Shown here piece after piece: positions 1 to 64,000 of a stretch of DNA of 64,000 nt. The notes under the pieces were generated by a model that was not told the DNA's origin, did no database searches, and was given only the letters and a program-made list of their open reading frames with translations. Position 1 is the stretch's first letter, and every line of letters begins with the position of its first letter. This DNA comes from Minisyncoccota bacterium (lineage in GTDB: Bacteria > Patescibacteriota > Minisyncoccia > UBA6257 > 2-01-FULL-56-20), in NCBI GenBank assembly GCA_041664245.1, contig JBAYLC010000002.1, positions 75,593 to 139,592 on the forward strand, read 5' to 3'. A program made the position numbers and the translations under genes.

Positions 1-3000
1 GATGGGAAATTGACGCCAAAATGGAATCGAGGGCTTATGGCAGCGGAGGAACTAATGATGTAATGAAAAATGATGGGGGGGTTTCGCCAAATTTATATGA
101 GGCTGGAACTGATTTAACTTTGTCGCCGCTTAAAGACCGACCGAACCTGGGCGGATCAACTGATGTGACGGCGCCGGCGGCAGTTACTAATTTGGCAGCC
201 CTAAATCCTACGCCTAATTCGATTGATTTGAGTTGGACGGCGCCCGGTGATGATGGAAATAATGGAACGGCGGCAAGTTATGATATTCGTTACTCAACTT
301 CGCCGATTACTGATTCTAATTGGGATTTGGCAACACGGATTACGGGGACGCCTTCGCCTCAGATAGCCGGTACTAGCCAGTCAAAAACTGTCTCGGGTTT
401 TGCCGAAAGTACGCAATATTATTTTGCGATGAAAGCCTCGGACGAAGTTCCGAATATTTCATCTCTTTCTAACTTAGTGACTATTTCGACGACGGCATCG
501 ATTCAGGAAATTACCGTGAAAATTCCGGAGACGTGCAAAGATGGCGACTACGGAGGGGGAATGAGTATAGAGTATTACAACAAGTGGACGATTCCTGGTT
601 CTGGAAAAGCGAGAATCACTAAGGTTTGGTTTTGGCAACAGGATTCATCTTTTGCTTCGACGGAGGCAATTGAGATGGCTATTTATAGTGGAGTTTCGGC
701 GCCCTATAATAAGATTTCGGAAGCAGTGACAATTTATGGAACCGGCGCGGCCGGCTGGGTGTATGGGAACTTATCAACGCCAATTCTAGTTGATTTAGGG
801 CAGACTTATATTTTTGGAATTGGGCCAAAAATTACCGGAAATAATTTTAGGATTCCGGTTGATGTCGGAGCAGATTGTGCTGGTTATTCACCGACCAGCG
901 GCAGTCGGGTTTTTGCTCAATCGCCGGCAGCTGGCGGGTTAAATGATCCGGTACCAGCAACAACTTTTTCTGACCACTACGGAATTTTAGGAGTTTCGTA
1001 TTATCCGGTTAATTTGGGCGACACAACGCCGCCGATTATTTCCGGGGTAGTGGCGGGAAATTTAACCGATAACACTGCCATGATTGTTTGGAATACTAAC
1101 GAACCGGCTAACGGAGAAGTAGATTACGGTTTGGATGCTGGGTATGGTTCGTCGACAATTGACGCATCTTTTCAAACAGCTCATTTTATAACCCTTTCTG
1201 GTCTGGCGCGGAATACAACTTATCACTATAAGGTTTTTTCAAAAGATCTAGCTTTGAATCCGACGGCTTCTGGGGATTTTACATTTACAACGACCAATCT
1301 GGGACCGGATGTAACGCCGCCAATTATTTCGACAATCTTTCCGGCGGCTAACGCTACTCTTGATGGGACGATAATAATTCAAGGAACAGCGACGGATGAC
1401 CGGAGCGTGGCTTCGGTTGAAGTTAAGGTGGATTCGGGAAATTACAGCGCGGCGGCGGGGACGCTGAATTGGACATTTTCGCTTGATACTAGAACTTTAA
1501 CTGATGGGGCGCACACAATTATTGCGCGGGCGACGGATACAACCGGAAACACAACGGTTTACTCTGTAAATGTTACGGTAAATAATACGATTATTGCAGT
1601 GACAAGTTGCCGCCCCTTAGATCAATCAAATGTTGTTTATGTTTTACAAAACAATGTTTCTTCTACTGGTACTTGTTTCGTGGTGGCAGCTAGCGGAATA
1701 ACTTTGGATTTAAACGGTAAGACGGTTACTTTTGGCACTGACTCAGGGCAGTATCGGTACGGAGTAGCAATACCGCCTGATTATATACCAGCCACTCTGA
1801 TTTATGACCTTACTGATATAAACGGCGCTTATTTTCGGGGTGCGGATAATATAATTATTAAAAACGGTTCAATTATCCAAGGAGGTAACGCAAGTACGAC
1901 GGAAAATATGGATTTAATAGCTGATGAGGGGGTTAATAATGTTGAGGTGGCAAGTATAACGGCAATGTATAGCGGTATCGATTCCCAGGGATTTATTCTT
2001 GGCAATGGCAGAAACTATAACATTCACGATAATGTTATTCATGCCAACCTCAGCCAAATCACTAACCGCCAACACGCCAAATCAGCGATTGGTTTAGCGA
2101 CAACAGGTGGTACTCTTTATGTCCGAAATAACACTGTCTACGGCGAGGGTCAGTTTGGAATTGCAGTTAGCACAAAGAGAGCTTTTCCGATGACGGCGGC
2201 AGAGGTTTCTGGCAACACAATGAGAATTAACGGCCTTACCACTAATCCTTATCAATTGGTGGTCCGCGGTTTTAGCCAAAAATACCAAGGAGTTTCACTT
2301 AAGGTATTTAATAATCGAATCGATACCCCTGGAAATGTTAGTAATCGCGGCGCTATCTTCGATGGGATTGATGCGGCTGGAGATGGTACCGACGGCATGA
2401 AGTTTTATAACAACTACATCGACACCAAAGAGCACGGCAATCCAGAATACGGCGATGCCGGTTGGACTCACGGCTTCCGAATGAGGGATCCCGACTATAT
2501 GATTCCCGAAACCAAATTCTTCAACAACGAGTTCTATAATAACACTTTCAAAACGGTCGCCTTTTATAATAGTGATACCGATAATGGAGATGCTATTAGT
2601 ATCAGAATCACTCTTCGTAACGGATTGCCAGTCGGAGAACAACCGAACGTATTCCACGACAATACAATAATTTCCCAAACTCTTGACTCGACCAAGGTGG
2701 CTACCGCTATCGGCCTCGAGGGTCACGCTTCAGAGGCCGGAACCATATTCCGCAACAACACCATTACGAGTGACACTAATCTTTTAAGAGTAACCTGGCA
2801 GGGTGGCAGCGGAGTGCTCTTTGACTCCAATACTTTCCAGAAGGGAGCCAGCGCCACTAATTTTCATCCAGTAAGCTATGGTAACGCCGGAACTTCAACC
2901 GACACCATCTTCTTAGATAGCACCATCGGTTCCGGAGTTGATTTTACTACTGCTGAGCAAACTTGGATGGGTGATTGTTGTTCGCCTGACAATCAAAGAG

Positions 3001-3320
3001 GGGACAGAGCTTATTATGTGAAGTGGACTTTAAACTTGACGGTAAATGATGGCGGTGGAACGCCGATTGCCGGCGCATCGGTAACGATAAAAGATAAAAA
3101 TAATTCGATAGTATTTACCGGGACAACAGATTCATTTGGTAATGTTTCCACGTCACTTTCGGAATATTATTGGCGGCAAGCGCCAACATACCCTATTCCA
3201 CCGCCGACTGTGACCACTTATAATCCTTACACAATTACAGTAACGGCTACTGGACATACTGACCAAACGCAATCAGTCACGATGAATACAAAGAAATCAT
3301 TAACAATAGTGATGCCCTAG
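1..3320 (+). CDS. 5'-truncated giant pilin-like surface protein with fibronectin-III-like and parallel beta-helix repeats. The ORF is open to the window start.
   Basis: The frame is open upstream of the Met at 21; codons 3-20 read WEIDAK in frame. The segment MESRAYGSGGTNDV...LSWTAPGDD...SYDIRYSTS is paralogous to the middle of the downstream pilin-like gene. The repeats (NNT/NNR-I, IHDNVIHAN, VRNNTVYG) are typical of a right-handed beta-helix. Confidence 0.6.
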   Translation, partial: WEIDAKMESRAYGSGGTNDVMKNDGGVSPNLYEAGTDLTLSPLKDRPNLGGSTDVTAPAAVTNLAALNPTPNSIDLSWTAPGDDGNNGTAASYDIRYSTSPITDSNWDLATRITGTPSPQIAGTSQSKTVSGFAESTQYYFAMKASDEVPNISSLSNLVTISTTASIQEITVKIPETCKDGDYGGGMSIEYYNKWTIPGSGKARITKVWFWQQDSSFASTEAIEMAIYSGVSAPYNKISEAVTIYGTGAAGWVYGNLSTPILVDLGQTYIFGIGPKITGNNFRIPVDVGADCAGYSPTSGSRVFAQSPAAGGLNDPVPATTFSDHYGILGVSYYPVNLGDTTPPIISGVVAGNLTDNTAMIVWNTNEPANGEVDYGLDAGYGSSTIDASFQTAHFITLSGLARNTTYHYKVFSKDLALNPTASGDFTFTTTNLGPDVTPPIISTIFPAANATLDGTIIIQGTATDDRSVASVEVKVDSGNYSAAAGTLNWTFSLDTRTLTDGAHTIIARATDTTGNTTVYSVNVTVNNTIIAVTSCRPLDQSNVVYVLQNNVSSTGTCFVVAASGITLDLNGKTVTFGTDSGQYRYGVAIPPDYIPATLIYDLTDINGAYFRGADNIIIKNGSIIQGGNASTTENMDLIADEGVNNVEVASITAMYSGIDSQGFILGNGRNYNIHDNVIHANLSQITNRQHAKSAIGLATTGGTLYVRNNTVYGEGQFGIAVSTKRAFPMTAAEVSGNTMRINGLTTNPYQLVVRGFSQKYQGVSLKVFNNRIDTPGNVSNRGAIFDGIDAAGDGTDGMKFYNNYIDTKEHGNPEYGDAGWTHGFRMRDPDYMIPETKFFNNEFYNNTFKTVAFYNSDTDNGDAISIRITLRNGLPVGEQPNVFHDNTIISQTLDSTKVATAIGLEGHASEAGTIFRNNTITSDTNLLRVTWQGGSGVLFDSNTFQKGASATNFHPVSYGNAGTSTDTIFLDSTIGSGVDFTTAEQTWMGDCCSPDNQRGDRAYYVKWTLNLTVNDGGGTPIAGASVTIKDKNNSIVFTGTTDSFGNVSTSLSEYYWRQAPTYPIPPPTVTTYNPYTITVTATGHTDQTQSVTMNTKKSLTIVMP

Positions 3321-3375
3321 TGGAATAACTTAGTTTTGTTATAATTAGTAAGGTTGTTTCTCGAGAAGTTTATTA

Positions 3376-4881
3376 ATGAATTTCTTTTTTTGTAGAAAAG
3401 GTTCTGATAGGGGGTTCACTTTAATTGAACTCCTGATTGTGATTGCGATAGTGGCGATTTTGGCGACTATTACTTTGTTAGTTTTGAATCCGTCGGAAAT
3501 GCTTAGAAAAGCAAGAGATAGTAAACGGATTTCTGATTTAAAAACAATAAATGACGCGATCGGATTATCGGTGGCTCAAATCCCGCCGCTTTTTATCGGA
3601 ACATCAACTTTTGTTTATGTATCTTTGCCCGACAGCGATCCAAATTGCGCCACTTATAATTTACCTTCTTTAGGCGGGACTGGAAAGACTTATTCTTGCC
3701 GGCCAGAGAGCAGCTATAGAAAGACCGATGGAACTGGCTGGGTGCCGGTGAATTTTGATAGTTTGCCTTCAAAAGTGCTTTCGGTTTTACCAGTTGATCC
3801 AGTAAATAGTAATAATGCGAGCAGCGGACTTTATTACACCTATGTGGCAGGTTCTTGGGAGTTGGACGCTAAGATGGAATCGGCGAAGTACGGATCGGGT
3901 GGGACCAACGATGTGAGCGCGAATGATGGCGGGGATGGCATTTCTCTTTTTGAGATTGGGAGTAGATTGACTTTGGTTCCGATCGTTATTAATGATAGGA
4001 CAGGAGCGTCTTCGACACCGGGGGATACAGCGCCGCCGGCGACAGTTGCAGATCTTGGTCTCTCTGGAGCGTCGACTTCAACTATCAATTTATCTTGGAC
4101 GGCGCCCGGTGATGACGAGAGTAGCGGAACGGCGGCGAGTTATGATATTCGTTACTCAACTTCATTAATAAATGCTGGAAATTTTGGATCAGCTGCTCAG
4201 GTTAGTGCACCGCCAACGCCGCAAGTTGCTGGTTCTGCGCAGGGGAAAATGGTGACTGGTTTATCGCCAAACACAACTTATTATTTTGCGATTAAAACCT
4301 CTGATGAGGTACCAAATGTTTCAGGCATTTCTAATGTGCCGAATTTAAGCACTAAGGCGGAGACGACAGTTCAAGTTCCGCCGGGGTGCGCGGTCACAAC
4401 TAGTTCTGCTGGAGCGACATGGGAGGTTTATACTCCCTGGACAATTCCTGGTTCGGGAAGCGCTCAAGTCACGAAACTTTGGTACTACGATTATGACGGA
4501 TCGATTTCTGGGGTAGAGAGTATTGTAATGGGTATTTATAATGGTTCTGCGCCGGGAGCGGCGGTGATTGCTAATTCCAGTACTACTTTAGCCGGAAGCG
4601 GTTCAGCGGGATCGTGGATTTCAGGGAGTTTGGTAACACCGATTTCAATCACACTCGGTCAGACATATATTTTTGGGATAGTTCCAAAAACTAGTACGAG
4701 TACCTATAGTATGGGCGGGATGGCATCGCCGTATTGCTCCGCATTCCCACCTAATTTTCCGCCCAATCAGAATAATTATTATTCAGGCAATCCTTCTAAC
4801 TATATTCTCGACAGTACAGTTCCGGCCGCCCAAACGGTTTTTGGTCATTTCGGCATTGTTGGAATCACATATATTCAGTAG
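3376..4881 (+). CDS. Type IV pilin-like protein with a C-terminal Fn3-like extension
   Basis: The N-terminus GFTLIELLIVIAIVAILA is a class III (prepilin) signal with a G/F cleavage site and Glu at +5. The Fn3-like block LSWTAPGDDESSGTAASYDIRYS is paralogous to ORF 1..3320. Confidence 0.65.
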   Translation: MNFFFCRKGSDRGFTLIELLIVIAIVAILATITLLVLNPSEMLRKARDSKRISDLKTINDAIGLSVAQIPPLFIGTSTFVYVSLPDSDPNCATYNLPSLGGTGKTYSCRPESSYRKTDGTGWVPVNFDSLPSKVLSVLPVDPVNSNNASSGLYYTYVAGSWELDAKMESAKYGSGGTNDVSANDGGDGISLFEIGSRLTLVPIVINDRTGASSTPGDTAPPATVADLGLSGASTSTINLSWTAPGDDESSGTAASYDIRYSTSLINAGNFGSAAQVSAPPTPQVAGSAQGKMVTGLSPNTTYYFAIKTSDEVPNVSGISNVPNLSTKAETTVQVPPGCAVTTSSAGATWEVYTPWTIPGSGSAQVTKLWYYDYDGSISGVESIVMGIYNGSAPGAAVIANSSTTLAGSGSAGSWISGSLVTPISITLGQTYIFGIVPKTSTSTYSMGGMASPYCSAFPPNFPPNQNNYYSGNPSNYILDSTVPAAQTVFGHFGIVGITYIQ

Positions 4882-4953
4882 TCGCGCTTGATTTTGTTTT
4901 TGGTATCAGTTACATTTCTTAACGAAGTTTGATTTGAGTAGTTTTATTTTTTG

Positions 4954-5026
4954 GCCACCTTAGCTCAGCTGGTAGAGCAGTACTTTCGTAAAGTAAAGGT
5001 CCCCGGTTCAAATCCGGGAGGTGGCT
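4954..5026 (+). tRNA. tRNA-Thr (anticodon CGU)
   Basis: Manual cloverleaf: acceptor gccacct/aggtggc, D-stem gctc/gagc, anticodon loop ttCGTaa, T-arm cccgg-ttcaaat-ccggg, discriminator T. CCA is not encoded. Confidence 0.8.
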
Positions 5027-5027
5027 C

Positions 5028-5240
5028 ATGGTTGAGGTTAAGTTGGGGAAATATTTACATCACAAAGGAAAATATTATGAGGTGATTGGAACCGCAAAAC
5101 ATTCCGAGACGCTAGAGGAATTTGTTGTTTATCGAGCGCTTTATGGTAATTTTGATTTGTGGATTAGACCGAAAGCGATGTTCTTGGAGATGGTTCCGGG
5201 GAATGGTAAAATGATTCCGAGGTTCGAATTTGTTGAATAA
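5028..5240 (+). CDS. DUF1653-family small protein
   Basis: 70 aa with the motif KYLHHKGKYYEVIGTAKHSETLEEFVVYRALYG...LWIRPKAMFLE, characteristic of DUF1653. The start codon follows 1 nt after the tRNA. Confidence 0.5.
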   Translation: MVEVKLGKYLHHKGKYYEVIGTAKHSETLEEFVVYRALYGNFDLWIRPKAMFLEMVPGNGKMIPRFEFVE

Positions 5241-5246
5241 TAAAAA

Positions 5247-6321
5247 ATGAACGAGAAAGAATTAAAAGACGCTATTAAAGAATTGGAGGACGAAATGCCC
5301 CGCTTGGCGGGGCGGCTTTGACCTCAATAAAAAGAAAAATTTGGTTAAAGAAATCGAGGCGGCAATGGCGAACCCTGATTTTTGGGCAGACAAAAAAAGC
5401 GCGGATGAGAAGATTAAAATTTTAGGCGAACAAAATGATTTGATTAATCGGTATGAAGAAGTGGAAAAGGGAATCAACGATCTTCGGGAAATTTTGGAAA
5501 AAGGGGACGAGGATCTGATAAAAGATAAATTTTTTGAAGCCAAGAGAAAATTTAAACAGCTGGAACTGGAGCAACTTTTCGGCGGTCCTTACGACAAACG
5601 AGCAGCGGTTTTAAGTGTTTATCCGGGCGCGGGCGGGGAAGATGCCGAGGATTGGGCGAGAATGCTTTTCGAAATGTATGAGAAATACGCGGCGAAGCGT
5701 AAATGGCAGATCGCTGTTTTGGACGATAGTCCGAATCGGCGGACGATGGAAATTAAGGGTGACTATGCCTATGGTTATTTAAAAAATGAAGTGGGGGTGC
5801 ATCGGTTAGTGAGAATTTCCCCATTTTCAGCCAAGCAGCTTCGGCACACTTCTTTTGCTTTAGTTGAGGTTTTGCCGGATTTGCCAGAGATTGAGGAATC
5901 TAAGTTGCAGATTCCAGAGAGCGATTTGAAGTTTGAATTCTATCGTTCGTCTGGTCCTGGCGGGCAGAATGTCAATAAGGTAGAAACGGCGGTTAGAATC
6001 ACTCATTTGCCGACCGGAATTACGACAGCTTCGCAAGTGGAGCGAAGCCAAATTAGTAATCGGGAGAAAGCGTTGAAACTATTAAAGGCAAAATTATTAG
6101 ATTTAATGGAGAAAAACCAGATAAAAGAGCTTGGCGACCTAAGGACAAAAGTGAAACCGGAATGGGGAAATCAAATTCGCTCTTATGTTTTGAATCCTTA
6201 TAAATTAGTGAAGGATCATCGGACAGAAGTTGAGACATCACAAGTGGAAAAGGTTCTAGACGGGGAAATTGATGTATTTGTGGAGCGTGATATAATAGAG
6301 AAGCTAGCTACGAACGGCTAG
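5247..6321 (+). CDS. prfB: Peptide chain release factor 2 (RF2), expressed via +1 frameshift
   Basis: The +1 frame carries the SPF...GGQ motif (SGPGGQNVNKVETAVRITHLPTGI). The short frame-0 leader MNEKELKDAIKELEDEMPRLAGRL stops at UGA. This is the classical autoregulatory architecture. Confidence 0.85.
5306..5322 (+). promoter_or_regulatory. prfB: prfB programmed +1 ribosomal frameshift site (internal SD-like GGCGGGG followed by CTT TGA C)
   Basis: The frame-0 ORF starting ATG 5247 ends at TGA 5319-5321 in the context CTT TGA C. The RF2 body continues in the +1 frame from GAC 5320. Confidence 0.8.
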
Positions 6322-6369
6322 CTAGTCCGTAATTAATAGGGAATTGGAGATTGTTTTTTATTTTTATAA

Positions 6370-7053
6370 ATGATTACATTCCAAAACGTTTCTAAGATTT
6401 ACAATAGTCATTCTACTGCCTTAGAGGATGTTAGTTTCGAGATAAAACACGGTGAGTTTGTTTCTTTAGTGGGCCGATCGGGAGCAGGAAAATCGACAGT
6501 GATTCGGCTTTTAATTGGAGAAGAGAAGCCCTCGAAGGGGAGGATTTTTTTTGGCCAATATGAAGTTAGCAAATTAAAGGATAAGGAATTGCCGGCTTTT
6601 CGGCGGCACGCCGGGGTAGTTTTTCAGGATTTTAGACTATTAGCTACCAAGAACGCTTACGAAAATGTGGCTTTTGCCTTAGAGGTGGCGGGCCGGCCGC
6701 AAAAAGAAATCGATGAATTAGTGCCGCAGGTTTTAGATATGGTCGGACTTAGCGAAAAGTTAAATAATTTTCCCCACGAGCTTTCGGGAGGGGAAAAACA
6801 GCGGGTGGCGATTGCGAGGGCAATGGTTCACCGCCCGGAGGTAATTATTGCCGATGAGCCGACGGGAAATCTTGATCCGTTACACACGATGGAAATTGTC
6901 GGTTTGCTCCAGAAAATTAATCAGTTGGGAACGACTTTGGTTTTAGCCACTCATAATAAAGAGATTGTTAATGGTTTGGGCAAGCGGGTAATTACGCTTG
7001 ACCACGGTCGGTTGATTAGAGACGAAGAAAAGGGAAAATATATATTGGTTTAA
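6370..7053 (+). CDS. ftsE: Cell division ATP-binding protein FtsE
   Basis: ABC ATPase with Walker A GRSGAGKST and signature LSGGEKQR. FtsE-like N-terminus, followed by ftsX. Confidence 0.85.
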   Translation: MITFQNVSKIYNSHSTALEDVSFEIKHGEFVSLVGRSGAGKSTVIRLLIGEEKPSKGRIFFGQYEVSKLKDKELPAFRRHAGVVFQDFRLLATKNAYENVAFALEVAGRPQKEIDELVPQVLDMVGLSEKLNNFPHELSGGEKQRVAIARAMVHRPEVIIADEPTGNLDPLHTMEIVGLLQKINQLGTTLVLATHNKEIVNGLGKRVITLDHGRLIRDEEKGKYILV

Positions 7054-7057
7054 ACAA

Positions 7058-7963
7058 ATGTTTACAACAATTTCAAGAATTATAAATTTCGGCTTAAAGA
7101 ATTTTTGGCGAAACGGTTTGCTTTCTACGGCAACGGTGGCGGTTACCGGTATTGCGCTTTTGGTTACCTTAGGACTTATAATGTTTAATTTTGTAACCGG
7201 TGAAGCAATTTCGTCCGTAAAAGATAAGATCGACATAAGTGTTTATTTCAAAACAACAACGGCGGAGGATAGTGTTTTAAGCATCCAAAAGGTGGTGGAG
7301 AGTTTGCCGGAAGTAAAACAAGTGGAATATATAAATAAAGACGAGGCGTTAAAACGATTTAAAGAACAGCACAAAGATGATTCAATCTCTCAGGCGATAA
7401 GTTTGTTAAACGAAAATCCGCTGGAAGCTTCTTTGAATATAAAAGCGAAGAGTCCGGAACTTTACGGCGCGATTGCTCAGAGTTTACAGGCGGACGCGAT
7501 TAAGCAGTATGTTGATAAAATAAGCTACTCGGAGAATAAGGTAATAATTGATAAACTTACAAAAATTATTGACAACGTTAACCAAGGCGGATTAGTGCTG
7601 GTTATTTTCTTGGCGATTGTGTCTGGACTTATAGTCTTCAACACGATCCGGTTGGCAATTTATTCGAATCGCGACGAGATTGGAATAATGCGGGCAGTGG
7701 GAGCTTCTAACATGCTGGTTCGCGGGCCGTTTCTTATTGATGGAATTCTGAACGGAACAATCGCAGCGATTTTAAGTTTGATTTTGGCAATTCCGATTAT
7801 CCACTTTGTCGCGCCGTATCTGAAGGGTTTCATACCTGGGCTTGATATCACTAGTTATTTTTATGGGGGACTTTTTAGATTATTCCTATTACAGCTCCTT
7901 TTTGGAATTGGAATCAGTATTGTCTCCAGCTTCTTAGCGGTTCGAAGATATCTAAAAAATTAG
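7058..7963 (+). CDS. ftsX: Cell division permease FtsX
   Basis: Four-TM FtsX-like topology with a large extracytoplasmic loop, immediately downstream of ftsE. Confidence 0.8.
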   Translation: MFTTISRIINFGLKNFWRNGLLSTATVAVTGIALLVTLGLIMFNFVTGEAISSVKDKIDISVYFKTTTAEDSVLSIQKVVESLPEVKQVEYINKDEALKRFKEQHKDDSISQAISLLNENPLEASLNIKAKSPELYGAIAQSLQADAIKQYVDKISYSENKVIIDKLTKIIDNVNQGGLVLVIFLAIVSGLIVFNTIRLAIYSNRDEIGIMRAVGASNMLVRGPFLIDGILNGTIAAILSLILAIPIIHFVAPYLKGFIPGLDITSYFYGGLFRLFLLQLLFGIGISIVSSFLAVRRYLKN

Positions 7964-7966
7964 TTT

Positions 7967-8368
7967 TTAGATTAAGTTTTGAGTGATTAATTCCTTGATG
8001 TAGGAATCTAATCTGGTTAGGTTCTTTATTTCTTCTTTAGAAAACCACTTAAACGCGTCGTGTTCTTCGCTTGTTTTTGGTTTGCCTTCGATTGAACCGA
8101 GGTAAGTCAGGCGGACGATGTGTTTCTCGGAAGAGCGGAAAATGTCTTGAGCGGCGATGAGTTTTGGGATTTCGGTTAAATCCAAACTGGTTTCTTCTTT
8201 AATTTCGCGTTTTAGGTTTTCTAAGAGGGGAGTGCCAATATCAATTCGGCCGCCGGGAATATCCCACATTCCGCCCGCGCCCGGATATTTTATTTCTGAG
8301 CGGCGGAGTAAAAGAAAAAGGCCGCTTTGATTTTTTAAGATGGCTTTAACGCCGACTTGGAGTTCCAT
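7967..8368 (-). CDS. NUDIX hydrolase
   Basis: Nudix box GGRIDIGTPLLENLKREIKEETSL (GX5EX7REUXEEXGU). Confidence 0.75.
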   Translation of the reverse strand: MELQVGVKAILKNQSGLFLLLRRSEIKYPGAGGMWDIPGGRIDIGTPLLENLKREIKEETSLDLTEIPKLIAAQDIFRSSEKHIVRLTYLGSIEGKPKTSEEHDAFKWFSKEEIKNLTRLDSYIKELITQNLI

Positions 8369-9325
8369 CTATTTTTTTATTTCGTTAAGTATTTTTTTTA
8401 CCTGACTAATGCTCTCTTCGTCGTGGATGGAAATGGGGGTGGTGGAAATTTTACTTTTCTTTAAAGCGGCTATTTTATTTTTCAATTCACTGGGGTCTAA
8501 GAGATCGGATTTAGATAGGAAAATATGCTCGGTTTTTTTAAGCAAGGCGGGACTGTATTTTTTTAATTCAGCGCGGACGGTTTTGTAGTCGCTTACCGGA
8601 CTTTCGGATTCGGAAGAGAGAAAATGGAAAATGATTTTGGTTCGCTCAATATGGCGGAGGAATTTAATGCCAAGGCCTTTGCCGGTTGAGGCGCCTTCAA
8701 TTAAGCCAGGAATGTCGGCTAGAATTAGCTCGTAATACACACCGAGATTAGGTTCGAGAGTGGTGAAGGGGTAATTGGCAACTTTACTCGAGGCGTTGGT
8801 GAGTTCATTTAATAAGCTGGATTTACCGACATTAGGAAGGCCGATAAAACCAACATCGGCGATAAGTTTTAATTCGAGGCGAAGGGAAAAATTTTCACCG
8901 GGGAGGCCGAATTGAAATTGTTTCGGGGTGGTATTGGTTGAAGATCGATAAGAGAAATTACCCTTGCCGCCATGGCCGCCTTTAGCGGCGCAAATCATTC
9001 CGCCAACTTTGGTGATTTCTTCATCGGTTTGGCTATCAAGATTGTGAATAATCGTGCCAACGGGGACTTTCAATATTAAATCTTTGCCGGCGGCGCCGTC
9101 TCGAAACTGGCTGCGCCCATCTTCGCCATTTTCGGCTTTGTGCTCTTTTTTAAATCGGAATTGATTTAAAGTGCTTAAATCGGAGACACCTTCAAAAAAG
9201 ATACTGCCGCCGTTGCCGCCCCGAGTGCCGGTGGGCCCTAAGCTCATAAGGTTTTTATTGAAAGCCACAGCGCCACGGCCGCCGTTGCCCGCTAAGATTT
9301 TAATTTTTACGTCGTCGATTAACAT
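8369..9325 (-). CDS. obg: GTPase Obg/CgtA
   Basis: N-terminal Obg fold with Gly-rich repeats (GGRGAVAF, GGNGGS). G-domain motifs GLPNVGKSS, DIPGLIEGA. Its stop abuts the start of the Nudix gene. Confidence 0.85.
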   Translation of the reverse strand: MLIDDVKIKILAGNGGRGAVAFNKNLMSLGPTGTRGGNGGSIFFEGVSDLSTLNQFRFKKEHKAENGEDGRSQFRDGAAGKDLILKVPVGTIIHNLDSQTDEEITKVGGMICAAKGGHGGKGNFSYRSSTNTTPKQFQFGLPGENFSLRLELKLIADVGFIGLPNVGKSSLLNELTNASSKVANYPFTTLEPNLGVYYELILADIPGLIEGASTGKGLGIKFLRHIERTKIIFHFLSSESESPVSDYKTVRAELKKYSPALLKKTEHIFLSKSDLLDPSELKNKIAALKKSKISTTPISIHDEESISQVKKILNEIKK

Positions 9326-9362
9326 GTTTAAGATTTATAATTTGAGAATAATGATTTATGAG

Positions 9363-9776
9363 TTAGTGGAATCCGCGGGCATAATCGCCGAAGAAGATCC
9401 CAAATGGTTTTGCCCAGATATCAATGTTTATAAATTCATTTTCTGTGATTTTTATTTTTAGATATTGATGAGGGGAAATGTACCATATTAAAGTCCATTT
9501 TCGTTGAATGTCGTTTTGGCTGAACCAACCACTTTGAGTGAGTAGAAATTCTAGAAGGTTATTGATTTTTGTGCAATGAAGAAATCCTTTTTGGCGCCAA
9601 AGTTTTTCCATATTTTTTAAGAACAATCGCCAAAAGAGAAATAGAGTTTTTATTCGTTCGCCGCGATATTTTCTACTTAGAATGTCGTAGGCCTGTTTTA
9701 AACATTTCTCTTTGCTGTGAGATTTTTTTAGTGTTTCGATTACAGCTTTTATTTCCGGAGATATTTTTTCAGACAT
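9363..9776 (-). CDS. Hypothetical protein
   Basis: 137-aa ORF with lineage-typical composition. No domain recognised. Confidence 0.3.
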   Translation of the reverse strand: MSEKISPEIKAVIETLKKSHSKEKCLKQAYDILSRKYRGERIKTLFLFWRLFLKNMEKLWRQKGFLHCTKINNLLEFLLTQSGWFSQNDIQRKWTLIWYISPHQYLKIKITENEFINIDIWAKPFGIFFGDYARGFH

Positions 9777-9777
9777 T

Positions 9778-10293
9778 TTATTTTATGATTTTGTAATGAA
9801 GTTGGATTTCGTTTTTGGAAATAAGAATTGTTTCGATTAACTTTAGATTTTTTTCAAACTGAGCTGGAGAAAAGAGGGGAATGCCGTGGCCGAAAACTAG
9901 AGGTTCAATAGTAATATAGATTTCGTCAATTAAATTCTCTTTTATAAAGCTGGCATTGATTTTGCTGCCGCCGGCTAAAAAGGCGGTATCCATTCCGCGA
10001 TTTTCGAGGAGTTTCAAGATATCGCGAGGTTTTTTATTGCTGATGATAACGTTGCTTTTTTCTGAAAGCAATTCCGGGTTTGTGGTTAGAACAATATTAA
10101 GACGATCAGGAAGAGGAAAATTACCTTCGTTTTTTAGGATTTCGTAAGTAGCGCGGCCAAAGATGACATTACCGCATTCCTTGCTTATTTCTGAGAATTT
10201 CTTTAGGTCTTCGGAGCTAGTCCAGTTAGAGTCGTAGTTTTCCCGGGCGATAAAACCATTAACCGTTGTGGCCATATAGAGAATGGTCCGCAT
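9778..10293 (-). CDS. Dihydrofolate reductase-family protein (RibD C-terminal-like)
   Basis: MATTVNGFIA...FGRATYE...LAGGSKIN...IYITIEPLVFGHGIPLF matches RibD_C / YwjB-type reductases. Confidence 0.6.
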   Translation of the reverse strand: MRTILYMATTVNGFIARENYDSNWTSSEDLKKFSEISKECGNVIFGRATYEILKNEGNFPLPDRLNIVLTTNPELLSEKSNVIISNKKPRDILKLLENRGMDTAFLAGGSKINASFIKENLIDEIYITIEPLVFGHGIPLFSPAQFEKNLKLIETILISKNEIQLHYKIIK

Positions 10294-10379
10294 TCGTTAA
10301 CTATAAAGGAATATATTAGCTTTATCTAGTTTTCTATTTTGAATAGATGAATGATTGTTTGTTTTGAAAAATGGCTGAT

Positions 10380-10439
10380 TTGACGATTAATAATATATTT
10401 CTATAATTAACATATCCTACCTTTCCTACTTATAGGAAA
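10380..10439 (+). promoter_or_regulatory. Sigma70-like promoter (TTGACG-16-TATAAT) followed by a perfect palindrome TTTCCTA-N4-TAGGAAA, a candidate operator for the downstream AbrB-like gene
   Basis: Read directly: TTGACG at 10380-10385, TATAAT at 10402-10407, inverted repeat at 10422-10439, ATG at 10450. Confidence 0.45.
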
Positions 10440-10449
10440 TATTACAATT

Positions 10450-10704
10450 ATGAAAACAAACAAAAAAGAAAAAAAGTTTTACGGATTAACGACAATAGGT
10501 GAAAAAGGCCAAGTGGTTGTTCCGGCACTAGCGCGGAAGGCAATGAGTTTGAAAAAAGGCGAAAAGCTTCTAGTTTTTGGACGAGGGCAGGATATGGTGG
10601 GATTTTGCAAATTGGCGAATTTGGAAAAATTAGCTTCTCATTTAACGGAACAGTTAGGAACGATTAAGGGAATTATTAGGAAAACTAAAGCGAAAAGATT
10701 TTAG
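10450..10704 (+). CDS. AbrB/MazE/SpoVT-family DNA-binding protein
   Basis: 84 aa with a swapped-hairpin-like segment GQVVVPALARKAMSLKKGEKLLVF. Confidence 0.5.
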   Translation: MKTNKKEKKFYGLTTIGEKGQVVVPALARKAMSLKKGEKLLVFGRGQDMVGFCKLANLEKLASHLTEQLGTIKGIIRKTKAKRF

Positions 10705-10733
10705 AATTAAGAATACGGAATATTAAATTTAAG

Positions 10734-11528
10734 ATGAATATTATTGAGGCAAAAAATTTAACCAAGAAATTTAAAGATTTTACGGCTGTAAATAATGTTT
10801 CTTTCCAAGTTCAACGGGGTGAAATTTTTGCCTTTTTGGGACCAAATGGAGCGGGCAAGAGCACGACAATTAAAATGCTTACGACTTTGCTTTTGCCGAC
10901 CAGCGGTGAAATTACGGTTGTGGGGAGTAATCCCATTGTTGAGCAAGATAAAGTTAGAAAATCTTTTGGAATTGTTTTCCAAGACCCAAGTTTGGACGAT
11001 GAGCTTACTACTTACGAAAATATGGAATACCACGGAGTTTTGTATCGGGTGCCGAAAGAGTTGCGGATAAAAAGGATTGAGGAGCTTTTGAAATTTGTTG
11101 AACTTTGGGAGCGAAAAGATGATTTGGTGAAGACTTTTTCGGGCGGAATGAAACGAAGGCTAGAAATCGCTCGAGGACTTTTGCACCATCCGAAAGTGTT
11201 GTTTTTAGACGAGCCGACTCTAGGGCTTGATCCACAGACTAGAAATCATATTTGGAGTTATATCGGGCGTTTAAATAAAGAAGAAGGAATGACAATATTT
11301 TTTACAACCCACTATATGGAAGAGGCCGAGAAAATCGCGAATACGGTGGCTATTATTGACCACGGCAAAATAATCGTTCAGGGATCGCCCGCCGAGCTTA
11401 AAACCAAAACTGGAACAAATACATTGGAGGAGGCATTTTTGAAATTCACCGGAACGGTTATCCGGGAAGAAGAAGCAGGTAGCGCTGACCAAATGAGAAT
11501 GCGGCACCGATTATGGACAAAAAAATAA
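10734..11528 (+). CDS. ABC transporter ATP-binding protein (ABC-2 subtype)
   Basis: Walker A GPNGAGKST, signature FSGGMKRRLEIAR, Walker B LFLDEPT. Confidence 0.8.
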   Translation: MNIIEAKNLTKKFKDFTAVNNVSFQVQRGEIFAFLGPNGAGKSTTIKMLTTLLLPTSGEITVVGSNPIVEQDKVRKSFGIVFQDPSLDDELTTYENMEYHGVLYRVPKELRIKRIEELLKFVELWERKDDLVKTFSGGMKRRLEIARGLLHHPKVLFLDEPTLGLDPQTRNHIWSYIGRLNKEEGMTIFFTTHYMEEAEKIANTVAIIDHGKIIVQGSPAELKTKTGTNTLEEAFLKFTGTVIREEEAGSADQMRMRHRLWTKK

Positions 11529-11529
11529 T

Positions 11530-12276
11530 ATGAATATAATTTATATTCTTTGGCTTAGACAATTAAAGAGATATTTTCGATCAAAAGCGAGAATAATTGG
11601 TTCTTTGGCGCAACCGCTTTTGTTTTTGGTGGCATTGGGATTTGGTTTCGGGCCAATTTTTCAAAAAGCGGGCGGGGGAAATTATATGGAATTTTTGGCG
11701 CCGGGGATTATCTCAATGAGCATACTTTTCACGGCGATATTTGCTGGAATCGAGGTGATTTGGGATAAGCAGTTCGGTTTTTTGAAAGAGACACTGGTGG
11801 CGCCGGTTTCAAGAGTACAAATTATGTTTGGCCGGACTTTAGGCGGAGCTACGGTAGCGACATTGCAAGGTTTGATTGTTTTTATTCTTTCGGTTTTGAT
11901 CGGATTTGAACCGATCAGCCTGGTAGCTGTTCCTTTGTCAATTTTATTTATGTTCATGATTGCTTTGATATTTACGGCTTTAGGAACGGCTATCGCCTCA
12001 GCGCTTGATGATATGCAAGGCTTTCAACTGATTATGAATTTTTTGGTGATGCCGCTCTTCTTTCTTTCAGGAGCATTATTTCCTTTAAGCGGTTTGCCGC
12101 CAATAATAAAAACAGTGGCAAGTATTGATCCTTTATCTTACGGGGTTGATTCGTTGAGAGGCGCTCTGACGGGGGTATATCATTTCGGCTTCTTTTTGGA
12201 TTTTGCAATTCTTGGCGCGCTGATTGTTATTTTTATCTGGCTTGGAAGCTATATGTTTCGGCGGATTCAGATTTAA
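11530..12276 (+). CDS. ABC-2 type transporter permease
   Basis: Six-TM hydrophobic protein translationally coupled to the upstream ABC ATPase. Confidence 0.7.
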   Translation: MNIIYILWLRQLKRYFRSKARIIGSLAQPLLFLVALGFGFGPIFQKAGGGNYMEFLAPGIISMSILFTAIFAGIEVIWDKQFGFLKETLVAPVSRVQIMFGRTLGGATVATLQGLIVFILSVLIGFEPISLVAVPLSILFMFMIALIFTALGTAIASALDDMQGFQLIMNFLVMPLFFLSGALFPLSGLPPIIKTVASIDPLSYGVDSLRGALTGVYHFGFFLDFAILGALIVIFIWLGSYMFRRIQI

Positions 12277-12292
12277 CGTATTATTCTTAAAT

Positions 12293-12868
12293 ATGACCCA
12301 GACCACGGATGAAGAGTTAATTAAAAAATATTTGTCGGGAGATGAACCGGCATTTCGGGAACTTACTGAACGTTATCTGAAGCCGATTTATAATTTTGTT
12401 TACCGTTATACAAAGAGCGGCGATTCGGCCGAAGATATCACACAAGATGTTTTTGTTAATGTCTGGAAGAGCATTAAAAAGTTTGACCAAGATAAAAAAT
12501 TTAAGACGTGGATATTTACGATTGCCAAAAACACTTCTCTAAATTGGGTTAAAAAAAAGAAACCACTTTTATTTTCGGAATTATCCGGTTCGGATAAGAA
12601 AAATGAGAAAGAAAGCTATTCATTTGAGGATTCTCTTCGGGATCCGGCGCCGCTGCCAGATGAGGTTTTTGCCAACGCTGATTTGAAAAATAAATTGGAG
12701 TTGGCGATGTCAAGTTTGGATAATAATTATCGAGCAGTGCTTTTCCTCCACTATAACGACCATTTTACCTTTCAGGAGATTTCGGAGATGTTAGGGAAAT
12801 CAATCAATACGATAAAAAGCCAGCATCGGCGGGGAATTGTGTTGCTCAAAAAAGTTTTAACTGTCTAA
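12293..12868 (+). CDS. RNA polymerase sigma-70 factor, ECF subfamily
   Basis: Region 2 (YLKPIYNFVYRY...AEDITQDVFVNVW) and region 4 (LFLHYNDHFTFQEISEMLGKSINTIKSQHRRG). The likely true start is MTQTT at 12293, inside the longer listed ORF 12224. Confidence 0.8.
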   Translation: MTQTTDEELIKKYLSGDEPAFRELTERYLKPIYNFVYRYTKSGDSAEDITQDVFVNVWKSIKKFDQDKKFKTWIFTIAKNTSLNWVKKKKPLLFSELSGSDKKNEKESYSFEDSLRDPAPLPDEVFANADLKNKLELAMSSLDNNYRAVLFLHYNDHFTFQEISEMLGKSINTIKSQHRRGIVLLKKVLTV

Positions 12869-12906
12869 GGTGCACCAATAAGTCTTTCTTAGTTGTACTA
12901 GAAAGT

Positions 12907-13329
12907 ATGAGAGGGGATTATGAGCGTCTTTTCGGGCAGATTGACCATTTGGAACCGCCCGATGGGCTTTTGGATAAGATTATTTTACGGATTAATACCG
13001 AAAGAAGGCGGCGAACTATCAGATTCAGGATTGGTTTATTTGGGGTTTTGGCAGTGACGGCGGTTGCGGCCTTCATTCCAGCTTGGCAGGAGCTTCAAAG
13101 CGAGATGGCGGGGTCGGGGTTTTCCCAGTTTTTTTCTTTGATTTTTTCCGATACGCAAGTTGTGCTCACGTATTGGCGGGAGTTTATTCTGTCTCTAATC
13201 GAATCAATGCCAATACTTGGTATAACGGTGGTGCTTGGCTTGGTTTTAGTGTTTCTTGCTTCGGTTAAATTTCTTGTGAGAGATTTTAGCGCCGTATTCT
13301 CAAGGTCGCAACTTATTAAAACAAATTAA
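12907..13329 (+). CDS. Putative anti-sigma factor / membrane protein
   Basis: Cytoplasmic N-terminus followed by a TM segment, directly after the ECF sigma. The call rests on position only. Confidence 0.4.
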   Translation: MRGDYERLFGQIDHLEPPDGLLDKIILRINTERRRRTIRFRIGLFGVLAVTAVAAFIPAWQELQSEMAGSGFSQFFSLIFSDTQVVLTYWREFILSLIESMPILGITVVLGLVLVFLASVKFLVRDFSAVFSRSQLIKTN

Positions 13330-13330
13330 A

Positions 13331-13831
13331 ATGAATTTGAAGGATATAAAACTAAAAAATTTTTTCCAATCAAAAATATTTTTGCGGTTTATGATTGGGT
13401 TGGCTGTCTTGGTTGTGCTATTAGTGGTTTTTCAGGCCGGAGAGATGATGGGTTTCAAACGAGCCAGTTTTTCTTATCAATGGGGAGAGAATTATTTCAG
13501 GGGGGTGGCTGGGCCGAGAGGTGGTTTTCCTGATGACTTTCGAAACGGAGGTTATTTGCGGGGCAACGGAATTTTCGGTTCAATAATTAGTGTTGCTAGT
13601 TCGACTTTAATTATTCAGGACCAGAATAATATTGAAAAAAATATTCTTGTTTCCAAAGAAACGGTCATAAGGCGCTTTCGAGATTCCATAACCGCAAGCG
13701 ATTTAAAGCCAAATGAAAAAGTGACAGTGATTGGTTCGCCGAATAGCAGCGGGCAGATTGAGGCAAAATTAATCAGGGTGGTTTCTGATTTGCCGCCTAT
13801 TTTGCCGAACGGAGAAATGATGAAAAATTAA
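13331..13831 (+). CDS. Secreted/membrane-anchored Gly-rich protein, paralog of 17721..18143
   Basis: N-terminal TM, a Gly/Arg-rich segment, and a C-terminal block KVTVIGSPNSSGQIEAKLI resembling ITVIGSANSDGSITAQSI in the downstream paralog. Confidence 0.4.
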   Translation: MNLKDIKLKNFFQSKIFLRFMIGLAVLVVLLVVFQAGEMMGFKRASFSYQWGENYFRGVAGPRGGFPDDFRNGGYLRGNGIFGSIISVASSTLIIQDQNNIEKNILVSKETVIRRFRDSITASDLKPNEKVTVIGSPNSSGQIEAKLIRVVSDLPPILPNGEMMKN

Positions 13832-13833
13832 AA

Positions 13834-15663
13834 ATGAATAAATTTTTAAATCATAAAAATTTCTTTAAGCGGATTTTAGGAAGAGCGCTGGCGCATAAGG
13901 TTATTTCTGTGTTTATTATTTTAGCGGTGGTTTTTGGGGGTTATTACGTTTATGGAAAATTAAAGGGGAGTAGCGTGGAAACACGTTACGTTTTAGCGGC
14001 GGCACAGAAAGGAACTCTGGTCACTTCGGTGTCTGGTTCTGGACAGGTTTCGGCTTCGAACCAGGTGGATATTAAACCAAAAGTTTCCGGTGATGTTATT
14101 TCGGTTGCGGCTATTGCGGGACAGAAAATAAAAGCTGGCGGATTAATTTTAAGAATTGATTCGACCGATGCCGAGAAAGCGGTGCGGGATGCCAAAGCTA
14201 ATTTAGAAAGCGCACAAATTGCTTTAGAAAAAATAAAACAGCCGGCGGATGCCCTTTCGACAACCCAGGCGGAGAACGCTTTAACGCAAGCTCAACGGTC
14301 TAAGCAAAATGCCCAAGATGATTTGCAAAAAATTTATGATGATGGTTTCAATACCGTGGCTAACGCTTTTATTGATTTACCGGGAGTAGTAACGGGATTG
14401 GATACGATTTTAAATGGCAGTAGTGTTAATGGAAATCAAAGTAATGCTAACGCGTATGCGGACATGATAAGAAGTTATAAATCTGATATTGATCAATTTC
14501 GCGATTCAGCTTTAGCAGCTTATAAGAAAGCAAGAATAGCTTATGATAAAAATTTGCAAGATTATAAAAACACAAGCCGGTATTCCGATCGGACGGTGAT
14601 AGACTCTTTAATTAACGAATCATACGAAACTACAAAGTTGATTTCGGAGGCAATTAAAAATACAAAGAGTTTGCTGGATTTAGTGAATGACATTTTGACG
14701 AGCGGCAGTTATCGGAACACAAAGCCGCCAACAGTACTTGCCACTCACGAGAGCAATCTTCAGAGTTATACTGGGACTACTAATACTCACTTGGGGAATC
14801 TGCTTAATGTGGAAAATTCGATAAAGAGCGATCTCGACACAATTACAAGTTCGGATTTAACGATAAAGGAAAAAACCGAGGCTCTGGCTAAACTGAAGGC
14901 AGGCGCCGATACCTTGGATATTCAATCCCAAGAATTAAGCGTGAAGCAGCGGCAAAATTCCCTGTTGGATGCCCAACAAACTTTGGCGGATTATTTTATT
15001 CGAGCGCCATTTGATGGAGTAGTCGCTAAAATGAATGTTAAAAAGGGGGACTCGGCTGGTTCGGGAACAGCGGTAGCAACGGTGATCACAAGTAAAAAAA
15101 TCGCGCAATTATCCCTAAATGAAGTGGATGTGGCAAAAATAAAAATTGGCCAAAAAGCGACTTTAACTTTTGACGCTTTTTCTGATTTAACAATTGCTGG
15201 GGAAGTAACTTCGGTTGATACAATCGGGACGGTAACGCAAGGAGTGGTTAATTATAATATTGATATTGCTTTTGATACTCAAGACGATCGGGTAAAACCG
15301 GCGATGAGTGTTTCAGCGGCAATCATTACTGACACCAAGCTGGATGTTTTATTGGTGCCAAATTCGGCGGTTAAATCACAGGGAAATACTCATTATATTG
15401 AGATGCTTGCGGCAATAGGTTCGTCAGCAACGACCACCTCAAATCAAGGCGTTGTTTCGGTAACTCCACCCAATCGACAGTCAGTGGAAATCGGAATTAG
15501 CAATGATTCTTATACCGAGATAGTAAGTGGTCTCCAAGAGGGGGAGGAAGTAGTGACTAGGACAATAACGGGAACAGCAACAGCGGCAACGACTTCAGGC
15601 CAACCAACTACTAAGAGTTCTAATGTGAGAATTCCTGGTTTAGGCGGGGGATTTGGGGGTTAA
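13834..15663 (+). CDS. HlyD/MacA-family periplasmic adaptor (membrane fusion protein)
   Basis: N-terminal TM, a biotin-lipoyl-like hairpin (VDIKPKVSGDVISV...LRIDS), long coiled-coil and a beta-barrel. Upstream of a MacB-like ABC pair. Confidence 0.7.
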   Translation: MNKFLNHKNFFKRILGRALAHKVISVFIILAVVFGGYYVYGKLKGSSVETRYVLAAAQKGTLVTSVSGSGQVSASNQVDIKPKVSGDVISVAAIAGQKIKAGGLILRIDSTDAEKAVRDAKANLESAQIALEKIKQPADALSTTQAENALTQAQRSKQNAQDDLQKIYDDGFNTVANAFIDLPGVVTGLDTILNGSSVNGNQSNANAYADMIRSYKSDIDQFRDSALAAYKKARIAYDKNLQDYKNTSRYSDRTVIDSLINESYETTKLISEAIKNTKSLLDLVNDILTSGSYRNTKPPTVLATHESNLQSYTGTTNTHLGNLLNVENSIKSDLDTITSSDLTIKEKTEALAKLKAGADTLDIQSQELSVKQRQNSLLDAQQTLADYFIRAPFDGVVAKMNVKKGDSAGSGTAVATVITSKKIAQLSLNEVDVAKIKIGQKATLTFDAFSDLTIAGEVTSVDTIGTVTQGVVNYNIDIAFDTQDDRVKPAMSVSAAIITDTKLDVLLVPNSAVKSQGNTHYIEMLAAIGSSATTTSNQGVVSVTPPNRQSVEIGISNDSYTEIVSGLQEGEEVVTRTITGTATAATTSGQPTTKSSNVRIPGLGGGFGG

Positions 15664-15673
15664 GTTTTTGATT

Positions 15674-16387
15674 ATGATTGAATGCGAAAATATTTTCAAA
15701 ATCTATAAAAATGGCGATGAGGAGACTACTGTCTTAAAGGAGATTTCATTTACTATTAAGGATGGCGAGTTTGTGGCAATTATGGGGCCATCTGGTTCGG
15801 GAAAATCTACCCTAATGCACATTATTGGGGCGTTGGATACGCCATCTTCGGGAAAGTACGAGTTGGATAACCACGACGTATCAAAACTCTCTGATGATGA
15901 ATTGGCGGACATCCGGCGAAGTAAAATTGGTTTTGTTTTCCAATCTTTTAATCTTCTTTCTCGTTCGACGGTCCTTCGGAATGTTATGTTGCCGCTTGTT
16001 TATTCGGGAGTTTCTAAAATAAAAAGAGACGAACAGGCAAAAAGCGCTCTTATGGCCGCTGGATTACCAGAAGACAGGTGGAACCATCTTTCTAATCAAC
16101 TTTCGGGAGGGCAGATGCAACGAGTGGCAATTGCTCGGGCGCTCGTTAATAATCCGAGTATTATTTTGGCCGATGAGCCGACTGGAAATTTAGATTCAAA
16201 AACCGGAGAGATTGTATTGGGAACATTTCAGGAGCTAAATCATAAACACAACCATACAATAGTGTTGATTACTCATGAGCCTTATGTGGCGGAACATGCT
16301 GATAGGATTATCCACATTCAAGACGGTTCAATCCTGGAAGACAAAAAAAATTCTAAAAAACGAGTTGTTCATAATCATGATAATTAA
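15674..16387 (+). CDS. MacB/LolD-type ABC transporter ATP-binding protein
   Basis: Walker [10 protein letters not shown], signature [13 protein letters not shown], Walker [12 protein letters not shown]. An alternative start at 15653 would overlap the adaptor gene. Confidence 0.8.
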
Positions 16388-16389
16388 AA

Positions 16390-17613
16390 ATGAAATTTTC
16401 TGATTTATTACAAGAAACATATTCATCGCTTACCGTAAATAAGGCAAGATCAAGTTTGACGATCTTGGGAATTGTGATTGGCATTGGTTCGGTGATCGCT
16501 ATGGTTTCTATCGGCCAAGGAGCGCAAGGCTCCATTGAAGCGAGAATTCAATCGATCGGATCAAATTTAATTCAAGTAACACCAGGGGCGCAGAGGGGGG
16601 TGGGCGTGCAAGTAAGTGCCGGCCGAGGTTCAGCTCAAACGCTAACTCAAGTAGATGCTGACGCGATTATCAAAGAGGTGACTTTAGCCAAGGCGGTGGC
16701 GCCGGAAATTTCGAAAAGATATCAAGTGACGGCGAAGGGAACGAATACTAATACCCAAGTGATTGGAACGGTGTCGGCTTATCCGGAAGTTAGGAGCGTG
16801 GAAATTGATCAGGGCTCTTTTATAACTGATGACAATGTAAGGAGTTTAGCTAGGGTAGCCGTGCTTGGTCCGACTACTCGGGATGATTTATTTGGACAGG
16901 GATCTGATGCTATTGGGCAAACGGTTAGAATCAACAAAGTTGATTTTAGGATAGTTGGCGTTACAAAAGCTAAAGGGGGAACTGGGTTTGGCAGCCAAGA
17001 CGATATGATCTTTGTGCCGCTCTCAACGGCGCAAAGGTTTTTAGCTGGGGATACTTATGTGACGACTATCAGTATTCAGGCGCAAGACCAAAGTTCAATG
17101 ACGGAAATCCAGCAGCAAGTGACGGATCTTTTGCTCCAAAGGCATAATATATCCGATTCTTCCGCCGCAGATTTTAGTGTTTTGAATCAGGCCGATTTAG
17201 TGGCAACGGCGTCTTCTGTCACCGATACTTTGACTATCCTCTTGGGAGCTATTGCCGGAATATCGCTCGTGGTCGGGGGAATCGGGATTATGAATATGAT
17301 GTTGACGACTGTTACTGAAAGAACTAGAGAAATTGGATTAAGAAAGGCTATTGGAGCAAGAAGATCTGATATAAGCACGCAATTTTTAGTCGAGTCAGTG
17401 ACCTTAACTTTTATCGGCGGAGTTATTGGAATAATTTTTGGCTGGCTGGCAGCTTTGGCAGTAACTCAATTTGCTGGGATCACAACTTCTATTTCTTTGA
17501 TGTCGGTAAGTTTGGCGGTTGGTGTTTCGGCAGCAATTGGAATTGTTTTTGGATATTATCCGGCTAGAAGAGCGGCTGGACTTAATCCAATTGACGCATT
17601 GAGATACGAATAA
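16390..17613 (+). CDS. MacB-type ABC transporter permease (FtsX-like, with periplasmic domain)
   Basis: N-terminal TM, a large periplasmic domain, and three C-terminal FtsX-like TMs (GIGIMNMMLTTVTERTREIGLRKAIGA). Confidence 0.8.
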   Translation: MKFSDLLQETYSSLTVNKARSSLTILGIVIGIGSVIAMVSIGQGAQGSIEARIQSIGSNLIQVTPGAQRGVGVQVSAGRGSAQTLTQVDADAIIKEVTLAKAVAPEISKRYQVTAKGTNTNTQVIGTVSAYPEVRSVEIDQGSFITDDNVRSLARVAVLGPTTRDDLFGQGSDAIGQTVRINKVDFRIVGVTKAKGGTGFGSQDDMIFVPLSTAQRFLAGDTYVTTISIQAQDQSSMTEIQQQVTDLLLQRHNISDSSAADFSVLNQADLVATASSVTDTLTILLGAIAGISLVVGGIGIMNMMLTTVTERTREIGLRKAIGARRSDISTQFLVESVTLTFIGGVIGIIFGWLAALAVTQFAGITTSISLMSVSLAVGVSAAIGIVFGYYPARRAAGLNPIDALRYE

Positions 17614-17720
17614 CTAATGACTTATGACTGATTACTTTTGATTTATGACATTGCAAGGTCGAAAAATAAATAACCCGCTAAAATTTTTAGCAAAAAACTT
17701 AGGCGGGTGAACCAAAAAAT

Positions 17721-18143
17721 ATGAAAAAAATTTTACCAATTATTATAGCGATTATTGTGGCTGGGGGATTAGGATTTTATATTGGCACGAAATCAACTGG
17801 CGGAGGAAATACGCCGGCCGACAATAATAAGCAAATAGGATCCCAGAATTTTCAGCCAGGTAGCGGTTTTGGGGCGGGCCGGCGCGCCGGGGTAGGAACT
17901 GGTGGCGGTTTCGTGAGTGGTGATGTTATAAAGAAAGATGCGACGAGTATTACTGTCCAGACGAATGAGGGCAGCTCTAAGGTTATTCTTATTTCTGACA
18001 CTACGCCGGTAATGAAAGAGGCATCAGGAACTTTAGGTGATGTCTTAGTCGGTAAACAGATCACAGTCATTGGAAGCGCTAATTCGGACGGCAGTATTAC
18101 TGCACAGTCGATTCAATTAAGGCCGAATCTAAGAAATAATTAA
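17721..18143 (+). CDS. Secreted Gly-rich protein, paralog of 13331..13831
   Basis: Signal/TM, G-rich linker and a conserved C-terminal block, directly downstream of the exporter genes. Confidence 0.45.
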   Translation: MKKILPIIIAIIVAGGLGFYIGTKSTGGGNTPADNNKQIGSQNFQPGSGFGAGRRAGVGTGGGFVSGDVIKKDATSITVQTNEGSSKVILISDTTPVMKEASGTLGDVLVGKQITVIGSANSDGSITAQSIQLRPNLRNN

Positions 18144-18402
18144 GCGGCTTATTAAAGAAAATAATTTTGGACTGGAATTATCGGTTTGATTACCGAGAGG
18201 CGTTTTTATAAAACCGGAAGCTATCCCCAAAAAGATTTATTTTGAACTATTTGTTCTATGGTTTGAAATGAAACAAATTTGGACCCTAAACTGTATTAGT
18301 TAGTGGAGGGATTGAAAATCAAGCTTGGGGAGTGTTTTATCGAACCTTTTTCACTTTCCTTGCTTGGTTTTCGGTTCCAACGTTTATGAAACTGGTTTTT
18401 TG

Positions 18403-19128
18403 TTATCTTATTTCAGTCCATTCTTTAGAGAATACTTTGTCAAAAACATGAAAATGGACGGTGTTTATCAAGAATAGGACAACGAGACGAGACCAGCCAA
18501 CTTGATGGGCTCTCCGGCCGGTATGATAGACGATAAGTTTTGGATCGGAAGTAACTTTACCAATTTTAGAAAGCCGTTTAAATAAATCGCGATCTTCGCG
18601 AGTTACAAGGTCTTCACGATAACCATTTACGAGTTTAAATGATTCACGACGGATCATTTGGAATTCGCCGCCAGCGGCATCACCACTATTGAATTTGTTG
18701 TTTTTTATCCTGGTTAGAAAATTCATAAGACCGAAGAAGAATTTATCGGTTCGGGTTTCGTGTTCGGGTTTAACTAAAATCTGGCCCGCCAGCGCGACAA
18801 GGTTTTTGTTGGCTTCAAAATTAGCAAGCGCCATTTTAAAAAACTGGTTGGGGTTTGGTATGGAGCAGTCGGCATCTAGAAACACTAAGAATTCGCCAAC
18901 AGCGGTTTTGGCGCCGTCATTCCGGCCCTGGGCGATGGTTTGGCGATTAAGGCCGGAAAATACCACTACCTTGTTTGTGTATTGTTTAGCGATTTCTATG
19001 GTTTTATCTTTACTTCCACCATCGGAGATGATTATTTCGTGAGGAAGCTGGAGATTCGATTTAAGAGAATTGAGAATCAAGCCAATCACTTTTTCTTCTT
19101 TAAGAGTAGGGATGATAATCGAAATCAT
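18403..19128 (-). CDS. Glycosyltransferase family 2
   Basis: N-terminal ISIIIPTLKEE...DGGSKDKT and a DxD-like motif FLDAD. Confidence 0.75.
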   Translation of the reverse strand: MISIIIPTLKEEKVIGLILNSLKSNLQLPHEIIISDGGSKDKTIEIAKQYTNKVVVFSGLNRQTIAQGRNDGAKTAVGEFLVFLDADCSIPNPNQFFKMALANFEANKNLVALAGQILVKPEHETRTDKFFFGLMNFLTRIKNNKFNSGDAAGGEFQMIRRESFKLVNGYREDLVTREDRDLFKRLSKIGKVTSDPKLIVYHTGRRAHQVGWSRLVVLFLINTVHFHVFDKVFSKEWTEIR

Positions 19129-19133
19129 ATTTT

Positions 19134-19877
19134 TTATTTTACCAATAGAAAATATAACCTGATAATTTGGTAATATTTTCCGACTGGAGAAACCGTTCGG
19201 GTGATATCAAGCCGCATTCCGAATTCTTTTACAAGGCCTTTTAAAATCCCGATCTTTTTAAATTTCAGCGGATCGGCGAGGCCTTCGCAGTAGACCGATT
19301 TAATTCTTAGTTTATTTTTGATTATAAATCTATTCATATAGCTTTCTATCCCATAGGGCAATAATTCGGAAAGTTTTTTCAGATGAGGAGTAATAAATGT
19401 TTTTGGGAAAACCCGATCGCCGGAGAGCCAGTCAATGCCAATGACGTGCCAGAGCCAAGGAGTGTTTGCTCTTAGGCTAATACTTTGATCGGCTTGATGA
19501 TTTAAGACTGGTTCGATAAGGGCAGTAACGTGTTCTGATTTGAGCCCCTCTAAATCGGCATCGCACATAAAAATCAAATCACCGGTGGCGCGGGAAAACC
19601 CTTCGGCCACGTCAGCGCTTTTCCCGCCCTTTTTTTCTTGGGCGATTAAAATAATATTGGGAAATTCGGCAACGATTTTTCGGGTATTGTCGGTCGAGGC
19701 GCCGTCAACCACGATTATTTCGTTTATTAACGGATGTTTACAGATTACATTTAGGACATCTCTAATTCTTTGTTCTTCGTTGTAGGCGGCGATAACACAG
19801 GAAATTTTTGAAAAATCATTTGGCATTTTTTTATATTTGATTTGATTTTGTAATATTATTTTTAATATATTTTCCAA
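19134..19877 (-). CDS. Glycosyltransferase family 2 (polyprenyl-phosphate sugar transferase-like)
   Basis: ISCVIAAYNEE...VVDGASTDNT...MCDADL pattern. Confidence 0.75.
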   Translation of the reverse strand: MENILKIILQNQIKYKKMPNDFSKISCVIAAYNEEQRIRDVLNVICKHPLINEIIVVDGASTDNTRKIVAEFPNIILIAQEKKGGKSADVAEGFSRATGDLIFMCDADLEGLKSEHVTALIEPVLNHQADQSISLRANTPWLWHVIGIDWLSGDRVFPKTFITPHLKKLSELLPYGIESYMNRFIIKNKLRIKSVYCEGLADPLKFKKIGILKGLVKEFGMRLDITRTVSPVGKYYQIIRLYFLLVK

Positions 19878-20424
19878 AGCCGACTATAACTAGGAAGACA
19901 ATCACCAGGCCGGCGATTACCGATATTTGGCCAAAAACGGAATTAACAATGGTGTAGAGATGTCCAAAAGTATAACCGATAAAAACAAGAAAGCCAGTCC
20001 AAAAAAATTGGCCAATGATATTTAAGGTCATGTATTTTCGGAAGGGGATTTTGACGAGCCCGGCGGTAATAAGAGTGACTAATGCGAAACCGAAGCCCAT
20101 TGTTAGTTTTGAAATTATAAGAATACGGTTGCGATGTTTATGAAAAACTTTTTTTACTGTTTCTATCTTATCTTCGGTGATACTAAAATATTTGCCGAAT
20201 TTTTTGACGAACGGCTGGCCAAAGTAGTAGCCGACAGCATACCACCAGGCGTCGCCGATTAAGTCGCCAATCATAAGAGCGGCGAAGGTTGGTAGAATTG
20301 GCAGGTAGCCAAGTTTTATAAAAAATCCCGAGGCGAGCATGATAAGCGGGCCTTCGACGATGGTGATGCCGATAATCAGAGGATATTTATATTGAAGAAT
20401 TAAGGCTACGAGGGTGGCGCTCAT
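19831..20424 (-). CDS. DedA/SNARE-associated (VTT domain) membrane protein
   Basis: DedA signature region KHRNRILIISKLTMGFGFALVTLITAGLVKIPFRKY. Confidence 0.7.
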   Translation of the reverse strand: MSATLVALILQYKYPLIIGITIVEGPLIMLASGFFIKLGYLPILPTFAALMIGDLIGDAWWYAVGYYFGQPFVKKFGKYFSITEDKIETVKKVFHKHRNRILIISKLTMGFGFALVTLITAGLVKIPFRKYMTLNIIGQFFWTGFLVFIGYTFGHLYTIVNSVFGQISVIAGLVIVFLVIVGFGKYIKNNITKSNQI

Positions 20425-20433
20425 TTGATTTGG

Positions 20434-21090
20434 TTAAAAACTGATTGGTTTTGAATCAAAAATTTCTTTGTCTTTCGGGAATAAGCGGACAGCGATATGG
20501 AAAATTGAGTAAGTAATGAAGAAAGCGGCGAGAACATCAATCGAGTAGTGATAGTGACCGAGAAGAACAATAACGCCGAAAAATAGTGAAGCGACGAGAG
20601 AGAGGAGTCGAATATATTTGTTTTTCCAAAAAATTAAAGCCATTAAGAATGGCATGCCAGTGTGGGAGGAGAAAAACAAGTCGGCGCCCGGACCAGCGAC
20701 AAATCGCTGAACAACATTTCCGAGCTCAAGAGGGTCTTGAGTGGGGAAAGGACCAAGATGAGTTAAGCTCATAAAAATAGAGCGGATAATAATAAAAATT
20801 GCGGTGCATTTTAAGACGAATGGAAATTTTTGCGGATTTAGCAAACAAACAATAAAAATAAAAAACCAAAAAATCAGTGGACCATAAAGAAAGGCCGGGC
20901 CAACGTCCCAAGGCTGGGTGTTGCTTAGAATAATATCAGTCACCGAATTGCTAGCCTTTTCGGTGGCGTATTGGGAGGCAAAATAGTTAACAAAAATGCT
21001 TATTGTAAGAAAAATAAGGGCAATACCGAGAGAGATAAGAAATTTATTATTTCGGAAGTGGAGCCGATATTTTTCGGCGATTTTTTTCAT
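20434..21090 (-). CDS. PAP2-superfamily membrane protein (sphingomyelin-synthase-like motifs)
   Basis: Six TMs with FSSHTG and HYHYSIDV...Y...FH blocks resembling the SGHT and HYTxDV motifs of lipid phosphate phosphatase / SMS-type enzymes. Confidence 0.5.
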   Translation of the reverse strand: MKKIAEKYRLHFRNNKFLISLGIALIFLTISIFVNYFASQYATEKASNSVTDIILSNTQPWDVGPAFLYGPLIFWFFIFIVCLLNPQKFPFVLKCTAIFIIIRSIFMSLTHLGPFPTQDPLELGNVVQRFVAGPGADLFFSSHTGMPFLMALIFWKNKYIRLLSLVASLFFGVIVLLGHYHYSIDVLAAFFITYSIFHIAVRLFPKDKEIFDSKPISF

Positions 21091-21233
21091 TGTTATTTTT
21101 TACCAAAAAAGCGAGGTTCTAATCAATTTTTCTTGTGGTAAAAATATGAAGCTAATTCGTTGATTGTAGCAGAAAATTTCGGCTTTTTAAAGAGCGGTCG
21201 GGGTAATTGGATTAGATTTTTTCTGGGTTATTG

Positions 21234-22754
21234 TTAGGCAAAACCTGAAAAAAAATCAGTTTTGATTTGGCTCTTAGTTAATCCGAGATTCAAAAGAGCT
21301 TTCTCCGCGGCGGTTACTAGCGAGCGGGGGCCGGATACATAGAATAATCTTTCGCCGTAATCGGGAATTTCATCGAGAATCATTTGCTCGTTTATAAAGC
21401 CTCGCTGGCCAGACCAGGAGGGGGGGATGCTATTTTTGTCGGTAAGGGTGTAAATCGTTTGGATGACCAGTTGCTCTTTCGCTTGGTCAAAAATTTCCTT
21501 ATAGGCGATATCAGAAATGGTTCTATTAGAATAAAGAAGAACGATCGATCGCTTTTCATTATTATCCAAAAGATATTTGACCATGCTTCGAAAGGGAGTG
21601 ATGCCAATGCCACCGGCAATAAAGGCAATTTTTCTTTTTTCATCTTTGGGTAGAACAAAATCGCCGGATAGCTGGGCGGCAACAATATCATCTTCTTGAT
21701 CCATTGAAAGAAGCTTTTTTTTGAAACTACTGGGGTTATTATAAAATTTTACGCCCAGGCGTAGATCATTTTCGGTTGGCGAGGAGGCAATGGTGAAATA
21801 TCTCCTATTGCCGCGGTTGTCAGAGTGGGCGTGGCCCAGAGTCCACTCCATATATTGGCCGGGGCGGAACTTTATTTTTTTATCAAATCCGAAAATAAAG
21901 TCATAAGTTCCGGCGCCAACTTCTTTTTTTGATTTTAATTTCAAAATATATTTCCCTTTTGGGCTAACTAAATAAGAAAAGATGTTACCAACCAAGAGAG
22001 CTAATTCTGGTGTTGAATAGATTGAACCAAGATGAACGGCGGGGGCAAAAAGAAAGCCCACGAGGGCGCCATAAATAATTCGAAGCGATTTGGCGGGCGG
22101 GGTGGTAAGCGGTTCGGTCAACATTACAAAGGCTAAGAAAAAAATGGGAGTATGAAGGATTGTTTTTGTAATGGCGCTAATTGGGTTCTGAATAGAAAAA
22201 GCGGTGATGGTGACAAGAGCGGCAATAAAAAAGGAAAGAACTAGATCGAATCGGTGGATTTTTCTAGTGATAAGTAACCCGCCCAAAACCACAAAGGCTA
22301 ACATTGGGATACTGCCGCCGATCCACCAGGTGGCGGATTGACCGATAGTGAAGGCGGTTAAGGCGACAGCAAGAGCGACTGGATTAAAAATATGTTTTTT
22401 AGAAATCGCAAAAATGTATTTGGTGGCCATGCTCCAAGCGGCAACCCAGACGAGGAAAGAAACATCCATCAGGTTTGATGGCATAACCGGCGTTATGATG
22501 AGCGCTAAGATAAGGGCCGTGATGTAGGCAGATTCGATATTGATTTGAGCTTTAAAAATTCCGGCAAAGACAGAGTTGGAAATCCAGGAGACAAGCACGA
22601 GGATAGAGGCAGTGAAGATGAGAGCAATCGGGTTGTAGGATAAAAATCCCAAAAAACTGAAAATAATCGCGACTACCAAAAGTACGATAAGATAATATAG
22701 AACAAGACGATACATTGTCATTTTATTGAGGAAATCGTCAATGAATTTAAACAT
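21234..22754 (-). CDS. Polytopic membrane protein fused to an FNR-like FAD/NAD(P)-binding oxidoreductase domain (putative transmembrane electron-transfer flavoprotein)
   Basis: ~260-aa multi-TM N-terminus containing four His residues. The C-terminus carries RPGQYMEW...RRYFTIASSP (RxYS/T FAD motif) and FIAGGIGITP (NAD(P) motif). Confidence 0.6.
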   Translation of the reverse strand: MFKFIDDFLNKMTMYRLVLYYLIVLLVVAIIFSFLGFLSYNPIALIFTASILVLVSWISNSVFAGIFKAQINIESAYITALILALIITPVMPSNLMDVSFLVWVAAWSMATKYIFAISKKHIFNPVALAVALTAFTIGQSATWWIGGSIPMLAFVVLGGLLITRKIHRFDLVLSFFIAALVTITAFSIQNPISAITKTILHTPIFFLAFVMLTEPLTTPPAKSLRIIYGALVGFLFAPAVHLGSIYSTPELALLVGNIFSYLVSPKGKYILKLKSKKEVGAGTYDFIFGFDKKIKFRPGQYMEWTLGHAHSDNRGNRRYFTIASSPTENDLRLGVKFYNNPSSFKKKLLSMDQEDDIVAAQLSGDFVLPKDEKRKIAFIAGGIGITPFRSMVKYLLDNNEKRSIVLLYSNRTISDIAYKEIFDQAKEQLVIQTIYTLTDKNSIPPSWSGQRGFINEQMILDEIPDYGERLFYVSGPRSLVTAAEKALLNLGLTKSQIKTDFFSGFA

Positions 22755-23502
22755 TGATTGAGGTGTATTTTTTAAAGCCGCTCGTCATGGTGGCTTGGCC
22801 GTTTTTATCAATTTGATAACCTTCAAAACCATCCAGGTTTTCGATGAAGTTAATTCCGTTTTGCTCCATGGCGAAAGCAGCGGTGGCAAACCGGTCGGCT
22901 TCGTAGATGTTCGGCCCGATAACCGTCAAGCTGACAACTTCAGTGATGGGTTTGGTTTTGTTTTTGGGATTGTAGATATGCTGGCCGCGCAAGTAACTGC
23001 CGGAGGTGGCGACGCCCTCGTTATTTTTTATATAAATCACTTTAACAATTTCTTCCGGATGAAAAGGATTCTTAATGCCGACTGACCAATCTTCGCCGCG
23101 GCTGTTTTTGCCGCGCGATTGAATATCGCCGCCGGCGTCAATATAAAAATTTTCCCGGCCAATTTTTTGGAGGATTTGCGCAGCGTTATAAATTGCCCAA
23201 CCTTTGACAAGGCCGGAGGGGTCGATTTTTCCGTTTGGGGCGGTAATATCGAAATAGCCGTTTGTTTTTTGGTTTGTTTCGGTTGAAAGAGTGAAAACGG
23301 TTTTCATATCTTCGCTCCAGTCTCTTTCTTGCAGTTCGCCGCGATTAATTTTAGAAATCTCACTTGTTTCTTTGTAGGGGCTGAATTTTTTATCAACGTA
23401 ATCAAAGTAGGAAAAGACTTTTTCGAGGTCGGTTTCCGGAGAAGGAGAATCAAGTATTTCAACAGTAATCGTCATCCCCATCATTTTTCGGACTTGCTTC
23501 AT
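22747..23502 (-). CDS. apbE: FAD:protein FMN transferase (ApbE family)
   Basis: ApbE motifs DITAPNGKIDPSGLVKGWA...YIDAGGDI. Overlaps the downstream oxidoreductase start, implying an operon. Confidence 0.8.
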   Translation of the reverse strand: MKQVRKMMGMTITVEILDSPSPETDLEKVFSYFDYVDKKFSPYKETSEISKINRGELQERDWSEDMKTVFTLSTETNQKTNGYFDITAPNGKIDPSGLVKGWAIYNAAQILQKIGRENFYIDAGGDIQSRGKNSRGEDWSVGIKNPFHPEEIVKVIYIKNNEGVATSGSYLRGQHIYNPKNKTKPITEVVSLTVIGPNIYEADRFATAAFAMEQNGINFIENLDGFEGYQIDKNGQATMTSGFKKYTSINV

Positions 23503-23509
23503 GGTCTAA

Positions 23510-24076
23510 TTAGTTTTTTGCTTGAGCGAGCGCCGAACCAAGCGATTCGATAAAGGCATTACTAGTGTCGGTCGCGCCCGAGACAATATCAACTTGAGCA
23601 TTTTGAGCCTGAATAGCTTCGGTTATTAAGTAGGGCATAGCTTGAGTGTTAATTTGAATTGAGGTTCGTCGATCACTGGGGTATTGCAGAAATTGGACAT
23701 CGGTAAGACGGCCGCCCTGGATGGTGGCGGCGACTTGGACATTACCGTAATAAGCGTCGGCAGTTGTGCCGGTGTAGGAACCGTCTCGGTATATTCCTTT
23801 AGGCGCCGGTGGCGGCGTAGGAGCGGGTTTAGGGGAAGGAGTTGGGGTTGGTGTGGGAGCTGGCTGAGGAGGTTTTTTTGTAGTTTTTGGATTTGAGGTT
23901 GGCGGGGCGGGAGTGATAGTTTTGTCGGGCTGGGGATCGGAAGTCGGGGCGGATTTAGATGCTGGATCGCCGACCGGAAGATTATTGATGTAAATACCTA
24001 ATTGTTTGGAGCTACTTAATATCGCGTAGAAGGTAAATGCAATGATAAAAACAAACGATAGAAGAAATTTTTTCAT
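23510..24076 (-). CDS. Extracytoplasmic FMN-binding domain protein (flavinylation substrate)
   Basis: N-terminal TM/signal and a Pro/Thr-rich linker. FMN_bind domain with the covalent flavinylation motif DIVSGATDTS (SGAT). Confidence 0.7.
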   Translation of the reverse strand: MKKFLLSFVFIIAFTFYAILSSSKQLGIYINNLPVGDPASKSAPTSDPQPDKTITPAPPTSNPKTTKKPPQPAPTPTPTPSPKPAPTPPPAPKGIYRDGSYTGTTADAYYGNVQVAATIQGGRLTDVQFLQYPSDRRTSIQINTQAMPYLITEAIQAQNAQVDIVSGATDTSNAFIESLGSALAQAKN

Positions 24077-24219
24077 AAATATTTTTTATAAGTCCTAAAA
24101 AACTGCGTGACTTTGTTTCCATTATTATTAATAATACAATAAAATCGGCTGATTTGGTGCGGGTTAAAGGAGATAGATTTTCCTGATATGATACGGTTTA
24201 TGAGGCGAATAGTTGCCTG

Positions 24220-24247
24220 TTGACAGTATTCGTTGGTGTGATATAAT
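24220..24247 (+). promoter_or_regulatory. Consensus sigma70 promoter (TTGACA-16-TATAAT) for the DEAD-box helicase, with an ~85-nt leader
   Basis: TTGACA at 24220-24225 and TATAAT at 24242-24247, read directly. Confidence 0.55.
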
Positions 24248-24335
24248 CACAATCTAAGATCGGTTAGGAGGTCTTTGGGTGCGCACTGACACAAGAGAGT
24301 CGTCTCATTCAGGAGGCGGCTTTTTAAATAAAACA

Positions 24336-25691
24336 ATGAACGAAGAAAAAGGATTTTATGGATTAGGGATTGCTCCCGGAATTTTGCAAGTTTTGGCAAA
24401 ACTAAATTTCAAAATTCCGACGCCAATTCAAGAGCAGTCGATTCCGATTGCAATTGAAGGAAAGGATGTGATGGGAATCGCTCAAACCGGAACCGGTAAG
24501 ACGCTGGCTTTTGGTATTCCTTTAATTCAAAGCGTGCTTCGGGATAATAGTTTTGGTTTGGTGATTGTTCCGACTAGAGAGTTGGCGATTCAAGTTGCCG
24601 AAGCCTTGGAAAAAGTGGGGCTACCTTTGGGCCTTCGAACCGCCACGCTTATTGGCGGCGAATCAATAGCTTATCAAATTCGCCGGCTCCATCGCAGTCC
24701 CCAGATTATTATCGGAACTCCAGGAAGAATTATTGACCATTTAGGGCAAAAAACTTTAGCTTTAGGAAAAGTAAAAATATTGGTTTTAGACGAGGCGGAT
24801 AGGATGCTCGATATGGGTTTCACGCCGCAACTAAAAAAAATTCTTCCCCACTTACCGCACGAGAGGCAAACGATGTTTTTTTCGGCAACAATGCCGCCGG
24901 AGATTGTGGCAATGGCGCGGGCATATTTGAAATTGCCGGTGCGAGTTGAAGTGGCTAGATCCGGAAGCACGGTTTCTAAAGTTACCCAAGAGCTATTTTT
25001 TGTTTCGCAAGATTCAAAACTTCGTCTACTTGAGAAAATACTTCAAGAATATCGGGGATCGGTTTTGGTTTTTTCCCGAACTAAATTTACGGCGAAAAGA
25101 ATTGCGGCTTCGGTTCGAGCTTTGGGAATTTCGGCGACAGAGATTCACGCCAACAGATCGCTGAACCAAAGAAAAGAAGCGCTTGAAGGTTTTAAGAGGG
25201 GCCGGTATCGGGTGCTGGCGGCCACGGATATCGCGGCGCGCGGTATTGATGTGGATAATATTGAATTGGTTTTGAATTACGATTTACCGGAAAATGCCGA
25301 GGATTATGTGCACCGAATCGGACGAACCGGACGAGCCGGCGAGAGTGGTCACGCCATTTCCTTCGCGCGGCCGAACCAGAGCGGGGATGTGCGGGCAATT
25401 GAACGTTTGATTCAATTAAATTTACCGGTTTCAAAGATTCCAAATTTGCCGCCGCCTTCGCCTTCTAAACCGCAATTTTTTGAATCGGGCAGAACACAGA
25501 CTGGCCAACGCCGGAATTTTTCTTCCCCAAAAAATAAATTCGGGGCTAGGCCGAGTTTCGGAAATAAACCTAGTTTTGGAAGCAAGCCGAGATTTAACGA
25601 TAAACCAAAATCAAATTTTGACGGGAGATCAAGATTCAACCGGAAGGTTGAATCTGGCAGTCGAACCCCAAGCCGCAGATTTTACCGGTAA
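24336..25691 (+). CDS. DEAD-box ATP-dependent RNA helicase with an R/G/F-rich C-terminal tail
   Basis: Q-motif region, AQTGTGKT, DEAD, SAT, HRIGRTGRAG. Likely start at MNEEKGFYGLG (24336), inside the longer listed ORF 24279. Confidence 0.85.
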   Translation: MNEEKGFYGLGIAPGILQVLAKLNFKIPTPIQEQSIPIAIEGKDVMGIAQTGTGKTLAFGIPLIQSVLRDNSFGLVIVPTRELAIQVAEALEKVGLPLGLRTATLIGGESIAYQIRRLHRSPQIIIGTPGRIIDHLGQKTLALGKVKILVLDEADRMLDMGFTPQLKKILPHLPHERQTMFFSATMPPEIVAMARAYLKLPVRVEVARSGSTVSKVTQELFFVSQDSKLRLLEKILQEYRGSVLVFSRTKFTAKRIAASVRALGISATEIHANRSLNQRKEALEGFKRGRYRVLAATDIAARGIDVDNIELVLNYDLPENAEDYVHRIGRTGRAGESGHAISFARPNQSGDVRAIERLIQLNLPVSKIPNLPPPSPSKPQFFESGRTQTGQRRNFSSPKNKFGARPSFGNKPSFGSKPRFNDKPKSNFDGRSRFNRKVESGSRTPSRRFYR

Positions 25692-25764
25692 TTTTATTTA
25701 CTCTTTGGAGAAATAATTATATAATTAGCGGGCATTTTAAGCCCCAACGGGCAATTTTTTTCAA

Positions 25765-27588
25765 ATGAAACTTCGAAACATCGCTATTATCGCTCACGTT
25801 GACCACGGGAAAACCACCTTAGTGGACGCGCTTTTAAAACAGTCGCTTAATTTTAAGCTCAAGTCTGGTTCAGACTCAAATTTGATTATGGATTCAAACG
25901 AGCTTGAGCGGGAGCGGGGGATTACAATTTTTTCAAAAAACGCGGCGGTGGTTTACGGGGATGTAAAGATTAACATCGTGGATACACCCGGGCACGCCGA
26001 TTTTGGAGGCGAAGTGGAAAGAATTATGCGAATGGTAGATGGAGCGCTACTTTTGATTGATGCAAAAGAGGGACCGATGCCGCAGACAAAGTTTGTTTTA
26101 AAAAAGGCGATTCAAGCGGGCCATAAAATTATTGTGGTTATAAATAAAATTGATAAGCCAGATGCCCGGCCGGTTTGGGCGTTGGATCGAACTTTTGATC
26201 TTTTTGTCGAACTTAAAGCATCGGATGAACAGACTGATTTTCCGATCATCTATGCTTCGGGAATTGCCGGAAAAGCCGGGTATGCTCACGATCTTGAGAC
26301 GATGGAAGATGTTCGGCCGCTTTTCGATTCAATCGTTAAATATATTCCGGAACCGAAAATTGACGCGGCAAAACATCTTCAGATGCTAACGGTTAATTTA
26401 GCGCAGGATAATTACAAAGGAAAGATTGCGATTGGACGGCTTTATTCGGGAACATTAAAAAAGGGAATGGAGGTGGGGCATATTGACCGGGCGGGAGTTT
26501 TGAAAAAAGCGACGCTTAGTTCAGTTATGACTTTTGAGGGTTTAAGTAGAATTGAATCAGAAGCGGGAATTCCGGGAGACATCGTGGCAATTGCTGGAAT
26601 TTCGGATATTTCAATCGGGGAGACGATTACCGATCCGGACCATCCGGAGCCGTTGCCGACAATTTCGATTGAAGAACCGACGGTGAAGATGACTTTTGCG
26701 GTGAACACTTCACCATTTTCTGGAAAGGAGGGGCAATATTCAACCTCCAATAACATTCGTGACCGCTTGATGAAGGAAATAGAAACGGACGTGGCACTTC
26801 GCGTGGAGGCGACTGACGCGATGGATACTTGGGTTGTGTCTGGAAGAGGAGAGTTACATCTTTCAATTTTGATCGAGAAAATGCGGCGGGAGGGTTTTGA
26901 ATTTCAAGTGTCACGGCCGCAAGTTATTTTTAAAGATTCCGATGATGGAAAAAAGAAATTAGAACCAATCGAGCTTTTATCAATTGAAGTGCCGGAGCCG
27001 TTTACGGGAACGGCGATTGAGGCCTTAGGTCCCCGAAAAGGAACAATGACGGATATGCGAGTTGAACACGGAACGGCATTCTTAGAATTTTTTGTGCCGA
27101 CGAGGGGACTTATCGGTTTTCGAAATCAATTTTTAACGGCGACAAAAGGGCAGGGAATTATGAACTCCCTTTTTGAGGGTTATGAAGAATATAAAGGCGA
27201 GTTTGAATCAAACGCGCATGGGTCGCTAGTGGCTTCCGAGAGCGGGAAAACCAGTACCTATGGGCTTTTAAATGCTGAAGGAAGAGGGGATTTATTTGTG
27301 GGGCCGGGAGTTTCGATTTACGAAGGAATGATTGTCGGCCAAAACGCTAAGGCGATGGATATTCGGGTAAATGTCTGCAAAGAAAAACAACTTTCCAATA
27401 TGCGGGCGAAGTCCGACGGGGCGATGGAGTTTTTAAAAGTGCCACGAATAATGACGCTTGAAGAAGCGATTGAGTTTATCGGTGATGATGAGTTGGTGGA
27501 AGTAACACCTAAATCAATTAGATTACGAAAATATTGGCTTCGGGAAATCGACGAAAAAAGAGCGGTTCGGAAGGAGAAGGGCGGGTAG
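25765..27588 (+). CDS. typA: Translational GTPase TypA/BipA
   Basis: [23 protein letters not shown], and a BipA-specific C-terminal domain. About 607 aa. Confidence 0.9.
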
Positions 27589-27639
27589 TAAGTTAGATGT
27601 TGGAGGATAGAAGTTAGACGACTAAGAACAGCTATCTTT

Positions 27640-28857
27640 TTATTGCGGTTGCGTGTTTTGTTTAGGGATTTTCCGGACTAGAAATACAGCAATAATAAGA
27701 AATATCGTCATAGAAAGCATAGCCCAACGATAGTCGCTGAGGGATAGAACGATACTCCAGACGAGCGGGCCGAAGAAAGTGGAAGCGCGTTCGGAAATAG
27801 CGAAGATTCCAAAGCCATAATTTAATTTTTCTTTTGGCACTAGGGAAATTAATATTTGCCTGGAAAGCGAAGATGTTCCACCTAGAAGGAGACCGGCAAT
27901 GATTCCAAAAATAAATAAAACTGAAAATTGGTTAATTTGAGAAATTATCGGAATAATAATTGCCCAAAGAGAAAGAATAATAATTATAGTTTTTCGCGAC
28001 CCAATTTTGTCGGATATAAATCCCCAGCCCCAAGCGCCAATTCCAGCGGAGGCGATTACTGATAAAATAATAGCGCTGATGGAGGTGTCGGAAACTTTAA
28101 ATAGAGCGCTGGTGAAAATCGAAAAATTATTGGTTATCGTGGTGATGGCGTCGTTAAATAGAAAAAAGGCGATTAGAAAAGCTAGCACTCCGGGAACGAG
28201 GCTGATTATTTTTAGGGCTTTGAATTGAGAGATTTCAGAATTTGGCGGCGAATCATTGTTTTCATAATTTTTAAATAGCTCTTTTTTGAATATTAACGGT
28301 AGGGCGAGGAGAATAAAAATTAAGGTAGCGGGGATAAGAGGAGCGATTAGGGAATCAACGCCAAGAGGTATTTTTCCCGAGACAAACGGGAGAGAAATCA
28401 AAACTCCGCTTATTTGGCCAAGGTAATTGGCAAAAAATCCGAATCCGGAAATCTTGCCGCGATTGCTTTTGGTGGAGATATTTTTAAGAATCGGATTATA
28501 AAAAACAAATGATAACTGGTAAAAGAAATTTCCCAAGCCAAAGAAGAGGGCGGTGACAAAAAGATTTAACCCGCCGATCGCGCTTGCGATAGCGAGAGCA
28601 TAAAAAATAAAGCAACCGAAAGTAGATAGAGATAAATATTTTCGGCCGCTGTTGATTTTGTCGGCCTTGCTGCCAAGCCAAGGAGCGAAAAAAACAAGAC
28701 CAATGGAGCCGATGATAAAAGTGGCATTATACCAAAAATCAGAAAATCCATTATTGACGACTAGCCATTTCGAGAAATAGATAAGGAAAGTGATGAAAAC
28801 AAAAGAATTGGCAAAATCGTATAAACTCCAGATTATAATGTTCTTTTTTGTGTTCAT
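27640..28857 (-). CDS. MFS transporter
   Basis: Twelve predicted TMs arranged as 6+6 with a central loop. Confidence 0.7.
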   Translation of the reverse strand: MNTKKNIIIWSLYDFANSFVFITFLIYFSKWLVVNNGFSDFWYNATFIIGSIGLVFFAPWLGSKADKINSGRKYLSLSTFGCFIFYALAIASAIGGLNLFVTALFFGLGNFFYQLSFVFYNPILKNISTKSNRGKISGFGFFANYLGQISGVLISLPFVSGKIPLGVDSLIAPLIPATLIFILLALPLIFKKELFKNYENNDSPPNSEISQFKALKIISLVPGVLAFLIAFFLFNDAITTITNNFSIFTSALFKVSDTSISAIILSVIASAGIGAWGWGFISDKIGSRKTIIIILSLWAIIIPIISQINQFSVLFIFGIIAGLLLGGTSSLSRQILISLVPKEKLNYGFGIFAISERASTFFGPLVWSIVLSLSDYRWAMLSMTIFLIIAVFLVRKIPKQNTQPQ

Positions 28858-28859
28858 AG

Positions 28860-29588
28860 TTATTTTTTATTTTTAAGGTCTTTTATTAACTCGGGAATTT
28901 TTTCTTGATTGAAGTGGCCGCGGTTTTTGAGAATTGTTAATTTTGCTTTGGGAAGGACTTTTTGGAATTTTTTGGCGTGCGAAACCGGAACAACTTTGTC
29001 GTCTTGGCTGTGGTAAATGAAAATTTGGCCAGCTTGGTCTTTAAAGCTGCTTATATTTTTTGGCGGTTCGAAATCGAGCAGCGGGTCATCTAATCCATCG
29101 CTATTAAAACAAGCGGCGACGAGAAATGTCGCTTTTATATTTTTAGAAAACTTGTTTTCGGAGAGGTATTTAACGAGAAAAGTTCCACCTAAAGAGTGGC
29201 CGACGAAGATAGCTTTTGGCTTTATATAAGGAATTAGTTTTTCAAACCAAATTTTCCACTCTAGGTATTTGGCGTTGAATTTATTGGGCATCTCAGGAAG
29301 GATGACTTCGTAGTTTCGACCGAGATTTTTGGTGAGATTTCTCTTCCAGCTTTTTCGGTCGGACTTATAATATTCAAAATCAATTCGGAATTTTTTAAGA
29401 AAAGAGAGATATTTTTTATAGGTAGCGAAATTGTCGCCGCCGTGGATTACTAGAATTTGCTGTTTCATTTGGTTTTTTGAGCCGGTTTTATTGTTTTTCA
29501 GTATATTGCTTTTTTCGGCAAAAGTGAATTTTATCCACAGATTTTGGCTAGCCGAAAATATTTTCGGCGTGTTAGAATTGTTCAACAA
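28860..29588 (-). CDS. Alpha/beta hydrolase (serine hydrolase, YdeN/RBBP9-like)
   Basis: Nucleophile elbow GHSLGG with downstream Asp and His (ILKNRGHF). Confidence 0.55.
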   Translation of the reverse strand: MLNNSNTPKIFSASQNLWIKFTFAEKSNILKNNKTGSKNQMKQQILVIHGGDNFATYKKYLSFLKKFRIDFEYYKSDRKSWKRNLTKNLGRNYEVILPEMPNKFNAKYLEWKIWFEKLIPYIKPKAIFVGHSLGGTFLVKYLSENKFSKNIKATFLVAACFNSDGLDDPLLDFEPPKNISSFKDQAGQIFIYHSQDDKVVPVSHAKKFQKVLPKAKLTILKNRGHFNQEKIPELIKDLKNKK

Positions 29589-29596
29589 CTGAATAA

Positions 29597-29697
29597 TTTA
29601 TCATGAGTGGCGGTGAGAGTTCTGGCTCGCGGATCCGCCCGGCAACCCTCCAAAATGGAAAGGTGCCCCATCCAGCCCGCAGGGGAAAGATAAAGGT
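29597..29697 (+). ncRNA. SAM-I (S-box) riboswitch aptamer upstream of metK
   Basis: P1 TTATCATGAG pairs with GAAAGATAAAG. Conserved blocks GGCGG-GAGAG (K-turn region), CCGCCCGGCAACC, and GGTGCC..ATCCAGC..GCAG match the SAM-I consensus. A U-run follows before the metK start. Confidence 0.65.
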
Positions 29698-29772
29698 CGA
29701 AACGCTTTTCTTTCGGGATAGGCGTATTTTTTTTATTCAGCTGTGAAAAAATACAAAAACATATTTAAAAAC

Positions 29773-30720
29773 ATGAACACAAAAATAAAAACAGCGGAAT
29801 CTGTTTCACCAAAACATCCTGATAAAATTTGCGACCGGATTGCGGACGCGCTTCTTGACGCTTATCTCGCGGGCGACCCGAATAGCCGGGTAGCGGTTGA
29901 GGTGATGGGCGGGCACGGCAAGATTTCAATTTCGGGGGAAGTAACGAGTAATTCAGAAGTTGATGTTCCGAAAATAATAAAAGAGGTAACGGGCGGTGAT
30001 TACGAAATACATATTTATCTTGTAAAGCAAAGCACGTTCATTGCCCAGGGAGTGGATACGGGCGGAGCGGGCGATCAGGGCATAATGATCGGTTACGCCG
30101 AGCGAGGGGCGGAGAATTTTATGCCACTCGAATATGAACTGGCGAGAAAACTTTGCCAGGGCATATACGAAAAATATCCGTTTGATGGAAAGACGCAGGT
30201 GACTATTGAAGGCGATAAAGTGAAAACGGTGGTGGTGAGTTTTCAAAACACTAAAACAGAAGAGTTGGAAAAATTGGCGGGCGAACTTATTATTGCCGAC
30301 GAATATCTGATCAATCCGGCGGGGGAATGGACGTCAGGCGGTTTTGATGCGGATTCCGGTTTGTCTGGCCGCAAAATTGTCGTTGATAACTATGGGCCGG
30401 AAACTGGTGTTGGCGGCGGATCTTTTTCGGGCAAGGATTACACAAAAGTAGACCGGTCCGGCGCTTATATGGCGAGGCGAATTGCCGTTGATTATTTAAA
30501 GGAGAATTCGAACGTGAATTCGGTTCGAGTGAAGCTAGCTTACGCTATCGGAAAAAAAGATCCAGTGATGGCAGTCGTGGAACTAGACGGACAAGAAGCG
30601 CCAATCGAGGGTTACGATTTAACACCGAAAGGGATTTATAAGTTTTTAGAGTTAGATAAGGTGAAATGGGCGGAAACTGCCGAGTGGGGACACTTTGGCC
30701 GGAAGTTTACGTGGGGCTAA
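29773..30720 (+). CDS. metK: S-adenosylmethionine synthetase (shortened MetK)
   Basis: ESVSPKHPDKICDRIADALLDAY (GHPDK motif) and the C-terminal GGGSFSGKDYTKVDRSGAY motif. The listed ORF starts at GTG 29743; the ATG at 29773 is preferred. Confidence 0.75.
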   Translation: MNTKIKTAESVSPKHPDKICDRIADALLDAYLAGDPNSRVAVEVMGGHGKISISGEVTSNSEVDVPKIIKEVTGGDYEIHIYLVKQSTFIAQGVDTGGAGDQGIMIGYAERGAENFMPLEYELARKLCQGIYEKYPFDGKTQVTIEGDKVKTVVVSFQNTKTEELEKLAGELIIADEYLINPAGEWTSGGFDADSGLSGRKIVVDNYGPETGVGGGSFSGKDYTKVDRSGAYMARRIAVDYLKENSNVNSVRVKLAYAIGKKDPVMAVVELDGQEAPIEGYDLTPKGIYKFLELDKVKWAETAEWGHFGRKFTWG

Positions 30721-31382
30721 TTTTGGTTTACGTCGAGAACGCAAGTGCCGCCGACATCGCCAAATGGTAAGTCTGAATTAGGATTAGGCGTGCAGTGATA
30801 ATCAGTTATACAAATGGGCGTAGTTTTCATGTTGCCGCCGCAGCGTTCGCCGGCGCCTGATATTGGCGGCGAACTTTTAAGCCCTGTTCCGTCAAAAACT
30901 AAATATTTTGAGACGCCGATTGAAGGGGGTACACTCATCGGATCATCTGGTCCGCGATCAGTGTAGTTGGCGATAATCTGGCCGTTTTTAATTTGAATAT
31001 TTTGCGGAGCGATTCGATCGCCCAAGAGGACAGCGTTGGTTCCTTGGGCGCCTTTGTGGGTGTTAATCGCGGCGGCGACAAAATAGAAAGTTCCGGTGCC
31101 GCCGGGATTATCCACTAAAATTATCGCCGCATCTGGTTTGCCGTCGGAATTTAGATCGCCGGTTACCGGTTCGCCAAAAATAGTAGTGGTGATTTCCGTG
31201 GCCGATCCTGGGGCGGCGCTTACTTCTGATTTACCGTTTGTGAGCGTTACTGGTTGGTCATCAAGAATATAAGTGGCGTTTAGGGGGTCAAAGACAACTG
31301 GCGCTTGATTTTGTTTTATATAATAGGCGCCGAAACCGACAATTAATACGACCAAAACGATGACTAAGGATTTTTTGTTCAT
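30717..31382 (-). CDS. Secreted hypothetical protein
   Basis: N-terminal signal/TM. Gly/Thr-rich with two C-terminal Cys pairs. No domain recognised. Confidence 0.4.
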   Translation of the reverse strand: MNKKSLVIVLVVLIVGFGAYYIKQNQAPVVFDPLNATYILDDQPVTLTNGKSEVSAAPGSATEITTTIFGEPVTGDLNSDGKPDAAIILVDNPGGTGTFYFVAAAINTHKGAQGTNAVLLGDRIAPQNIQIKNGQIIANYTDRGPDDPMSVPPSIGVSKYLVFDGTGLKSSPPISGAGERCGGNMKTTPICITDYHCTPNPNSDLPFGDVGGTCVLDVNQN

Positions 31383-31432
31383 ATGGCTATTCTAGCATAA
31401 AAATTACTTGAGTGATTGAAATATTTTAAAAA

Positions 31433-31468
31433 TAAAAAAGTCCTGCGTCAGATTTGGCGCAGGACTTT
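31433..31468 (-). terminator. Intrinsic terminator (hairpin AGTCCTGCG...CGCAGGACT followed by a U-run on the minus strand) for gene 31505..32194
   Basis: Perfect 9-bp inverted repeat with an A-run on the plus strand at 31433-31439. Confidence 0.6.
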
Positions 31469-31504
31469 GCTGTAGGAGAGGTGGTCGGGTGGCTTTCTTG
31501 ACTG

Positions 31505-32194
31505 TTACATGACGAAGGTGAAGCTTCCAGTTGTCGGCATTACTTTTTCCTCGCACTCTCTGAATAAAAATGAGAGGGTGTAGGAGATTAGCGCCGCCCG
31601 CAATTCGTTGTTGTCGCATGGCACCGATGCGAGCCAACTGGCGATTGCGCGATAATTTCCTTGTTCAAGAATCACGGCCAGTTGGGCGAAGGTTTCCGGG
31701 TATTCGGCGAGAAGAGAAAAATCGGGATCGGCTTTCTCATCATAATTGGTGACGTCGGCGCAAGGAATGTGTCTCGAGCCGAGAATTACAGCAAGCCAAA
31801 TTATTCTGGCGGTTTTCCCGAGACGATCCCCGAGCATTTTTAGGTCAGCGTGAACTGCGGTGGCGGCCTCCAGAGCGGTTTTGCCATCGAAACAGCGGCA
31901 GCAATTGATTTCTCCACTGTTGTTAAGAGCTTCGACTTGTCCTCTAATTTCTCTGGCCGCTGATATTGGGGTATCCGGGCTGTCGATCATTTCTGGCACA
32001 TCGTCAGGAAAAGGCAGAGTAATGAAGGCGAAGATGTCCTTAAGGAGCGCGATCTGCTCTTTATCTGTCGGCTGCGAGAAGATGAGTTCATCGAAGACTT
32101 CCAGTTTTTTGCCTTCGTATTTGTAGGAAGTTCGGATGATTCTGATGAGTTCGTCTCTTGCGGAAATTTCGGTTTGAGCGGTGTTTGTCTCCAA
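31505..32194 (-). CDS. Hypothetical protein in locally GC-rich DNA
   Basis: 229-aa ORF with GC content clearly above its surroundings. Plus-strand shadow ORFs overlap it. No domain recognised. Confidence 0.4.
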   Translation of the reverse strand: METNTAQTEISARDELIRIIRTSYKYEGKKLEVFDELIFSQPTDKEQIALLKDIFAFITLPFPDDVPEMIDSPDTPISAAREIRGQVEALNNSGEINCCRCFDGKTALEAATAVHADLKMLGDRLGKTARIIWLAVILGSRHIPCADVTNYDEKADPDFSLLAEYPETFAQLAVILEQGNYRAIASWLASVPCDNNELRAALISYTLSFLFRECEEKVMPTTGSFTFVM

Positions 32195-32342
32195 GGCAGA
32201 TTCCTTTCTTTATAAGGTCAATAAGTTGTCAAAATTACCATCTCTAGTAATCGTTTTTTGCTGGCCAAATAATACACCTAATTATGATGAATGTCAAATC
32301 GTTAGTTTAATTGTAGTTCGGATAATTTTTTCTTGAAGTATA

Positions 32343-33827
32343 TTAAATAGCCCCAAGATCAAGCACTTGGTCGATTTTTATTTGTTTTACAAAATCGGGA
32401 ACGTGGCTTACGAGAATCATGGCGCCTTCGTAGCGGTCGAGGGCGCGGGCGATTACGGGAATGTGGCGAAAGTTGATGTGGTTTGTCGGTTCGTCGAGGA
32501 TTAAGAGACCCGGCCGTTCGAGAGTCAGTTTCGCAAAAGCGACGAGCCCTTTTTGGCCTTCGGAAAGAGAGCCGATTTTGGCTTTGAGAATTTCTAAATC
32601 GAGGAGGAAGCCGGCGGCGCAAGAGCGGAGTTCTTGTTCGGTGCCTTCTTTCATTGCGTTTGCAAGCGTTCGATAAACTGTCTCTTCAAAATCCAATGTG
32701 GAAAAATCTTGGCGATAGTAGCCGATGCGAATGTTCGGAGGCACGTGCTCGCCTTTGGCGTGGCCGCTTGATAGTTTTTCGAGAAGCGTTGTTTTTCCGA
32801 TGCCATTTGGTCCAACTAGAAGCAGACGCTGTTTTCTTTTTAATTCAATATTTACTTTCTTAATGATTGATTTGTGGGTTTTTAAATTCATCACTGAAAC
32901 GGATTTTAATTCTAAAATCTGGCCGCTGATATCTGTTTGGCAGAGAATCGCGAAGTTTCTGATGGCTTTATCTTCCCGCCTCACCTCGACGATATCTTCT
33001 TCTAGTTTTTCAATTTTTTCATTCATTTTTCTCGCCACGTCGCGCATGTGGCCGCCTTTTTGGGCGAAAAATCCTGCTTGTTCTTTTCGGTGCTGAATGT
33101 CTTTTTCAAGCCGGACATTTTTCATCCGTTCGCGTTCGAGCCGAGCTTTTATTTCTTCGACCACCGCCAAGTAGTCGCCGGTGTATTGCTCAATTTTTTT
33201 TGTGAAAACATCAAGGTATAAAACGCCGTGAGTGAACGAATTTAAAAAGCCGGCGTCGTGGGAAATGACGATGCAGGTTTTTTTGTAATCGATTAAAAAT
33301 TGAGTGAGGTGTTCGATGCCTTGTTTGTCTAAATTATTCGTCGGTTCATCAAGTAAGAGAATATCTGGATTTTGGATTAAGGCTTGCGCTAGAAGCACTC
33401 GCGCTTGCTGGCCGCCGGATAAATTTTTTAGAACTTTATCTTGAGGCACTGATAGATGAACCACGTCTAAAATTTTATCAATCCTCGGCTCAATGTCGTA
33501 GATTTTTTTCGGGAACGCTTTTTCGAAAAATTCTCGAACGGTGAGTTCGGCCTCGTCTCGTTCAATTACTTGGCGAGCTATTGCCATTGTTAATCCTTTG
33601 GTGATTGAAATAGCTCCAAGCTCGGGTTTTAAGTTGCCGATAATCATCTGGAAGATGGTGCTTTTTCCCGCTCCGTTTTGGCCCATGAGGGTGATTTTTG
33701 AACCTTCTCGAACCGAAAAATCGGCCTCATTTAAAATTGGCTTTTTGCCGTATTCAAAAAAGACTTTATTAAAACGGATGATGACGTTGCCTTTCGGCAT
33801 AACGTTTGTGGTTTTTGTTTCGTTCAT
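32343..33827 (-). CDS. ABC-F family ATPase with two tandem ABC domains and no TMD
   Basis: Two Walker A sites (GQNGAGKST, GPNGIGKTT), two signature motifs (LSGGQQAR, LSEGQKG), and an inter-domain linker with a charged coiled-coil. Start taken at MNETK (33827); the listed ORF is extended upstream. Confidence 0.8.
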   Translation of the reverse strand: MNETKTTNVMPKGNVIIRFNKVFFEYGKKPILNEADFSVREGSKITLMGQNGAGKSTIFQMIIGNLKPELGAISITKGLTMAIARQVIERDEAELTVREFFEKAFPKKIYDIEPRIDKILDVVHLSVPQDKVLKNLSGGQQARVLLAQALIQNPDILLLDEPTNNLDKQGIEHLTQFLIDYKKTCIVISHDAGFLNSFTHGVLYLDVFTKKIEQYTGDYLAVVEEIKARLERERMKNVRLEKDIQHRKEQAGFFAQKGGHMRDVARKMNEKIEKLEEDIVEVRREDKAIRNFAILCQTDISGQILELKSVSVMNLKTHKSIIKKVNIELKRKQRLLLVGPNGIGKTTLLEKLSSGHAKGEHVPPNIRIGYYRQDFSTLDFEETVYRTLANAMKEGTEQELRSCAAGFLLDLEILKAKIGSLSEGQKGLVAFAKLTLERPGLLILDEPTNHINFRHIPVIARALDRYEGAMILVSHVPDFVKQIKIDQVLDLGAI

Positions 33828-33945
33828 TCTTTTGTTCAGATGAGAACTATACTGCGAAATGCTTGAAAAACAAAGCCGAACAATACAATGTAGGCTTTTT
33901 TTGGCTGTTGCCAAAGAGAAAAAATTGTGATATAAGTGTATTAAT

Positions 33946-34449
33946 ATGACTAAATTCAAAAAAGGCGGTTTTCGACAAGGAGGCGGTAATTTTGGCGGAC
34001 GCCCAAAATCTGGCGGGAAGTTTGGAGGCGGCAGAGACCGGGGCGGCAGATCCGGAGGCCGTCTAGAGCTTTTTCCGGTGGTTTGTTCTGAATGCCATAA
34101 GAACTGCGAAGTTCCTTTCCGGCCGACGGGGGATAAGCCAGTCTTTTGCCGGGAATGTTTTGATAAACAAAGACATGTGCCCGGACGCAATTCTAACGGA
34201 ATGGATCGCTCAAACGGAGATTTTCGGGGAGATGTCCGTCCACCGCGAGAATACCAAAATGAAGATGTGGAAGCACAAGGCGATGCGGCGATTGAAGAGC
34301 TTAATCAACATTTAGCGGAGTTAGAATTAAAGGTTAATCGAATTCTTGAACTTGTGAGCAAAAAGACAGTGAATTCAGTTCCTAATATTTCTGCTCTAGA
34401 AAAAACTCCAAAAGTGACAAAGGCGAAAAAGAAAATTGGGAAGAAGTAG
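33946..34449 (+). CDS. RGG-rich zinc-ribbon protein (possible RNA-binding)
   Basis: N-terminal GGFRQGGGNFGGRPKSGG...RGGRSGG, then CSEC...x17...CREC four-Cys ribbon, and a C-terminal coiled-coil. An upstream TTGCCA-17-TATAAG promoter is visible. Confidence 0.5.
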   Translation: MTKFKKGGFRQGGGNFGGRPKSGGKFGGGRDRGGRSGGRLELFPVVCSECHKNCEVPFRPTGDKPVFCRECFDKQRHVPGRNSNGMDRSNGDFRGDVRPPREYQNEDVEAQGDAAIEELNQHLAELELKVNRILELVSKKTVNSVPNISALEKTPKVTKAKKKIGKK

Positions 34450-34464
34450 ATTTTCTTGAACATA

Positions 34465-34494
34465 AAAAACCACCGCGTGATCGGTGGTTTTTTA
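34465..34494. terminator. Bidirectional intrinsic terminator (CCACCG-cgtgat-CGGTGG flanked by an A-run and a T-run)
   Basis: Lies between convergent genes 33946..34449 (+) and 34515..35210 (-). Confidence 0.65.
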
Positions 34495-34514
34495 GCGGAA
34501 TAAAGATATTTATT

Positions 34515-35210
34515 TTAATTTAAGATAGGTCGTTTGTTAGCTACCAGTAGTATAAATTTTGAATGAAATTTATAGGGTGGATTGGCTTTTGGATAATCTT
34601 CGGTTACTTCTGACGTGTAAAATTTTAATTGGTAATTTTTGAGTAGGTGCTTAAGAGTTGTTCTTGCTTCCGCCAAACTATACATTGGCTCATTGCCGAA
34701 GGTAATCAATTTTCCATTTGGTTGGGTTCGCGTGATGTTGGCGGCAAAATCAATAATTATTTTTCCATCGGGTTTTAATATCCTATCAATTTCAAGAAAA
34801 ATTTTTCTTAAAATATTTTTTGGAAAAAGATGGAGGGTGCCGGCAGAAAAGACGCCGTCGAAAGAGTTGTTTTCGAAGGGAAATTTTTTGGCAATATTAA
34901 AAACTTTTGTGTCTAATTTTTTCTGATATTTTTTTGGAGTGTTGTGCCAGAGTTTACTAAGCGCGCTGGCGTCAATATCAGATGCAGTGACGGAGCTGAC
35001 TTTTTTGAGTAAATCTAAATTGTAGCGGCCATCGCCGGAGGCGAGGTTTAGCCACACGCCATTGATTTTTATTTTTTTAAAAAATTGTAAGGTAAATTTA
35101 TCGCCTTTTCCCCAAATGGATTTTTTGCCGGTTTTGAAATAATTTATTCCTTCGGTAAAAATTAATTTATCGTCTTGAGATTTGTGGGGTTTGGTTATTT
35201 TTGGCTTCAT
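34515..35210 (-). CDS. Class I SAM-dependent methyltransferase
   Basis: Motif I-like WLNLASGDGRY and motif post-II LKPDGKIIIDF. Confidence 0.65.
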   Translation of the reverse strand: MKPKITKPHKSQDDKLIFTEGINYFKTGKKSIWGKGDKFTLQFFKKIKINGVWLNLASGDGRYNLDLLKKVSSVTASDIDASALSKLWHNTPKKYQKKLDTKVFNIAKKFPFENNSFDGVFSAGTLHLFPKNILRKIFLEIDRILKPDGKIIIDFAANITRTQPNGKLITFGNEPMYSLAEARTTLKHLLKNYQLKFYTSEVTEDYPKANPPYKFHSKFILLVANKRPILN

Positions 35211-35319
35211 GGTCGTCTAGATTGTAATGTAAATTTATAGAGTTGGAAATAAAAAAAATCAGCCATGGCGGTTTAGGGCCAATGGCTGATTAGGATTTGT
35301 TGCTAGTCTTCCGGACGAT

Positions 35320-35682
35320 CTAGAAGAGATCGAAGCCGACTACCAGGAAAAGGCACAGGAAGATTTCCGCGAAGAACAAAACAGCAAAACGGAGATATGC
35401 TCCCGGGGCAGCATGGAGGGATCCAGCTGAGTAAAATTGCCATCTTTCTTCGGGTAGCATTATTTTGCTTGTTTTCCAGATTTTTCCCATAAGGAAATCA
35501 AGAGGGAAGTTGAGTAGCTGCCAGGCTAGTATCGGCATTCCAATTATGGTGCCCCACTTTACGGCGATCGCCAGAGCTTCGCTAAACTTGAAGCCTGGGA
35601 AGAGAGCGATAGTAAGCGTACTTGCCAGAATTAGGAATGCCCAGCCAACGGCGATTTTCAAGTTAAGTGTTAGGTCTTTCAA
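35320..35682 (-). CDS. Small membrane protein
   Basis: Three hydrophobic helices. Function unknown. Confidence 0.4.
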   Translation of the reverse strand: MKDLTLNLKIAVGWAFLILASTLTIALFPGFKFSEALAIAVKWGTIIGMPILAWQLLNFPLDFLMGKIWKTSKIMLPEERWQFYSAGSLHAAPGAYLRFAVLFFAEIFLCLFLVVGFDLF

Positions 35683-35821
35683 GAATCCTCCTTACGTTCT
35701 AGTCCTTAGAATTAACTTTTTATAGATTAACATTAAGATTGCAAAAAGTCAAGGCTACTCTAATATAATTTTAACCCTCACTTTCATAGTCGTTAATTTT
35801 CTCTTAGGTGTTTATAGCTGA

Positions 35822-36508
35822 TTAGGATTTGAAGTTAACGATAAAATCAAAGCTGCATGCGCAAGGGCTTTTGTGGCAGACGTGGCAGTTGTCGGCAAAA
35901 TGGATTGAAAGTTCTTCGGCTAGGTCAACCGACATAGAGTTGAAGACGCCGATTAGGCAAGAAATAAGGTCGGCAATTTCAAGAGTGACATTTTTGAAGC
36001 TGGCGTCATCGCGGGTGCTGCGATAGGCGAGGATGGCTTCGGAGACTTCGCCCAGCTCTTCGGCGAGGTGGATGCCGGCGTGTTCCAGAGTTCGGGTCTC
36101 CGGCGGGTAGATTTCTCGAAACATTTTTTGAAAATCTGAGAAAGTTTTTGGTCTTTTGGCGTTGTCGATCGGGACGCGCTTCCGACTTTCCGGTCTTTTC
36201 TGTTTGCACTGGCAGGGACAGGAGGCGCAGTAGGAGCAAACATAGGGGAATCTTTGCCAGAGTTCTTCTTCGATATCAATATGAAGTTGATTTAAAAGAG
36301 ACATCAGCCAACTTGTGGAAATTATTAAATTGAATTTAGTTTTTTCCTGATTTTCTTTCCGAATTCCTTTTAGGCCGCGCATTAAAAATCGTTCAACATT
36401 AGAGAGCATATCCCAAGCGCTGAATTGGCGGTCATCGGGCAGGCCGTATACTTCTTGAACGAACGACTGATATTTTTTGATGGTAACGTCTTTTGAAACG
36501 GAGGCCAT
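35822..36508 (-). CDS. MazG-like nucleotide pyrophosphohydrolase-domain protein with Cys-rich clusters
   Basis: C-terminal HLAEELGEVSEAILAY...LEIADLISCLIG resembles the MazG EExxE/D helices. Clusters CSYCASCPCQC and CHVCHKSPCAC are present. Start taken at MASVS (36508) because the upstream 23 codons of the listed ORF overlap the conserved promoter element. Confidence 0.5.
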   Translation of the reverse strand: MASVSKDVTIKKYQSFVQEVYGLPDDRQFSAWDMLSNVERFLMRGLKGIRKENQEKTKFNLIISTSWLMSLLNQLHIDIEEELWQRFPYVCSYCASCPCQCKQKRPESRKRVPIDNAKRPKTFSDFQKMFREIYPPETRTLEHAGIHLAEELGEVSEAILAYRSTRDDASFKNVTLEIADLISCLIGVFNSMSVDLAEELSIHFADNCHVCHKSPCACSFDFIVNFKS

Positions 36509-36528
36509 TTTGAGGTGATTATATAGAA

Positions 36529-36575
36529 ATATTATAGGAGTTTCTTTGGGGTTGGGGTAGGGGTGGAAATCACCC
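36529..36575 (-). promoter_or_regulatory. Copy A of a conserved ~50-nt promoter-associated element (minus-strand reading ...CCCCTAcCCCAACCCCAAAGAAAcTCCTATAAT), with its -10 lying 22 nt upstream of the MazG-like start
   Basis: Near-identical to the copies at 38531..38583 and 39472..39523. The TATAAT is oriented toward the minus-strand gene. Confidence 0.6.
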
Positions 36576-36598
36576 ATTTTGGTTGCGGTTCTGGGGAC

Positions 36599-36745
36599 TT
36601 GACAGAATTTATAGGTATGCTATACTACCCCCAGTTGGTCCTGAGGTGTGTAGCTGTCTAACGATCTCAGGGAGCCTTTATTTAACAGTAAAGACAGCAA
36701 AGAATGAGCGGCGATCAGCAAGTCTGACCGCCGCATTTTTATTTA
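36599..36745 (+). ncRNA. Candidate small RNA: TTGACA-16-(TGc)TATACT promoter, ~110-nt transcript, intrinsic terminator (GCGGCG...CGCCGC followed by a U-run)
   Basis: Promoter at 36599-36626. Internal helices CCUGAG/CUCAGG and GCUGUCU/AGACAGC. Terminator stem 36708-36734 with TTTTT at 36736-36740. No plausible CDS (the 68-aa ORF spans the promoter and terminator). Confidence 0.45.
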
Positions 36746-36763
36746 AAATAATTTTATTTTTAC

Positions 36764-37501
36764 TTAATTCGATTTTACGCGGAAGGTGATGAGATAGTTT
36801 TCTGGTTTTGGTGTTGAGTTTGCCACTCGCGAAGGTTTGATGCTTTCGATGGAAATCTTAAATGAATCAAAGGCGACCGGGGCGGCGTTTGAAGAGATAT
36901 CCCTTGTCTCTTTGTCGGTATCGCTTTGGAGGGTGACGTTAGTAGTTACCCATCCGGCTTGGATACATTGAACGTCTGTTGGGCAGCGGCTATCCTGGGA
37001 TATTCTATTGAGTGTTATGCGGACGCCGTTTATGAAAACGCTTTTTCCAATGCCGATTTCTCCCAAAGTTGGATCGCCGGCATCTCCTGATAGTTTTTCA
37101 AAACGATTCACCGAAAGGGTGATGCCTTCGGTGAAGGTTCCGAAGACGCGGATTTTTTGTCCGACAAGCTGCCCAATAGTGCTACTGGACTCGAAAACAA
37201 GAGGCAACACATAGGAGACCTCGCCGCCGTTTTCGGGTGAGCTAAAAATAAGAGAAAAGTTTTCGGCATTCTGCCGCAGTGTTCCAGTGAACGAAGGTTG
37301 ATTGGGACAAGCCGCGAACTTACATTTAGATCCGGTTCTACTCACGTATGAACCGTCGGGACAAAGCAACGCTTCTTGAGTGCAAGCGATTCCTTGAGAA
37401 TCGGCGGGAGTTCGATTTAAGAATTTAGATAGACCGTACGCGCCACCGCCGATTATTACGATTATGAGAACGGCGAGAATTATTTTTTTATTGGTTTGCA
37501 T
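36764..37501 (-). CDS. Secreted Cys-containing hypothetical protein
   Basis: Signal/TM KKIILAVLIIVIIGGGAYG followed by two CxxxxC-like pairs. Last gene of the minus-strand operon. Confidence 0.4.
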   Translation of the reverse strand: MQTNKKIILAVLIIVIIGGGAYGLSKFLNRTPADSQGIACTQEALLCPDGSYVSRTGSKCKFAACPNQPSFTGTLRQNAENFSLIFSSPENGGEVSYVLPLVFESSSTIGQLVGQKIRVFGTFTEGITLSVNRFEKLSGDAGDPTLGEIGIGKSVFINGVRITLNRISQDSRCPTDVQCIQAGWVTTNVTLQSDTDKETRDISSNAAPVAFDSFKISIESIKPSRVANSTPKPENYLITFRVKSN

Positions 37502-37535
37502 ATGAAAACTATATCAACAAAATAGAAAGTTTGGT

Positions 37536-38063
37536 TTAGTTATATTTTTTTATAATCCCCAACGCTGTTAGGTTCGGCTTATCGGTAACAATTTCTTCCG
37601 CTTCGGGTATGGTTAGCCACTTTGTGTCGTAAAATTCTTTTGGGTCAACGTTGAAGTTAGATCCGTCGGTATTCATAAGATACCAAATATCGAAGTGAGT
37701 TTTACACGACCGAATTCTATTTTCTATCAGTGTAATAGTGAAAAGAAAAGGCATGGGAGTTTCTTTGAAGAAGTTTTCCACGCCGAGTTCTTCGTTTATT
37801 TCGCGATTTAACGTTTCTAAAATTCCTTCGCCTTTGTCGATGTGCCCGCCGGGCGAAACCCAAAGATTGGCTTTTCTGTGATGGACAATAAAAACTTTTT
37901 TATTTTCGACATTGTGAGGAAAAAAATAAGTGCAGAAATGGGACTGCGGATTTTCGTCTCGGGTAAAAGCGCCTTTCCCTAATCTTTTTAGATAATTTTC
38001 GTAGGTGCTTTCGCTGTCACAAATTGATTTATCTAGAATTTGTGAAATTTGGTCGTATAACAT
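37536..38063 (-). CDS. NUDIX hydrolase
   Basis: Nudix box GGHIDKGEGILETLNREINEELGVE. Confidence 0.75.
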   Translation of the reverse strand: MLYDQISQILDKSICDSESTYENYLKRLGKGAFTRDENPQSHFCTYFFPHNVENKKVFIVHHRKANLWVSPGGHIDKGEGILETLNREINEELGVENFFKETPMPFLFTITLIENRIRSCKTHFDIWYLMNTDGSNFNVDPKEFYDTKWLTIPEAEEIVTDKPNLTALGIIKKYN

Positions 38064-38067
38064 ATTA

Positions 38068-38511
38068 CTAGGATATTTTTCTTAAATCTCCGTTTAGGAA
38101 TTTTGGTTGCATGCCAAGGATTTCTTCTTTGAAATTAAGGTTGTCAGAAATCGGATTAAGAATGAAAATTGGTTTTTTGTAGTGAAAACCAATCGCGGCT
38201 TCAATAAGCGTGTTGCCGCCGATATATCTGGGAACGCCATTTTTTTCGTAATTCAAAATTAGGACAGCATCGCCTTTGATAATTTTCTGAAGATGATTTT
38301 TAATAAGCCAGCTTTTGCGGTTGTAATTTGCTGCGTCTTTGAACCAAGTTTTATAAGTTTCTATTCGGAAGTCGCCGCTCTTTTTCATTACGTTAGCGGT
38401 GTACGGTATTTTCACAGCAAAACCCAGAGTTTTTAGTTCTTTTTCGACATCAAGCGCTTGTTTGAAAAACGAGGCGCTTGAACAAATGGTGATTGATTTT
38501 TTAGGGGTCAT
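38068..38511 (-). CDS. Nucleoside 2-deoxyribosyltransferase-like / DNPH1-like (SLOG fold) protein
   Basis: Rossmann-like ITICSSASF...AVLILN...IGGNTLIEAAIGFHYKKPIFIL resembles the NDT/Rcl family G-x-x-E-x-G-x-A-x-x-x-KP motif. Lies 4 nt upstream of the Nudix gene. Confidence 0.5.
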   Translation of the reverse strand: MTPKKSITICSSASFFKQALDVEKELKTLGFAVKIPYTANVMKKSGDFRIETYKTWFKDAANYNRKSWLIKNHLQKIIKGDAVLILNYEKNGVPRYIGGNTLIEAAIGFHYKKPIFILNPISDNLNFKEEILGMQPKFLNGDLRKIS

Positions 38512-38530
38512 AATATTAGTTAGCTCATAA

Positions 38531-38583
38531 ATATTATAAGGGTTTCTTTGAGGTTGGAATAGGGGAAGTGAATGACCCGTCTC
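38531..38583 (-). promoter_or_regulatory. Copy B of the conserved promoter-associated element. Its -10 TATAAT lies 21 nt upstream of the start of the NDT-like/Nudix operon.
   Basis: Plus-strand ATATTATAAGGGTTTCTTTGAGGTTGGAATAGGGGAAGTGAATGACCCGTCTC. Immediately follows the terminator of gene 38662..39090. Confidence 0.6.
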
Positions 38584-38661
38584 TAGGTCGGGCTAAAAAA
38601 GAAAAGGCGCCGTGTCCAGCTTGTGAGCTAGGCGTGCGCCATTTGATTAAATCTTTTTCTG

Positions 38662-39090
38662 TTAAGTAGCCGAGGCACATTTTCCGGTTAGGTGTAGAAC
38701 TGAACGAATATGCTCATCCATGATGTCGCTCTTCGGATCCCGGAAGATTACAAACCGGGACGACCGATACAAGATGACATAGAGAAGCCCTATCCAGTCA
38801 GCAAAGCGGAAATGGTCTACGCGCTCTGCCCAGGTTTCGCCTTCCAGGGGGTCGATTCGACTCACCTTTTTGTTGATCGGGTTTTCATACTGAGTGACGA
38901 TCCAGACCTCTGCACCGTCCGCAGCGCTAGATTTCTGTTGAAGGAAAGCCTTTAGGTCTGCCATATTTTGGCTGACTTTGATTTGTCCGGTGAGAGCGGG
39001 ATACCATTCCGATCGAACTGCCCATAACCATGGAAAATCGGAAAGGATAGCTCGTGTTTTGTGATCGCCCCACAACTGATTTCTAAACAT
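38662..39090 (-). CDS. Hypothetical protein in GC-rich DNA
   Basis: 142-aa ORF with a strong SD (GAGGAGG) and a rho-independent-like terminator downstream. GC content above the local average. Confidence 0.4.
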   Translation of the reverse strand: MFRNQLWGDHKTRAILSDFPWLWAVRSEWYPALTGQIKVSQNMADLKAFLQQKSSAADGAEVWIVTQYENPINKKVSRIDPLEGETWAERVDHFRFADWIGLLYVILYRSSRFVIFRDPKSDIMDEHIRSVLHLTGKCASAT

Positions 39091-39471
39091 ACTAACCTCC
39101 TGAGGAATTCCTCCTCTTTGAGTTATCCGACTCTGGATTTAAACAACTAAAAAGATGTTATCATAAATTATTAAATTTGTCTAGCTGGCTTCCTCGAGCC
39201 CATGTTTTTTCAGTGTTATCCCAAATAATAAATTTTGATAATCGACCTTCTCCGGCCCACTTCCTCCTTTGCTAAAGCTTCGGATGGGCACAGCGATACT
39301 GCGCTGACTCTATAGCCCCGCTACATCGGGACACGTGATTTTTATATCATAGTCCCTCACATTCCCTCGACACGGCTCGGGACAAGCCGTTCGGGACAGT
39401 TGATTTTGCGAACGCTTCGCGCGGCAAAATCTAACTGCTGTGTTCTTCGGTCTGGTACTAAAACCTCGCAA

Positions 39472-39523
39472 GTATTATAAGGATTTCTTTGGGGTCGGAA
39501 TAGGGGAGGGAACGACCCGTCTC
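39472..39523 (-). promoter_or_regulatory. Copy C of the conserved promoter-associated element, ~380 nt upstream of gene 38662..39090
   Basis: Plus-strand GTATTATAAGGATTTCTTTGGGGTCGGAATAGGGGAGGGAACGACCCGTCTC, in the same orientation as copies A and B. Confidence 0.55.
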
Positions 39524-39585
39524 GGTCGCACCGTCAAATGAGACAAATGAGACATATTCGAGAGGCATTTAGGTTTCTGTTGAAT

Positions 39586-39614
39586 TTGACAAATAAGAGA
39601 TTTTCGTTTATAAT
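39586..39614 (+). promoter_or_regulatory. Consensus sigma70 promoter TTGACA-17-TATAAT for gene 39663..40643
   Basis: TTGACA at 39586-39591 and TATAAT at 39609-39614, followed by AGGAG 8 nt before the ATG. Confidence 0.6.
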
Positions 39615-39662
39615 CTCTCTTAGTAAACTTTACATTGTTTTATAACGAAAGGAGAAATAGGT

Positions 39663-40643
39663 ATGAGCGAAAAAGCGAAGATTCACTTCCGGAACAGGTC
39701 GTTTATGGCTCGAGTGACTGATAAGGGAGACGAACCGATTCAGTGCACTCCCGTGGTGTACGACGAAGCGTACAACTTCGGTGTCGGTGTGTTTTATGAA
39801 GATGGCAAGGGGCAGGTTTGGGGCATGGTAACGCCTCGAAATCTTATCGCTGCCTGGCGGGCTACGGAGATACTTCGTCATCTCGATGTTATCGAACCCG
39901 GAACACTCTGTTGCGCCTACTACACTGGTATGCGTGATCCACACGAGTCTGACATGAAATCTCGTATCGAGCCGACAATTGCGAAGATCGGACGAGCGAC
40001 GTATGACGCAATTATGTCGATGCCCGTGCCCGAGCAAATTGTGAGGGCAATTCTGGACAACCAGAAAGACGATTTTGCGCCGTCTCTCTATCCTATCACC
40101 GAGGAGGTGCGAGCCGGAACGATTCAATGGCGACAGGAATTCGCTGACGTTGGGATTAGTCATCCCGATGCGATTGATGCTGCCGAAAGAGCTCGAGAAG
40201 AGACGATCGTCAAGTTTGAACGGCTACTCACTTCTTATGCTGGCTCGCGGAATCTTTCGCGTGAGTGCATGGGGATGGGTTATGTGGAAAGTGCTCTGTT
40301 GGCGCTCGTTGATAAGAGCGCGAATCGGACACATCCCGACCACGTGCTGGTTGCACTGGCAGGTGTCGTGAGCGAACTCGCCGTCTCTGAATTTTCAATG
40401 GTTATGGTGCCCTTTGGTCTGCATGGTCATGACGCAGTTAGGACACACATGGACAGAACAAAGGAAGAGGCGATTAAACACTCCGCCGGATGGCTCATTT
40501 CCAGTTCGAAGCCTTCGGGCTTAGCGCGATTTGCTTTCTGGAGGCGTCAACCAGCGTCATTCACCCCGGGAAGCGCAGCAGAACTTCTTCGTAGGTTATT
40601 GGACGAGTATTTTCCTCCGAAGTCGGAAGTGGCTGCTACGTAG
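39663..40643 (+). CDS. Hypothetical protein in GC-rich DNA
   Basis: 326-aa ORF with a consensus promoter, good RBS and a strong terminator. GC well above the window average. No domain recognised. Confidence 0.45.
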   Translation: MSEKAKIHFRNRSFMARVTDKGDEPIQCTPVVYDEAYNFGVGVFYEDGKGQVWGMVTPRNLIAAWRATEILRHLDVIEPGTLCCAYYTGMRDPHESDMKSRIEPTIAKIGRATYDAIMSMPVPEQIVRAILDNQKDDFAPSLYPITEEVRAGTIQWRQEFADVGISHPDAIDAAERAREETIVKFERLLTSYAGSRNLSRECMGMGYVESALLALVDKSANRTHPDHVLVALAGVVSELAVSEFSMVMVPFGLHGHDAVRTHMDRTKEEAIKHSAGWLISSSKPSGLARFAFWRRQPASFTPGSAAELLRRLLDEYFPPKSEVAAT

Positions 40644-40674
40644 TACAACAAAGGTTGAACGGAATAGTTGCATG

Positions 40675-40712
40675 AGGGCGTCTTGAAAGAGACGCTCTTT
40701 TTTTCTTTTTTG
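40675..40712 (+). terminator. Intrinsic terminator (AGGGCGTCT-tgaaag-AGACGCTCT plus a T-run)
   Basis: Directly downstream of the stop at 40643. Confidence 0.7.
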
Positions 40713-40906
40713 AATACGGCGCTCAGCCGGTATGACGTGGATGGTACGGAGTGCCCTCGCTCTTCAGTTATCGACGCTCCTCGAGCGGGATAACCTATCA
40801 CGAGGTGGCTGACCAAGTCGAGCTTGAACCCCAACGGATCAAACCCAGCAAGGCGATTTTGGGTAGTTTCATTTTACCATTTTGACGCGTCTCGAGCACT
40901 CGGATC

Positions 40907-41623
40907 TTAGTCTATTTTGAAGACCGAATGATCATGTCCGTTAATTGAGGCGAAAAGATGACCAAATCTCGGTGCAAAGAAGTCTTTTAGTTTCTCCATC
41001 TCGCCATTGTTTCTGTAAGCCATATCTGCATACTCAATTTTACTTTTTTCCGTAAGTTCTTCAATTTTTCCGTCAAGTTTTTTAATATCCAGGCTTAATT
41101 CTTGAGCATTTTTTTTAATCAACGATAATGCATTTGCTCTGGTTATATCAAAATTTCTCGCTGTTCTTTCATGCGTGTGTTTGTCCCTAAACTTAGTTGC
41201 TTCCTTGAGGCCACTCATCACATTATTTTTAAGATGATCTAATAAACGATTAGCATCATTTGGATTCGCAAGGTTATATCTAGATAAATCATTTTTAAGA
41301 GAACCGATTATTCCCATTATTCTTTCCTTTAAAATATAAATGTCTTGCATATAAGAATACCAATGATACTCAACTGCTTCCGATTTTGAAATTGCCTCAG
41401 ATGTAGGATAAAATTCCAAAAAATACAAGGGGTACCTCCCTATTTTCCTTAAAACAGAATCCAACTCAAGTATTTTTTCGAAATAGAATTTTGCTCTTTT
41501 TTCCTGCCAGCTTTTAGGTTTCATGTTACCTAGAAGAACATCTAATGGGAAGTTATTTGGAAAATAGTTCGTTAATATTTGAAATTTTGTTATTTCTGGC
41601 ATGGGCAAAGAATTATGTCTCAT
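40907..41623 (-). CDS. Hypothetical protein (possible HEPN-like Rx4H motif)
   Basis: 238-aa helical protein containing FRDKHTHERTAR (R-x4-H). No other recognisable domain. Confidence 0.3.
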   Translation of the reverse strand: MRHNSLPMPEITKFQILTNYFPNNFPLDVLLGNMKPKSWQEKRAKFYFEKILELDSVLRKIGRYPLYFLEFYPTSEAISKSEAVEYHWYSYMQDIYILKERIMGIIGSLKNDLSRYNLANPNDANRLLDHLKNNVMSGLKEATKFRDKHTHERTARNFDITRANALSLIKKNAQELSLDIKKLDGKIEELTEKSKIEYADMAYRNNGEMEKLKDFFAPRFGHLFASINGHDHSVFKID

Positions 41624-41646
41624 CGACGTTCCTCGGACGCAAAAAT

Positions 41647-42531
41647 TTAAGATGGCCTATCATTAAACTGCTCATCAAATTGTTGATTGAGCGTTTTATC
41701 GGTTCGTATATCGAATGTCGGTTCGTTATTAACAATGAGTGGACGTCCCAAAATCGCGATAAAATTCTCTAAGTCCACGCCGGAAGAAAGTTTTAGTAAT
41801 TTTTTATATTCAGTTTGAATATCTGCTACATCTTGCATTGAAGATTCAGATATAGCTCTAACTTGATTATAGTCTGGTCCGACTAAATATTTTCTCAGCA
41901 CGACATTGTTAAAGCCCTCGCCTGGGGCTGTTATGTAGATTGTATTTATAATGCTATTTTTTCTGAAGGTTACCACTGTCAAATTCGTTGGATCAATTTT
42001 CTTATTGGATAGGAAAAAATCCAATGAATTATTATCGAAATCTAGATAACCACTTTCATTAGCTGCGAAAAAGAAAGATTGATAATTGCCTGGATTCCCG
42101 TGGTAGTATTCTTCGTGATAATAAAAATCGTGCGCCCCAAGATAGGCGAATATGTTATCGGGAGTACCAATGTCTGAAAATTTTGTTTTCCCTAAGATAA
42201 TTGTTTTAGCTCCTGATTCAAATTTTGTTTCATCGCTAGGATTTTTAGAGTCAGCGTAATAAAGATCTTGAAGGATAGTAAAAGACGGCGTGAAATTTTT
42301 GTTCCTAACAGTGATTCCATACGCTAAAACTTTATCCGCGCTGTCGGTTAATGCTTGGACGTAATAATATTTGGAACCGAATATATATTCTTTGACTGGT
42401 GGAGGCGGGATTGGGTGCGGGGAAAATCTATCATACAAGGTATAAACGCCGACCACCGCACCTACCAAAACTGCAAGACCTCCTACGATACCCCAAAATA
42501 TATTCCACGCCCTTAAGATTTTCTTCCACAT
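41647..42531 (-). CDS. Membrane-anchored hypothetical protein
   Basis: N-terminal TM WNIFWGIVGGLAVLVGAVVGV, then a Pro-rich segment and a ~250-aa extracytoplasmic domain rich in Y/F/N. Confidence 0.35.
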   Translation of the reverse strand: MWKKILRAWNIFWGIVGGLAVLVGAVVGVYTLYDRFSPHPIPPPPVKEYIFGSKYYYVQALTDSADKVLAYGITVRNKNFTPSFTILQDLYYADSKNPSDETKFESGAKTIILGKTKFSDIGTPDNIFAYLGAHDFYYHEEYYHGNPGNYQSFFFAANESGYLDFDNNSLDFFLSNKKIDPTNLTVVTFRKNSIINTIYITAPGEGFNNVVLRKYLVGPDYNQVRAISESSMQDVADIQTEYKKLLKLSSGVDLENFIAILGRPLIVNNEPTFDIRTDKTLNQQFDEQFNDRPS

Positions 42532-42607
42532 GATAGTTGCCTTTGTTTATGCTCTTCGGACTCCGAATTTATCTCAAGGTGGCTGCCGAGGTTTTATTTG
42601 ACCGCTT

Positions 42608-43588
42608 TTACGTATTTTCAAATATATCCCTTAGAAAAGAGTGGTATTTTTCGGCTATATCTATTCGCCACTTTTCTTTTTCGGAAAGCATATATTGATA
42701 AGGCCACATTATTAATTCGCAATAGATAATCAAAAATTTGTCTTGCTCTCTCGGCAGTTTTTCTTTGGTGGCCTCTTCGTAGCCACACAGGACTTCTTCA
42801 AAAGCGTCCTTACCTAAAAATGCGTAGATATCGGAAGCCACCCGATAAATGTTTATAAATCTATATCCATGCAGCCAGTCTTCCTTTGGGGAATAAGTAT
42901 CCATCGGCAAAAGAGTGCCGTTTATATACGCCGCGTTATCAGCGTGAATATCGAGACACAATCCGACTAAGTCTTTTGAATTTTTAAATTCCTCCCTGTG
43001 GCTCTCCAGAAATTTTTTTACGTAATCTAAATATTTTTTTGCTTCATCAACCGGAACTTCTTTTACACCGGTTGCCCAAGCGACTAGGTCTTTATAACGC
43101 GGAATAAAATCATCGTACAAATCATAGGGAAATATTCGCTGTATTTTGATGATTCTTTGTCCGAGTTGAAATCCGATCTGATGGCAATCCTCTTTAGAAA
43201 TACGATTATCAATAAGTTTTTTCAGTAAGCCGTCGGACGCGCTCACTTTATTCATGACAATTACTAGCTCTTCAGATTCATCGGAGGACTCGGTGAATTT
43301 GGCAGTATCGCCATCTAGTGTTACTCCTTTTAGTTCCGTGTATATTTCCGGGCTTAGTTTATTATTCCATTCAAAATCTTTACGGGTAAAAGTAAAGCGG
43401 CCTGATTTTTGGGAAAGGTCGTTAAAATTCTCGTTGAAAAATTGATTATCGCTTTTGTAGATTTTATAGACCACGTTTTTAAAAATAAAAACGTTGGATA
43501 TGGCGGTTACAATATGTTGAGGAATTTCGGACTTGCTACCGCTTAATTTACCTTCGGCGAATGCTTCAACTAAGTTCATGTTACTCAA
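42608..43588 (-). CDS. Putative kinase-like (APH/ChoK-fold) phosphotransferase
   Basis: Weak. A Lys-containing N-lobe segment (VVYKIYKS) and a catalytic-loop-like LCLDIHADNAAYIN (HxD...N), plus a downstream D-containing motif. Overlaps the next gene by 8 nt. Confidence 0.35.
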   Translation of the reverse strand: MSNMNLVEAFAEGKLSGSKSEIPQHIVTAISNVFIFKNVVYKIYKSDNQFFNENFNDLSQKSGRFTFTRKDFEWNNKLSPEIYTELKGVTLDGDTAKFTESSDESEELVIVMNKVSASDGLLKKLIDNRISKEDCHQIGFQLGQRIIKIQRIFPYDLYDDFIPRYKDLVAWATGVKEVPVDEAKKYLDYVKKFLESHREEFKNSKDLVGLCLDIHADNAAYINGTLLPMDTYSPKEDWLHGYRFINIYRVASDIYAFLGKDAFEEVLCGYEEATKEKLPREQDKFLIIYCELIMWPYQYMLSEKEKWRIDIAEKYHSFLRDIFENT

Positions 43589-44345
43589 TAGAAACTAATC
43601 TTCTATTTTTTCGATCGAAGCCGACCGTTTTTGTTTTTTCCCTAAAAGTAATTTTAAAAAAGACAATGTCGCTATTTTCATTTTCGGCGCTTGGGTCTTG
43701 AATTGATATTTCCATCACTTCCGCATTTTTTAGCGTTGGTTCTTCGGGGTGTTTTAAATCAAAAATTTCATCAAGAAAGGGATTAAGAACTTCAAAGTGG
43801 GTAACTCCTACAAAGTGAGGTTTGGGAAGTTCTTTGTGTTTAGCTACTACTTTAAAGGCTCGGATGGCGTATTCTAAATTAGAAAAAAATCTTTTTTGGA
43901 TTTCGTCTCGCGGTTCCCATATTTTGGCGTCATCAAATCTTGGGTCGTGAGTATAGGCGTAATCGACAGCAGGCACTCCGCCCTCAGCGATAAGTTCTTG
44001 AATCATTTCGTTTCCTTTTTGTTTATCTCTCATCGCCATACTGGTGATGCCAGGGACAGTTCTGATTTTTTTGTCGGTTTTCAATACTTCTTTGATTATT
44101 CCAGCCGTTCCTTGAGCGCGAACTTTGTCGGATGCCATAAGGAAAACCTCCTCGTCTTCCTTTAGGTTGGCGGCTATCTGTTCGGCTGATTTTCGGACCG
44201 TTTCCTTGCCTTCTTCGGTTACGTCCGGGTAGATATCTGTATATTCAGTTTGGCCGTGTCTTAGAAGGGTAATACGGCCAATGAATTTTGGTTCTTTCTC
44301 CTGTTCTATTGAATTTTTTTGATTATTGAATTGTTCTGGGGGCAT
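43581..44345 (-). CDS. Histidine phosphatase-family protein (phosphoglycerate-mutase-like)
   Basis: N-terminal RITLLRHGQTEY (RHG catalytic motif) and a downstream His region. Confidence 0.6.
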   Translation of the reverse strand: MPPEQFNNQKNSIEQEKEPKFIGRITLLRHGQTEYTDIYPDVTEEGKETVRKSAEQIAANLKEDEEVFLMASDKVRAQGTAGIIKEVLKTDKKIRTVPGITSMAMRDKQKGNEMIQELIAEGGVPAVDYAYTHDPRFDDAKIWEPRDEIQKRFFSNLEYAIRAFKVVAKHKELPKPHFVGVTHFEVLNPFLDEIFDLKHPEEPTLKNAEVMEISIQDPSAENENSDIVFFKITFREKTKTVGFDRKNRRLVSIE

Positions 44346-44394
44346 TGGGTTAGCGTGATTTTAGTTTAACGTCTAAATTTTTTAATTCCCAGTA

Positions 44395-44468
44395 TGGCTG
44401 GGAGGGAAGGAATCGGACCTTCATGCCATGGTTCAGAGCCATGTATCCTACCATTAGATGACCTCCCA
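44395..44468 (-). tRNA. tRNA-Gln (anticodon CUG), CCA encoded
   Basis: Manual fold: U1-A72 and G73 (Gln identity elements), acceptor tgggagg/cctccca, 3-bp D-stem, anticodon arm catgg-ctCTGaa-ccatg, T-arm gaagg-tccgatt-ccttc. The T-loop is slightly non-canonical. Confidence 0.65.
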
Positions 44469-44625
44469 GCGATACTGATAATTTTTTAAAAATTCAGGCG
44501 GGGCCATTAGATGACCCGGCATTACTTGAATTTAGAATATAGATTTGAGAATTAATGTTTACAAATAAGGAGAATCTATGTTCTTCCGCATTATGCTATA
44601 ATAAATGTTGTAAAGTTTCAATTTT

Positions 44626-45876
44626 ATGGCAAAAGCGAGTCCACAAGAAGTTAAAGAGCTGAAGTTGGAGATTGAAAAAAATCTCACGAAACCACTCGAG
44701 GATGTTTCTATCGTCAGCCTAGTCGGCTTGTTTGTTAAATACGCCTATATGGCGGGAGCGTCGGATGTTCACCTTGATCCGACGGAAGATAGGATTCGAG
44801 TGCGATTCAGAATTGACGGTATGCTCCATGATATTTTTAACCAGATTGCCATTTCCAAAGAATTACACCAAGAAATTATTAGCCGGATAAAAGTTATCTC
44901 GGGTTTGAGGACTGACGAACATTTTTTACCGCAAGATGGGCGGTTTAAGGTGGAGACGGACGAAAAAGAAAACGTGGACGTGCGGGTTTCAATCGCGCCG
45001 ACTTATCACGGCGAAAACGCGGTCCTTAGAATTTTAGCCGAGACGCAATCTTTCAAATTAGAAGACTTGGGATTTTCGGAAGATGAACTAAAGAAAGTAC
45101 AGAAGGCGATTAAAAAGCCGTACGGAATGATTTTGGCGAACGGGCCGACGGGTTCGGGAAAAAGCACGACGCTTTACACGATTCTAAAACAGTTGAACGT
45201 GCCGGAGGTTTCGATTGTGACGGTGGAAGACCCAATTGAGTATTCACAAGACGGACTTTCCCAGATTCAGGTGGATTCTAAAGTCGGGTTGACTTTCGCT
45301 TCGGGACTGCGGTCAATCTTGCGGCAAGACCCGAATGTTATTATGGTCGGGGAAATTCGTGATCAAGAAACGGCGGGAATTTCGGTGAACGCGGCTTTGA
45401 CCGGCCACTTGGTGCTCTCAACTTTACATACTAATGATGCGGCGACAACTTTTCCGCGACTTTTGGATATGGGCGTGCCGCCGTTTTTGATTGCTTCCAC
45501 AGTTAACATCGCCATGGGCCAACGGCTCATCAGAAAAATTTGTGAGAATTGTAAAGTCAAAAGAGAGTTTACCGAGGCCGAGATGCAGGGCATCGTGGAA
45601 ATGGTGCCGCAAGTGAAAGACCATAATTTGGTTTTTTACATCGGAAAGGGATGTGATGTTTGTAACGGCATAGGTTATAAGGGTCGGGTGGGAATCCGCG
45701 AAGTTATTGAAGTCAATCGGGAGATTCGCGATTTAATTATGAACCGCGCCAACGCAGACCAGATTAAAGAAGCGGCGATTAAGAATGGAATGAGAACGAT
45801 GTTTCAGAATGGAATTGAGCAGGCCCTAGACGGAGTTACATCTCTTGAAGAAATTTTGAGGATTATTCATGAATAG
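44626..45876 (+). CDS. pilB: Type IV pilus assembly ATPase PilB / GspE-family
   Basis: Walker A GPTGSGKSTT, Asp box, Walker B VGEIRD, His box, and a tetracysteine CENC...CDVC motif. Confidence 0.85.
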   Translation: MAKASPQEVKELKLEIEKNLTKPLEDVSIVSLVGLFVKYAYMAGASDVHLDPTEDRIRVRFRIDGMLHDIFNQIAISKELHQEIISRIKVISGLRTDEHFLPQDGRFKVETDEKENVDVRVSIAPTYHGENAVLRILAETQSFKLEDLGFSEDELKKVQKAIKKPYGMILANGPTGSGKSTTLYTILKQLNVPEVSIVTVEDPIEYSQDGLSQIQVDSKVGLTFASGLRSILRQDPNVIMVGEIRDQETAGISVNAALTGHLVLSTLHTNDAATTFPRLLDMGVPPFLIASTVNIAMGQRLIRKICENCKVKREFTEAEMQGIVEMVPQVKDHNLVFYIGKGCDVCNGIGYKGRVGIREVIEVNREIRDLIMNRANADQIKEAAIKNGMRTMFQNGIEQALDGVTSLEEILRIIHE

Positions 45877-46954
45877 AAAATTATCTCGCCGGCGTTTTGG
45901 CTCTTTTTTTGAAAGATTGCCCGTGCAAGATCGGATTAATTTTGCGCGGCATCTTTCGATTGTGATTAAAGCCGGGTTGCCGATTGTTGAGGGTCTTAAG
46001 ATCATACGGAGCCAGTCAACTTCAAAGGTGCTAATAAGGATATTGGATGACTTAATTCAAAGCGTGGAGATGGGACAGTCGCTCGCCGATGGCTTGGAAG
46101 CTTACAAGCATTTATTCGGCGGGTTTTTTATAAATATTATTAGGGTGGGGGAGACGAGCGGAACTTTGAGCCAGAATTTAATTTATCTGGCGGAAGAATT
46201 GAAAAAAGACAAAGAACTTAAAAGTAAGATTAAGTCGGCGATGGTCTATCCAATGGTTATTTTAGTGGCGACGGTGTCGATTGTGGGGTTTTTGACTTAC
46301 GTGGTTTTCCCAAAAATTATTCCAGTTTTTACCGGACTTAATATCAAGTTGCCGGCGACGACCAGATTTTTGATGGGCTTTTTGGATTTTTCAAAAGATT
46401 ACGGAGCGTACGCAGTCGCTGGGCTTATAATTTTAGCAATTATTTTTAAAATACTTTTGAAATATGAGTGGTTCAAGTATTATTTTGATCGGGCGATTTT
46501 TTTCGTGCCAGCGCTTTCGGGACTAGTTATAAATATTAATATGGCTAATTTTTCCCGAATTATGGGGTTACTTCTAAAAAGCGGAATCAGAATAGTCGAG
46601 GCGGTGACGGTGACGAGTAACACTTTTGATAATGTGGTGTATAAAAGAATTTTGGGTGGAGCGAATGACGAAATTAGAAAAGGAGAACAGCTGGCTCATT
46701 ATTTAGTTGACCATCAAAAGTTTTTTCCGCTTTTACTTTGCGGAATGATAAGAATTGGAGAAAACACCGGTAATTTGGAGGACAATCTTTTCTATCTGTC
46801 GGAATATTACTCAGAGGAGGTGGATAATAAGATAAAAAATTTAACTGGACTTCTGGAACCGGTGATGCTTCTTTTGATGGGGATTTTTGTCGGATTTGTG
46901 GCGATTTCAATAATCACACCGATTTATTCGATTTCACAAGGATTGGCGAGCTAA
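45869..46954 (+). CDS. pilC: Type IV pilus platform protein PilC / GspF-family
   Basis: Two T2SSF repeats and three TMs. Overlaps pilB by 8 nt. Confidence 0.85.
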   Translation: MNRKLSRRRFGSFFERLPVQDRINFARHLSIVIKAGLPIVEGLKIIRSQSTSKVLIRILDDLIQSVEMGQSLADGLEAYKHLFGGFFINIIRVGETSGTLSQNLIYLAEELKKDKELKSKIKSAMVYPMVILVATVSIVGFLTYVVFPKIIPVFTGLNIKLPATTRFLMGFLDFSKDYGAYAVAGLIILAIIFKILLKYEWFKYYFDRAIFFVPALSGLVININMANFSRIMGLLLKSGIRIVEAVTVTSNTFDNVVYKRILGGANDEIRKGEQLAHYLVDHQKFFPLLLCGMIRIGENTGNLEDNLFYLSEYYSEEVDNKIKNLTGLLEPVMLLLMGIFVGFVAISIITPIYSISQGLAS

Positions 46955-47042
46955 CAAGATGTCATGTATCCCACTGTCGCCGAGGCTATGGCGGGTAAGC
47001 AAGTGTTAGGTGTTATGCGATAGGTATCAAGTACCAAGAATC

Positions 47043-48821
47043 ATGTATCAAGTATCAAGATTCGAAAATAAGCGCGGGTTTGGACTTATAGATGTAATTG
47101 TCAGTATCGGAATTATCGCGGTGCTTTTCGGTGGAATTTTTTTAGTTTACTTTTCTATTTTAGATTTAGTGAATAATATTGAATCTCGAACGGCTGCTTC
47201 GGAAGTTTTGAATGGCCAAATTGAGGTGATTAGAAATCTGGCTTATTCCGATGTTGGACTTCAGGGGGGCGCTCCCGCTGGAGTTATTCCTCAGCAAAAA
47301 ACCTTGCAGAACGGGGATTTTATTTTTGTTGTCAACACAGTAATTAGAAATATCGACGATCCGTTTGATGGAACTTTGGGTAGTAACCCGAATGACACAT
47401 CTCCAGCTGACTACAAATTAGTTGAGTTTAAAATCAGTTGTCCAAATTGTAAAAAATTTGTGCCACTTTCGATGACGACCACCGTAGCGCCAAAAAATTT
47501 AGAGGGAGCAAGTACGGCCGGTTCACTTTTTGTAAATGTTTTTGACGCGAATGGGTTGCCGGTGCCGGAGGCGAGCGTACACGTGGTTAATAGTATTGTG
47601 GCACCGACGATTAATCTGACTGACGCGACAAATAATAACGGGATTCTCCAATTAGTGGGGGTGCCGACCAGTTCCCAATCTTATCAAATTGATGTTAGTA
47701 AATCAGGATATTCAGCCGAAAAAACATACGCTATCGGCGATCCCTTAAATCCCAACCCGGTAAAGCCGCACGCGACGGTGGCGGTGGGACAAGTGACCCA
47801 GATAAGTTTTGCGATTGATAAGTTGGGAGCTATAAGAACGCGGACTTCGGATTATTTATGTGTTCCAATCGCTAATAAAAATTTTTCGGTTAAGGGCAGT
47901 AAACTTATCGGGACAACGCCGGATGTTTATAAATTTTCAACGAGTTCGACAACGGGAATTGACGGAGAAAAGATAATAAATGGCGTGGAGTGGGATAATT
48001 ATTCATTTACTTTGGCTGACACAGGGAGTGACATTTTGGGAACTATTCCGTTTACGCCGGCAAATTTAAGCCCAAGCTCAACTTTGGATTTTCGATTTGT
48101 TCTTCGGCCCGCTGCGCCGGAGTCGCTTTTAGTAACGGTTAAAGACGCGGCGACTGGCGCGATTTTACCGGAGGCAACGGTAACTCTTTCCAAAGCCGGA
48201 TTTTCAAAAACTCTTATAACCGGCCATAATTATTTAACCCAAACTGATTGGTCGAGTTCTAATTACGACAGCCAAGACGGCGGAGTGGAGACCGAAGCGG
48301 TGCCGGGACGCATAACATTAACGCAAAACGGGGGGATTTATAGCACAACAACGATAAGTTGGTTAGTTTCTAAAACGTTTGATTTAGGGGGAAGCAGTTC
48401 AACTTTTTATTCAATCAGTTGGAGTCCTACAAGCCAGCCGGCGCAGACTGGGGCGGGTAGTTTGCAAATTCAATTGGCGGCAAATAATGATAACGTCACT
48501 TGGAGTTTTATAGGGCCGGACGGAACGGACGACACTTTTTATACGATAAGCAGTTCAACGATCAATCAAATTCACAACGGCAATAGGTATCTGCGATATC
48601 GGGTTTATATGCAAACGGATGATGAAAATTTTACACCCCAACTTAACGATTTAACTATTGAGTTTAATGGCGTTTGCGTGCCGCTGTCGCAGGTTTTGTT
48701 TAATAATTTGAGCGCAGGGGACTATATGATAACCGTAAACGCGAATGGGTATACGGAGGGGTCGAGCTCGGTTGCTATTTCTGGCAACTGGCAGCAGATA
48801 GAAGTTTTGATGTACCACTAA
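47043..48821 (+). CDS. Large prepilin-like protein (pseudopilin or tip-associated) with Ig-like/CarbopepD_reg-like domains
   Basis: Leader MYQVSRFENKRG|FGLIDVIVSIGIIAVLFGG (prepilin-type cleavage motif). Beta-rich repeats (VNVFDANGLPVPEASVHV...). Confidence 0.6.
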   Translation: MYQVSRFENKRGFGLIDVIVSIGIIAVLFGGIFLVYFSILDLVNNIESRTAASEVLNGQIEVIRNLAYSDVGLQGGAPAGVIPQQKTLQNGDFIFVVNTVIRNIDDPFDGTLGSNPNDTSPADYKLVEFKISCPNCKKFVPLSMTTTVAPKNLEGASTAGSLFVNVFDANGLPVPEASVHVVNSIVAPTINLTDATNNNGILQLVGVPTSSQSYQIDVSKSGYSAEKTYAIGDPLNPNPVKPHATVAVGQVTQISFAIDKLGAIRTRTSDYLCVPIANKNFSVKGSKLIGTTPDVYKFSTSSTTGIDGEKIINGVEWDNYSFTLADTGSDILGTIPFTPANLSPSSTLDFRFVLRPAAPESLLVTVKDAATGAILPEATVTLSKAGFSKTLITGHNYLTQTDWSSSNYDSQDGGVETEAVPGRITLTQNGGIYSTTTISWLVSKTFDLGGSSSTFYSISWSPTSQPAQTGAGSLQIQLAANNDNVTWSFIGPDGTDDTFYTISSSTINQIHNGNRYLRYRVYMQTDDENFTPQLNDLTIEFNGVCVPLSQVLFNNLSAGDYMITVNANGYTEGSSSVAISGNWQQIEVLMYH

Positions 48822-48861
48822 CGGTGAGGGTTTAGGATTTAAGAATTTAGAATAAATAATT

Positions 48862-49497
48862 ATGAATAAAATAAGAAACAGAGAAGGATTTTCGTTCATC
48901 GAAATTATTATTTTTGTGGCGATTGCGGCAGTTTTAATGTTAGTGGTGAATAGTTTGAAAAATAATGTTTCTAGTATTGGGGGTTTTGTTGACCAGAAAC
49001 TTTTATCAAAACAAGATGTTGAGCAAGCGTTGCAAATTATGGTGACAGAAATTAGGTCGGCTGGACCTTCTAGTTTGGGCGCTTATCCGGTTGAGTCGGC
49101 AACGACAAGTTCCTTCGCTTTTTTTAGTGATATAAATAAAGATGGGATTTTTGAGAAGGTGAGATATTTTTTAGCGACGAACGCCGGGACTAGCACAGCA
49201 ACGAGTACCATAAAGAAAGGCGTGATAATTCCGACCGGAAATCCTTTAACGTATGTGACTAGCACTGAGATTATTTCAAAAGTTATTAATAATGTGGTTG
49301 TTTCAACTTCATCTAATCTTTTTGATTATTTTGACAGTTCAGCAACGAGTACGGCAAAAATGATGACCTTGCCGGTGAATGTCCAGAGTATAAGGATTGT
49401 TAGATTTAATATTTACGCTGATTTAAAGCCTGGATCGGCGCCAAAGCCATCGTTTTTTTCCGACGTGGCTAATATAAGGAATTTAAGGAGCAACTGA
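48862..49497 (+). CDS. Pseudopilin / minor pilin
   Basis: NREG|FSFIEIIIFVAIAAVLML prepilin signal. Confidence 0.7.
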   Translation: MNKIRNREGFSFIEIIIFVAIAAVLMLVVNSLKNNVSSIGGFVDQKLLSKQDVEQALQIMVTEIRSAGPSSLGAYPVESATTSSFAFFSDINKDGIFEKVRYFLATNAGTSTATSTIKKGVIIPTGNPLTYVTSTEIISKVINNVVVSTSSNLFDYFDSSATSTAKMMTLPVNVQSIRIVRFNIYADLKPGSAPKPSFFSDVANIRNLRSN

Positions 49498-49534
49498 GTG
49501 TGTATCAAGTATCAAGTGTCAGGTATCAAGAATT

Positions 49535-50992
49535 ATGAATAAAGAATTAAGAATTAAGAATAAGAGTGGAGCTTGCGGGCAGTTGTCGCTTGAGGTTTTG
49601 TTTTTTGCGACGATTGTAGTGATTTTGATAACCGGATTTATTTTTCTTGCCCTGACTTTTCTAAAACTTTCGGTTAGAGATTTTAATAAGACATCAGCGT
49701 TTACGGTAGCAGAATCAGGGATCGAATATTATCGCTGGCATTTGGCTCATGCGCCGACGGATTATAAAGATGGAACAAACAATCCCGGGCCTTATGTCCA
49801 TGATTATTATGATAAAGACGGGAATTTAATCGGTCACTTTTCTTTAGAAATTACTCCGCCGCCGACTGGTTCAACGATTGTTAAGATTAGAAGCACGGGA
49901 ACGGTGACAGCGGATAGTTCAATTCAAAAAATTATTGAAGTGAAGCTGGGTATTCCGTCTTTTGCTAAGTATGCGATTGCAGCAAATGATAATATGCGTT
50001 TTGGAGCGGGAACGGAGGTTTTTGGAGAAATTATTTCAAACGGAGGAATTAGGTTTGATGGGTTAGCCCATAACTTAGTGCAGAGCGCGCTTGGCTCTTA
50101 TACCGATCCGGATTCGCCCTATGATTCGGCTTTTGGAGTTCATACCCATTTAGCGCCGGCGGATCCATCGCCGTCGTCAACAGTGCCAAATCGTCCAGAT
50201 GTTTTTATGGCCGGAAGAAATTTTCCGGTACCGGCGGTGAACTTTTCTGGGATGACGCAAGATTTATCAACGCTTAGGGATTTGGCGTCTTCGAGCGGAG
50301 TTTATGCGACTAGTTCGGGAGCATTTGGCTGGGAATTAGTTTTAAATTCGAATGATACTTACACGGTTTATAAGGTAACGGCACTTACGGCGGCGCCTTC
50401 GGGGTGTACTAATTATTTAAGCCAAAGTGGATGGGGAACGTGGAGTATCTCAACTAAGACAACGTCCACCTCGGGAGCGGTACCCGCAAACGGCATTTTC
50501 TTTTTCGAAGATAATCTGTGGGTTAGGGGACAGATAAATGGACAAAGAGTGACGGTGGCTTCTGGTAAATTTCCGGATGTGCCGGCCAATCGAACCAGTA
50601 TCACATTAAACAGTAATCTTCTATATACAAAATATGACGGAACTGATTCGATCGGGCTGATTGCGCAGAACAATATTAATATTGGATTGGTTAGCGCTGA
50701 CAATTTGCGAATTGACGCAGCGATGATTGCCCAGAACGGACGGGTGGGGCGTTACTATTACCGGCCACCAGGCGGCGGCTCAAATAGGTGCGATCCATAT
50801 GATACGCGGCAGAGCATAACTTCTTACGGAATGATTGGAAGTAATGTTCGTTATGGATTTGCTTATACTGACGATACTGGTTATCTGACTAGAAATTTAA
50901 TTTATGATTCTAATTTGCTTTACGCGCCACCGCCGAGTTTTCCTTTGGCGAGCGATAGATATTCGCAGATTTCGTGGGAGGAAATTCGATAA
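49535..50992 (+). CDS. Pilus-associated membrane-anchored hypothetical protein
   Basis: N-terminal hydrophobic anchor LEVLFFATIVVILITGFIFLAL with a large extracellular beta-rich domain. Lies within the T4P locus. Confidence 0.4.
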   Translation: MNKELRIKNKSGACGQLSLEVLFFATIVVILITGFIFLALTFLKLSVRDFNKTSAFTVAESGIEYYRWHLAHAPTDYKDGTNNPGPYVHDYYDKDGNLIGHFSLEITPPPTGSTIVKIRSTGTVTADSSIQKIIEVKLGIPSFAKYAIAANDNMRFGAGTEVFGEIISNGGIRFDGLAHNLVQSALGSYTDPDSPYDSAFGVHTHLAPADPSPSSTVPNRPDVFMAGRNFPVPAVNFSGMTQDLSTLRDLASSSGVYATSSGAFGWELVLNSNDTYTVYKVTALTAAPSGCTNYLSQSGWGTWSISTKTTSTSGAVPANGIFFFEDNLWVRGQINGQRVTVASGKFPDVPANRTSITLNSNLLYTKYDGTDSIGLIAQNNINIGLVSADNLRIDAAMIAQNGRVGRYYYRPPGGGSNRCDPYDTRQSITSYGMIGSNVRYGFAYTDDTGYLTRNLIYDSNLLYAPPPSFPLASDRYSQISWEEIR

Positions 50993-51095
50993 GAATAGAG
51001 AATTATGAATTACGGGAAATGAAAATAGAGACTTAAGAGCTGGCACGAATGATGCGGATTACACGCGAATGACGCGAAATGGTAAAATTAAAGCT

Positions 51096-51557
51096 ATGAA
51101 AAAATCAGGATTTTCGATAATCGAACTTTTGATTTCGATGGCGATTTTGGTGGTGGTAATGGCGATTGGGATTATCGCTTTTAATCCGGCAAAACAGTTT
51201 GCAGGCGCGAGGAATTCCAAACGAATGACCGATTTAAACTCCATCTTGGTGGCGGTTCAGCAAAATATCGCCGATACAAATCAAGGCGGAGTTTTTTCTT
51301 GCGGAGTGGGGGACATTCCAACCACAACCAAGAGAATGGCTAATGGTGCCGGTAAATATGATATTGCTCCTTGCTTGATTCCTATTTATCTTTCGAGCTT
51401 ACCCTTTGATTCAAGTACGTCTTCGGCTCACTATGCAAGTGTGGCGGATTACGATACAGGCTATAACATTTTGCGGAGCGTGGTTGGCACTTCAAGTCAA
51501 ATAATAATAAGTGCGCCGGCGGCGGAGTTAGGGAAGACAATTTCGGTTACCCGCTGA
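51096..51557 (+). CDS. Type IV pilin (candidate major pilin)
   Basis: MKKSG|FSIIELLISMAILVVVMAIG is a classical prepilin N-terminus with Glu at +5. About 153 aa. Confidence 0.8.
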   Translation: MKKSGFSIIELLISMAILVVVMAIGIIAFNPAKQFAGARNSKRMTDLNSILVAVQQNIADTNQGGVFSCGVGDIPTTTKRMANGAGKYDIAPCLIPIYLSSLPFDSSTSSAHYASVADYDTGYNILRSVVGTSSQIIISAPAAELGKTISVTR

Positions 51558-51694
51558 CCTACGCGGACAGGACGCAGACAAAACGCAGAAGCAGCAAAGA
51601 ACAGACGCAGATGAACGCGGAGCGGGTTTGATTTCTAAAAATATTTTTTGTATTGTTATTTTAGTAACTGAAATTGATAGAAGGAGGTGAAAAA

Positions 51695-51892
51695 ATGGCG
51701 CGTCGACAGGATCTTTTGAGTGGAAACGGAGTTTCGATTGATTTGGCAGGAACAGCAAAAGAGGCCAACAGAAATGTTGATCGGGATGAAGGAGTTCCGG
51801 TTCATGCTTGTGGGTTGGTGAGTCATCGGGATTGTCCATGCTGGATTTGCACTAAAAACGGTTGTGCTGCTTGCCTAGCATCCCTACTCTAA
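51695..51892 (+). CDS. 65-aa cysteine-rich small protein (six Cys in the C-terminal 27 residues), a candidate bacteriocin/RiPP-like precursor or small zinc-binding protein
   Basis: Strong SD AAGGAGGTG 5 nt upstream of ATG 51695. C-terminus HACGLVSHRDCPCWICTKNGCAACLASLL. Followed by an intrinsic terminator at 51917-51950. Confidence 0.45.
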   Translation: MARRQDLLSGNGVSIDLAGTAKEANRNVDRDEGVPVHACGLVSHRDCPCWICTKNGCAACLASLL

Positions 51893-51916
51893 TTCTTGTT
51901 CTGCTGATGGTTATGA

Positions 51917-51950
51917 GGTGGCGCTATTTGGTGCCGCCTTTAATTTTTTT
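51917..51950 (+). terminator. Intrinsic terminator (GGTGGCGC-tatttg-GTGCCGCC plus TTTTTTT)
   Basis: Hairpin and T-run read directly, downstream of the small Cys-rich ORF. Confidence 0.65.
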
Positions 51951-51971
51951 CGGGGAATTCTTCAACTAGAA

Positions 51972-53078
51972 TCAGGATTTCAGATTTTCGATGATAGCTA
52001 CCTCAAGAGGGACTATGGCAAAAGGAGAGTAGCGGATTTCGGTGTAGGCGCGAATTAAAGATTTTATAATTTTGACTTGGAGATCGATTTCGCCGAGCGC
52101 GGTTAAGCGTTTCAGGTGGTTTATTTCTTCAACGGTCAAGTCGCCTTCAAAAAATTTTTCTAAATTTGGATTGGTTTTAAGGCTTAAAATTTTTCGGAAG
52201 TAGTGGATTAAATCTTTGGTGAGCTGGGTTAGATTGTGGCCTTCTTCGTTAAGGTTGCCGAGATATTCGAGCGATTTCGGGAGATCTTTTTTGAGAATTA
52301 ATTCCGAGAGTTCCGAGACTTTCTTTAGGCCGACGCGGCCGGTCAAAGCTTCGGCTAAATTTAAATCTATTTTTTTATCGGACGAACTAAGCTGGTCCAA
52401 AATCGATTCGGCATCGCGGAAACTGCCCTCGCCGGCGGCGGCAACAACCTCAAGAGCGTTTTTTTCTATTTCAATTTTTTCAGCTTTAACGATTAAGAAA
52501 AGTTTTTCCAAAATTTTTGTTTTGGGAAGTTTTTTAAAAACAAAGCGCTGGACGCGGGAGGTGATGGTGGGAGGAAGTTTTTCGTATTCGGTGGTAGCTA
52601 AAACGAAAACGGCGTGAGCGGGGGGTTCTTCCAGGGTTTTTAAAAGAGCGTTGAAGGCGGCGCCGGTTAACATGTGGACTTCGTCGATGATGTAGACCTT
52701 GTAACGGCCGCCGGCGGGGGAAGTGGCGATATTTTCTTTCAGGTTGCGGATTTCATCGATGCCGCGATTAGAGGCGGCGTCGATTTCGACAACGTCAAAA
52801 GAATTACCTTCGTCGATGCCGCGGCAGGAAAAACATTCGCCGCAGGGTTCGCCAAGAGCTTTAAATTTTTCGTCGGTGGCGCGTTTTTCACAGTTTAGAA
52901 GTTTGGCGATTAGGCGAGCGGTGGTAGTTTTGCCGGTTCCTCGCGGGCCGTAGAAAAGATAGGCGTGGCCAATCCGGTCGGTTCGGGCGGCGTTTTGAAT
53001 AATCTGGATATTGGTTTCCTGGCCTAAAACTTCGCTTAATTTTTTAGGGCGGTATTTTCGATAGAGGGCGAGGGACAT
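51972..53078 (-). CDS. dnaX: DNA polymerase III subunit gamma/tau (short form)
   Basis: GPRGTGKTT Walker A, a zinc module CEKRATDEKFKALGEPCGECFSCRGI, a DExx box (IIDEVHML) and a sensor region. Confidence 0.85.
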   Translation of the reverse strand: MSLALYRKYRPKKLSEVLGQETNIQIIQNAARTDRIGHAYLFYGPRGTGKTTTARLIAKLLNCEKRATDEKFKALGEPCGECFSCRGIDEGNSFDVVEIDAASNRGIDEIRNLKENIATSPAGGRYKVYIIDEVHMLTGAAFNALLKTLEEPPAHAVFVLATTEYEKLPPTITSRVQRFVFKKLPKTKILEKLFLIVKAEKIEIEKNALEVVAAAGEGSFRDAESILDQLSSSDKKIDLNLAEALTGRVGLKKVSELSELILKKDLPKSLEYLGNLNEEGHNLTQLTKDLIHYFRKILSLKTNPNLEKFFEGDLTVEEINHLKRLTALGEIDLQVKIIKSLIRAYTEIRYSPFAIVPLEVAIIENLKS

Positions 53079-53170
53079 TTCTGAATTATTATAAGGGGTA
53101 AAATTAAATCTAACAACTTTTGAGATTATTTGATTTATAATTAATTTATGCCATAATTTTTCTATCTTTT

Positions 53171-54472
53171 ATGAAAGTTCGAGTTCTTCTTTGGGTTTTA
53201 TTGGGAGCGGCTCTTTTGGGCCTTTTTTTGTTTTTGGCGTTTAGCGGACCAAGGGTGATTGATGTGAAGTCCTCAAAAGCAAATGTCTTGGATTCTGCGG
53301 AAGAAAGTTTAATTGATTTGGAATTGCAGACCAACATCGCGCCGACTTCGACTTCCAGTAGTACAAATCCGCCGGTTTTACCAACTGGGGTTAACTCGGA
53401 CATACCAAACCAACCACAACTGGCCAGTCCGCCGGCGGTGATTAAGTCGGTTTACGCGACAGGTTGGTCGGCCGGGTCGGCTTCGCAGATTAATCACCTG
53501 GTTGATTTGATTAATCAAACAGAGTTGAATGCAATTATTATTGATATCAAAGATTATTCAGGATTTGTTTCTTATCATATTAGTAGCCCCTTAATACAGG
53601 AGAGCGGGGCAGATAAGGAAATTAGAATTTTACAACCAAACATTTTAATAAAAAGACTTCACGATAATGGGATTTATGTGATTGCCAGAATTTCAACTTT
53701 TCAGGACGGGATTTTAGCGGTGGCTCATCCGGAATGGGCGCTTAAAGATAAAACAACCGGTAAAATTTGGCGGGACAATAAGGGTTTGGCATGGATGGAT
53801 CCGACTTCTAAAAATGTTTGGGATTATAACATTGCCATTGCTCGTGACGCACTTAGCCGGGGATTTGATGAGATAAATTTTGATTACGTGAGGTTTCCGT
53901 CGGATGGCGGCTTGAGTAGGATTGAATTTCCGGTTTGGGATCAGAAAAAGCCGATGGATTTAGCAATTAAAGATTTTTTCAAATACCTAAGGGAGAATTT
54001 GGGTCAAGCGAAACTTTCCGCAGATCTCTTTGGTTTAACGACAGTTGATTATACCGATTTGGGTATTGGGCAGATCATCGAGAATGCGTTTCCGTATTTT
54101 GATTATATTGACCCAATGGTTTATCCATCTCACTATGCATCTGGAGCTTTCGGACTTAAGAAGCCGGCTCTTTATCCGTATGAAGTAGTAAAAAATTCGA
54201 TTACGGTGGCGGTGAAGCGGCTTATCAAATACAACCAACCAGCCTTGCCGGTGACATCGTCTTCCATAGCAACTTCTACGCCGAAAATTAAGGAGGATTA
54301 CGGAGTGAGGGCGAAGATCAGGCCGTGGCTTCAGGACTTTGATTTAGGAATGGTTTATGACGCCAAGGCCGTGAGGGCGCAGATTACGGCCAGCGACGAG
54401 GGCGGCGGTTCGGGATGGATGCTTTGGGATCCAAGAAATGTTTATACAAGGGAAGCATTGCTTACGCAGTAA
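53171..54472 (+). CDS. Putative glycoside-hydrolase-like TIM-barrel protein (DUF4015-like), secreted
   Basis: Signal/TM, then a domain with IIDIKDYSGF...ARISTFQD...WMDP...FDEINFDYVRFP resembling the GHL/DUF4015 family. Confidence 0.45.
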   Translation: MKVRVLLWVLLGAALLGLFLFLAFSGPRVIDVKSSKANVLDSAEESLIDLELQTNIAPTSTSSSTNPPVLPTGVNSDIPNQPQLASPPAVIKSVYATGWSAGSASQINHLVDLINQTELNAIIIDIKDYSGFVSYHISSPLIQESGADKEIRILQPNILIKRLHDNGIYVIARISTFQDGILAVAHPEWALKDKTTGKIWRDNKGLAWMDPTSKNVWDYNIAIARDALSRGFDEINFDYVRFPSDGGLSRIEFPVWDQKKPMDLAIKDFFKYLRENLGQAKLSADLFGLTTVDYTDLGIGQIIENAFPYFDYIDPMVYPSHYASGAFGLKKPALYPYEVVKNSITVAVKRLIKYNQPALPVTSSSIATSTPKIKEDYGVRAKIRPWLQDFDLGMVYDAKAVRAQITASDEGGGSGWMLWDPRNVYTREALLTQ

Positions 54473-54490
54473 GCATGCAATATGTAGTAT

Positions 54491-55858
54491 GTGACAAAGA
54501 TGGTTAAGAAGATATTTTACACACCAATTCCGTCGTGGTTTCTGATTTTTATCGTGGTGGTTATCATCAGCGGATTTTTGATGATGATGAGGTATCTTGG
54601 TGGTGGAGTGAGCGACTACCATCTTTCGTTTGATGGAGATGAAATTACGGGATTGCCGTTTGAATACGGTTCCTGGCCGGCTTTGGGAAACGCGGATTTT
54701 TTTTCGAAAATCAGAAAAGAGTTTGCGGATAAAAAAATTGATTTTATTGAAGCGGATCTCTCGGCGATGAAATTAAAAGTTTATAACGCAGGGGTGATAG
54801 TAAAGGAATTTCCGATTTTAACAAAAGGAAAGGAGGGCTCGTGGTGGGAAACGCCGGCGGGAATTTATCGGGTGCAAAGTAAAGAAAAGGATCATTTTTC
54901 ATCATTTGGTCAAGTTTATCAGCCTTGGAGTATGGCTTTTCAAGGAAATTTTTTTATTCACGGTTGGCCGTATTATCCAAACGGAACACCGGTTAAGTCC
55001 ACTTATTCGGGTGGATGTATAAGGTTGTCGACCGAAGACGCGAAGGCGGTTTTTGATTTAGTTAAAGTAGGGACGCCGGTTTTAGTTTTTGAAAAAGATT
55101 TTACGGCGGATGATTTCAAATATACGGCAAAGTTGCCGGAAATTTCCGCATCAAGCTATTTGGCGGCGGACTTAAAGAATAATTTTGTATTTTTAGGAAA
55201 AAAATCCCAAGAAGTGATGCCAATTGCTTCGATTACAAAACTAATAACCGCGGTAGTGGCGACCGAATATATTGATATTGAAAAAGAGGTGACTGTGTTG
55301 AATAGCGCGATTGTTCTGACTTCAAAACCACGACTTTGGGCGGGTCAGCGAATTTCAGTTTTTAATCTTCTTTTTCCGTTGCTTGAAGAATCATCAAATG
55401 AGGCGGCGGTGACGTTGGCTAATAATCTTGGCTCAATTAGATTTGTTGATTTGATGAATAATAAAGCGAAGGCGCTCGGAATGAGCGAGACGAAATTCAC
55501 CGACCCAGCCGGATCGGAAGAGGGGAATGTTTCTACGGCTGAAGATCTTTTTAATATGGCGAAGTATTTTTATAACAACCGAAGTTTTATTTTGAAAATA
55601 AGCGCGGGGAAATTAAGCGACTCCGCTTATGGCGAGCCGCTTTATGGTGATATTGAAAACTTCAACGTTTTTAAGGACGATCCGGATTTTGTGGGCGGCA
55701 AGGTCGGGAAAACCAATCCAGCCAAGGAAACAATTGTTTCAATTTTTGATTTGATGATTAACGGGACGCGCCGGCCGATAGTGATTATTGCGCTTGGATC
55801 GGAGGATAGCGCGAAAGACGCGACGAATATACTTAATTATATTAGGACGAATTATTAA
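54491..55858 (+). CDS. Bifunctional L,D-transpeptidase (YkuD) / D-alanyl-D-alanine carboxypeptidase (S11)
   Basis: The YkuD catalytic region ends in HG...STYSGGCIRL. The C-terminal half has an SxxK motif (ASITKL) with downstream SxN/KTG-like elements (SSNEAA, KVGKT). Confidence 0.7.
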   Translation: MTKMVKKIFYTPIPSWFLIFIVVVIISGFLMMMRYLGGGVSDYHLSFDGDEITGLPFEYGSWPALGNADFFSKIRKEFADKKIDFIEADLSAMKLKVYNAGVIVKEFPILTKGKEGSWWETPAGIYRVQSKEKDHFSSFGQVYQPWSMAFQGNFFIHGWPYYPNGTPVKSTYSGGCIRLSTEDAKAVFDLVKVGTPVLVFEKDFTADDFKYTAKLPEISASSYLAADLKNNFVFLGKKSQEVMPIASITKLITAVVATEYIDIEKEVTVLNSAIVLTSKPRLWAGQRISVFNLLFPLLEESSNEAAVTLANNLGSIRFVDLMNNKAKALGMSETKFTDPAGSEEGNVSTAEDLFNMAKYFYNNRSFILKISAGKLSDSAYGEPLYGDIENFNVFKDDPDFVGGKVGKTNPAKETIVSIFDLMINGTRRPIVIIALGSEDSAKDATNILNYIRTNY

Positions 55859-55941
55859 GTTATGTAATACAAAGCATGTAGTATATGTAGTAGGGATGGT
55901 AAAATTTTGAAGTTTTTGATTTTTGAAACATAATAGTAGGA

Positions 55942-56664
55942 ATGAGTTATGAATTAAAAACGGAGCAGTTTTCTGGGCCGATCAGTAAACTCCTGGAATT
56001 AGTGGAGGATCGGAAGATGGAGATTACGGAAATTAGCCTGGCGGCGGTGACGGATGATTTTTTGAATTATCTAAAGACTCTCGAAAAAACAGAGGCGCCT
56101 TTTTTGGCGGATTTTATTATGATTGCCAGCCGGTTAGTTTTTTTGAAATCAAAATCTCTACTTCCCGAAATAGCGATTCCGGATGACGAGGAAGAAAATA
56201 TAAAAGATTTAGAGTTACGACTTAGAATTTATAAAGAAATAAAACCGATAATGAAATTAGTGGACGAACTTTGGCGGAGGCGCGGAACAGAATTGAGCCG
56301 ACCATATTTTTTGAGCCAAGGGATGGAGAGTTTTAAGGATTCGTTCGGCGGATTTTATCCCGGCGCTAATGTCAGCGTGGCAGTGATTAGCCAATCGTTG
56401 AATTCAGTTTTACAGAGTTTTGGGGGTTTGGTTTTCGAACAGGAAGTTTTGCGAGATAAGGTGGTAACGATTGAAGAAAAGATTCAGGAAATAGTGGATT
56501 ATATTCAAAAGGCGGGAAATTCGGCCTTCGTAAGCTTGGTTGGAAAAAAAACCCGAGCGGAAATAATTGTGGTTTTTTTGGCTATCCTTCATTTAGCGCG
56601 AGAACAGAGGGTTCAGCTTGAGCAAAATTCCAGTTTTTCTGATATAATGGTTAAAAAGTTATAG
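55942..56664 (+). CDS. scpA: Segregation and condensation protein A (kleisin)
   Basis: ScpA-like N- and C-terminal winged-helix regions, directly upstream of scpB. Confidence 0.75.
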   Translation: MSYELKTEQFSGPISKLLELVEDRKMEITEISLAAVTDDFLNYLKTLEKTEAPFLADFIMIASRLVFLKSKSLLPEIAIPDDEEENIKDLELRLRIYKEIKPIMKLVDELWRRRGTELSRPYFLSQGMESFKDSFGGFYPGANVSVAVISQSLNSVLQSFGGLVFEQEVLRDKVVTIEEKIQEIVDYIQKAGNSAFVSLVGKKTRAEIIVVFLAILHLAREQRVQLEQNSSFSDIMVKKL

Positions 56665-56673
56665 TGGTTACCA

Positions 56674-57243
56674 ATGAATGACGAACAAGATAAAAAACTT
56701 GCGGCTTTAGAAGCCCTTTTATTTGTCCACGGAGAGCCGGTTTCTTTCCAAAAAATCGGGAAAATCATGGATGTTGGGGTGGAAGAAGCCGGGCAATTAG
56801 TCCAAAAACTGGAGGGTGTTTTGACCTCGCCAACAAGCGGATTAAGGATCCTGAGAGACATTGAAAAAGCGCAAATTGTGACCAAGCCGGAATTTGGTGG
56901 AATTTTAGAGCAGTTTATTAAAGAAGAGCTGGATGAGAATTTAACGCCGGCAAGTTTGGAGACGCTTTCAATCGTGGCTTATTTCGGTCCGATTTCTAGA
57001 AGCCGGCTGGAGTATCTTCGGGGAGTGAATTCGGTTTTCACATTGCGGAATTTATTACTAAGGGGTTTAGTTGAAAGATTTCCTGATCCGCATCGAACTA
57101 ATGCTTTTCTTTATAAACCTAGTTTCGAACTTTTAAAACATGTGGGTTTAGGCGGAGTTCAGGAATTACCAGATTACGAAAAGTTCCAATCTGTATTTCA
57201 AAATTTTCAGACGAATCAAAACCAGACTAATTTAGCGACTTAA
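56674..57243 (+). CDS. scpB: Segregation and condensation protein B
   Basis: Tandem winged-helix ScpB pattern (LEALLFVHGEPVS...LETLSIVAYFGPISRSRLEYLRGV). Confidence 0.8.
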   Translation: MNDEQDKKLAALEALLFVHGEPVSFQKIGKIMDVGVEEAGQLVQKLEGVLTSPTSGLRILRDIEKAQIVTKPEFGGILEQFIKEELDENLTPASLETLSIVAYFGPISRSRLEYLRGVNSVFTLRNLLLRGLVERFPDPHRTNAFLYKPSFELLKHVGLGGVQELPDYEKFQSVFQNFQTNQNQTNLAT

Positions 57244-57247
57244 TCAG

Positions 57248-58348
57248 ATGACAAAAGAAAATTGGAAAAAAATTATATTAATTGCGGTGGTGGTGACGAC
57301 AACCTTGCTTTTTAATCATAGTTCAAAAAGTGGTTCGGGAACTGGCGAGGGTGTTGTTTATAAAAATCCCGGCAATGAAGTGCAGCCGATTTTGTCAGCT
57401 TCAACTTACGATTCTATCCAGGCCGATCCATTAATTGGGACTTTGAACGCGACGGATTCGGCAACCAACGGTTTGAATAACTCAGGAAATAGCGAGGTAT
57501 CAGCTGGAGTGCCGACGGCTAACGAGTTGAGCAATAACGAAAATGATATCTCGAGGCAAGACGTTGAGCTTAAAGCGGGCCTTCAAGGATTGGGATTTAA
57601 AAAGATAAGAAGTGACTCAATGTTTGATTTCCAGGGCGCGGCGGCAATCGTGAGCGATTTGGAGACGGGAGAAATTTATTTTGATTTTAATCCAACGAGA
57701 TTATGGCCGACAGCGTCGCTTACTAAACTAATGACGGCGGCCACGGCTATGACCGAAGCGAGGATGCCGGAGACGATAGAGTTATTAAACTCTGATTTTG
57801 CTGTTGATTCGCCCGGCGGTTTTTTTCGAGCGGGTGATCGATACAGTTTTGATGATTTTCTGAGAGGAACGTTGATGACTTCCAGTAACGCTGGATCCGA
57901 AGCTTTGGCGAGGATTTTTGGGCGGGAAAACTTCTTGGCTGATATGAATAATTTGGCGAAGGAGTGGGGGCTACAAAATACAGTTTTTAAGGACCCGACC
58001 GGACTTTCAATATCAAACCAGTCAACAGCTTACGACTTGAAAGAGATGGTTTCTAAAATATATCGGGATTATTCCGATATTCTGAAAATGACTAGAAGAA
58101 GCACTTGGGTGGCAATTGAAACCACTTCCAAGAGGCGGGTTAAGTTTGTAAGTAATAATAATTTTGCCGGCCGGGCGGATTTTTTGGGCGGTAAAACTGG
58201 ATACACCGAAGAGGCGAACGGAAATTTGGTTTCTATTTTTTCTTATAGCGGACGGCCGATCATGGTTGTAGTTTTGGGAACAAACGATCGATTTGGAGAA
58301 ACGGGGCGATTACTAAATTGGTTCAAATCCAATTACGCGATTAATTAA
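57248..58348 (+). CDS. D-alanyl-D-alanine carboxypeptidase (peptidase S11)
   Basis: SxxK (ASLTKLMT), SxN (SSNAGSE) and KTG (GKTGYT) motifs. Confidence 0.75.
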   Translation: MTKENWKKIILIAVVVTTTLLFNHSSKSGSGTGEGVVYKNPGNEVQPILSASTYDSIQADPLIGTLNATDSATNGLNNSGNSEVSAGVPTANELSNNENDISRQDVELKAGLQGLGFKKIRSDSMFDFQGAAAIVSDLETGEIYFDFNPTRLWPTASLTKLMTAATAMTEARMPETIELLNSDFAVDSPGGFFRAGDRYSFDDFLRGTLMTSSNAGSEALARIFGRENFLADMNNLAKEWGLQNTVFKDPTGLSISNQSTAYDLKEMVSKIYRDYSDILKMTRRSTWVAIETTSKRRVKFVSNNNFAGRADFLGGKTGYTEEANGNLVSIFSYSGRPIMVVVLGTNDRFGETGRLLNWFKSNYAIN

Positions 58349-58351
58349 GCA

Positions 58352-59428
58352 ATGACGAGCGCTATTTTGGGATCGAATTATATTCTTTCTGAATCCATAA
58401 GGGTTATTGTTTTAATGGTAATTAGTTTCGGAGTGGCGCTTCTGATGACGCCATTTTGGTTCAAATTAATAAAGCAATATCAGTTACACAAGCAAATCAG
58501 GACCTCAAAAGACGCACCGGTTTATAATAGTTATCACCAGAAAAAAGAGGGGACGCCGACAGCCGGCGGGATAATAATTTGGTCAACGGTTTTGATTGTC
58601 GCGATTTTTTTTGGCTTCGTAAATTTATTTTTTGACGGTTTTTGGGGGCATTTTAGTTTTATTGATAGAGCGCAAACATATTTGCCGATCGCAGCGCTTA
58701 TTATTGCCGCGCTCCTCGGACTTTTTGATGACTGGCTGGGAGTTTTGCGAATCGGATCTAACGGCGGCGGAATGAAGATCCGATACAAATTGATTTTTTA
58801 CACGGTGGCGGCGGCGATCGGCGCTTGGTGGTTTTATTTTAAACTAGATATTCACACTATTTATGTTCCGTTTTGGGGGAATTTTGAAATTGGGGTTTGG
58901 TATATTCCGATTTTTATGTTTGTAATTATCGCCAGCGCTTTTTCGGCTAACGAAACCGATGGTTTGGACGGGCTTTTGGGCGGAGTGTCTCTCTTTGCTT
59001 TCGTGGCACTCACGGTGGTGGCGTTTGTTTTGGGACGCTATGATCTGGCGGCTTTAGGAGGAGTGGTGATTGGAAGTCTATTAGCGTTTTTGTGGTTTAA
59101 TATTTTTCCCGCCAAATTTTTTATGGGAGATACCGGATCAATGTCCCTAGGAATTACAATCGGGGTGATTGCGATGCTCACTAATACCGTTTTATTACTG
59201 CCGTTTTTTGCGATTATTTTAGTGATTGAATCACTCTCGGTAATTATTCAGATGATAAGCAAAAAAATCTGGAAGAAGAAAATTTTTCTTTCTTCGCCGA
59301 TTCACCATCATTTTGAAGCTTTGGGCTGGCCGGAGTCGCAAGTGACAATGCGGTTTTGGATTATTTCGGCCTTGGTAAGCGCTTTCGGTTTGGTTATTTT
59401 TTTCTTAGCGAGATTTTTGAACGGATAG
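58352..59428 (+). CDS. mraY: Phospho-N-acetylmuramoyl-pentapeptide transferase MraY
   Basis: Ten-TM glycosyltransferase family 4 with DDxxG (GLFDDWLG), NETDGLDGL and FMGDTGS motifs. Confidence 0.85.
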   Translation: MTSAILGSNYILSESIRVIVLMVISFGVALLMTPFWFKLIKQYQLHKQIRTSKDAPVYNSYHQKKEGTPTAGGIIIWSTVLIVAIFFGFVNLFFDGFWGHFSFIDRAQTYLPIAALIIAALLGLFDDWLGVLRIGSNGGGMKIRYKLIFYTVAAAIGAWWFYFKLDIHTIYVPFWGNFEIGVWYIPIFMFVIIASAFSANETDGLDGLLGGVSLFAFVALTVVAFVLGRYDLAALGGVVIGSLLAFLWFNIFPAKFFMGDTGSMSLGITIGVIAMLTNTVLLLPFFAIILVIESLSVIIQMISKKIWKKKIFLSSPIHHHFEALGWPESQVTMRFWIISALVSAFGLVIFFLARFLNG

Positions 59429-59608
59429 AGTAAATATCCCCTCAACAGGATGCTTCGGGACAAACAAGTGTCTCTCCTTCGCTTCTGCGAAGCTACGGAA
59501 GGTAAACAAGTATTAAATTGATAAACCGACATGAATGATACTCTCCTTTTTGTCAAATTTGGATTGATTTTGCCACCGAGATTTTTTTGTGATATTCTCT
59601 AGGGCAAG

Positions 59609-60829
59609 ATGAAGCAATCGGAGTTGTTTGCGAAAACGGTGAGGACTTTTCCGAAAGATGAGGAAGCGATAAGCGCTAAGTTTTTGATTAGAGCCGGATT
59701 TGTGGATAAATTGATGGCAGGAGTTTACACTCTTTTGCCACTGGGATTGCGGGTAATGAAAAAAGTTGAACAGATAATTCGGGAAGAAATTAATGCGGTG
59801 GGCGGCCAGGAGATTTTTATGCCATCGTTTCAGCCGAAAGAGAATTGGATGAAGACCGGAAGATGGGAGACGATGACAGATTTATATAAAGTTAAAGATT
59901 CCAGCGACCGGGAATTTGCGCTGGGGCCGACCCACGAAGAAGTGGTGGTGCCGCTCATAAAGAGATTCGCTAGCTCTTATAAGGATTTGCCTGTTTATGT
60001 TTATCAATTTCAAAATAAATTTAGGATGGAGCTGCGTTCCAAGGGCGGCTTGCTCCGCGGACGCGAGTTTATGATGAAAGATTTATATTCTTTTCATTTA
60101 ACCGAGGGCGACTTAGATGAATATTACAATAGGGTGAAGGAGGCGTATTTTAAGATTTTTGACCGGATAGGAATCAGAAAAAAGACCTATTTCACTTTTG
60201 CTTCCGGTGGTACTTTCTCTAAGTATTCCCATGAATTTCAAACGGTTACGCCGGCAGGGGAAGATACTATATACGTATGTTCACGATGTAGTTTGGCTAT
60301 AAATAAAGAAATAAAAAACGAGCTAAACAAGTGCGCGGGTTGCGGCGGCGATGATTTTAAAGAAGAAAAGGCAATTGAAGTTGGAAATATTTTTAAATTA
60401 AAGGATAAATACACTCAACCGTTTGATTTTTCGGTGATGGACGACGACGGAAAAAAACGGCCGGTGATGATGGGCTGTTATGGGATCGGATTGGGGAGAA
60501 CGATGGCAACAGTGATCGAGGTTTCAAACGACGAGCGGGGAATGATTTGGCCGGAAGAGATTGCGCCATTTAGAGTCCATATTATCGAACTTGACGGTAA
60601 GAGCGCAAAAAAGATTTGTGCTGACTTTGAGAAGAGAGGGGAGGAAATTTTATACGATGAGAGAGGCGTAAGCCCGGGTGAGAAGTTCGCGGATGCGGAC
60701 TTAATCGGGATTCCTTGGCGAATTGTGGTAAGCAAGAAGGCGGGCTCAAAAGTAGAAGTTAAAAATCGGGCAAAGGCACAGATTAAATTAATGGAACCAA
60801 AACAAGCGATGAAGCTAATATTAAAATAA
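59609..60829 (+). CDS. proS: Proline--tRNA ligase (short form lacking the editing insertion)
   Basis: Class II aaRS motifs (FRMELRSKGGLLRGREFMMKDLYSFH), a ProRS-like anticodon-binding C-terminal domain, and a small Cys4 insertion (CSRC...CAGC). Confidence 0.8.
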   Translation: MKQSELFAKTVRTFPKDEEAISAKFLIRAGFVDKLMAGVYTLLPLGLRVMKKVEQIIREEINAVGGQEIFMPSFQPKENWMKTGRWETMTDLYKVKDSSDREFALGPTHEEVVVPLIKRFASSYKDLPVYVYQFQNKFRMELRSKGGLLRGREFMMKDLYSFHLTEGDLDEYYNRVKEAYFKIFDRIGIRKKTYFTFASGGTFSKYSHEFQTVTPAGEDTIYVCSRCSLAINKEIKNELNKCAGCGGDDFKEEKAIEVGNIFKLKDKYTQPFDFSVMDDDGKKRPVMMGCYGIGLGRTMATVIEVSNDERGMIWPEEIAPFRVHIIELDGKSAKKICADFEKRGEEILYDERGVSPGEKFADADLIGIPWRIVVSKKAGSKVEVKNRAKAQIKLMEPKQAMKLILK

Positions 60830-60831
60830 TT

Positions 60832-61869
60832 ATGTTGGATAGATTTTTCAAAGACATTGGTATCGACTTAGGAACGGCAAATTCTGTGGTTTATTTGCGA
60901 AATAAGGGAATTTTAATTGATGAGCCGACGGTGGTGGCGATTAATAACAAAACGAATCAAATTTTAGCGGTTGGCGACGAGGCCAAAAAAATGCTTGGGA
61001 GAACACCGGCTCATATTAGCGTGATAAGACCCTTAATCGGGGGGGTTATTTCTGATTTTGATATGACGCAAGAATTGATCCGCCAATTTTTAAAAAGGTT
61101 GAGCAGTCGATCGCTCTTTAGTTTTCGGCGCGCGATTTTGGCGATTCCCGACAACTTGACTGAGGTAGAGAGGAAGTCAGTTGAGGACGCGGTTTTAAAT
61201 TCTGGTTGTGCCAAAGTTTACCTAATTGAATCACCGATTGCTGCGGCTTTGGGAGCGAATTTACCCATTCACTTGCCAGCGGCTAGTTTGATTGTGGATA
61301 TTGGCGGGGGAACAACTGATATCGCTGTGATTTCGATGGGAGGAATTGTGGTATCGCGGACATTAAAGGTGGCTGGCGATCGTTTCAATGAAGATATCCA
61401 AAACTTTATTAGGGAGGAATTTAAATTGGCAGTGGGCGAACCGACTGCGGAGTTTGCGAAAATTGCAGTTGGTTCGGTTTTGCCAGGCCACGAGAAACTA
61501 GAAATAATTGTCAGGGGACGGGATTTTCGGAGCGGTTTACCAGGAGAGGTTTTAATTAAGGATAGCCATGTCCGTTTGGCGATATCAAGATCGGTTGATA
61601 CCATAATCGAAGCTATAAAAGAAGTGATTGAGGAAACACCGCCTGAGTTAGTGGGGGATATGATAAAGCAGGGAATTTATCTTTGTGGCGGCGGAGCGAT
61701 GTTACGGGGTTTGAGTCAGCTTGTTGCCAAGGAGACAGCAGTGGAGACTAGAATTGTTGAAAATCCGCTAAGTTGTGTGGCAAGGGGGTTGGGTCAAATT
61801 GTCGACGGTTTTCATTACAATCAAAAATTCTTAGACAATCCCCTAAAGCCAATTACAATTAACTTGTAA
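60832..61869 (+). CDS. mreB: Rod shape-determining protein MreB
   Basis: Actin-fold motifs IGIDLGTANS, EPTAAA-like SPIAAALGA, DIGGGTTD. Confidence 0.9.
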   Translation: MLDRFFKDIGIDLGTANSVVYLRNKGILIDEPTVVAINNKTNQILAVGDEAKKMLGRTPAHISVIRPLIGGVISDFDMTQELIRQFLKRLSSRSLFSFRRAILAIPDNLTEVERKSVEDAVLNSGCAKVYLIESPIAAALGANLPIHLPAASLIVDIGGGTTDIAVISMGGIVVSRTLKVAGDRFNEDIQNFIREEFKLAVGEPTAEFAKIAVGSVLPGHEKLEIIVRGRDFRSGLPGEVLIKDSHVRLAISRSVDTIIEAIKEVIEETPPELVGDMIKQGIYLCGGGAMLRGLSQLVAKETAVETRIVENPLSCVARGLGQIVDGFHYNQKFLDNPLKPITINL

Positions 61870-61887
61870 TTTTGTTAAAGTGTTTTT

Positions 61888-62589
61888 ATGAATAAGAGGA
61901 GATGGTTGTTACTGTCACTAATTATTATCCTGATTTTTCTTGTTTTTTTAAAACCTGATTTGGGGTGGAAAATTCGAGGTTTTATTAATAGAGGATTAGA
62001 AGGGGATGTTGAGGGAATGAATCGTCTGGCGGCGGAAAACGAAAATTTAAAGGTACAGTTGGTATTGCTTGATCAGGTTAAAGAGCAAATTCCGGAATCT
62101 TCGTCCGGATATATTTCGGCTTTTGTCTTCACCTACTACCCTTTTAGTTTGAAAGATAAATTTTTGATAGACGTTGGAACAAATCAGCAAATAAAAATTG
62201 GCCAACCGGTTGTTCTGCCCATTAATAAAAAGCTTGATTCAAAAAATGCCGAGGGTATTTTAATTGGGAGAATTTCTACGGTGTTTGATAATTCGGCACT
62301 GGTGCAGACGATTTTTGATAAAGATTGGAATTTGAAAGTTAAGATAGGAAAGAAAGGCGAGCCCTCGCTTCTAAAAGGAGGTTCAACGCCCAAACTAACA
62401 GTCATAAATAAGGAGGCAAAAATTGCTGATGGCGATGTGGTTTACAATGCCGATCCAAACTTTCCATTTTTTTATGCATTAGGAGAGGCAGCTGATCCCA
62501 AATTTTCGTCCGATCAAGTTTTTAAGGAAGCCGACCTCAGTTTTGCTTACGACTTAAGTAGAATAACAATTGTTTATGTTCTTAAATGA
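61888..62589 (+). CDS. mreC: Rod shape-determining protein MreC
   Basis: N-terminal TM, a coiled-coil (NLKVQLVLL), and a C-terminal beta domain, directly after mreB. Confidence 0.7.
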   Translation: MNKRRWLLLSLIIILIFLVFLKPDLGWKIRGFINRGLEGDVEGMNRLAAENENLKVQLVLLDQVKEQIPESSSGYISAFVFTYYPFSLKDKFLIDVGTNQQIKIGQPVVLPINKKLDSKNAEGILIGRISTVFDNSALVQTIFDKDWNLKVKIGKKGEPSLLKGGSTPKLTVINKEAKIADGDVVYNADPNFPFFYALGEAADPKFSSDQVFKEADLSFAYDLSRITIVYVLK

Positions 62590-63047
62590 GAAAAATTTTT
62601 TGGTTTGAAAAAAACTTTTTTTTGGGATTGCTGGGTTTTTTTGCGGCGCTGATTTTACAGATTAAGTTTAATCCGCTCTTTGGATTAAAAATTAATTTTG
62701 TCTTGATGGCTCTGGTAGTTTTGGCGTTATTCCTCGATTTTTTTGAAGTAATTTTTTTGGAACTTTTTGGGGTTTTTGTTTTGAATTGGCAGCCAAATTT
62801 AAGTACCGAGACAATCATATTTTTCTTGTTGCCGGCTGCTATTTCCCTGATTAAAAAATTTTTACCGGGACAAATTTGGTTTAATGGGTTGTTGTTAATT
62901 ATTCTTGGGGTTTTAGGGTTTTATTATTTTTCTTCTCTCGGTTCTTTTTTGAAAAATTGGCCGGAAGCTTTCGGAGGAATTATCGCTACGATTGGTTTTG
63001 GTTTTATGATTTTTTTCTCTTTTTATTCGATTCAGGATTATAATTAA
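62586..63047 (+). CDS. mreD: MreD-like membrane protein
   Basis: Small polytopic membrane protein overlapping the mreC stop by 4 nt, upstream of PBP2. The call rests on position. Confidence 0.45.
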   Translation: MRKIFWFEKNFFLGLLGFFAALILQIKFNPLFGLKINFVLMALVVLALFLDFFEVIFLELFGVFVLNWQPNLSTETIIFFLLPAAISLIKKFLPGQIWFNGLLLIILGVLGFYYFSSLGSFLKNWPEAFGGIIATIGFGFMIFFSFYSIQDYN

Positions 63048-63050
63048 CAA

Positions 63051-64000
63051 ATGTTTTTAAGGCGAAAACGAGAGGATATTGATTTTGAGGAAGTATTGGG
63101 AGATGAGTGGGCGTGTGATTTAGGAGTGGCCGAAGCGCCGCTTGAACGCCGTTCTATCCCAATCTTCGGAACGATTATTATCGTCTTGGGATTGATAATA
63201 ATCGGGCGGGTTATTTTTTTGGGTTTGGCCGACCACGATTTTTACTCGGCTCGAGCGGCGGCTAATCTTTCCCAAATTAATAAAACAACGGCGCCGCGAG
63301 GGGTGATGGAGGATACAAATGGAAAAATTTTAGCTGATAATAAGCCGATATTTTTTGCCACCCTTAACGTTAGAGATTTTCTAAAGGATGAAAATAAACG
63401 ACAATTGGCGTTTAAGTTAGCTTGGGAGGTTCTGGGGGTGGACAGCGGCGATTTGCTGGATTTGGTTAATAATAACAATCAGGGTCCGGCTTATGATTCT
63501 ATAATAGTTAGTTCAGAATTAAGCTTGGATCAGGTTATAAAAATTCAAGCAGCTAATTCTTCTGCACTTTTAGTTGTAAACGGTTTCGAACGTCAGTATT
63601 CCGAAGGACCGATTTTTTCTTCAATATTGGGATATACCGGAGTGGTTGATAGTAGTGATTTAAAAAGATATCCAGAATTAACAGGCAGGGATTTTGCCGG
63701 GAAAGTCGGATTAGAGGCGTTTTATGAAAGATACCTGCGGGGTCAAGCGGGGGTGACAGTGAAAATACGAGATGCGCTGGGTAATATCAAAGAGGAGAGG
63801 GACCAAAGCAAGCCGATAATTGGCCAGACTATTCACTTAACTATCGATGCTGATTTTCAAAAGTATTTCTATAAACGACTACAACAAGGACTTTCATCGC
63901 TTAATCGGAATATAGGAGTGGGGCTGGCGCTTAATCCACAAACAGGAGAAGTTTTAGCACTTATTAACCTTCCTAGTTACGATAACAATATTTTCGGTCA
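63051..64000 (+). CDS. mrdA: Penicillin-binding protein 2 (3'-truncated at the window end)
   Basis: Manual translation is open to the window end. N-terminal TM, the PBP dimerisation domain, and ...GVGLALNPQTGEVLALINLPSYDNN, typical of PBP2. Confidence 0.75.
   Translation, partial: MFLRRKREDIDFEEVLGDEWACDLGVAEAPLERRSIPIFGTIIIVLGLIIIGRVIFLGLADHDFYSARAAANLSQINKTTAPRGVMEDTNGKILADNKPIFFATLNVRDFLKDENKRQLAFKLAWEVLGVDSGDLLDLVNNNNQGPAYDSIIVSSELSLDQVIKIQAANSSALLVVNGFERQYSEGPIFSSILGYTGVVDSSDLKRYPELTGRDFAGKVGLEAFYERYLRGQAGVTVKIRDALGNIKEERDQSKPIIGQTIHLTIDADFQKYFYKRLQQGLSSLNRNIGVGLALNPQTGEVLALINLPSYDNNIFG

Follow-up and report, generated by a model that had tools for sequence, protein, structure and literature searches.

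A three-gene NQR/RNF-like locus of a Candidatus Paceibacterota genome, probably encoding an all-flavin transmembrane electron-transfer module

Described flavin-based relatives of the locus

The closest described system is the flavin-based "NQR/RNF-like" class of Méheust et al. (2021, eLife; PMC8238504), which is defined by a single protein that combines NqrB/RnfD (PF03116) at its N-terminus with an NqrF-like NAD-binding domain (PF00175) at its C-terminus. It was reported mainly from Actinobacteria and the candidate phyla radiation (CPR), with enrichment in the latter (PMC8238504; PMC10979944), with apbE and a membrane-anchored FMN_bind gene adjacent, and its clusters were handled by Méheust et al. 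as single-pathway systems (PMC8238504). In the like-subunit, according to Huang et al. 2024 (PMC10979944), the Thr of NqrB/RnfD is not conserved, and the partner FMN_bind protein keeps its site; in their AlphaFold-multimer models the NqrC/RnfG-like subunit docks on the like-subunit at the extracytosolic face. One-way flow from NAD(P)H to the outside is proposed for the class (PMC8238504; PMC10979944).

More distant are the six-protein Na+-NQR (NqrA-F) and Rnf (RnfABCDGE) complexes. Their NqrB and RnfD subunits carry a covalent FMN on a Thr of a periplasmic loop (S/T-x-A-T; T187 in RsxD/RnfD numbering) and are encoded and assembled with NqrA/C/D/E/F or RnfA/E/B/C/G, respectively. The locus described here has in common with them the NqrB/RnfD fold of the membrane domain with its HxFNP and T(D/E)P motifs, a partner that corresponds to the covalent FMN proteins NqrC/RnfG, and an input domain resembling the FAD/NAD module of NqrF. 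In contrast, it has two proteins instead of six, with the flavodehydrogenase fused directly to the membrane domain. Its proteins lack Cys and so Fe-S clusters, the B/D-like domain has no site for covalent FMN, and neither NqrD/E nor RnfA/E is encoded in the window or recurs at related loci. The electron path, semicircular in NQR and Rnf, is proposed to be one-way and outward.

Finally, MsrQ-like/NOX/ferric-reductase (PF01794) fusions to PF00175 follow the same logic, with an FNR-type dehydrogenase and adjacent apbE and FMN_bind genes. Their conduits have six helices and two bis-His b haems, unlike the conduit found here, an NqrB/RnfD fold of ten helices in which no His pairs are conserved.

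The operon and its conservation

The window is a 64-kb stretch of a metagenome-assembled genome of Candidatus Paceibacterota, a CPR lineage. Its minus strand carries an operon of three ORFs for an FMN_bind protein, ApbE and a fusion protein (Table 1), as the first-pass annotation had proposed and as ORF calling and Pfam bear out. A 7-nt gap separates the FMN_bind gene from apbE, and the fusion gene overlaps the apbE stop by 8 nt. No convincing minus-strand promoter was seen upstream in a promoter/terminator scan, which was uninformative.

The operon is an ordinary case of the published NQR/RNF-like class, from which it differs in nothing essential. The fusion protein has PF03116 above its cut-off together with PF00175, the fold agrees, and ApbE and FMN_bind are encoded by the two genes directly upstream. 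The architecture is identical to that described (PMC8238504; PMC10979944). The earlier proposal of a minimal chain from NAD(P)H through FAD and the membrane to an extracytoplasmic FMN, of the ApbE-flavinylated type, is supported.

Table 1. Features of the operon, with positions counted along the window.
Feature	Positions	Strand	Remarks
FMN_bind protein gene	23510..24076	-	188 aa; ORF; presumed to be modified by ApbE and to carry electrons outside the cytoplasm
N-terminal signal anchor, aa 1-24, MKKFLLSFVFIIAFTFYAILSSSK	24005..24076	-	basic residues, then hydrophobic helix; predicts N-in, domain outside
Pro/Thr-rich low-complexity stalk, aa 26-100	23777..24001	-	75 residues, of which 23 are Pro and 10 Thr
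FMN_bind domain, aa 101-188, motif D163-I-V-S-G-A-T169	23513..23776	-	Pfam match, 8p2a alignment
Thr169 codon, predicted FMN phosphoester site	23570..23572	-	computed position
ApbE gene (FAD:protein FMN transferase)	22747..23502	-	251 aa; compact, leaderless; ORF and Pfam
Fusion protein gene	21234..22754	-	506 aa; NqrB/RnfD-like membrane domain and FNR-like domain; ORF, PF03116 and PF00175
NqrB/RnfD-like membrane domain, aa 1-266	21957..22754	-	ten helices in AF2 models; both termini inferred cytoplasmic
H121-I-F-N-P motif	22380..22394	-	sole conserved His; counterpart NPFNPAM in RsxD (alignment)
Outer-face loop Q139-S-A-T142-W-W	22323..22340	-	short remnant where RnfD/NqrB have a ~80-residue FMN-bearing loop
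T213-E-P-L-T-T-P-P loop	22095..22118	-	counterpart of RnfD LTDPVT, aligned to RsxD LTDPVTAS; invariant; inferred cytoplasmic side
FNR-like FAD/NAD(P)H domain, aa 268-506	21237..21953	-	cytoplasmic electron input; NAD_binding_1
RRYFTIASSP motif, aa 317-326	21777-21806	-	located in sequence
GGIGITP motif, aa 381-387	21594-21614	-	located in sequence

The order FMN_bind, ApbE, fusion is repeated in most of 80 related loci, which makes an operon far beyond chance. The fusion gene is present in 75 of these loci, FMN_bind in 68 and ApbE in 56. Clustering of ~900 neighbour genes within 6 kb gave no other gene recurring in more than 10 of the 80 loci, and no recurrent linked terminal reductase, iron transporter or acceptor gene. 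With three genes conserved in fixed order and no fourth recurrent gene, the unit looks like a self-contained module. In the window itself, a Pfam survey of ~57 ORFs found no respiratory genes besides the operon, in agreement with the first-pass annotation.

The FMN_bind protein and its leaderless ApbE

The FMN_bind protein matches PF04205 (E 7e-8, aa 109-183). The nearest solved relatives of its domain are 8p2a (E 4e-12) and 8p2b, single FMN domains of multi-flavinylated proteins, and the 8p2a alignment spans aa 101-185, VSGAT included. These domains have ~85 residues and the same VSGAT site, and were experimentally flavinylated by ApbE; their proteins are strings of 3-4 domains, whereas the window protein has one domain on an anchor and a Pro/Thr stalk (PMC10339131). 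Of 72 family members, 69 have SGAT, invariably placed 18-21 residues before the C-terminus, and 70 of 72 partner proteins have the broader [ST]G[AS][ST]. The earlier description of an exported-type protein with D-x-x-SGAT (VDIVSGAT, with Thr169) and a Pro/Thr stalk is supported. Thr169 lies only ~19 residues from the C-terminus. The linker varies among homologues in length and composition. Six-frame translation of the window gave no second FMN_bind protein or D-x-x-[ST]GA[ST] target.

From its hydropathy and charge, the protein looks exported. It is predicted to be membrane-anchored with the domain outside, since the anchor obeys the positive-inside rule, and ~70 homologues have the same KK/RK-plus-hydrophobic N-terminus. 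It has no Cys and is therefore not a lipoprotein. A Tat signal, which would have explained cytoplasmic flavinylation, was considered and rejected, with no twin-arginine motif in ~70 homologues.

As for ApbE, its identification as the FMN transferase is confirmed by PF02424 (E 6.5e-42) and by PDB ApbE/Ftp matches down to E 8e-22, in which the TSGSY, H-I-x-N-P and EAD...T motifs are aligned. TSGSY, EAD...T and the conserved His (RGQHIYNP versus RLSHVIDP) all fall within the alignment to E. coli ApbE/Ftp 4xgw. The ORF begins 8 residues ahead of the MGxT domain start, and all homologues begin with MK(Q/E)TRxxMGMP. The window enzyme has no Cys, and neither it nor ApbE in any homologous locus has a signal peptide or lipobox, a point absent from the NQR/RNF-like papers (PMC8238504; PMC10979944). 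A missed N-terminal extension was ruled out, since an in-frame stop precedes the ATG by two codons.

Most characterised ApbEs are extracytosolic, with a signal peptide or lipobox. Leaderless ones are known to act in the cytosol (PMC12052999). The leaderless ApbE therefore does not fit easily with an FMN_bind substrate that looks exported, and this is the one unexplained feature of the module. The cytosolic ApbE of Klebsiella pneumoniae likewise lacks a signal peptide and lipobox; its substrate is a cytosolic soluble fumarate reductase, whereas the only substrate linked to the window ApbE has an export-type anchor (PMC12052999).

Since ApbE is uniformly leaderless in a module widespread in Patescibacteria and Chloroflexota, FMN might be attached to Thr169 in the cytoplasm, before or during translocation, by an undescribed route. 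The flavinylated domain on its Pro/Thr stalk could then act as a swinging shuttle that dumps NADH electrons on external or host-derived acceptors in an otherwise non-respiring episymbiont. We consider this whole scenario unlikely; if true, it would make FAD export needless.

The leaderless family-wide ApbE and the absence of a Tat motif could also mean that the FMN_bind domain is itself cytosolic and tethered to the inner face, so that a membrane-associated NAD(P)H:flavin system would pass electrons to a partner within or on the membrane and no flavoprotein would lie outside the cell. This arrangement appears distinctly improbable. Basic residues precede the anchor in essentially all homologues, which predicts an external domain, and the protein has a long stalk of the Pro/Thr/Ser-rich sort that is typical for tethers across the envelope. 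By topology, the loop whose loss would make the docking pocket faces outwards, and the published AlphaFold-multimer docking is extracytosolic (PMC10979944), although the known leaderless ApbEs do have cytosolic targets (PMC12052999).

The fusion protein as a probable transmembrane conduit

The C-terminal domain of the fusion protein resembles the FAD/NAD modules of NqrF, flavohaemoglobin and b5-reductase. It matches PF00175 (NAD_binding_1; E 9e-18, aa 378-484), flavohaemoprotein FAD/NAD modules in NCBIfam (down to E 2e-26) and, among others in a PDB profile search, the NqrF FAD domain (E 8e-16); Foldseek against 7qty gives a TMt of 0.75. The FNR-like FAD/NAD(P)H domain of the first-pass annotation, with both of its motifs, is thus correct. 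The donor is probably NADH rather than NADPH, on the basis of a single residue, D416 (E in the family consensus), which we take to be the b5-reductase-like acidic residue.

For the membrane domain, PF03116 (NQR2_RnfD_RnfE) matches aa 147-263 at E 2e-8, with 34.4 bits where the gathering cut-off is 27.7. The AF2 model of the whole protein has a pLDDT of 87.9 and a pTM of 0.75. A full-length Foldseek search was dominated by the FNR domain, so the N-terminal domain was modelled and searched alone. Its best 15 matches are all RnfD/NqrB chains (probability 1.0, TM 0.55-0.71, E 1.5e-5 to 1e-3), the next appear only at E ~0.4, and no haem-protein fold is among the matches. Alignment to E. coli RsxD with hhalign has 93% probability.

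The ~95-residue FMN loop of RnfD is reduced to 13 residues, by deletion of a Thr-bearing segment of ~80 residues. With ten helices and a NAD(P)H domain that is necessarily cytoplasmic, the remnant at 138-143 is placed outside. In the global alignment RsxD T187 falls within the deleted stretch and T142 lies opposite S141. Together with the partner motif kept in 70 of 72 proteins, the deletion agrees with Huang et al. 2024 (PMC10979944), and it traces the Thr loss reported for the class to a loop deletion. T142 of QSATWW was tried as a retained RnfD-type flavinylation site and rejected: it aligns with S141, not T187, and only 64 of 95 diverse family members have S/T at this position, next to invariant W143 and W144. 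The residue first seemed attractive because 47 of 50 close homologues have S/T here, preceded by an invariant Ala, and within that subfamily its flavinylation stays formally conceivable.

Elsewhere in the domain N124 and P125, as well as E214, P215, T217 and P219, reach 95% conservation or more across the 95 members. None of the three proteins contains Cys, and only one His of the membrane domain is conserved (H121, 94/95), which leaves flavins as the only plausible cofactors.

Overall, we think it likely that the operon encodes a stand-alone, all-flavin transmembrane electron-transfer module of the NQR/RNF-like kind. NAD(P)H, probably NADH, would reduce a non-covalent FAD of the cytoplasmic FNR-like domain. 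Electrons would then cross the ten-helix domain via flavin in the FMN/riboflavin pocket(s) known from NqrB/RnfD, without haem or Fe-S, and reach the covalent FMN placed by ApbE on Thr169 of the one-helix-anchored FMN_bind protein with its 75-residue stalk. Since the fusion protein lacks the FMN-bearing loop of RnfD, the tethered domain would most likely dock on the outer face, insert its flavin there, and swing off to reduce an extracytoplasmic acceptor.

Electron flow through the domain might instead be coupled to Na+ or H+, as a minimal ion-motive NADH:acceptor oxidoreductase or in gradient-driven uphill reduction. The invariant membrane-embedded acids E74, E214 and E250 would suit such coupling, and NqrB reportedly was proposed, in structural work on Na+-NQR, to hold the Na+ path. 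The coupling partners of NqrB, NqrD/E, are absent from the window and do not recur at the 80 loci, however, and we give this possibility little credence.

It is very unlikely that the fusion and FMN_bind proteins are remnants or subunits of a larger ion-pumping Rnf/Nqr complex, ferredoxin- or quinone-linked, with RnfA/E, RnfB, RnfC or NqrD/E encoded elsewhere. The proteins are clearly homologous to RnfD/NqrB and to FMN domains of the RnfG/NqrC type, the NCBI pipeline labels the protein "RnfABCDGE type electron transport complex subunit D", and our view covers 64 kb of the genome. But no further Rnf or Nqr subunit was found in the window or recurrently within 6 kb at the 80 loci. Moreover, the NqrF/RnfC input is replaced by the FNR-like fusion, the RnfD FMN loop is deleted, the fusion protein offers no Cys for Fe-S contacts, and clusters of this class were treated as single-pathway systems (PMC8238504).

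Lastly, the first-pass annotation had proposed a NOX/ferric-reductase/MsrQ-type conduit with four His ligating two b-type haems across the membrane, which is effectively refuted: the four His exist (121, 167, 201 and 241), but H167 is kept in only 6, H201 in 8 and H241 in 48 of the 95 family members, so that conserved pairs are absent, and H121 sits in a motif common to haem-free RnfD. Ferric_reduct (PF01794) gives no match at E < 0.01 where PF03116 is above threshold, the model has ten helices and not the six of the Ferric_reduct type, and the domain alone matches RnfD/NqrB only. Points in favour were a sub-threshold NAD_binding_6 (ferric-reductase NAD domain) match (E 7.5e-4, 20 bits against 22.2), the existence of MsrQ-like–PF00175 fusions as a separate flavinylation class (PMC8238504), and S. 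pneumoniae NOX in the full-length Foldseek search (E 1.4e-14, rmsd 17 A), which is explained by the FNR-type dehydrogenase domain in common.

Distribution and possible role

CPR bacteria are usually seen as organisms that live by fermentation and have no electron-transport chain. For this reason, a conserved all-flavin exit driven by NAD(P)H is one of few candidates for redox balance, or for reduction of external or host substrates, in these cells. An NQR/RNF-like module would serve a fermentative cell as an outlet for reducing equivalents, or would reduce iron or some other substrate outside the cell.

The host is indeed of the Patescibacteria, as the first-pass annotation supposed, but the locus is less notable there than it had suggested. 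The class was already reported from this group (PMC8238504; PMC10979944) and the redox-outlet point made for it, so that the locus is another example and not a discovery. What is added here is the exclusion of the haem hypothesis, the loop deletion behind the loss of the RnfD flavin site, and the topological inconsistency between a leaderless flavin transferase and an exported substrate, which the biochemistry of the class must resolve.

Furthermore, the module proves very common in Patescibacteria and Chloroflexota, and is vertically coherent there. It was found in at least 549 species genomes of these phyla, compared with 127 clusters first reported in the NQR/RNF-like papers, and the Chloroflexota copies form one clade. 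Homologues of the fusion protein make up more than 7,900 clusters at 90% identity. Downstream of the operon, the window carries PAP2 and DedA genes, in synteny only with the closest relative.

Composition and class of the module

The three minus-strand ORFs were found at exactly the positions claimed by the first-pass annotation, and its motifs were all located, namely VDIVSGAT with Thr169 (the predicted flavinylation site), RRYFTIASSP, GGIGITP and the Pro/Thr stalk. A 7-nt gap separates the FMN_bind gene from ApbE, and ApbE overlaps the fusion gene by 8 nt, so that the three genes form one translationally coupled unit. The source of the window is a Candidatus Paceibacterota MAG, in which NCBI names the fusion, ApbE and FMN_bind proteins “RnfABCDGE type electron transport complex subunit D”, “FAD:protein FMN transferase” and “FMN-binding protein”, respectively. 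A Pfam survey of about 57 window ORFs recovered no further respiratory components, as had been claimed from the sequence. The other window content consists of housekeeping, envelope and type IV pilus genes, with many proteins left without assignment.

In terms of class, Méheust et al. 2021 (PMC8238504) describe an “NQR/RNF-like” system as a PF03116-PF00175 fusion within a flavinylation gene cluster, and the three genes of the window module show the sequence-level features of this class. Huang et al. 2024 (PMC10979944) modelled the two-subunit complex. In their proposal, the flavin pocket of the NqrB/RnfD-like subunit is sampled by the FMN bound covalently to the NqrC/RnfG-like one. Neither paper reports a biochemical characterisation of any class member. 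The window system is an ordinary member of this known, bioinformatically defined class, already reported for the lineage, and its residual novelty lies in the paradox of a leaderless ApbE.

Positions of the module genes and of other features in the window and in related loci
Feature	Sequence	Positions	Strand	Details
FMN_bind protein gene	window	23510..24076	-	ORF, 188 aa; Pfam FMN_bind, E 7e-8
ApbE gene	window	22747..23502	-	ORF, 251 aa; Pfam ApbE, E 6.5e-42
Fusion protein gene	window	21234..22754	-	ORF, 506 aa; Pfam NAD_binding_1, E 9e-18; PF03116 above gathering score
Downstream genes	window	18403-21090	-	PAP2_C phosphatase-like membrane protein, DedA/VTT protein, two GT2 glycosyltransferases
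Surface-type protein, then 501-aa protein	window	21-4881	+	1099 aa; fn3, Big_7, purple-acid-phosphatase N domain
RibD_C/DHFR-like reductase	window	9778-10293	-	171 aa; E 9e-17 and 2e-13
ORF run	window	40907-43588	-	no Pfam match
PilB	window	44626-45876		type IV pilus cluster
PilC	window	45869-46954		type IV pilus cluster
ORF run	window	48862-50992	+	no Pfam match
Pilin	window	51069-51557		type IV pilus cluster
YkuD/S11 protein	window	54491-55858	+	455 aa
Second S11 enzyme	window	57248-58348
Fusion protein relative	L083	5001-6542		513 aa
Fusion protein relative	L084	3578-5119		513 aa
Small anchored protein	L085	3623-4099		upstream of ApbE; no Pfam match

Membrane domain and proposed electron path

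As for the membrane domain of the fusion protein, the first-pass annotation had suggested a di-haem conduit of the NOX/ferric-reductase type, with four His residues as ligands. Pfam gives no match to Ferric_reduct, and assigns NQR2_RnfD_RnfE (PF03116) instead. RnfD is the sole PDB sequence relative in a profile search, and hhalign of the domain against E. coli RnfD (RsxD) gave a probability of 93%. The AlphaFold2 model of the domain alone has ten helices (pLDDT 79, with 88 for the full-length fusion protein), and Foldseek ranks RnfD/NqrB chains in all of the first 15 places (probability 1.0, TM 0.55-0.71), followed by a sharp drop in score to urea transporters and noise. Conserved His pairs are absent from the 95 family representatives compared, which are 37-54% identical to the window fusion protein. 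Only H121 is broadly kept (94/95), as part of an HxFNP motif also present in haem-free RnfD, with H241 retained in 48, H201 in 8 and H167 in 6. The proposed conduit thus fails every test, a four-His di-haem site being ruled out by the Pfam match, the RnfD/NqrB fold and the poor retention of H167, H201 and H241. Furthermore, Cys is entirely absent from the three proteins, which rules out Fe-S clusters as well as c-type haems. The electron conduit must be flavin-based.

Domain identities, fold and gene linkage are observed, as is the lack of ligands for haem and Fe-S clusters, and beyond this a four-step, all-flavin path is the best-supported reading. NAD(P)H would reduce the FAD of the FNR-like domain, and electrons would then pass to a putative non-covalent flavin of the NqrB/RnfD-like domain. 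From there they would move, in the presumed outward direction, to the FMN bound covalently to Thr169 in the tethered partner, probably docked at the outer face, and would finish on a putative external acceptor. The originally proposed outline, from NAD(P)H to extracytoplasmic FMN, is retained, with the membrane crossed by an RnfD/NqrB fold and not by haem. The donor may be NADH, as suggested by an acidic residue of b5-reductase type that follows the “YSNRT” strand.

In RsxD, about 95 residues, including the flavinylated DGISQAT187, lie between the FNPA helix and the “LAGGVWLL” helix. The window fusion protein has 13 residues (TIGQSATWWIGGS) in place of this stretch. With ten helices and an NAD(P)H domain that has to be in the cytoplasm, topology places this short loop on the outer side. 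Judged by alignment, the deletion agrees with the statement of Huang et al. 2024 (PMC10979944) that the like-subunit does not conserve the Thr of NqrB/RnfD, and supplies the structural reason for its loss. We also considered T142 as a trimmed RnfD flavinylation site, since 47 of the 50 close homologues have Ser or Thr at this position. Retention of a hydroxyl in 64 of 95 diverse members argues against it, as does a gap-tolerant global alignment, where T142 falls opposite RsxD S141 (“QMTSW”) and T187 within the missing segment.

FMN_bind partner and leaderless ApbE

The FMN_bind protein is composed of a basic N-terminus, one hydrophobic helix, a Pro/Thr stalk and a domain of about 85 residues. 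The linker spans 75 residues, with 23 Pro and 10 Thr, and such a long stalk suggests that the FMN domain could act as a swinging shuttle. The closest solved relatives of the domain are 8p2a (E 4e-12) and 8p2b, single domains of multi-flavinylated proteins that were experimentally flavinylated (PMC10339131). The flavinylation motif is kept in homologues, with [ST]G[AS][ST] in 70 of 72 family members (SGAT in 69), D or N at -6, and a distance of 18-21 residues from the C-terminus. The six reading frames of the window together contain only one FMN_bind protein and one canonical motif. In L085, on a distant branch whose fusion protein is 39% identical, “VAGSSLT” takes the place of the family “VSGAT” in the small anchored protein, and this site may be degenerate or flavinylated through Ser.

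Aligned with solved FMN transferases, the window ApbE has intact TSGSY, His and EAD...T motifs. Signal peptide, membrane helix and lipobox are all missing from it. Its start lies eight residues ahead of the domain, with an in-frame stop two codons upstream of this start. Homologous ApbEs start with MK(Q/E)TRxxMGMP, lack Cys and are all leaderless, both in the 80 related loci and in two distant branches (L085 and L087). The FMN_bind partners are all export-type by their anchor, and no Tat motifs were found in them. The combination of a leaderless ApbE with an export-type substrate is a topological mismatch, and is not discussed in Méheust et al. 2021 or Huang et al. 2024. Possibly FMN is attached before translocation, the FMN_bind partner faces the cytoplasm, an unknown export route is in use, or there is another substrate.

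Distribution and surrounding genes

Homologues of the fusion protein form more than 7,900 clusters at 90% identity, and clustering at 50% identity gives 1,475 representatives of the membrane domain. Relatives occur in at least 549 species-level genomes, from many Patescibacteria lineages and Chloroflexota. In a neighbour-joining tree of the fusion protein from the 80 loci, all 28 Chloroflexota-labelled copies form one clade beside Microgenomates-type Patescibacteria sequences, despite 53-62% identity across phyla. This single clade points to long-standing, mostly vertical inheritance. Among the binchicken bins, several contigs that carry the label “uncultured Gammaproteobacteria” or “Saccharibacteria” fall with Patescibacteria, and these labels may be wrong.

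Across the 80 loci, the genes as a rule follow one another as FMN_bind, ApbE, fusion. When about 900 neighbouring genes were clustered, the fusion gene recurred in 75 loci, FMN_bind in 68 and ApbE in 56, and no other gene in more than 10. The module is therefore self-contained, with its acceptor not encoded nearby. A family member 37% identical to the window protein adjoins mutS/mutL in L083 and L084. Neither ApbE nor FMN_bind is encoded within 5 kb of it, which shows that the fusion gene also occurs as an orphan. Directly downstream of the window module, on the same strand, the PAP2_C, DedA and GT2 genes keep their synteny in L082, the closest relative (91% identical), and are missing from all 80 other loci. 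With synteny limited to this relative, they are probably an unrelated envelope-lipid cluster.

Elsewhere in the window, the RibD_C/DHFR-like reductase could be relevant to folate or flavin metabolism in a genome dependent on flavin cofactors. Two runs of fairly long ORFs (238, 294, 326, 211 and 485 aa) were found, the plus-strand one within the type IV pilus cluster. In the 501-aa protein, fn3 is fused to an N-terminal methylation motif of pilin type, and the YkuD/S11 protein joins L,D-transpeptidase and Peptidase_S11 D,D-carboxypeptidase domains in one chain. Lastly, nearly all 2-kb bins have a positive GC skew and the cumulative skew climbs almost monotonically, which places the whole window on one replichore despite genes on both strands.

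What the first reader, a model, noticed from the sequence alone, without database searches (positions are those of the whole stretch)
35822..39523. Three copies of a ~50-nt conserved promoter element driving nucleotide house-cleaning genes: a candidate dedicated regulon
Three near-identical elements share the consensus, written on the minus strand, GGGTC..TTC....CCCCTATTCCAACCCCAAAGAAAcCCTTATAAT. The plus-strand copies are at 36529-36575, 38531-38583 and 39472-39523.

All three point at minus-strand genes:
- Copy A: the TATAAT sits 22 nt upstream of the MazG-like start.
- Copy B: the TATAAT sits 21 nt upstream of the operon of the nucleoside-deoxyribosyltransferase/DNPH1-like gene, the Nudix gene and the secreted Cys protein.
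- Copy C: ~380 nt upstream of an unknown GC-rich gene.

The 35 nt upstream of the -10 are far more conserved than an ordinary -35 region. That suggests either an operator for a dedicated transcription factor or recognition by an alternative sigma factor (an ECF sigma is encoded at 12293).

The regulated proteins are all predicted to hydrolyse or trim nucleotides (MazG, Nudix, an NDT/DNPH1-like N-glycosidase). This combination is typical of sanitising non-canonical nucleotides, or of defensive depletion or modification of the nucleotide pool during phage infection. A co-regulated MazG + NDT-like + Nudix set sharing a bespoke promoter is, as far as I know, not a described system.
Basis: partly seen in the sequence, partly recalled or inferred. 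Interest (0 to 1): 0.75.

Follow-up and report, generated by a model that had tools for sequence, protein, structure and literature searches.

The report
Reused promoter cassette in a Paceibacterota island
Three copies of a ~60-bp promoter-like sequence sit in front of neighbouring genes for cleaning up nucleotides in an ultra-small (CPR) bacterium; the repeat is real and under selection, but it looks like a local case of promoter reuse, which is already known, and not a new genome-wide regulon or defence system.

Summary
Three same-strand copies of a 60-67 nt element lie at 36527-36586, 38529-38591 and 39470-39529. None is expected by chance, and there are no other copies in about 73 kb scanned. 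Each ends in a perfect TATAAT that faces minus-strand genes. It lies 22 nt before the MazG-like start and 21 nt before the NDT-like/Nudix/245-aa operon.

The third copy faces about 280 nt of non-coding DNA. The 142-aa gene beyond that has its own promoter, conserved in relatives.

The protein calls are supported: Nudix by Pfam, the MazG-like domain by PDB and PHROG profile hits, and the NDT/DNPH1 fold by AlphaFold plus Foldseek.

A syntenic sister genome (L030) is the key evidence. There, a 218-bp unit made of a small-RNA gene plus the element sits directly before Nudix, with TATAAT, 6 nt, then ATG. In the window the same unit sits before MazG. The orthologous element is 91% identical, against 72% at four-fold sites, so it is constrained.

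The element was not found in more distant relatives. Exact-pattern scans of genome, metagenome and viral collections gave only chance hits.

Best reading: a lineage-specific, reused sigma-A-type promoter cassette inside a variable island. It fits the "putative mobile promoter" description. An ECF sigma, a defence system or a wide regulon is not supported.

The parts
36527..36586 (-). Element copy A (A-type: ...AACCAAAATGGGTGATTTCCACCCCTACCCCAACCCCAAAGAAACTCCTATAATATTT). Its TATAAT is at 36536-36531, 22 nt upstream of the MazG-like ATG.
   Evidence: The ortholog in L030 at 7585-7647 is identical at 53 of 58 positions.
38529..38591 (-). Element copy B (B/C-type, with the 5' extension CGACC..GAGACGGGTC). 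Its TATAAT is at 38538-38533, 21 nt upstream of the NDT-like ATG.
39470..39529 (-). Element copy C. Its TATAAT is at 39479-39474. It faces about 280 nt of non-coding DNA, and it lies back to back with the canonical promoter of the plus-strand 326-aa gene at 39586-39614.
35822..36508 (-). MazG-like gene (228 aa): a Cys-rich N-terminal half followed by a MazG-type all-alpha NTP pyrophosphohydrolase domain at about residues 111-204. It lies downstream of copy A.
   Evidence: PHROG MazG-like 7e-5; Pfam PRA-PH 0.007, below its cut-off; a family profile hits PDB 1vmg at 2e-4 and 5ie9 at 1e-3; homologues are 228 aa and some sources name them MazG-like
38068..38511 (-). NDT/DNPH1-fold gene (147 aa), the first gene downstream of copy B.
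   Evidence: AlphaFold2 pLDDT 92. The Foldseek top hits are nucleoside 2-deoxyribosyltransferases, YtoQ, DNPH1 and BcmB. 12 of 32 homologues match Pfam Nuc_deoxyrib_tr weakly.
37536..38063 (-). Nudix hydrolase gene (175 aa). Its start is 4 nt after the NDT-like stop codon.
   Evidence: Pfam NUDIX 2.2e-13
36764..37501 (-). 245-aa membrane-anchored, Cys-rich protein of unknown function, the last gene of the copy-B unit.
   Evidence: no family hit; conserved next to Nudix and MazG in L030
38595..38640 (-). Intrinsic terminator of the 142-aa gene (GGCGC...GCGCC followed by TTTTCTTTTTT), immediately upstream of copy B.
   Evidence: read from the sequence
36599..36745 (+). Candidate small-RNA gene transcribed away from copy A: promoter TTGACA-16-TATACT, an RNA of about 105 nt, and a terminator at 36708-36734. 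Together with copy A it forms the 218-bp unit that sits at a different place in L030.
   Evidence: 103 of 104 nt identical to L030; no Rfam family
39190..39466 (-). GC-rich, hairpin-rich non-coding stretch downstream of copy C, carrying three GTCCCGA motifs.
38662..39183 (-). 142-aa ORFan gene (38662-39090) with its own promoter (TAGACA-17-TAACAT, 39183-39155) and a conserved 5'UTR.

Best explanation
The element is a lineage-specific promoter cassette of about 60-65 bp that has been copied or moved within one variable genomic island of a Candidatus Paceibacterota genome.

Its 3' end is a perfect housekeeping-sigma -10 (TATAAT). RNA polymerase would start about 7 nt downstream of it. That would give short leaders without a Shine-Dalgarno sequence in the window (A for the MazG-like gene; B for the NDT-like, Nudix and 245-aa genes) and a leaderless Nudix mRNA in the sister genome.

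The 35-55 bp upstream of the -10 have no TTGACA-type -35 but are conserved. They probably take the place of the -35, either through a direct but unusual polymerase contact or, more likely, as the binding site of a still unidentified DNA-binding protein. That protein would co-regulate the two or three units.

Shown: the repeat, its orientation and geometry, purifying selection on it, its relocation between genomes, and the identities of the proteins.

Inferred: that the TATAAT is used as the -10, that a factor binds upstream of it, and that the units are co-regulated.
For: - Three copies, none expected by chance, all intergenic and on the same strand.
- The TATAATAYTT block is invariant in all four known copies and forms the 3' boundary of the homology.
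- Distances from the -10 to the ATG of 22, 21 and (in L030) 6 nt fit this genome, where -10-like hexamers commonly lie 5-40 nt from start codons and only 6 of 50 genes have a Shine-Dalgarno sequence.
- Copy B directly follows an intrinsic terminator.
- In L030 the element plus the small-RNA gene sits directly before Nudix-245aa-MazG, whereas in the window it sits before MazG. An element copy therefore ends up right at a gene start in both arrangements.
- The orthologous element is identical at 53 of 58 positions, against 72% identity at 308 four-fold sites (P = 3.5e-4). The 15-nt linker next to it has diverged freely.
- The copies share no RNA structure and show no covariation, and there is no Rfam match.
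- The sequence meets the operational definition of a putative mobile promoter: at least 50 nt at 80% identity or more, upstream of non-homologous genes (PMC3488235).
Against: - No transcription start data exist.
- There is no -35 match of 4/6 or better at 16-18 bp spacing. This is only weak evidence, because more than half of the -10 candidates in this genome also lack one.
- Copy C has no gene within 280 nt, and the next gene has its own promoter.
- No regulator has been identified.
- Only two genomes carry the element, so comparative power is low, and the L030 arrangement rests on a single 18.5 kb assembly contig.
- Copy A's distal end lies 13 nt from the -35 of a divergent small-RNA promoter. 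Part of its conservation could therefore serve that promoter instead.
Confidence: 0.6

Rival explanations
1. The repeat is primarily a recombination or mobility substrate: the end or footprint of a small non-autonomous mobile unit, such as the 218-bp small-RNA-plus-element cassette. Alternatively it is a hotspot for homologous recombination that shuffles gene blocks in the island. In either case the TATAAT is incidental or only secondarily useful.
For: - The 218-bp unit sits at different positions in the window and in L030.
- In L030 the small-RNA gene is flanked by a degenerate B/C-type copy (it shares the 11-mer CCCCTATTCCA) and an intact A-type copy. That is the pattern expected if a circle recombined into a pre-existing copy.
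- The copies lie in or at the edge of a segment that differs completely between the two genomes.
Against: - There are no terminal inverted repeats and no target-site duplications.
- No integrase or transposase domain is among the called genes within about 6 kb.
- Only 3 copies occur in 73 kb.
- The homology always ends exactly at the -10 block next to a gene start.
- The copy is under purifying selection even where it is not duplicated.
Confidence: 0.15
2. The conserved upstream half acts toward the plus strand. It could be an operator or upstream region for the divergent promoters (the small RNA at 36599 and the 326-aa gene at 39586). In copies B and C it could also be an ECF-type promoter (GGAATA-N16/17-CGTCTC) read by the ECF sigma encoded at 12224-12868.
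For: - Copy A's distal end is 13 nt from the -35 of a canonical plus-strand promoter, and copy C's is 57 nt from one.
- B and C carry GGAAT-N16/17-CGTC on the plus strand.
- An ECF-type sigma (Sigma70_r2 plus r4_2) is encoded in the window.
- The small RNA and element A stay linked in both genomes.
Against: - The ECF-like motif is missing from A and from the L030 copy (GGGGTA...CATTT).
- It is not enriched in the window: 4 hits against 2 expected, and 16 of 100 shuffles do as well. None lies upstream of the sigma gene.
- Plus-strand transcription from B would run antisense into a conserved gene, with no plus-strand gene to serve.
- The most invariant block is the minus-strand TATAATAYTT, which would have no role in this model.
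Confidence: 0.1
3. The copies are neutral leftovers of recent local duplications and have no function of their own.
For: The copies are clustered within 3 kb and differ by 16-25%, which is similar to the neutral divergence between the two genomes.
Against: - The orthologous copies are far more alike (91%) than four-fold sites (72%) or the adjacent linker.
- The flanks of the paralogous copies have lost all similarity, while a 37-nt core keeps 30 invariant positions.
- The homology always stops at the -10 block beside a start codon.
Confidence: 0.05
4. The element is a transcribed cis-regulatory RNA, that is, a leader or riboswitch-like signal in the 5' UTR.
For: It lies directly 5' of coding regions, and read-through from upstream genes would include it.
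Against: - The consensus fold of the four copies has only 4 invariant pairs, -3 kcal/mol, and no covariation.
- There is no Rfam match even at E <= 5-10.
- B is preceded by a terminator.
- In L030 the ATG is only 6 nt after the TATAAT.
Confidence: 0.03

Closest known systems
Putative mobile promoters / promoter reuse (Matus-Garcia, Nijveen and van Passel, Nucleic Acids Res 2012; PMC3488235, PMC3575422)
   Same: Homologous stretches of 50-100 nt at 80% identity or more sit in the first ~100-150 nt upstream of non-homologous genes within one genome. Families are small (68% have two members), and copy number and position differ between close relatives. All of this is seen here.
   Different: This family lies in a CPR genome that the 2012 survey did not cover. 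All its copies are confined to one 3-kb stretch of a variable island. One copy travels together with a small-RNA gene, and the downstream genes share a theme of nucleotide sanitation.
Sigma-70/sigma-A promoters dependent on an activator or lacking a -35
   Same: A perfect TATAAT at a start-codon distance typical for the genome, no usable -35 hexamer, and conserved DNA in the -35 to -65 zone, where class I and class II activators or repressors bind.
   Different: No regulator and no clear dyad or direct-repeat operator can be named, and no TG extension precedes the -10. Conservation of the whole spacer is not typical of ordinary sigma-70 promoters.
House-cleaning nucleotide hydrolase clusters (MazG, Nudix/MutT, NDT/DNPH1-like, Ham1/ITPase, HD 5'-nucleotidases)
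   Same: The window encodes MazG-like, Nudix and NDT-fold proteins side by side. Relatives place the same NDT-like family next to Nudix, HD, HhH-GPD, NTPase_I-T and Ham1 genes.
   Different: The clustering is general in these genomes and does not depend on the element. The substrates are unknown, and the 245-aa and 142-aa proteins have no recognisable link to nucleotides.
REP/REPIN, MITE and integron attC repeats
   Same: They are short intergenic repeats in the same size range.
   Different: This element is not palindromic, has no terminal inverted repeats, has very few copies, is always oriented toward a gene start, sits 5' and not 3' of genes, and has no recombinase nearby.

Membership tests
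Sigma-70/sigma-A type promoter | A -10 hexamer close to TATAAT | tested here: met
   A perfect TATAAT is present in all three window copies and in the L030 copy.
Sigma-70/sigma-A type promoter | A -35 hexamer close to TTGACA, 16-18 bp upstream of the -10 | tested here: not met
   The consensus scan lists no promoter at the three sites. The best -35 scores are 3/6. The region reads TATTCC or TACCCC.
Sigma-70/sigma-A type promoter | Oriented toward a gene and at a plausible distance from it | tested here: met
   22 nt for A, 21 nt for B and 6 nt in L030. Copy C is the exception, with 280 nt of non-coding DNA.
Sigma-70/sigma-A type promoter | Transcription start 5-9 nt downstream of the -10 | not testable with these tools
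   This needs dRNA-seq, 5'-RACE or metatranscriptome data.
Putative mobile promoter family (PMC3488235) | At least 50 nt at 80% identity or more between upstream regions | tested here: met
   A-B is 80% over 50 nt and B-C is 84% over 67 nt. A-C is 75% over 60 nt, which is below the threshold.
Putative mobile promoter family (PMC3488235) | The downstream coding sequences are not homologous | tested here: met
   The downstream genes are MazG-like, NDT-fold and (non-coding DNA, then the 142-aa ORFan). hhalign of the 142-aa protein against the NDT family gives a probability of 0.2%.
Putative mobile promoter family (PMC3488235) | Position differs between related genomes | tested here: met
   The 218-bp unit lies before Nudix in L030 and before MazG in the window.
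Dispersed repeat (REP/REPIN/MITE) | Many copies across the genome, with palindromic or terminal-inverted-repeat structure, and orientation independent of genes | tested here: not met
   There are 3 copies in about 73 kb, all within 3 kb. No inverted repeat was reported. All copies face gene starts. The rest of the 272 kb contig and of the genome could not be scanned.
Integron attC / cassette array | An imperfect palindromic site at the 3' end of each cassette, plus an integrase | tested here: not met
   The element lies 5' of the genes, has no palindrome, and no integrase domain is among the neighbouring genes.
ECF-sigma promoter | GGAAC-like -35 and CGT-like -10 at 16-17 bp spacing, present in every copy and upstream of the sigma gene | tested here: not met
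   The minus strand carries a TATAAT instead. The plus-strand motif GGAAT-N16/17-CGTC occurs only in B and C, is not enriched, and is absent near the sigma gene.
Known RNA family (Rfam) | A covariance-model match, or a conserved structure with covariation | tested here: not met
   No matches. The consensus fold has 4 pairs and no covariation.
Nudix hydrolase | A Pfam NUDIX domain above the gathering score | tested here: met
   50.8 bits against a cut-off of 21.1, E = 2.2e-13.
MazG-like NTP pyrophosphohydrolase | Sequence match to MazG-type all-alpha domains, with conserved acidic residues | tested here: met
   PHROG MazG-like 7e-5. The family profile hits PDB 1vmg at 2e-4 and 5ie9 at 1.3e-3. 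E150, E151, E154, E157, E177 and D180 are invariant in the family. Pfam PRA-PH is below its cut-off (17.2 against 21.3 bits).
Nucleoside 2-deoxyribosyltransferase / DNPH1 superfamily | An NDT-like Rossmannoid fold | tested here: met
   The model has pLDDT 92. The Foldseek top hits are 2a0k, 6evs, 8pqs, 6qai, YtoQ 8of6, DNPH1 8rpt and BcmB 4jen, with probability about 1.0 and TM 0.5-0.57.
Nucleoside 2-deoxyribosyltransferase / DNPH1 superfamily | Family-level sequence membership (Pfam Nuc_deoxyrib_tr) and the catalytic Glu in the right place | tested here: inconclusive
   The window protein has no Pfam hit, and 12 of 32 homologues hit only weakly (best 7.6e-5). An invariant Glu (E104, in YIGGNxLxE) exists, but its equivalence to the NDT nucleophile was not checked residue by residue.
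Known anti-phage defence system (PADLOC) | Matches to the system's proteins | tested here: not met
   The only hit is the Nudix protein against a candidate model, PDC-S07, at 1.6e-7. The other nine proteins give nothing.

The most novel reading that the evidence does not exclude
The 218-bp unit, made of a near-invariant ~105-nt small-RNA gene fused back to back with the promoter element, is a new kind of portable regulatory cassette in CPR bacteria. It would move between gene starts and bring both a promoter and a trans-acting RNA. Alternatively, or in addition, the conserved -13 to -65 region is the operator of a dedicated, still unknown regulator that ties nucleotide-sanitising enzymes into one lineage-specific circuit.
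Probability: 0.15. Interest if true: 0.6.

Novelty: new member of a known kind. Interest (0 to 1): 0.3.

Why it matters
Almost nothing is known from experiments about transcription signals in Patescibacteria. This locus provides a constrained, reusable promoter with a fixed -10 and an unusual conserved upstream region. It also shows a natural relocation of that promoter between two sister genomes, together with an unknown small RNA. That gives a concrete sequence to test in metatranscriptomes or reporter assays, and a small example of how reduced genomes rewire operons. It does not reveal a new enzyme system. The MazG, Nudix and NDT-like genes are ordinary house-cleaning or salvage genes that cluster in many related genomes without this element.

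Tried and rejected
**Searches for more copies**
- Exact-pattern scans for the element in GTDB species genomes gave 0 hits and then 7 chance hits in unrelated phyla.
- The scan of JGI metagenome contigs gave 11 chance hits, none followed by a TATAAT.
- The scan of viral contigs gave 1 chance hit inside a coding region.
- The collections evidently do not hold this genome, so a genome-wide copy count could not be made.
- One of two attempts to extend the window failed because the end protein is not on record.

**Relatives**
- Relatives found through the NDT-like protein at 75-80% identity (L017-L022) and through the MazG-like protein at about 66% identity (L035-L038) have neither synteny, nor the element, nor the small RNA.

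**Rejected readings**
- Coding sequence. In copy A the ORF can be extended through the element, but the 228-aa length of about 120 homologues, stop codons in copy B, and a frame shift in L030 rule this out.
- tRNA fragment or att site. ARAGORN finds only tRNA-Thr and tRNA-Gln elsewhere.
- Structured RNA and known RNA families.
- attC, REP or MITE.
- The ECF promoter reading.
- The 142-aa protein as a diverged NDT paralogue. Pairwise BLAST gave 1e-4, but hhalign against the family gave a probability of 0.2%.

**Other**
- Small-RNA target prediction with duplexfold gave uninformative results.
- The 326-aa neighbour belongs to an uncharacterised family with no Pfam or PDB match, so it could not be tested as a candidate regulator.

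Full report
**1. The observation**

The window contains one family of three direct repeats at 36527-36586 (A), 38529-38588 (B) and 39470-39529 (C). B extends to 38591 when it is aligned with C.

- A degenerate 26-nt core pattern, allowing three mismatches, hits exactly these three sites. The expectation from 100 shuffles is 0.00.
- A profile built from the copies finds them at E = 1e-18 to 1e-23. Nothing else scores below E = 3 in the 64 kb window or in 9 kb beyond its 3' end.
- Gapped identities are 80% over 50 nt for A-B, 75% over 60 nt for A-C and 84% over 67 nt for B-C.
- Written on the minus strand, the shared core is CCCCTAYYCCRACCYCAAAGAAAYYCYTATAATAYTT, preceded by GGGTSRTTY. B and C also share CGACC..GAGAC further upstream.

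**2. Organism and genes**

The window comes from a 272-kb metagenomic contig that NCBI assigns to a Candidatus Paceibacterota bacterium. Four independent assemblies carry the same arrangement.

Downstream of copy A is a 228-aa protein.
- Its start at 36508 is fixed by about 120 homologues, nearly all 228 aa long.
- Its C-terminal half is a MazG-type domain. It matches a PHROG MazG-like family at 7e-5. A family profile hits PDB 1vmg at 2e-4 and 5ie9 at 1.3e-3. The acidic residues are invariant across the family.
- Pfam PRA-PH is below its cut-off.

Downstream of copy B are three genes.
- The first is a 147-aa protein. The window protein has no Pfam hit. Its AlphaFold model (pLDDT 92) matches nucleoside 2-deoxyribosyltransferases, YtoQ, DNPH1 and the CMP N-glycosidase BcmB. 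In addition, 12 of 32 homologues hit Pfam Nuc_deoxyrib_tr weakly.
- The second is a clear Nudix hydrolase (2.2e-13). Its start is 4 nt after the stop of the first gene.
- The third is a membrane-anchored, Cys-rich 245-aa protein with no recognisable family.

**3. Copy C is different**

- The 142-aa ORF, 383 nt downstream of C, is a real but rare gene. It has two homologues at 65% identity and the same length.
- In those homologues the roughly 115 nt before the ATG are about 93% identical to the window. [quoted passage not shown] - The 142-aa gene therefore has its own promoter.
- C faces about 280 nt of GC-rich, hairpin-rich DNA (fold z = -2.6). That DNA has no ORF, no Rfam match and no pseudogene signal.
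- What C drives is unknown. It could be a non-coding RNA, or it could be a second, distal promoter for the 142-aa gene.

**4. The key comparison**

A homologue of the MazG-like protein with 95% identity led to L030, an 18.5-kb contig from a sister genome that is syntenic with the window. A blastn comparison shows four things.

- The flanks are collinear at 86-91% identity.
- Window 38055-42582 carries element C, the non-coding stretch, the 142-aa gene, element B, the NDT-like gene and three further genes. In L030 this segment is replaced by 1.8 kb of unrelated genes.
- A 218-bp unit (window 36523-36740) consists of a plus-strand small-RNA gene and element A back to back. In L030 it lies directly upstream of Nudix. 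In the window it lies between the 245-aa gene and MazG.
- In L030 the geometry is TATAAT, 6 nt, ATG, which is the classic spacing for a leaderless mRNA.

L030 also has a decayed copy just beyond the small-RNA terminator (CCCCTATTCCACCCAAACTGAATATAAAAA). It shares the 11-mer CCCCTATTCCA with copy B. The small-RNA gene in L030 is therefore flanked by two element copies in direct orientation.

**5. Selection**

- Four-fold degenerate sites in four flanking genes are 72% identical between the two genomes (223 of 308).
- The orthologous element is identical at 53 of 58 positions (P = 3.5e-4).
- The small-RNA body is identical at 103 of 104 positions (P = 1e-13).
- The 15-nt linker between the element and the small-RNA promoter, and the first nucleotides after the small-RNA -10, have diverged freely.
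- Both the element and the small RNA are therefore functional.

**6. What the element is**

It is not an RNA structure. The four copies share only a 4-bp GGGT/ACCC pairing, with no covariation. It is not coding, not a tRNA fragment, and not palindromic. No recombinase lies nearby.

The homology always ends at TATAATAYTT next to a start codon. Copy B follows an intrinsic terminator. The distance from the -10 to the ATG fits this genome:
- -10-like hexamers commonly sit 5-40 nt before start codons;
- only 6 of 50 genes have a Shine-Dalgarno sequence, so the lack of one at A and B is normal here.

The most economical reading is a housekeeping-sigma promoter whose upstream 35-55 bp are conserved in place of a TTGACA-type -35. 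The consensus scan finds no promoter at the three sites. This is only weak evidence, because more than half of the -10 candidates in this genome also lack a good -35.

The conserved upstream part probably binds a protein, which would co-regulate the units. This step is inference. No regulator could be named.

An ECF sigma is unlikely, because a perfect TATAAT is not an ECF -10. A plus-strand GGAAT-N16/17-CGTC motif exists in B and C only, and it is not enriched.

**7. Regulon or local reuse?**

- All copies lie within 3 kb of one variable island, and none occurs elsewhere in about 73 kb.
- Relatives with 75-80% identical NDT-like proteins or about 66% identical MazG-like proteins have neither the element nor the small RNA.
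- Exact-pattern scans of GTDB genomes, JGI metagenome contigs and viral contigs gave only chance hits. These collections do not hold this genome.
- In both genomes that carry it, the element serves the same Nudix / 245-aa / MazG cluster, plus the NDT-like gene in the window. A link to these genes is therefore real, but small.
- In relatives, the NDT-like family sits beside Nudix, HD, HhH-GPD, NTPase_I-T, Ham1 and pyrophosphatase genes without the element. The gene clustering is a general CPR trait.
- PADLOC gives only one weak Nudix hit.

**8. Comparison with what is known**

The element fits the operational description of putative mobile promoters. These are 50-100 nt at 80% identity or more, upstream of non-homologous genes, mostly in families of two, and with position and number varying between close relatives (PMC3488235; PMC3575422). 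It is a new, lineage-specific member of that known kind.

Three points go beyond the usual case:
- the tight linkage to a near-invariant unknown small RNA;
- the relocation of the two as one unit;
- the location in a segment that looks horizontally acquired. That segment holds four of the six genes with a Shine-Dalgarno sequence and has higher GC.

**9. Verdict**

The best explanation is a reused, constrained promoter cassette, with confidence about 0.6. The main rivals are:
- a recombination or mobility substrate (0.15);
- a divergent or plus-strand regulatory role, including the ECF reading (0.10);
- neutral duplication (0.05);
- an RNA leader (0.03).

Interest is modest at 0.3. This is a tidy, testable promoter case in an organism group with almost no transcription data, but it is not a new system.

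Noticed in passing
window 36599-36745 (+): Candidate small-RNA gene: a canonical promoter (TTGACA-16-TATACT), an RNA of about 105 nt with three hairpins (z = -3.0), and a strong terminator at 36708-36734. It is 103/104 identical in the sister genome L030, where neutral sites are 72% identical, and it matches no Rfam family. A loop segment GCUGUCU is complementary to a downstream AGACAGC, which could form a pseudoknot or an alternative stem.
   Followed up: partly
window 39091-39183 (-); L031 500-614; L033 665-777: The promoter and the ~60-nt 5'UTR of the 142-aa ORFan gene are about 93% identical across three genomes whose proteins are only 65% identical. The leader has a perfect palindrome, GAGGAATTCCTC, that overlaps the Shine-Dalgarno sequence. 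This suggests an operator or a translational control hairpin.
   Followed up: partly
window 39190-39466 (-): A 280-nt GC-rich non-coding stretch below element C. It has several stable hairpins and three GTCCCGA motifs, with no ORF, no Rfam hit and no pseudogene signal. It may be an unknown non-coding RNA.
   Followed up: partly
window 38055-42582: This segment is absent from the sister genome L030, which has 1.8 kb of other genes in its place. It has higher GC and holds 4 of the only 6 genes with a Shine-Dalgarno sequence among 50 checked, so it is probably horizontally acquired. It encodes an ETEC_3214-domain protein (41647-42531), a 238-aa protein with an R-x4-H motif (40907-41623), and a 326-aa protein.
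   Followed up: partly
window 39663-40643 (+): The 326-aa protein transcribed away from element C belongs to an uncharacterised family. The family has about 240 representative clusters with E <= 0.001 but no Pfam or PDB sequence match. R66 and E148 are invariant.
   Followed up: partly
whole window: The genome is poor in Shine-Dalgarno sequences (6 of 50 genes). Many -10-like hexamers lie within 5-40 nt of start codons, which suggests widespread short-leader or leaderless mRNAs.
   Followed up: partly
window 29595-29696 (+): A SAM-I riboswitch (51 bits against a gathering score of 44.4) lies upstream of the gene at 29743-30720. The syntenic gene in L030 is annotated as S-adenosylmethionine synthetase.
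   Followed up: no
window 35320-35682 (-): A 120-aa predicted membrane ORF between the MazG-like gene and the methyltransferase gene is missing from L030. This is another small indel in the same locus.
   Followed up: no
L019 9571-10447; L021 9569-10444: Related Patescibacteria carry two tandem NDT-fold paralogues of 142 and 147-148 aa. In L019 a Nudix gene follows them. The window has only one of the pair.
   Followed up: partly
L030 7357-7366 and 6480-6500: L030 has a further TATAATATTT block 40 nt upstream of its decayed element copy. It also has a stretch, GACCGAGACCGGTTCG, that resembles the 5' extension of copies B and C (GACCGAGACGGGTCG). These may be more element debris in the variable segment.
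   Followed up: no
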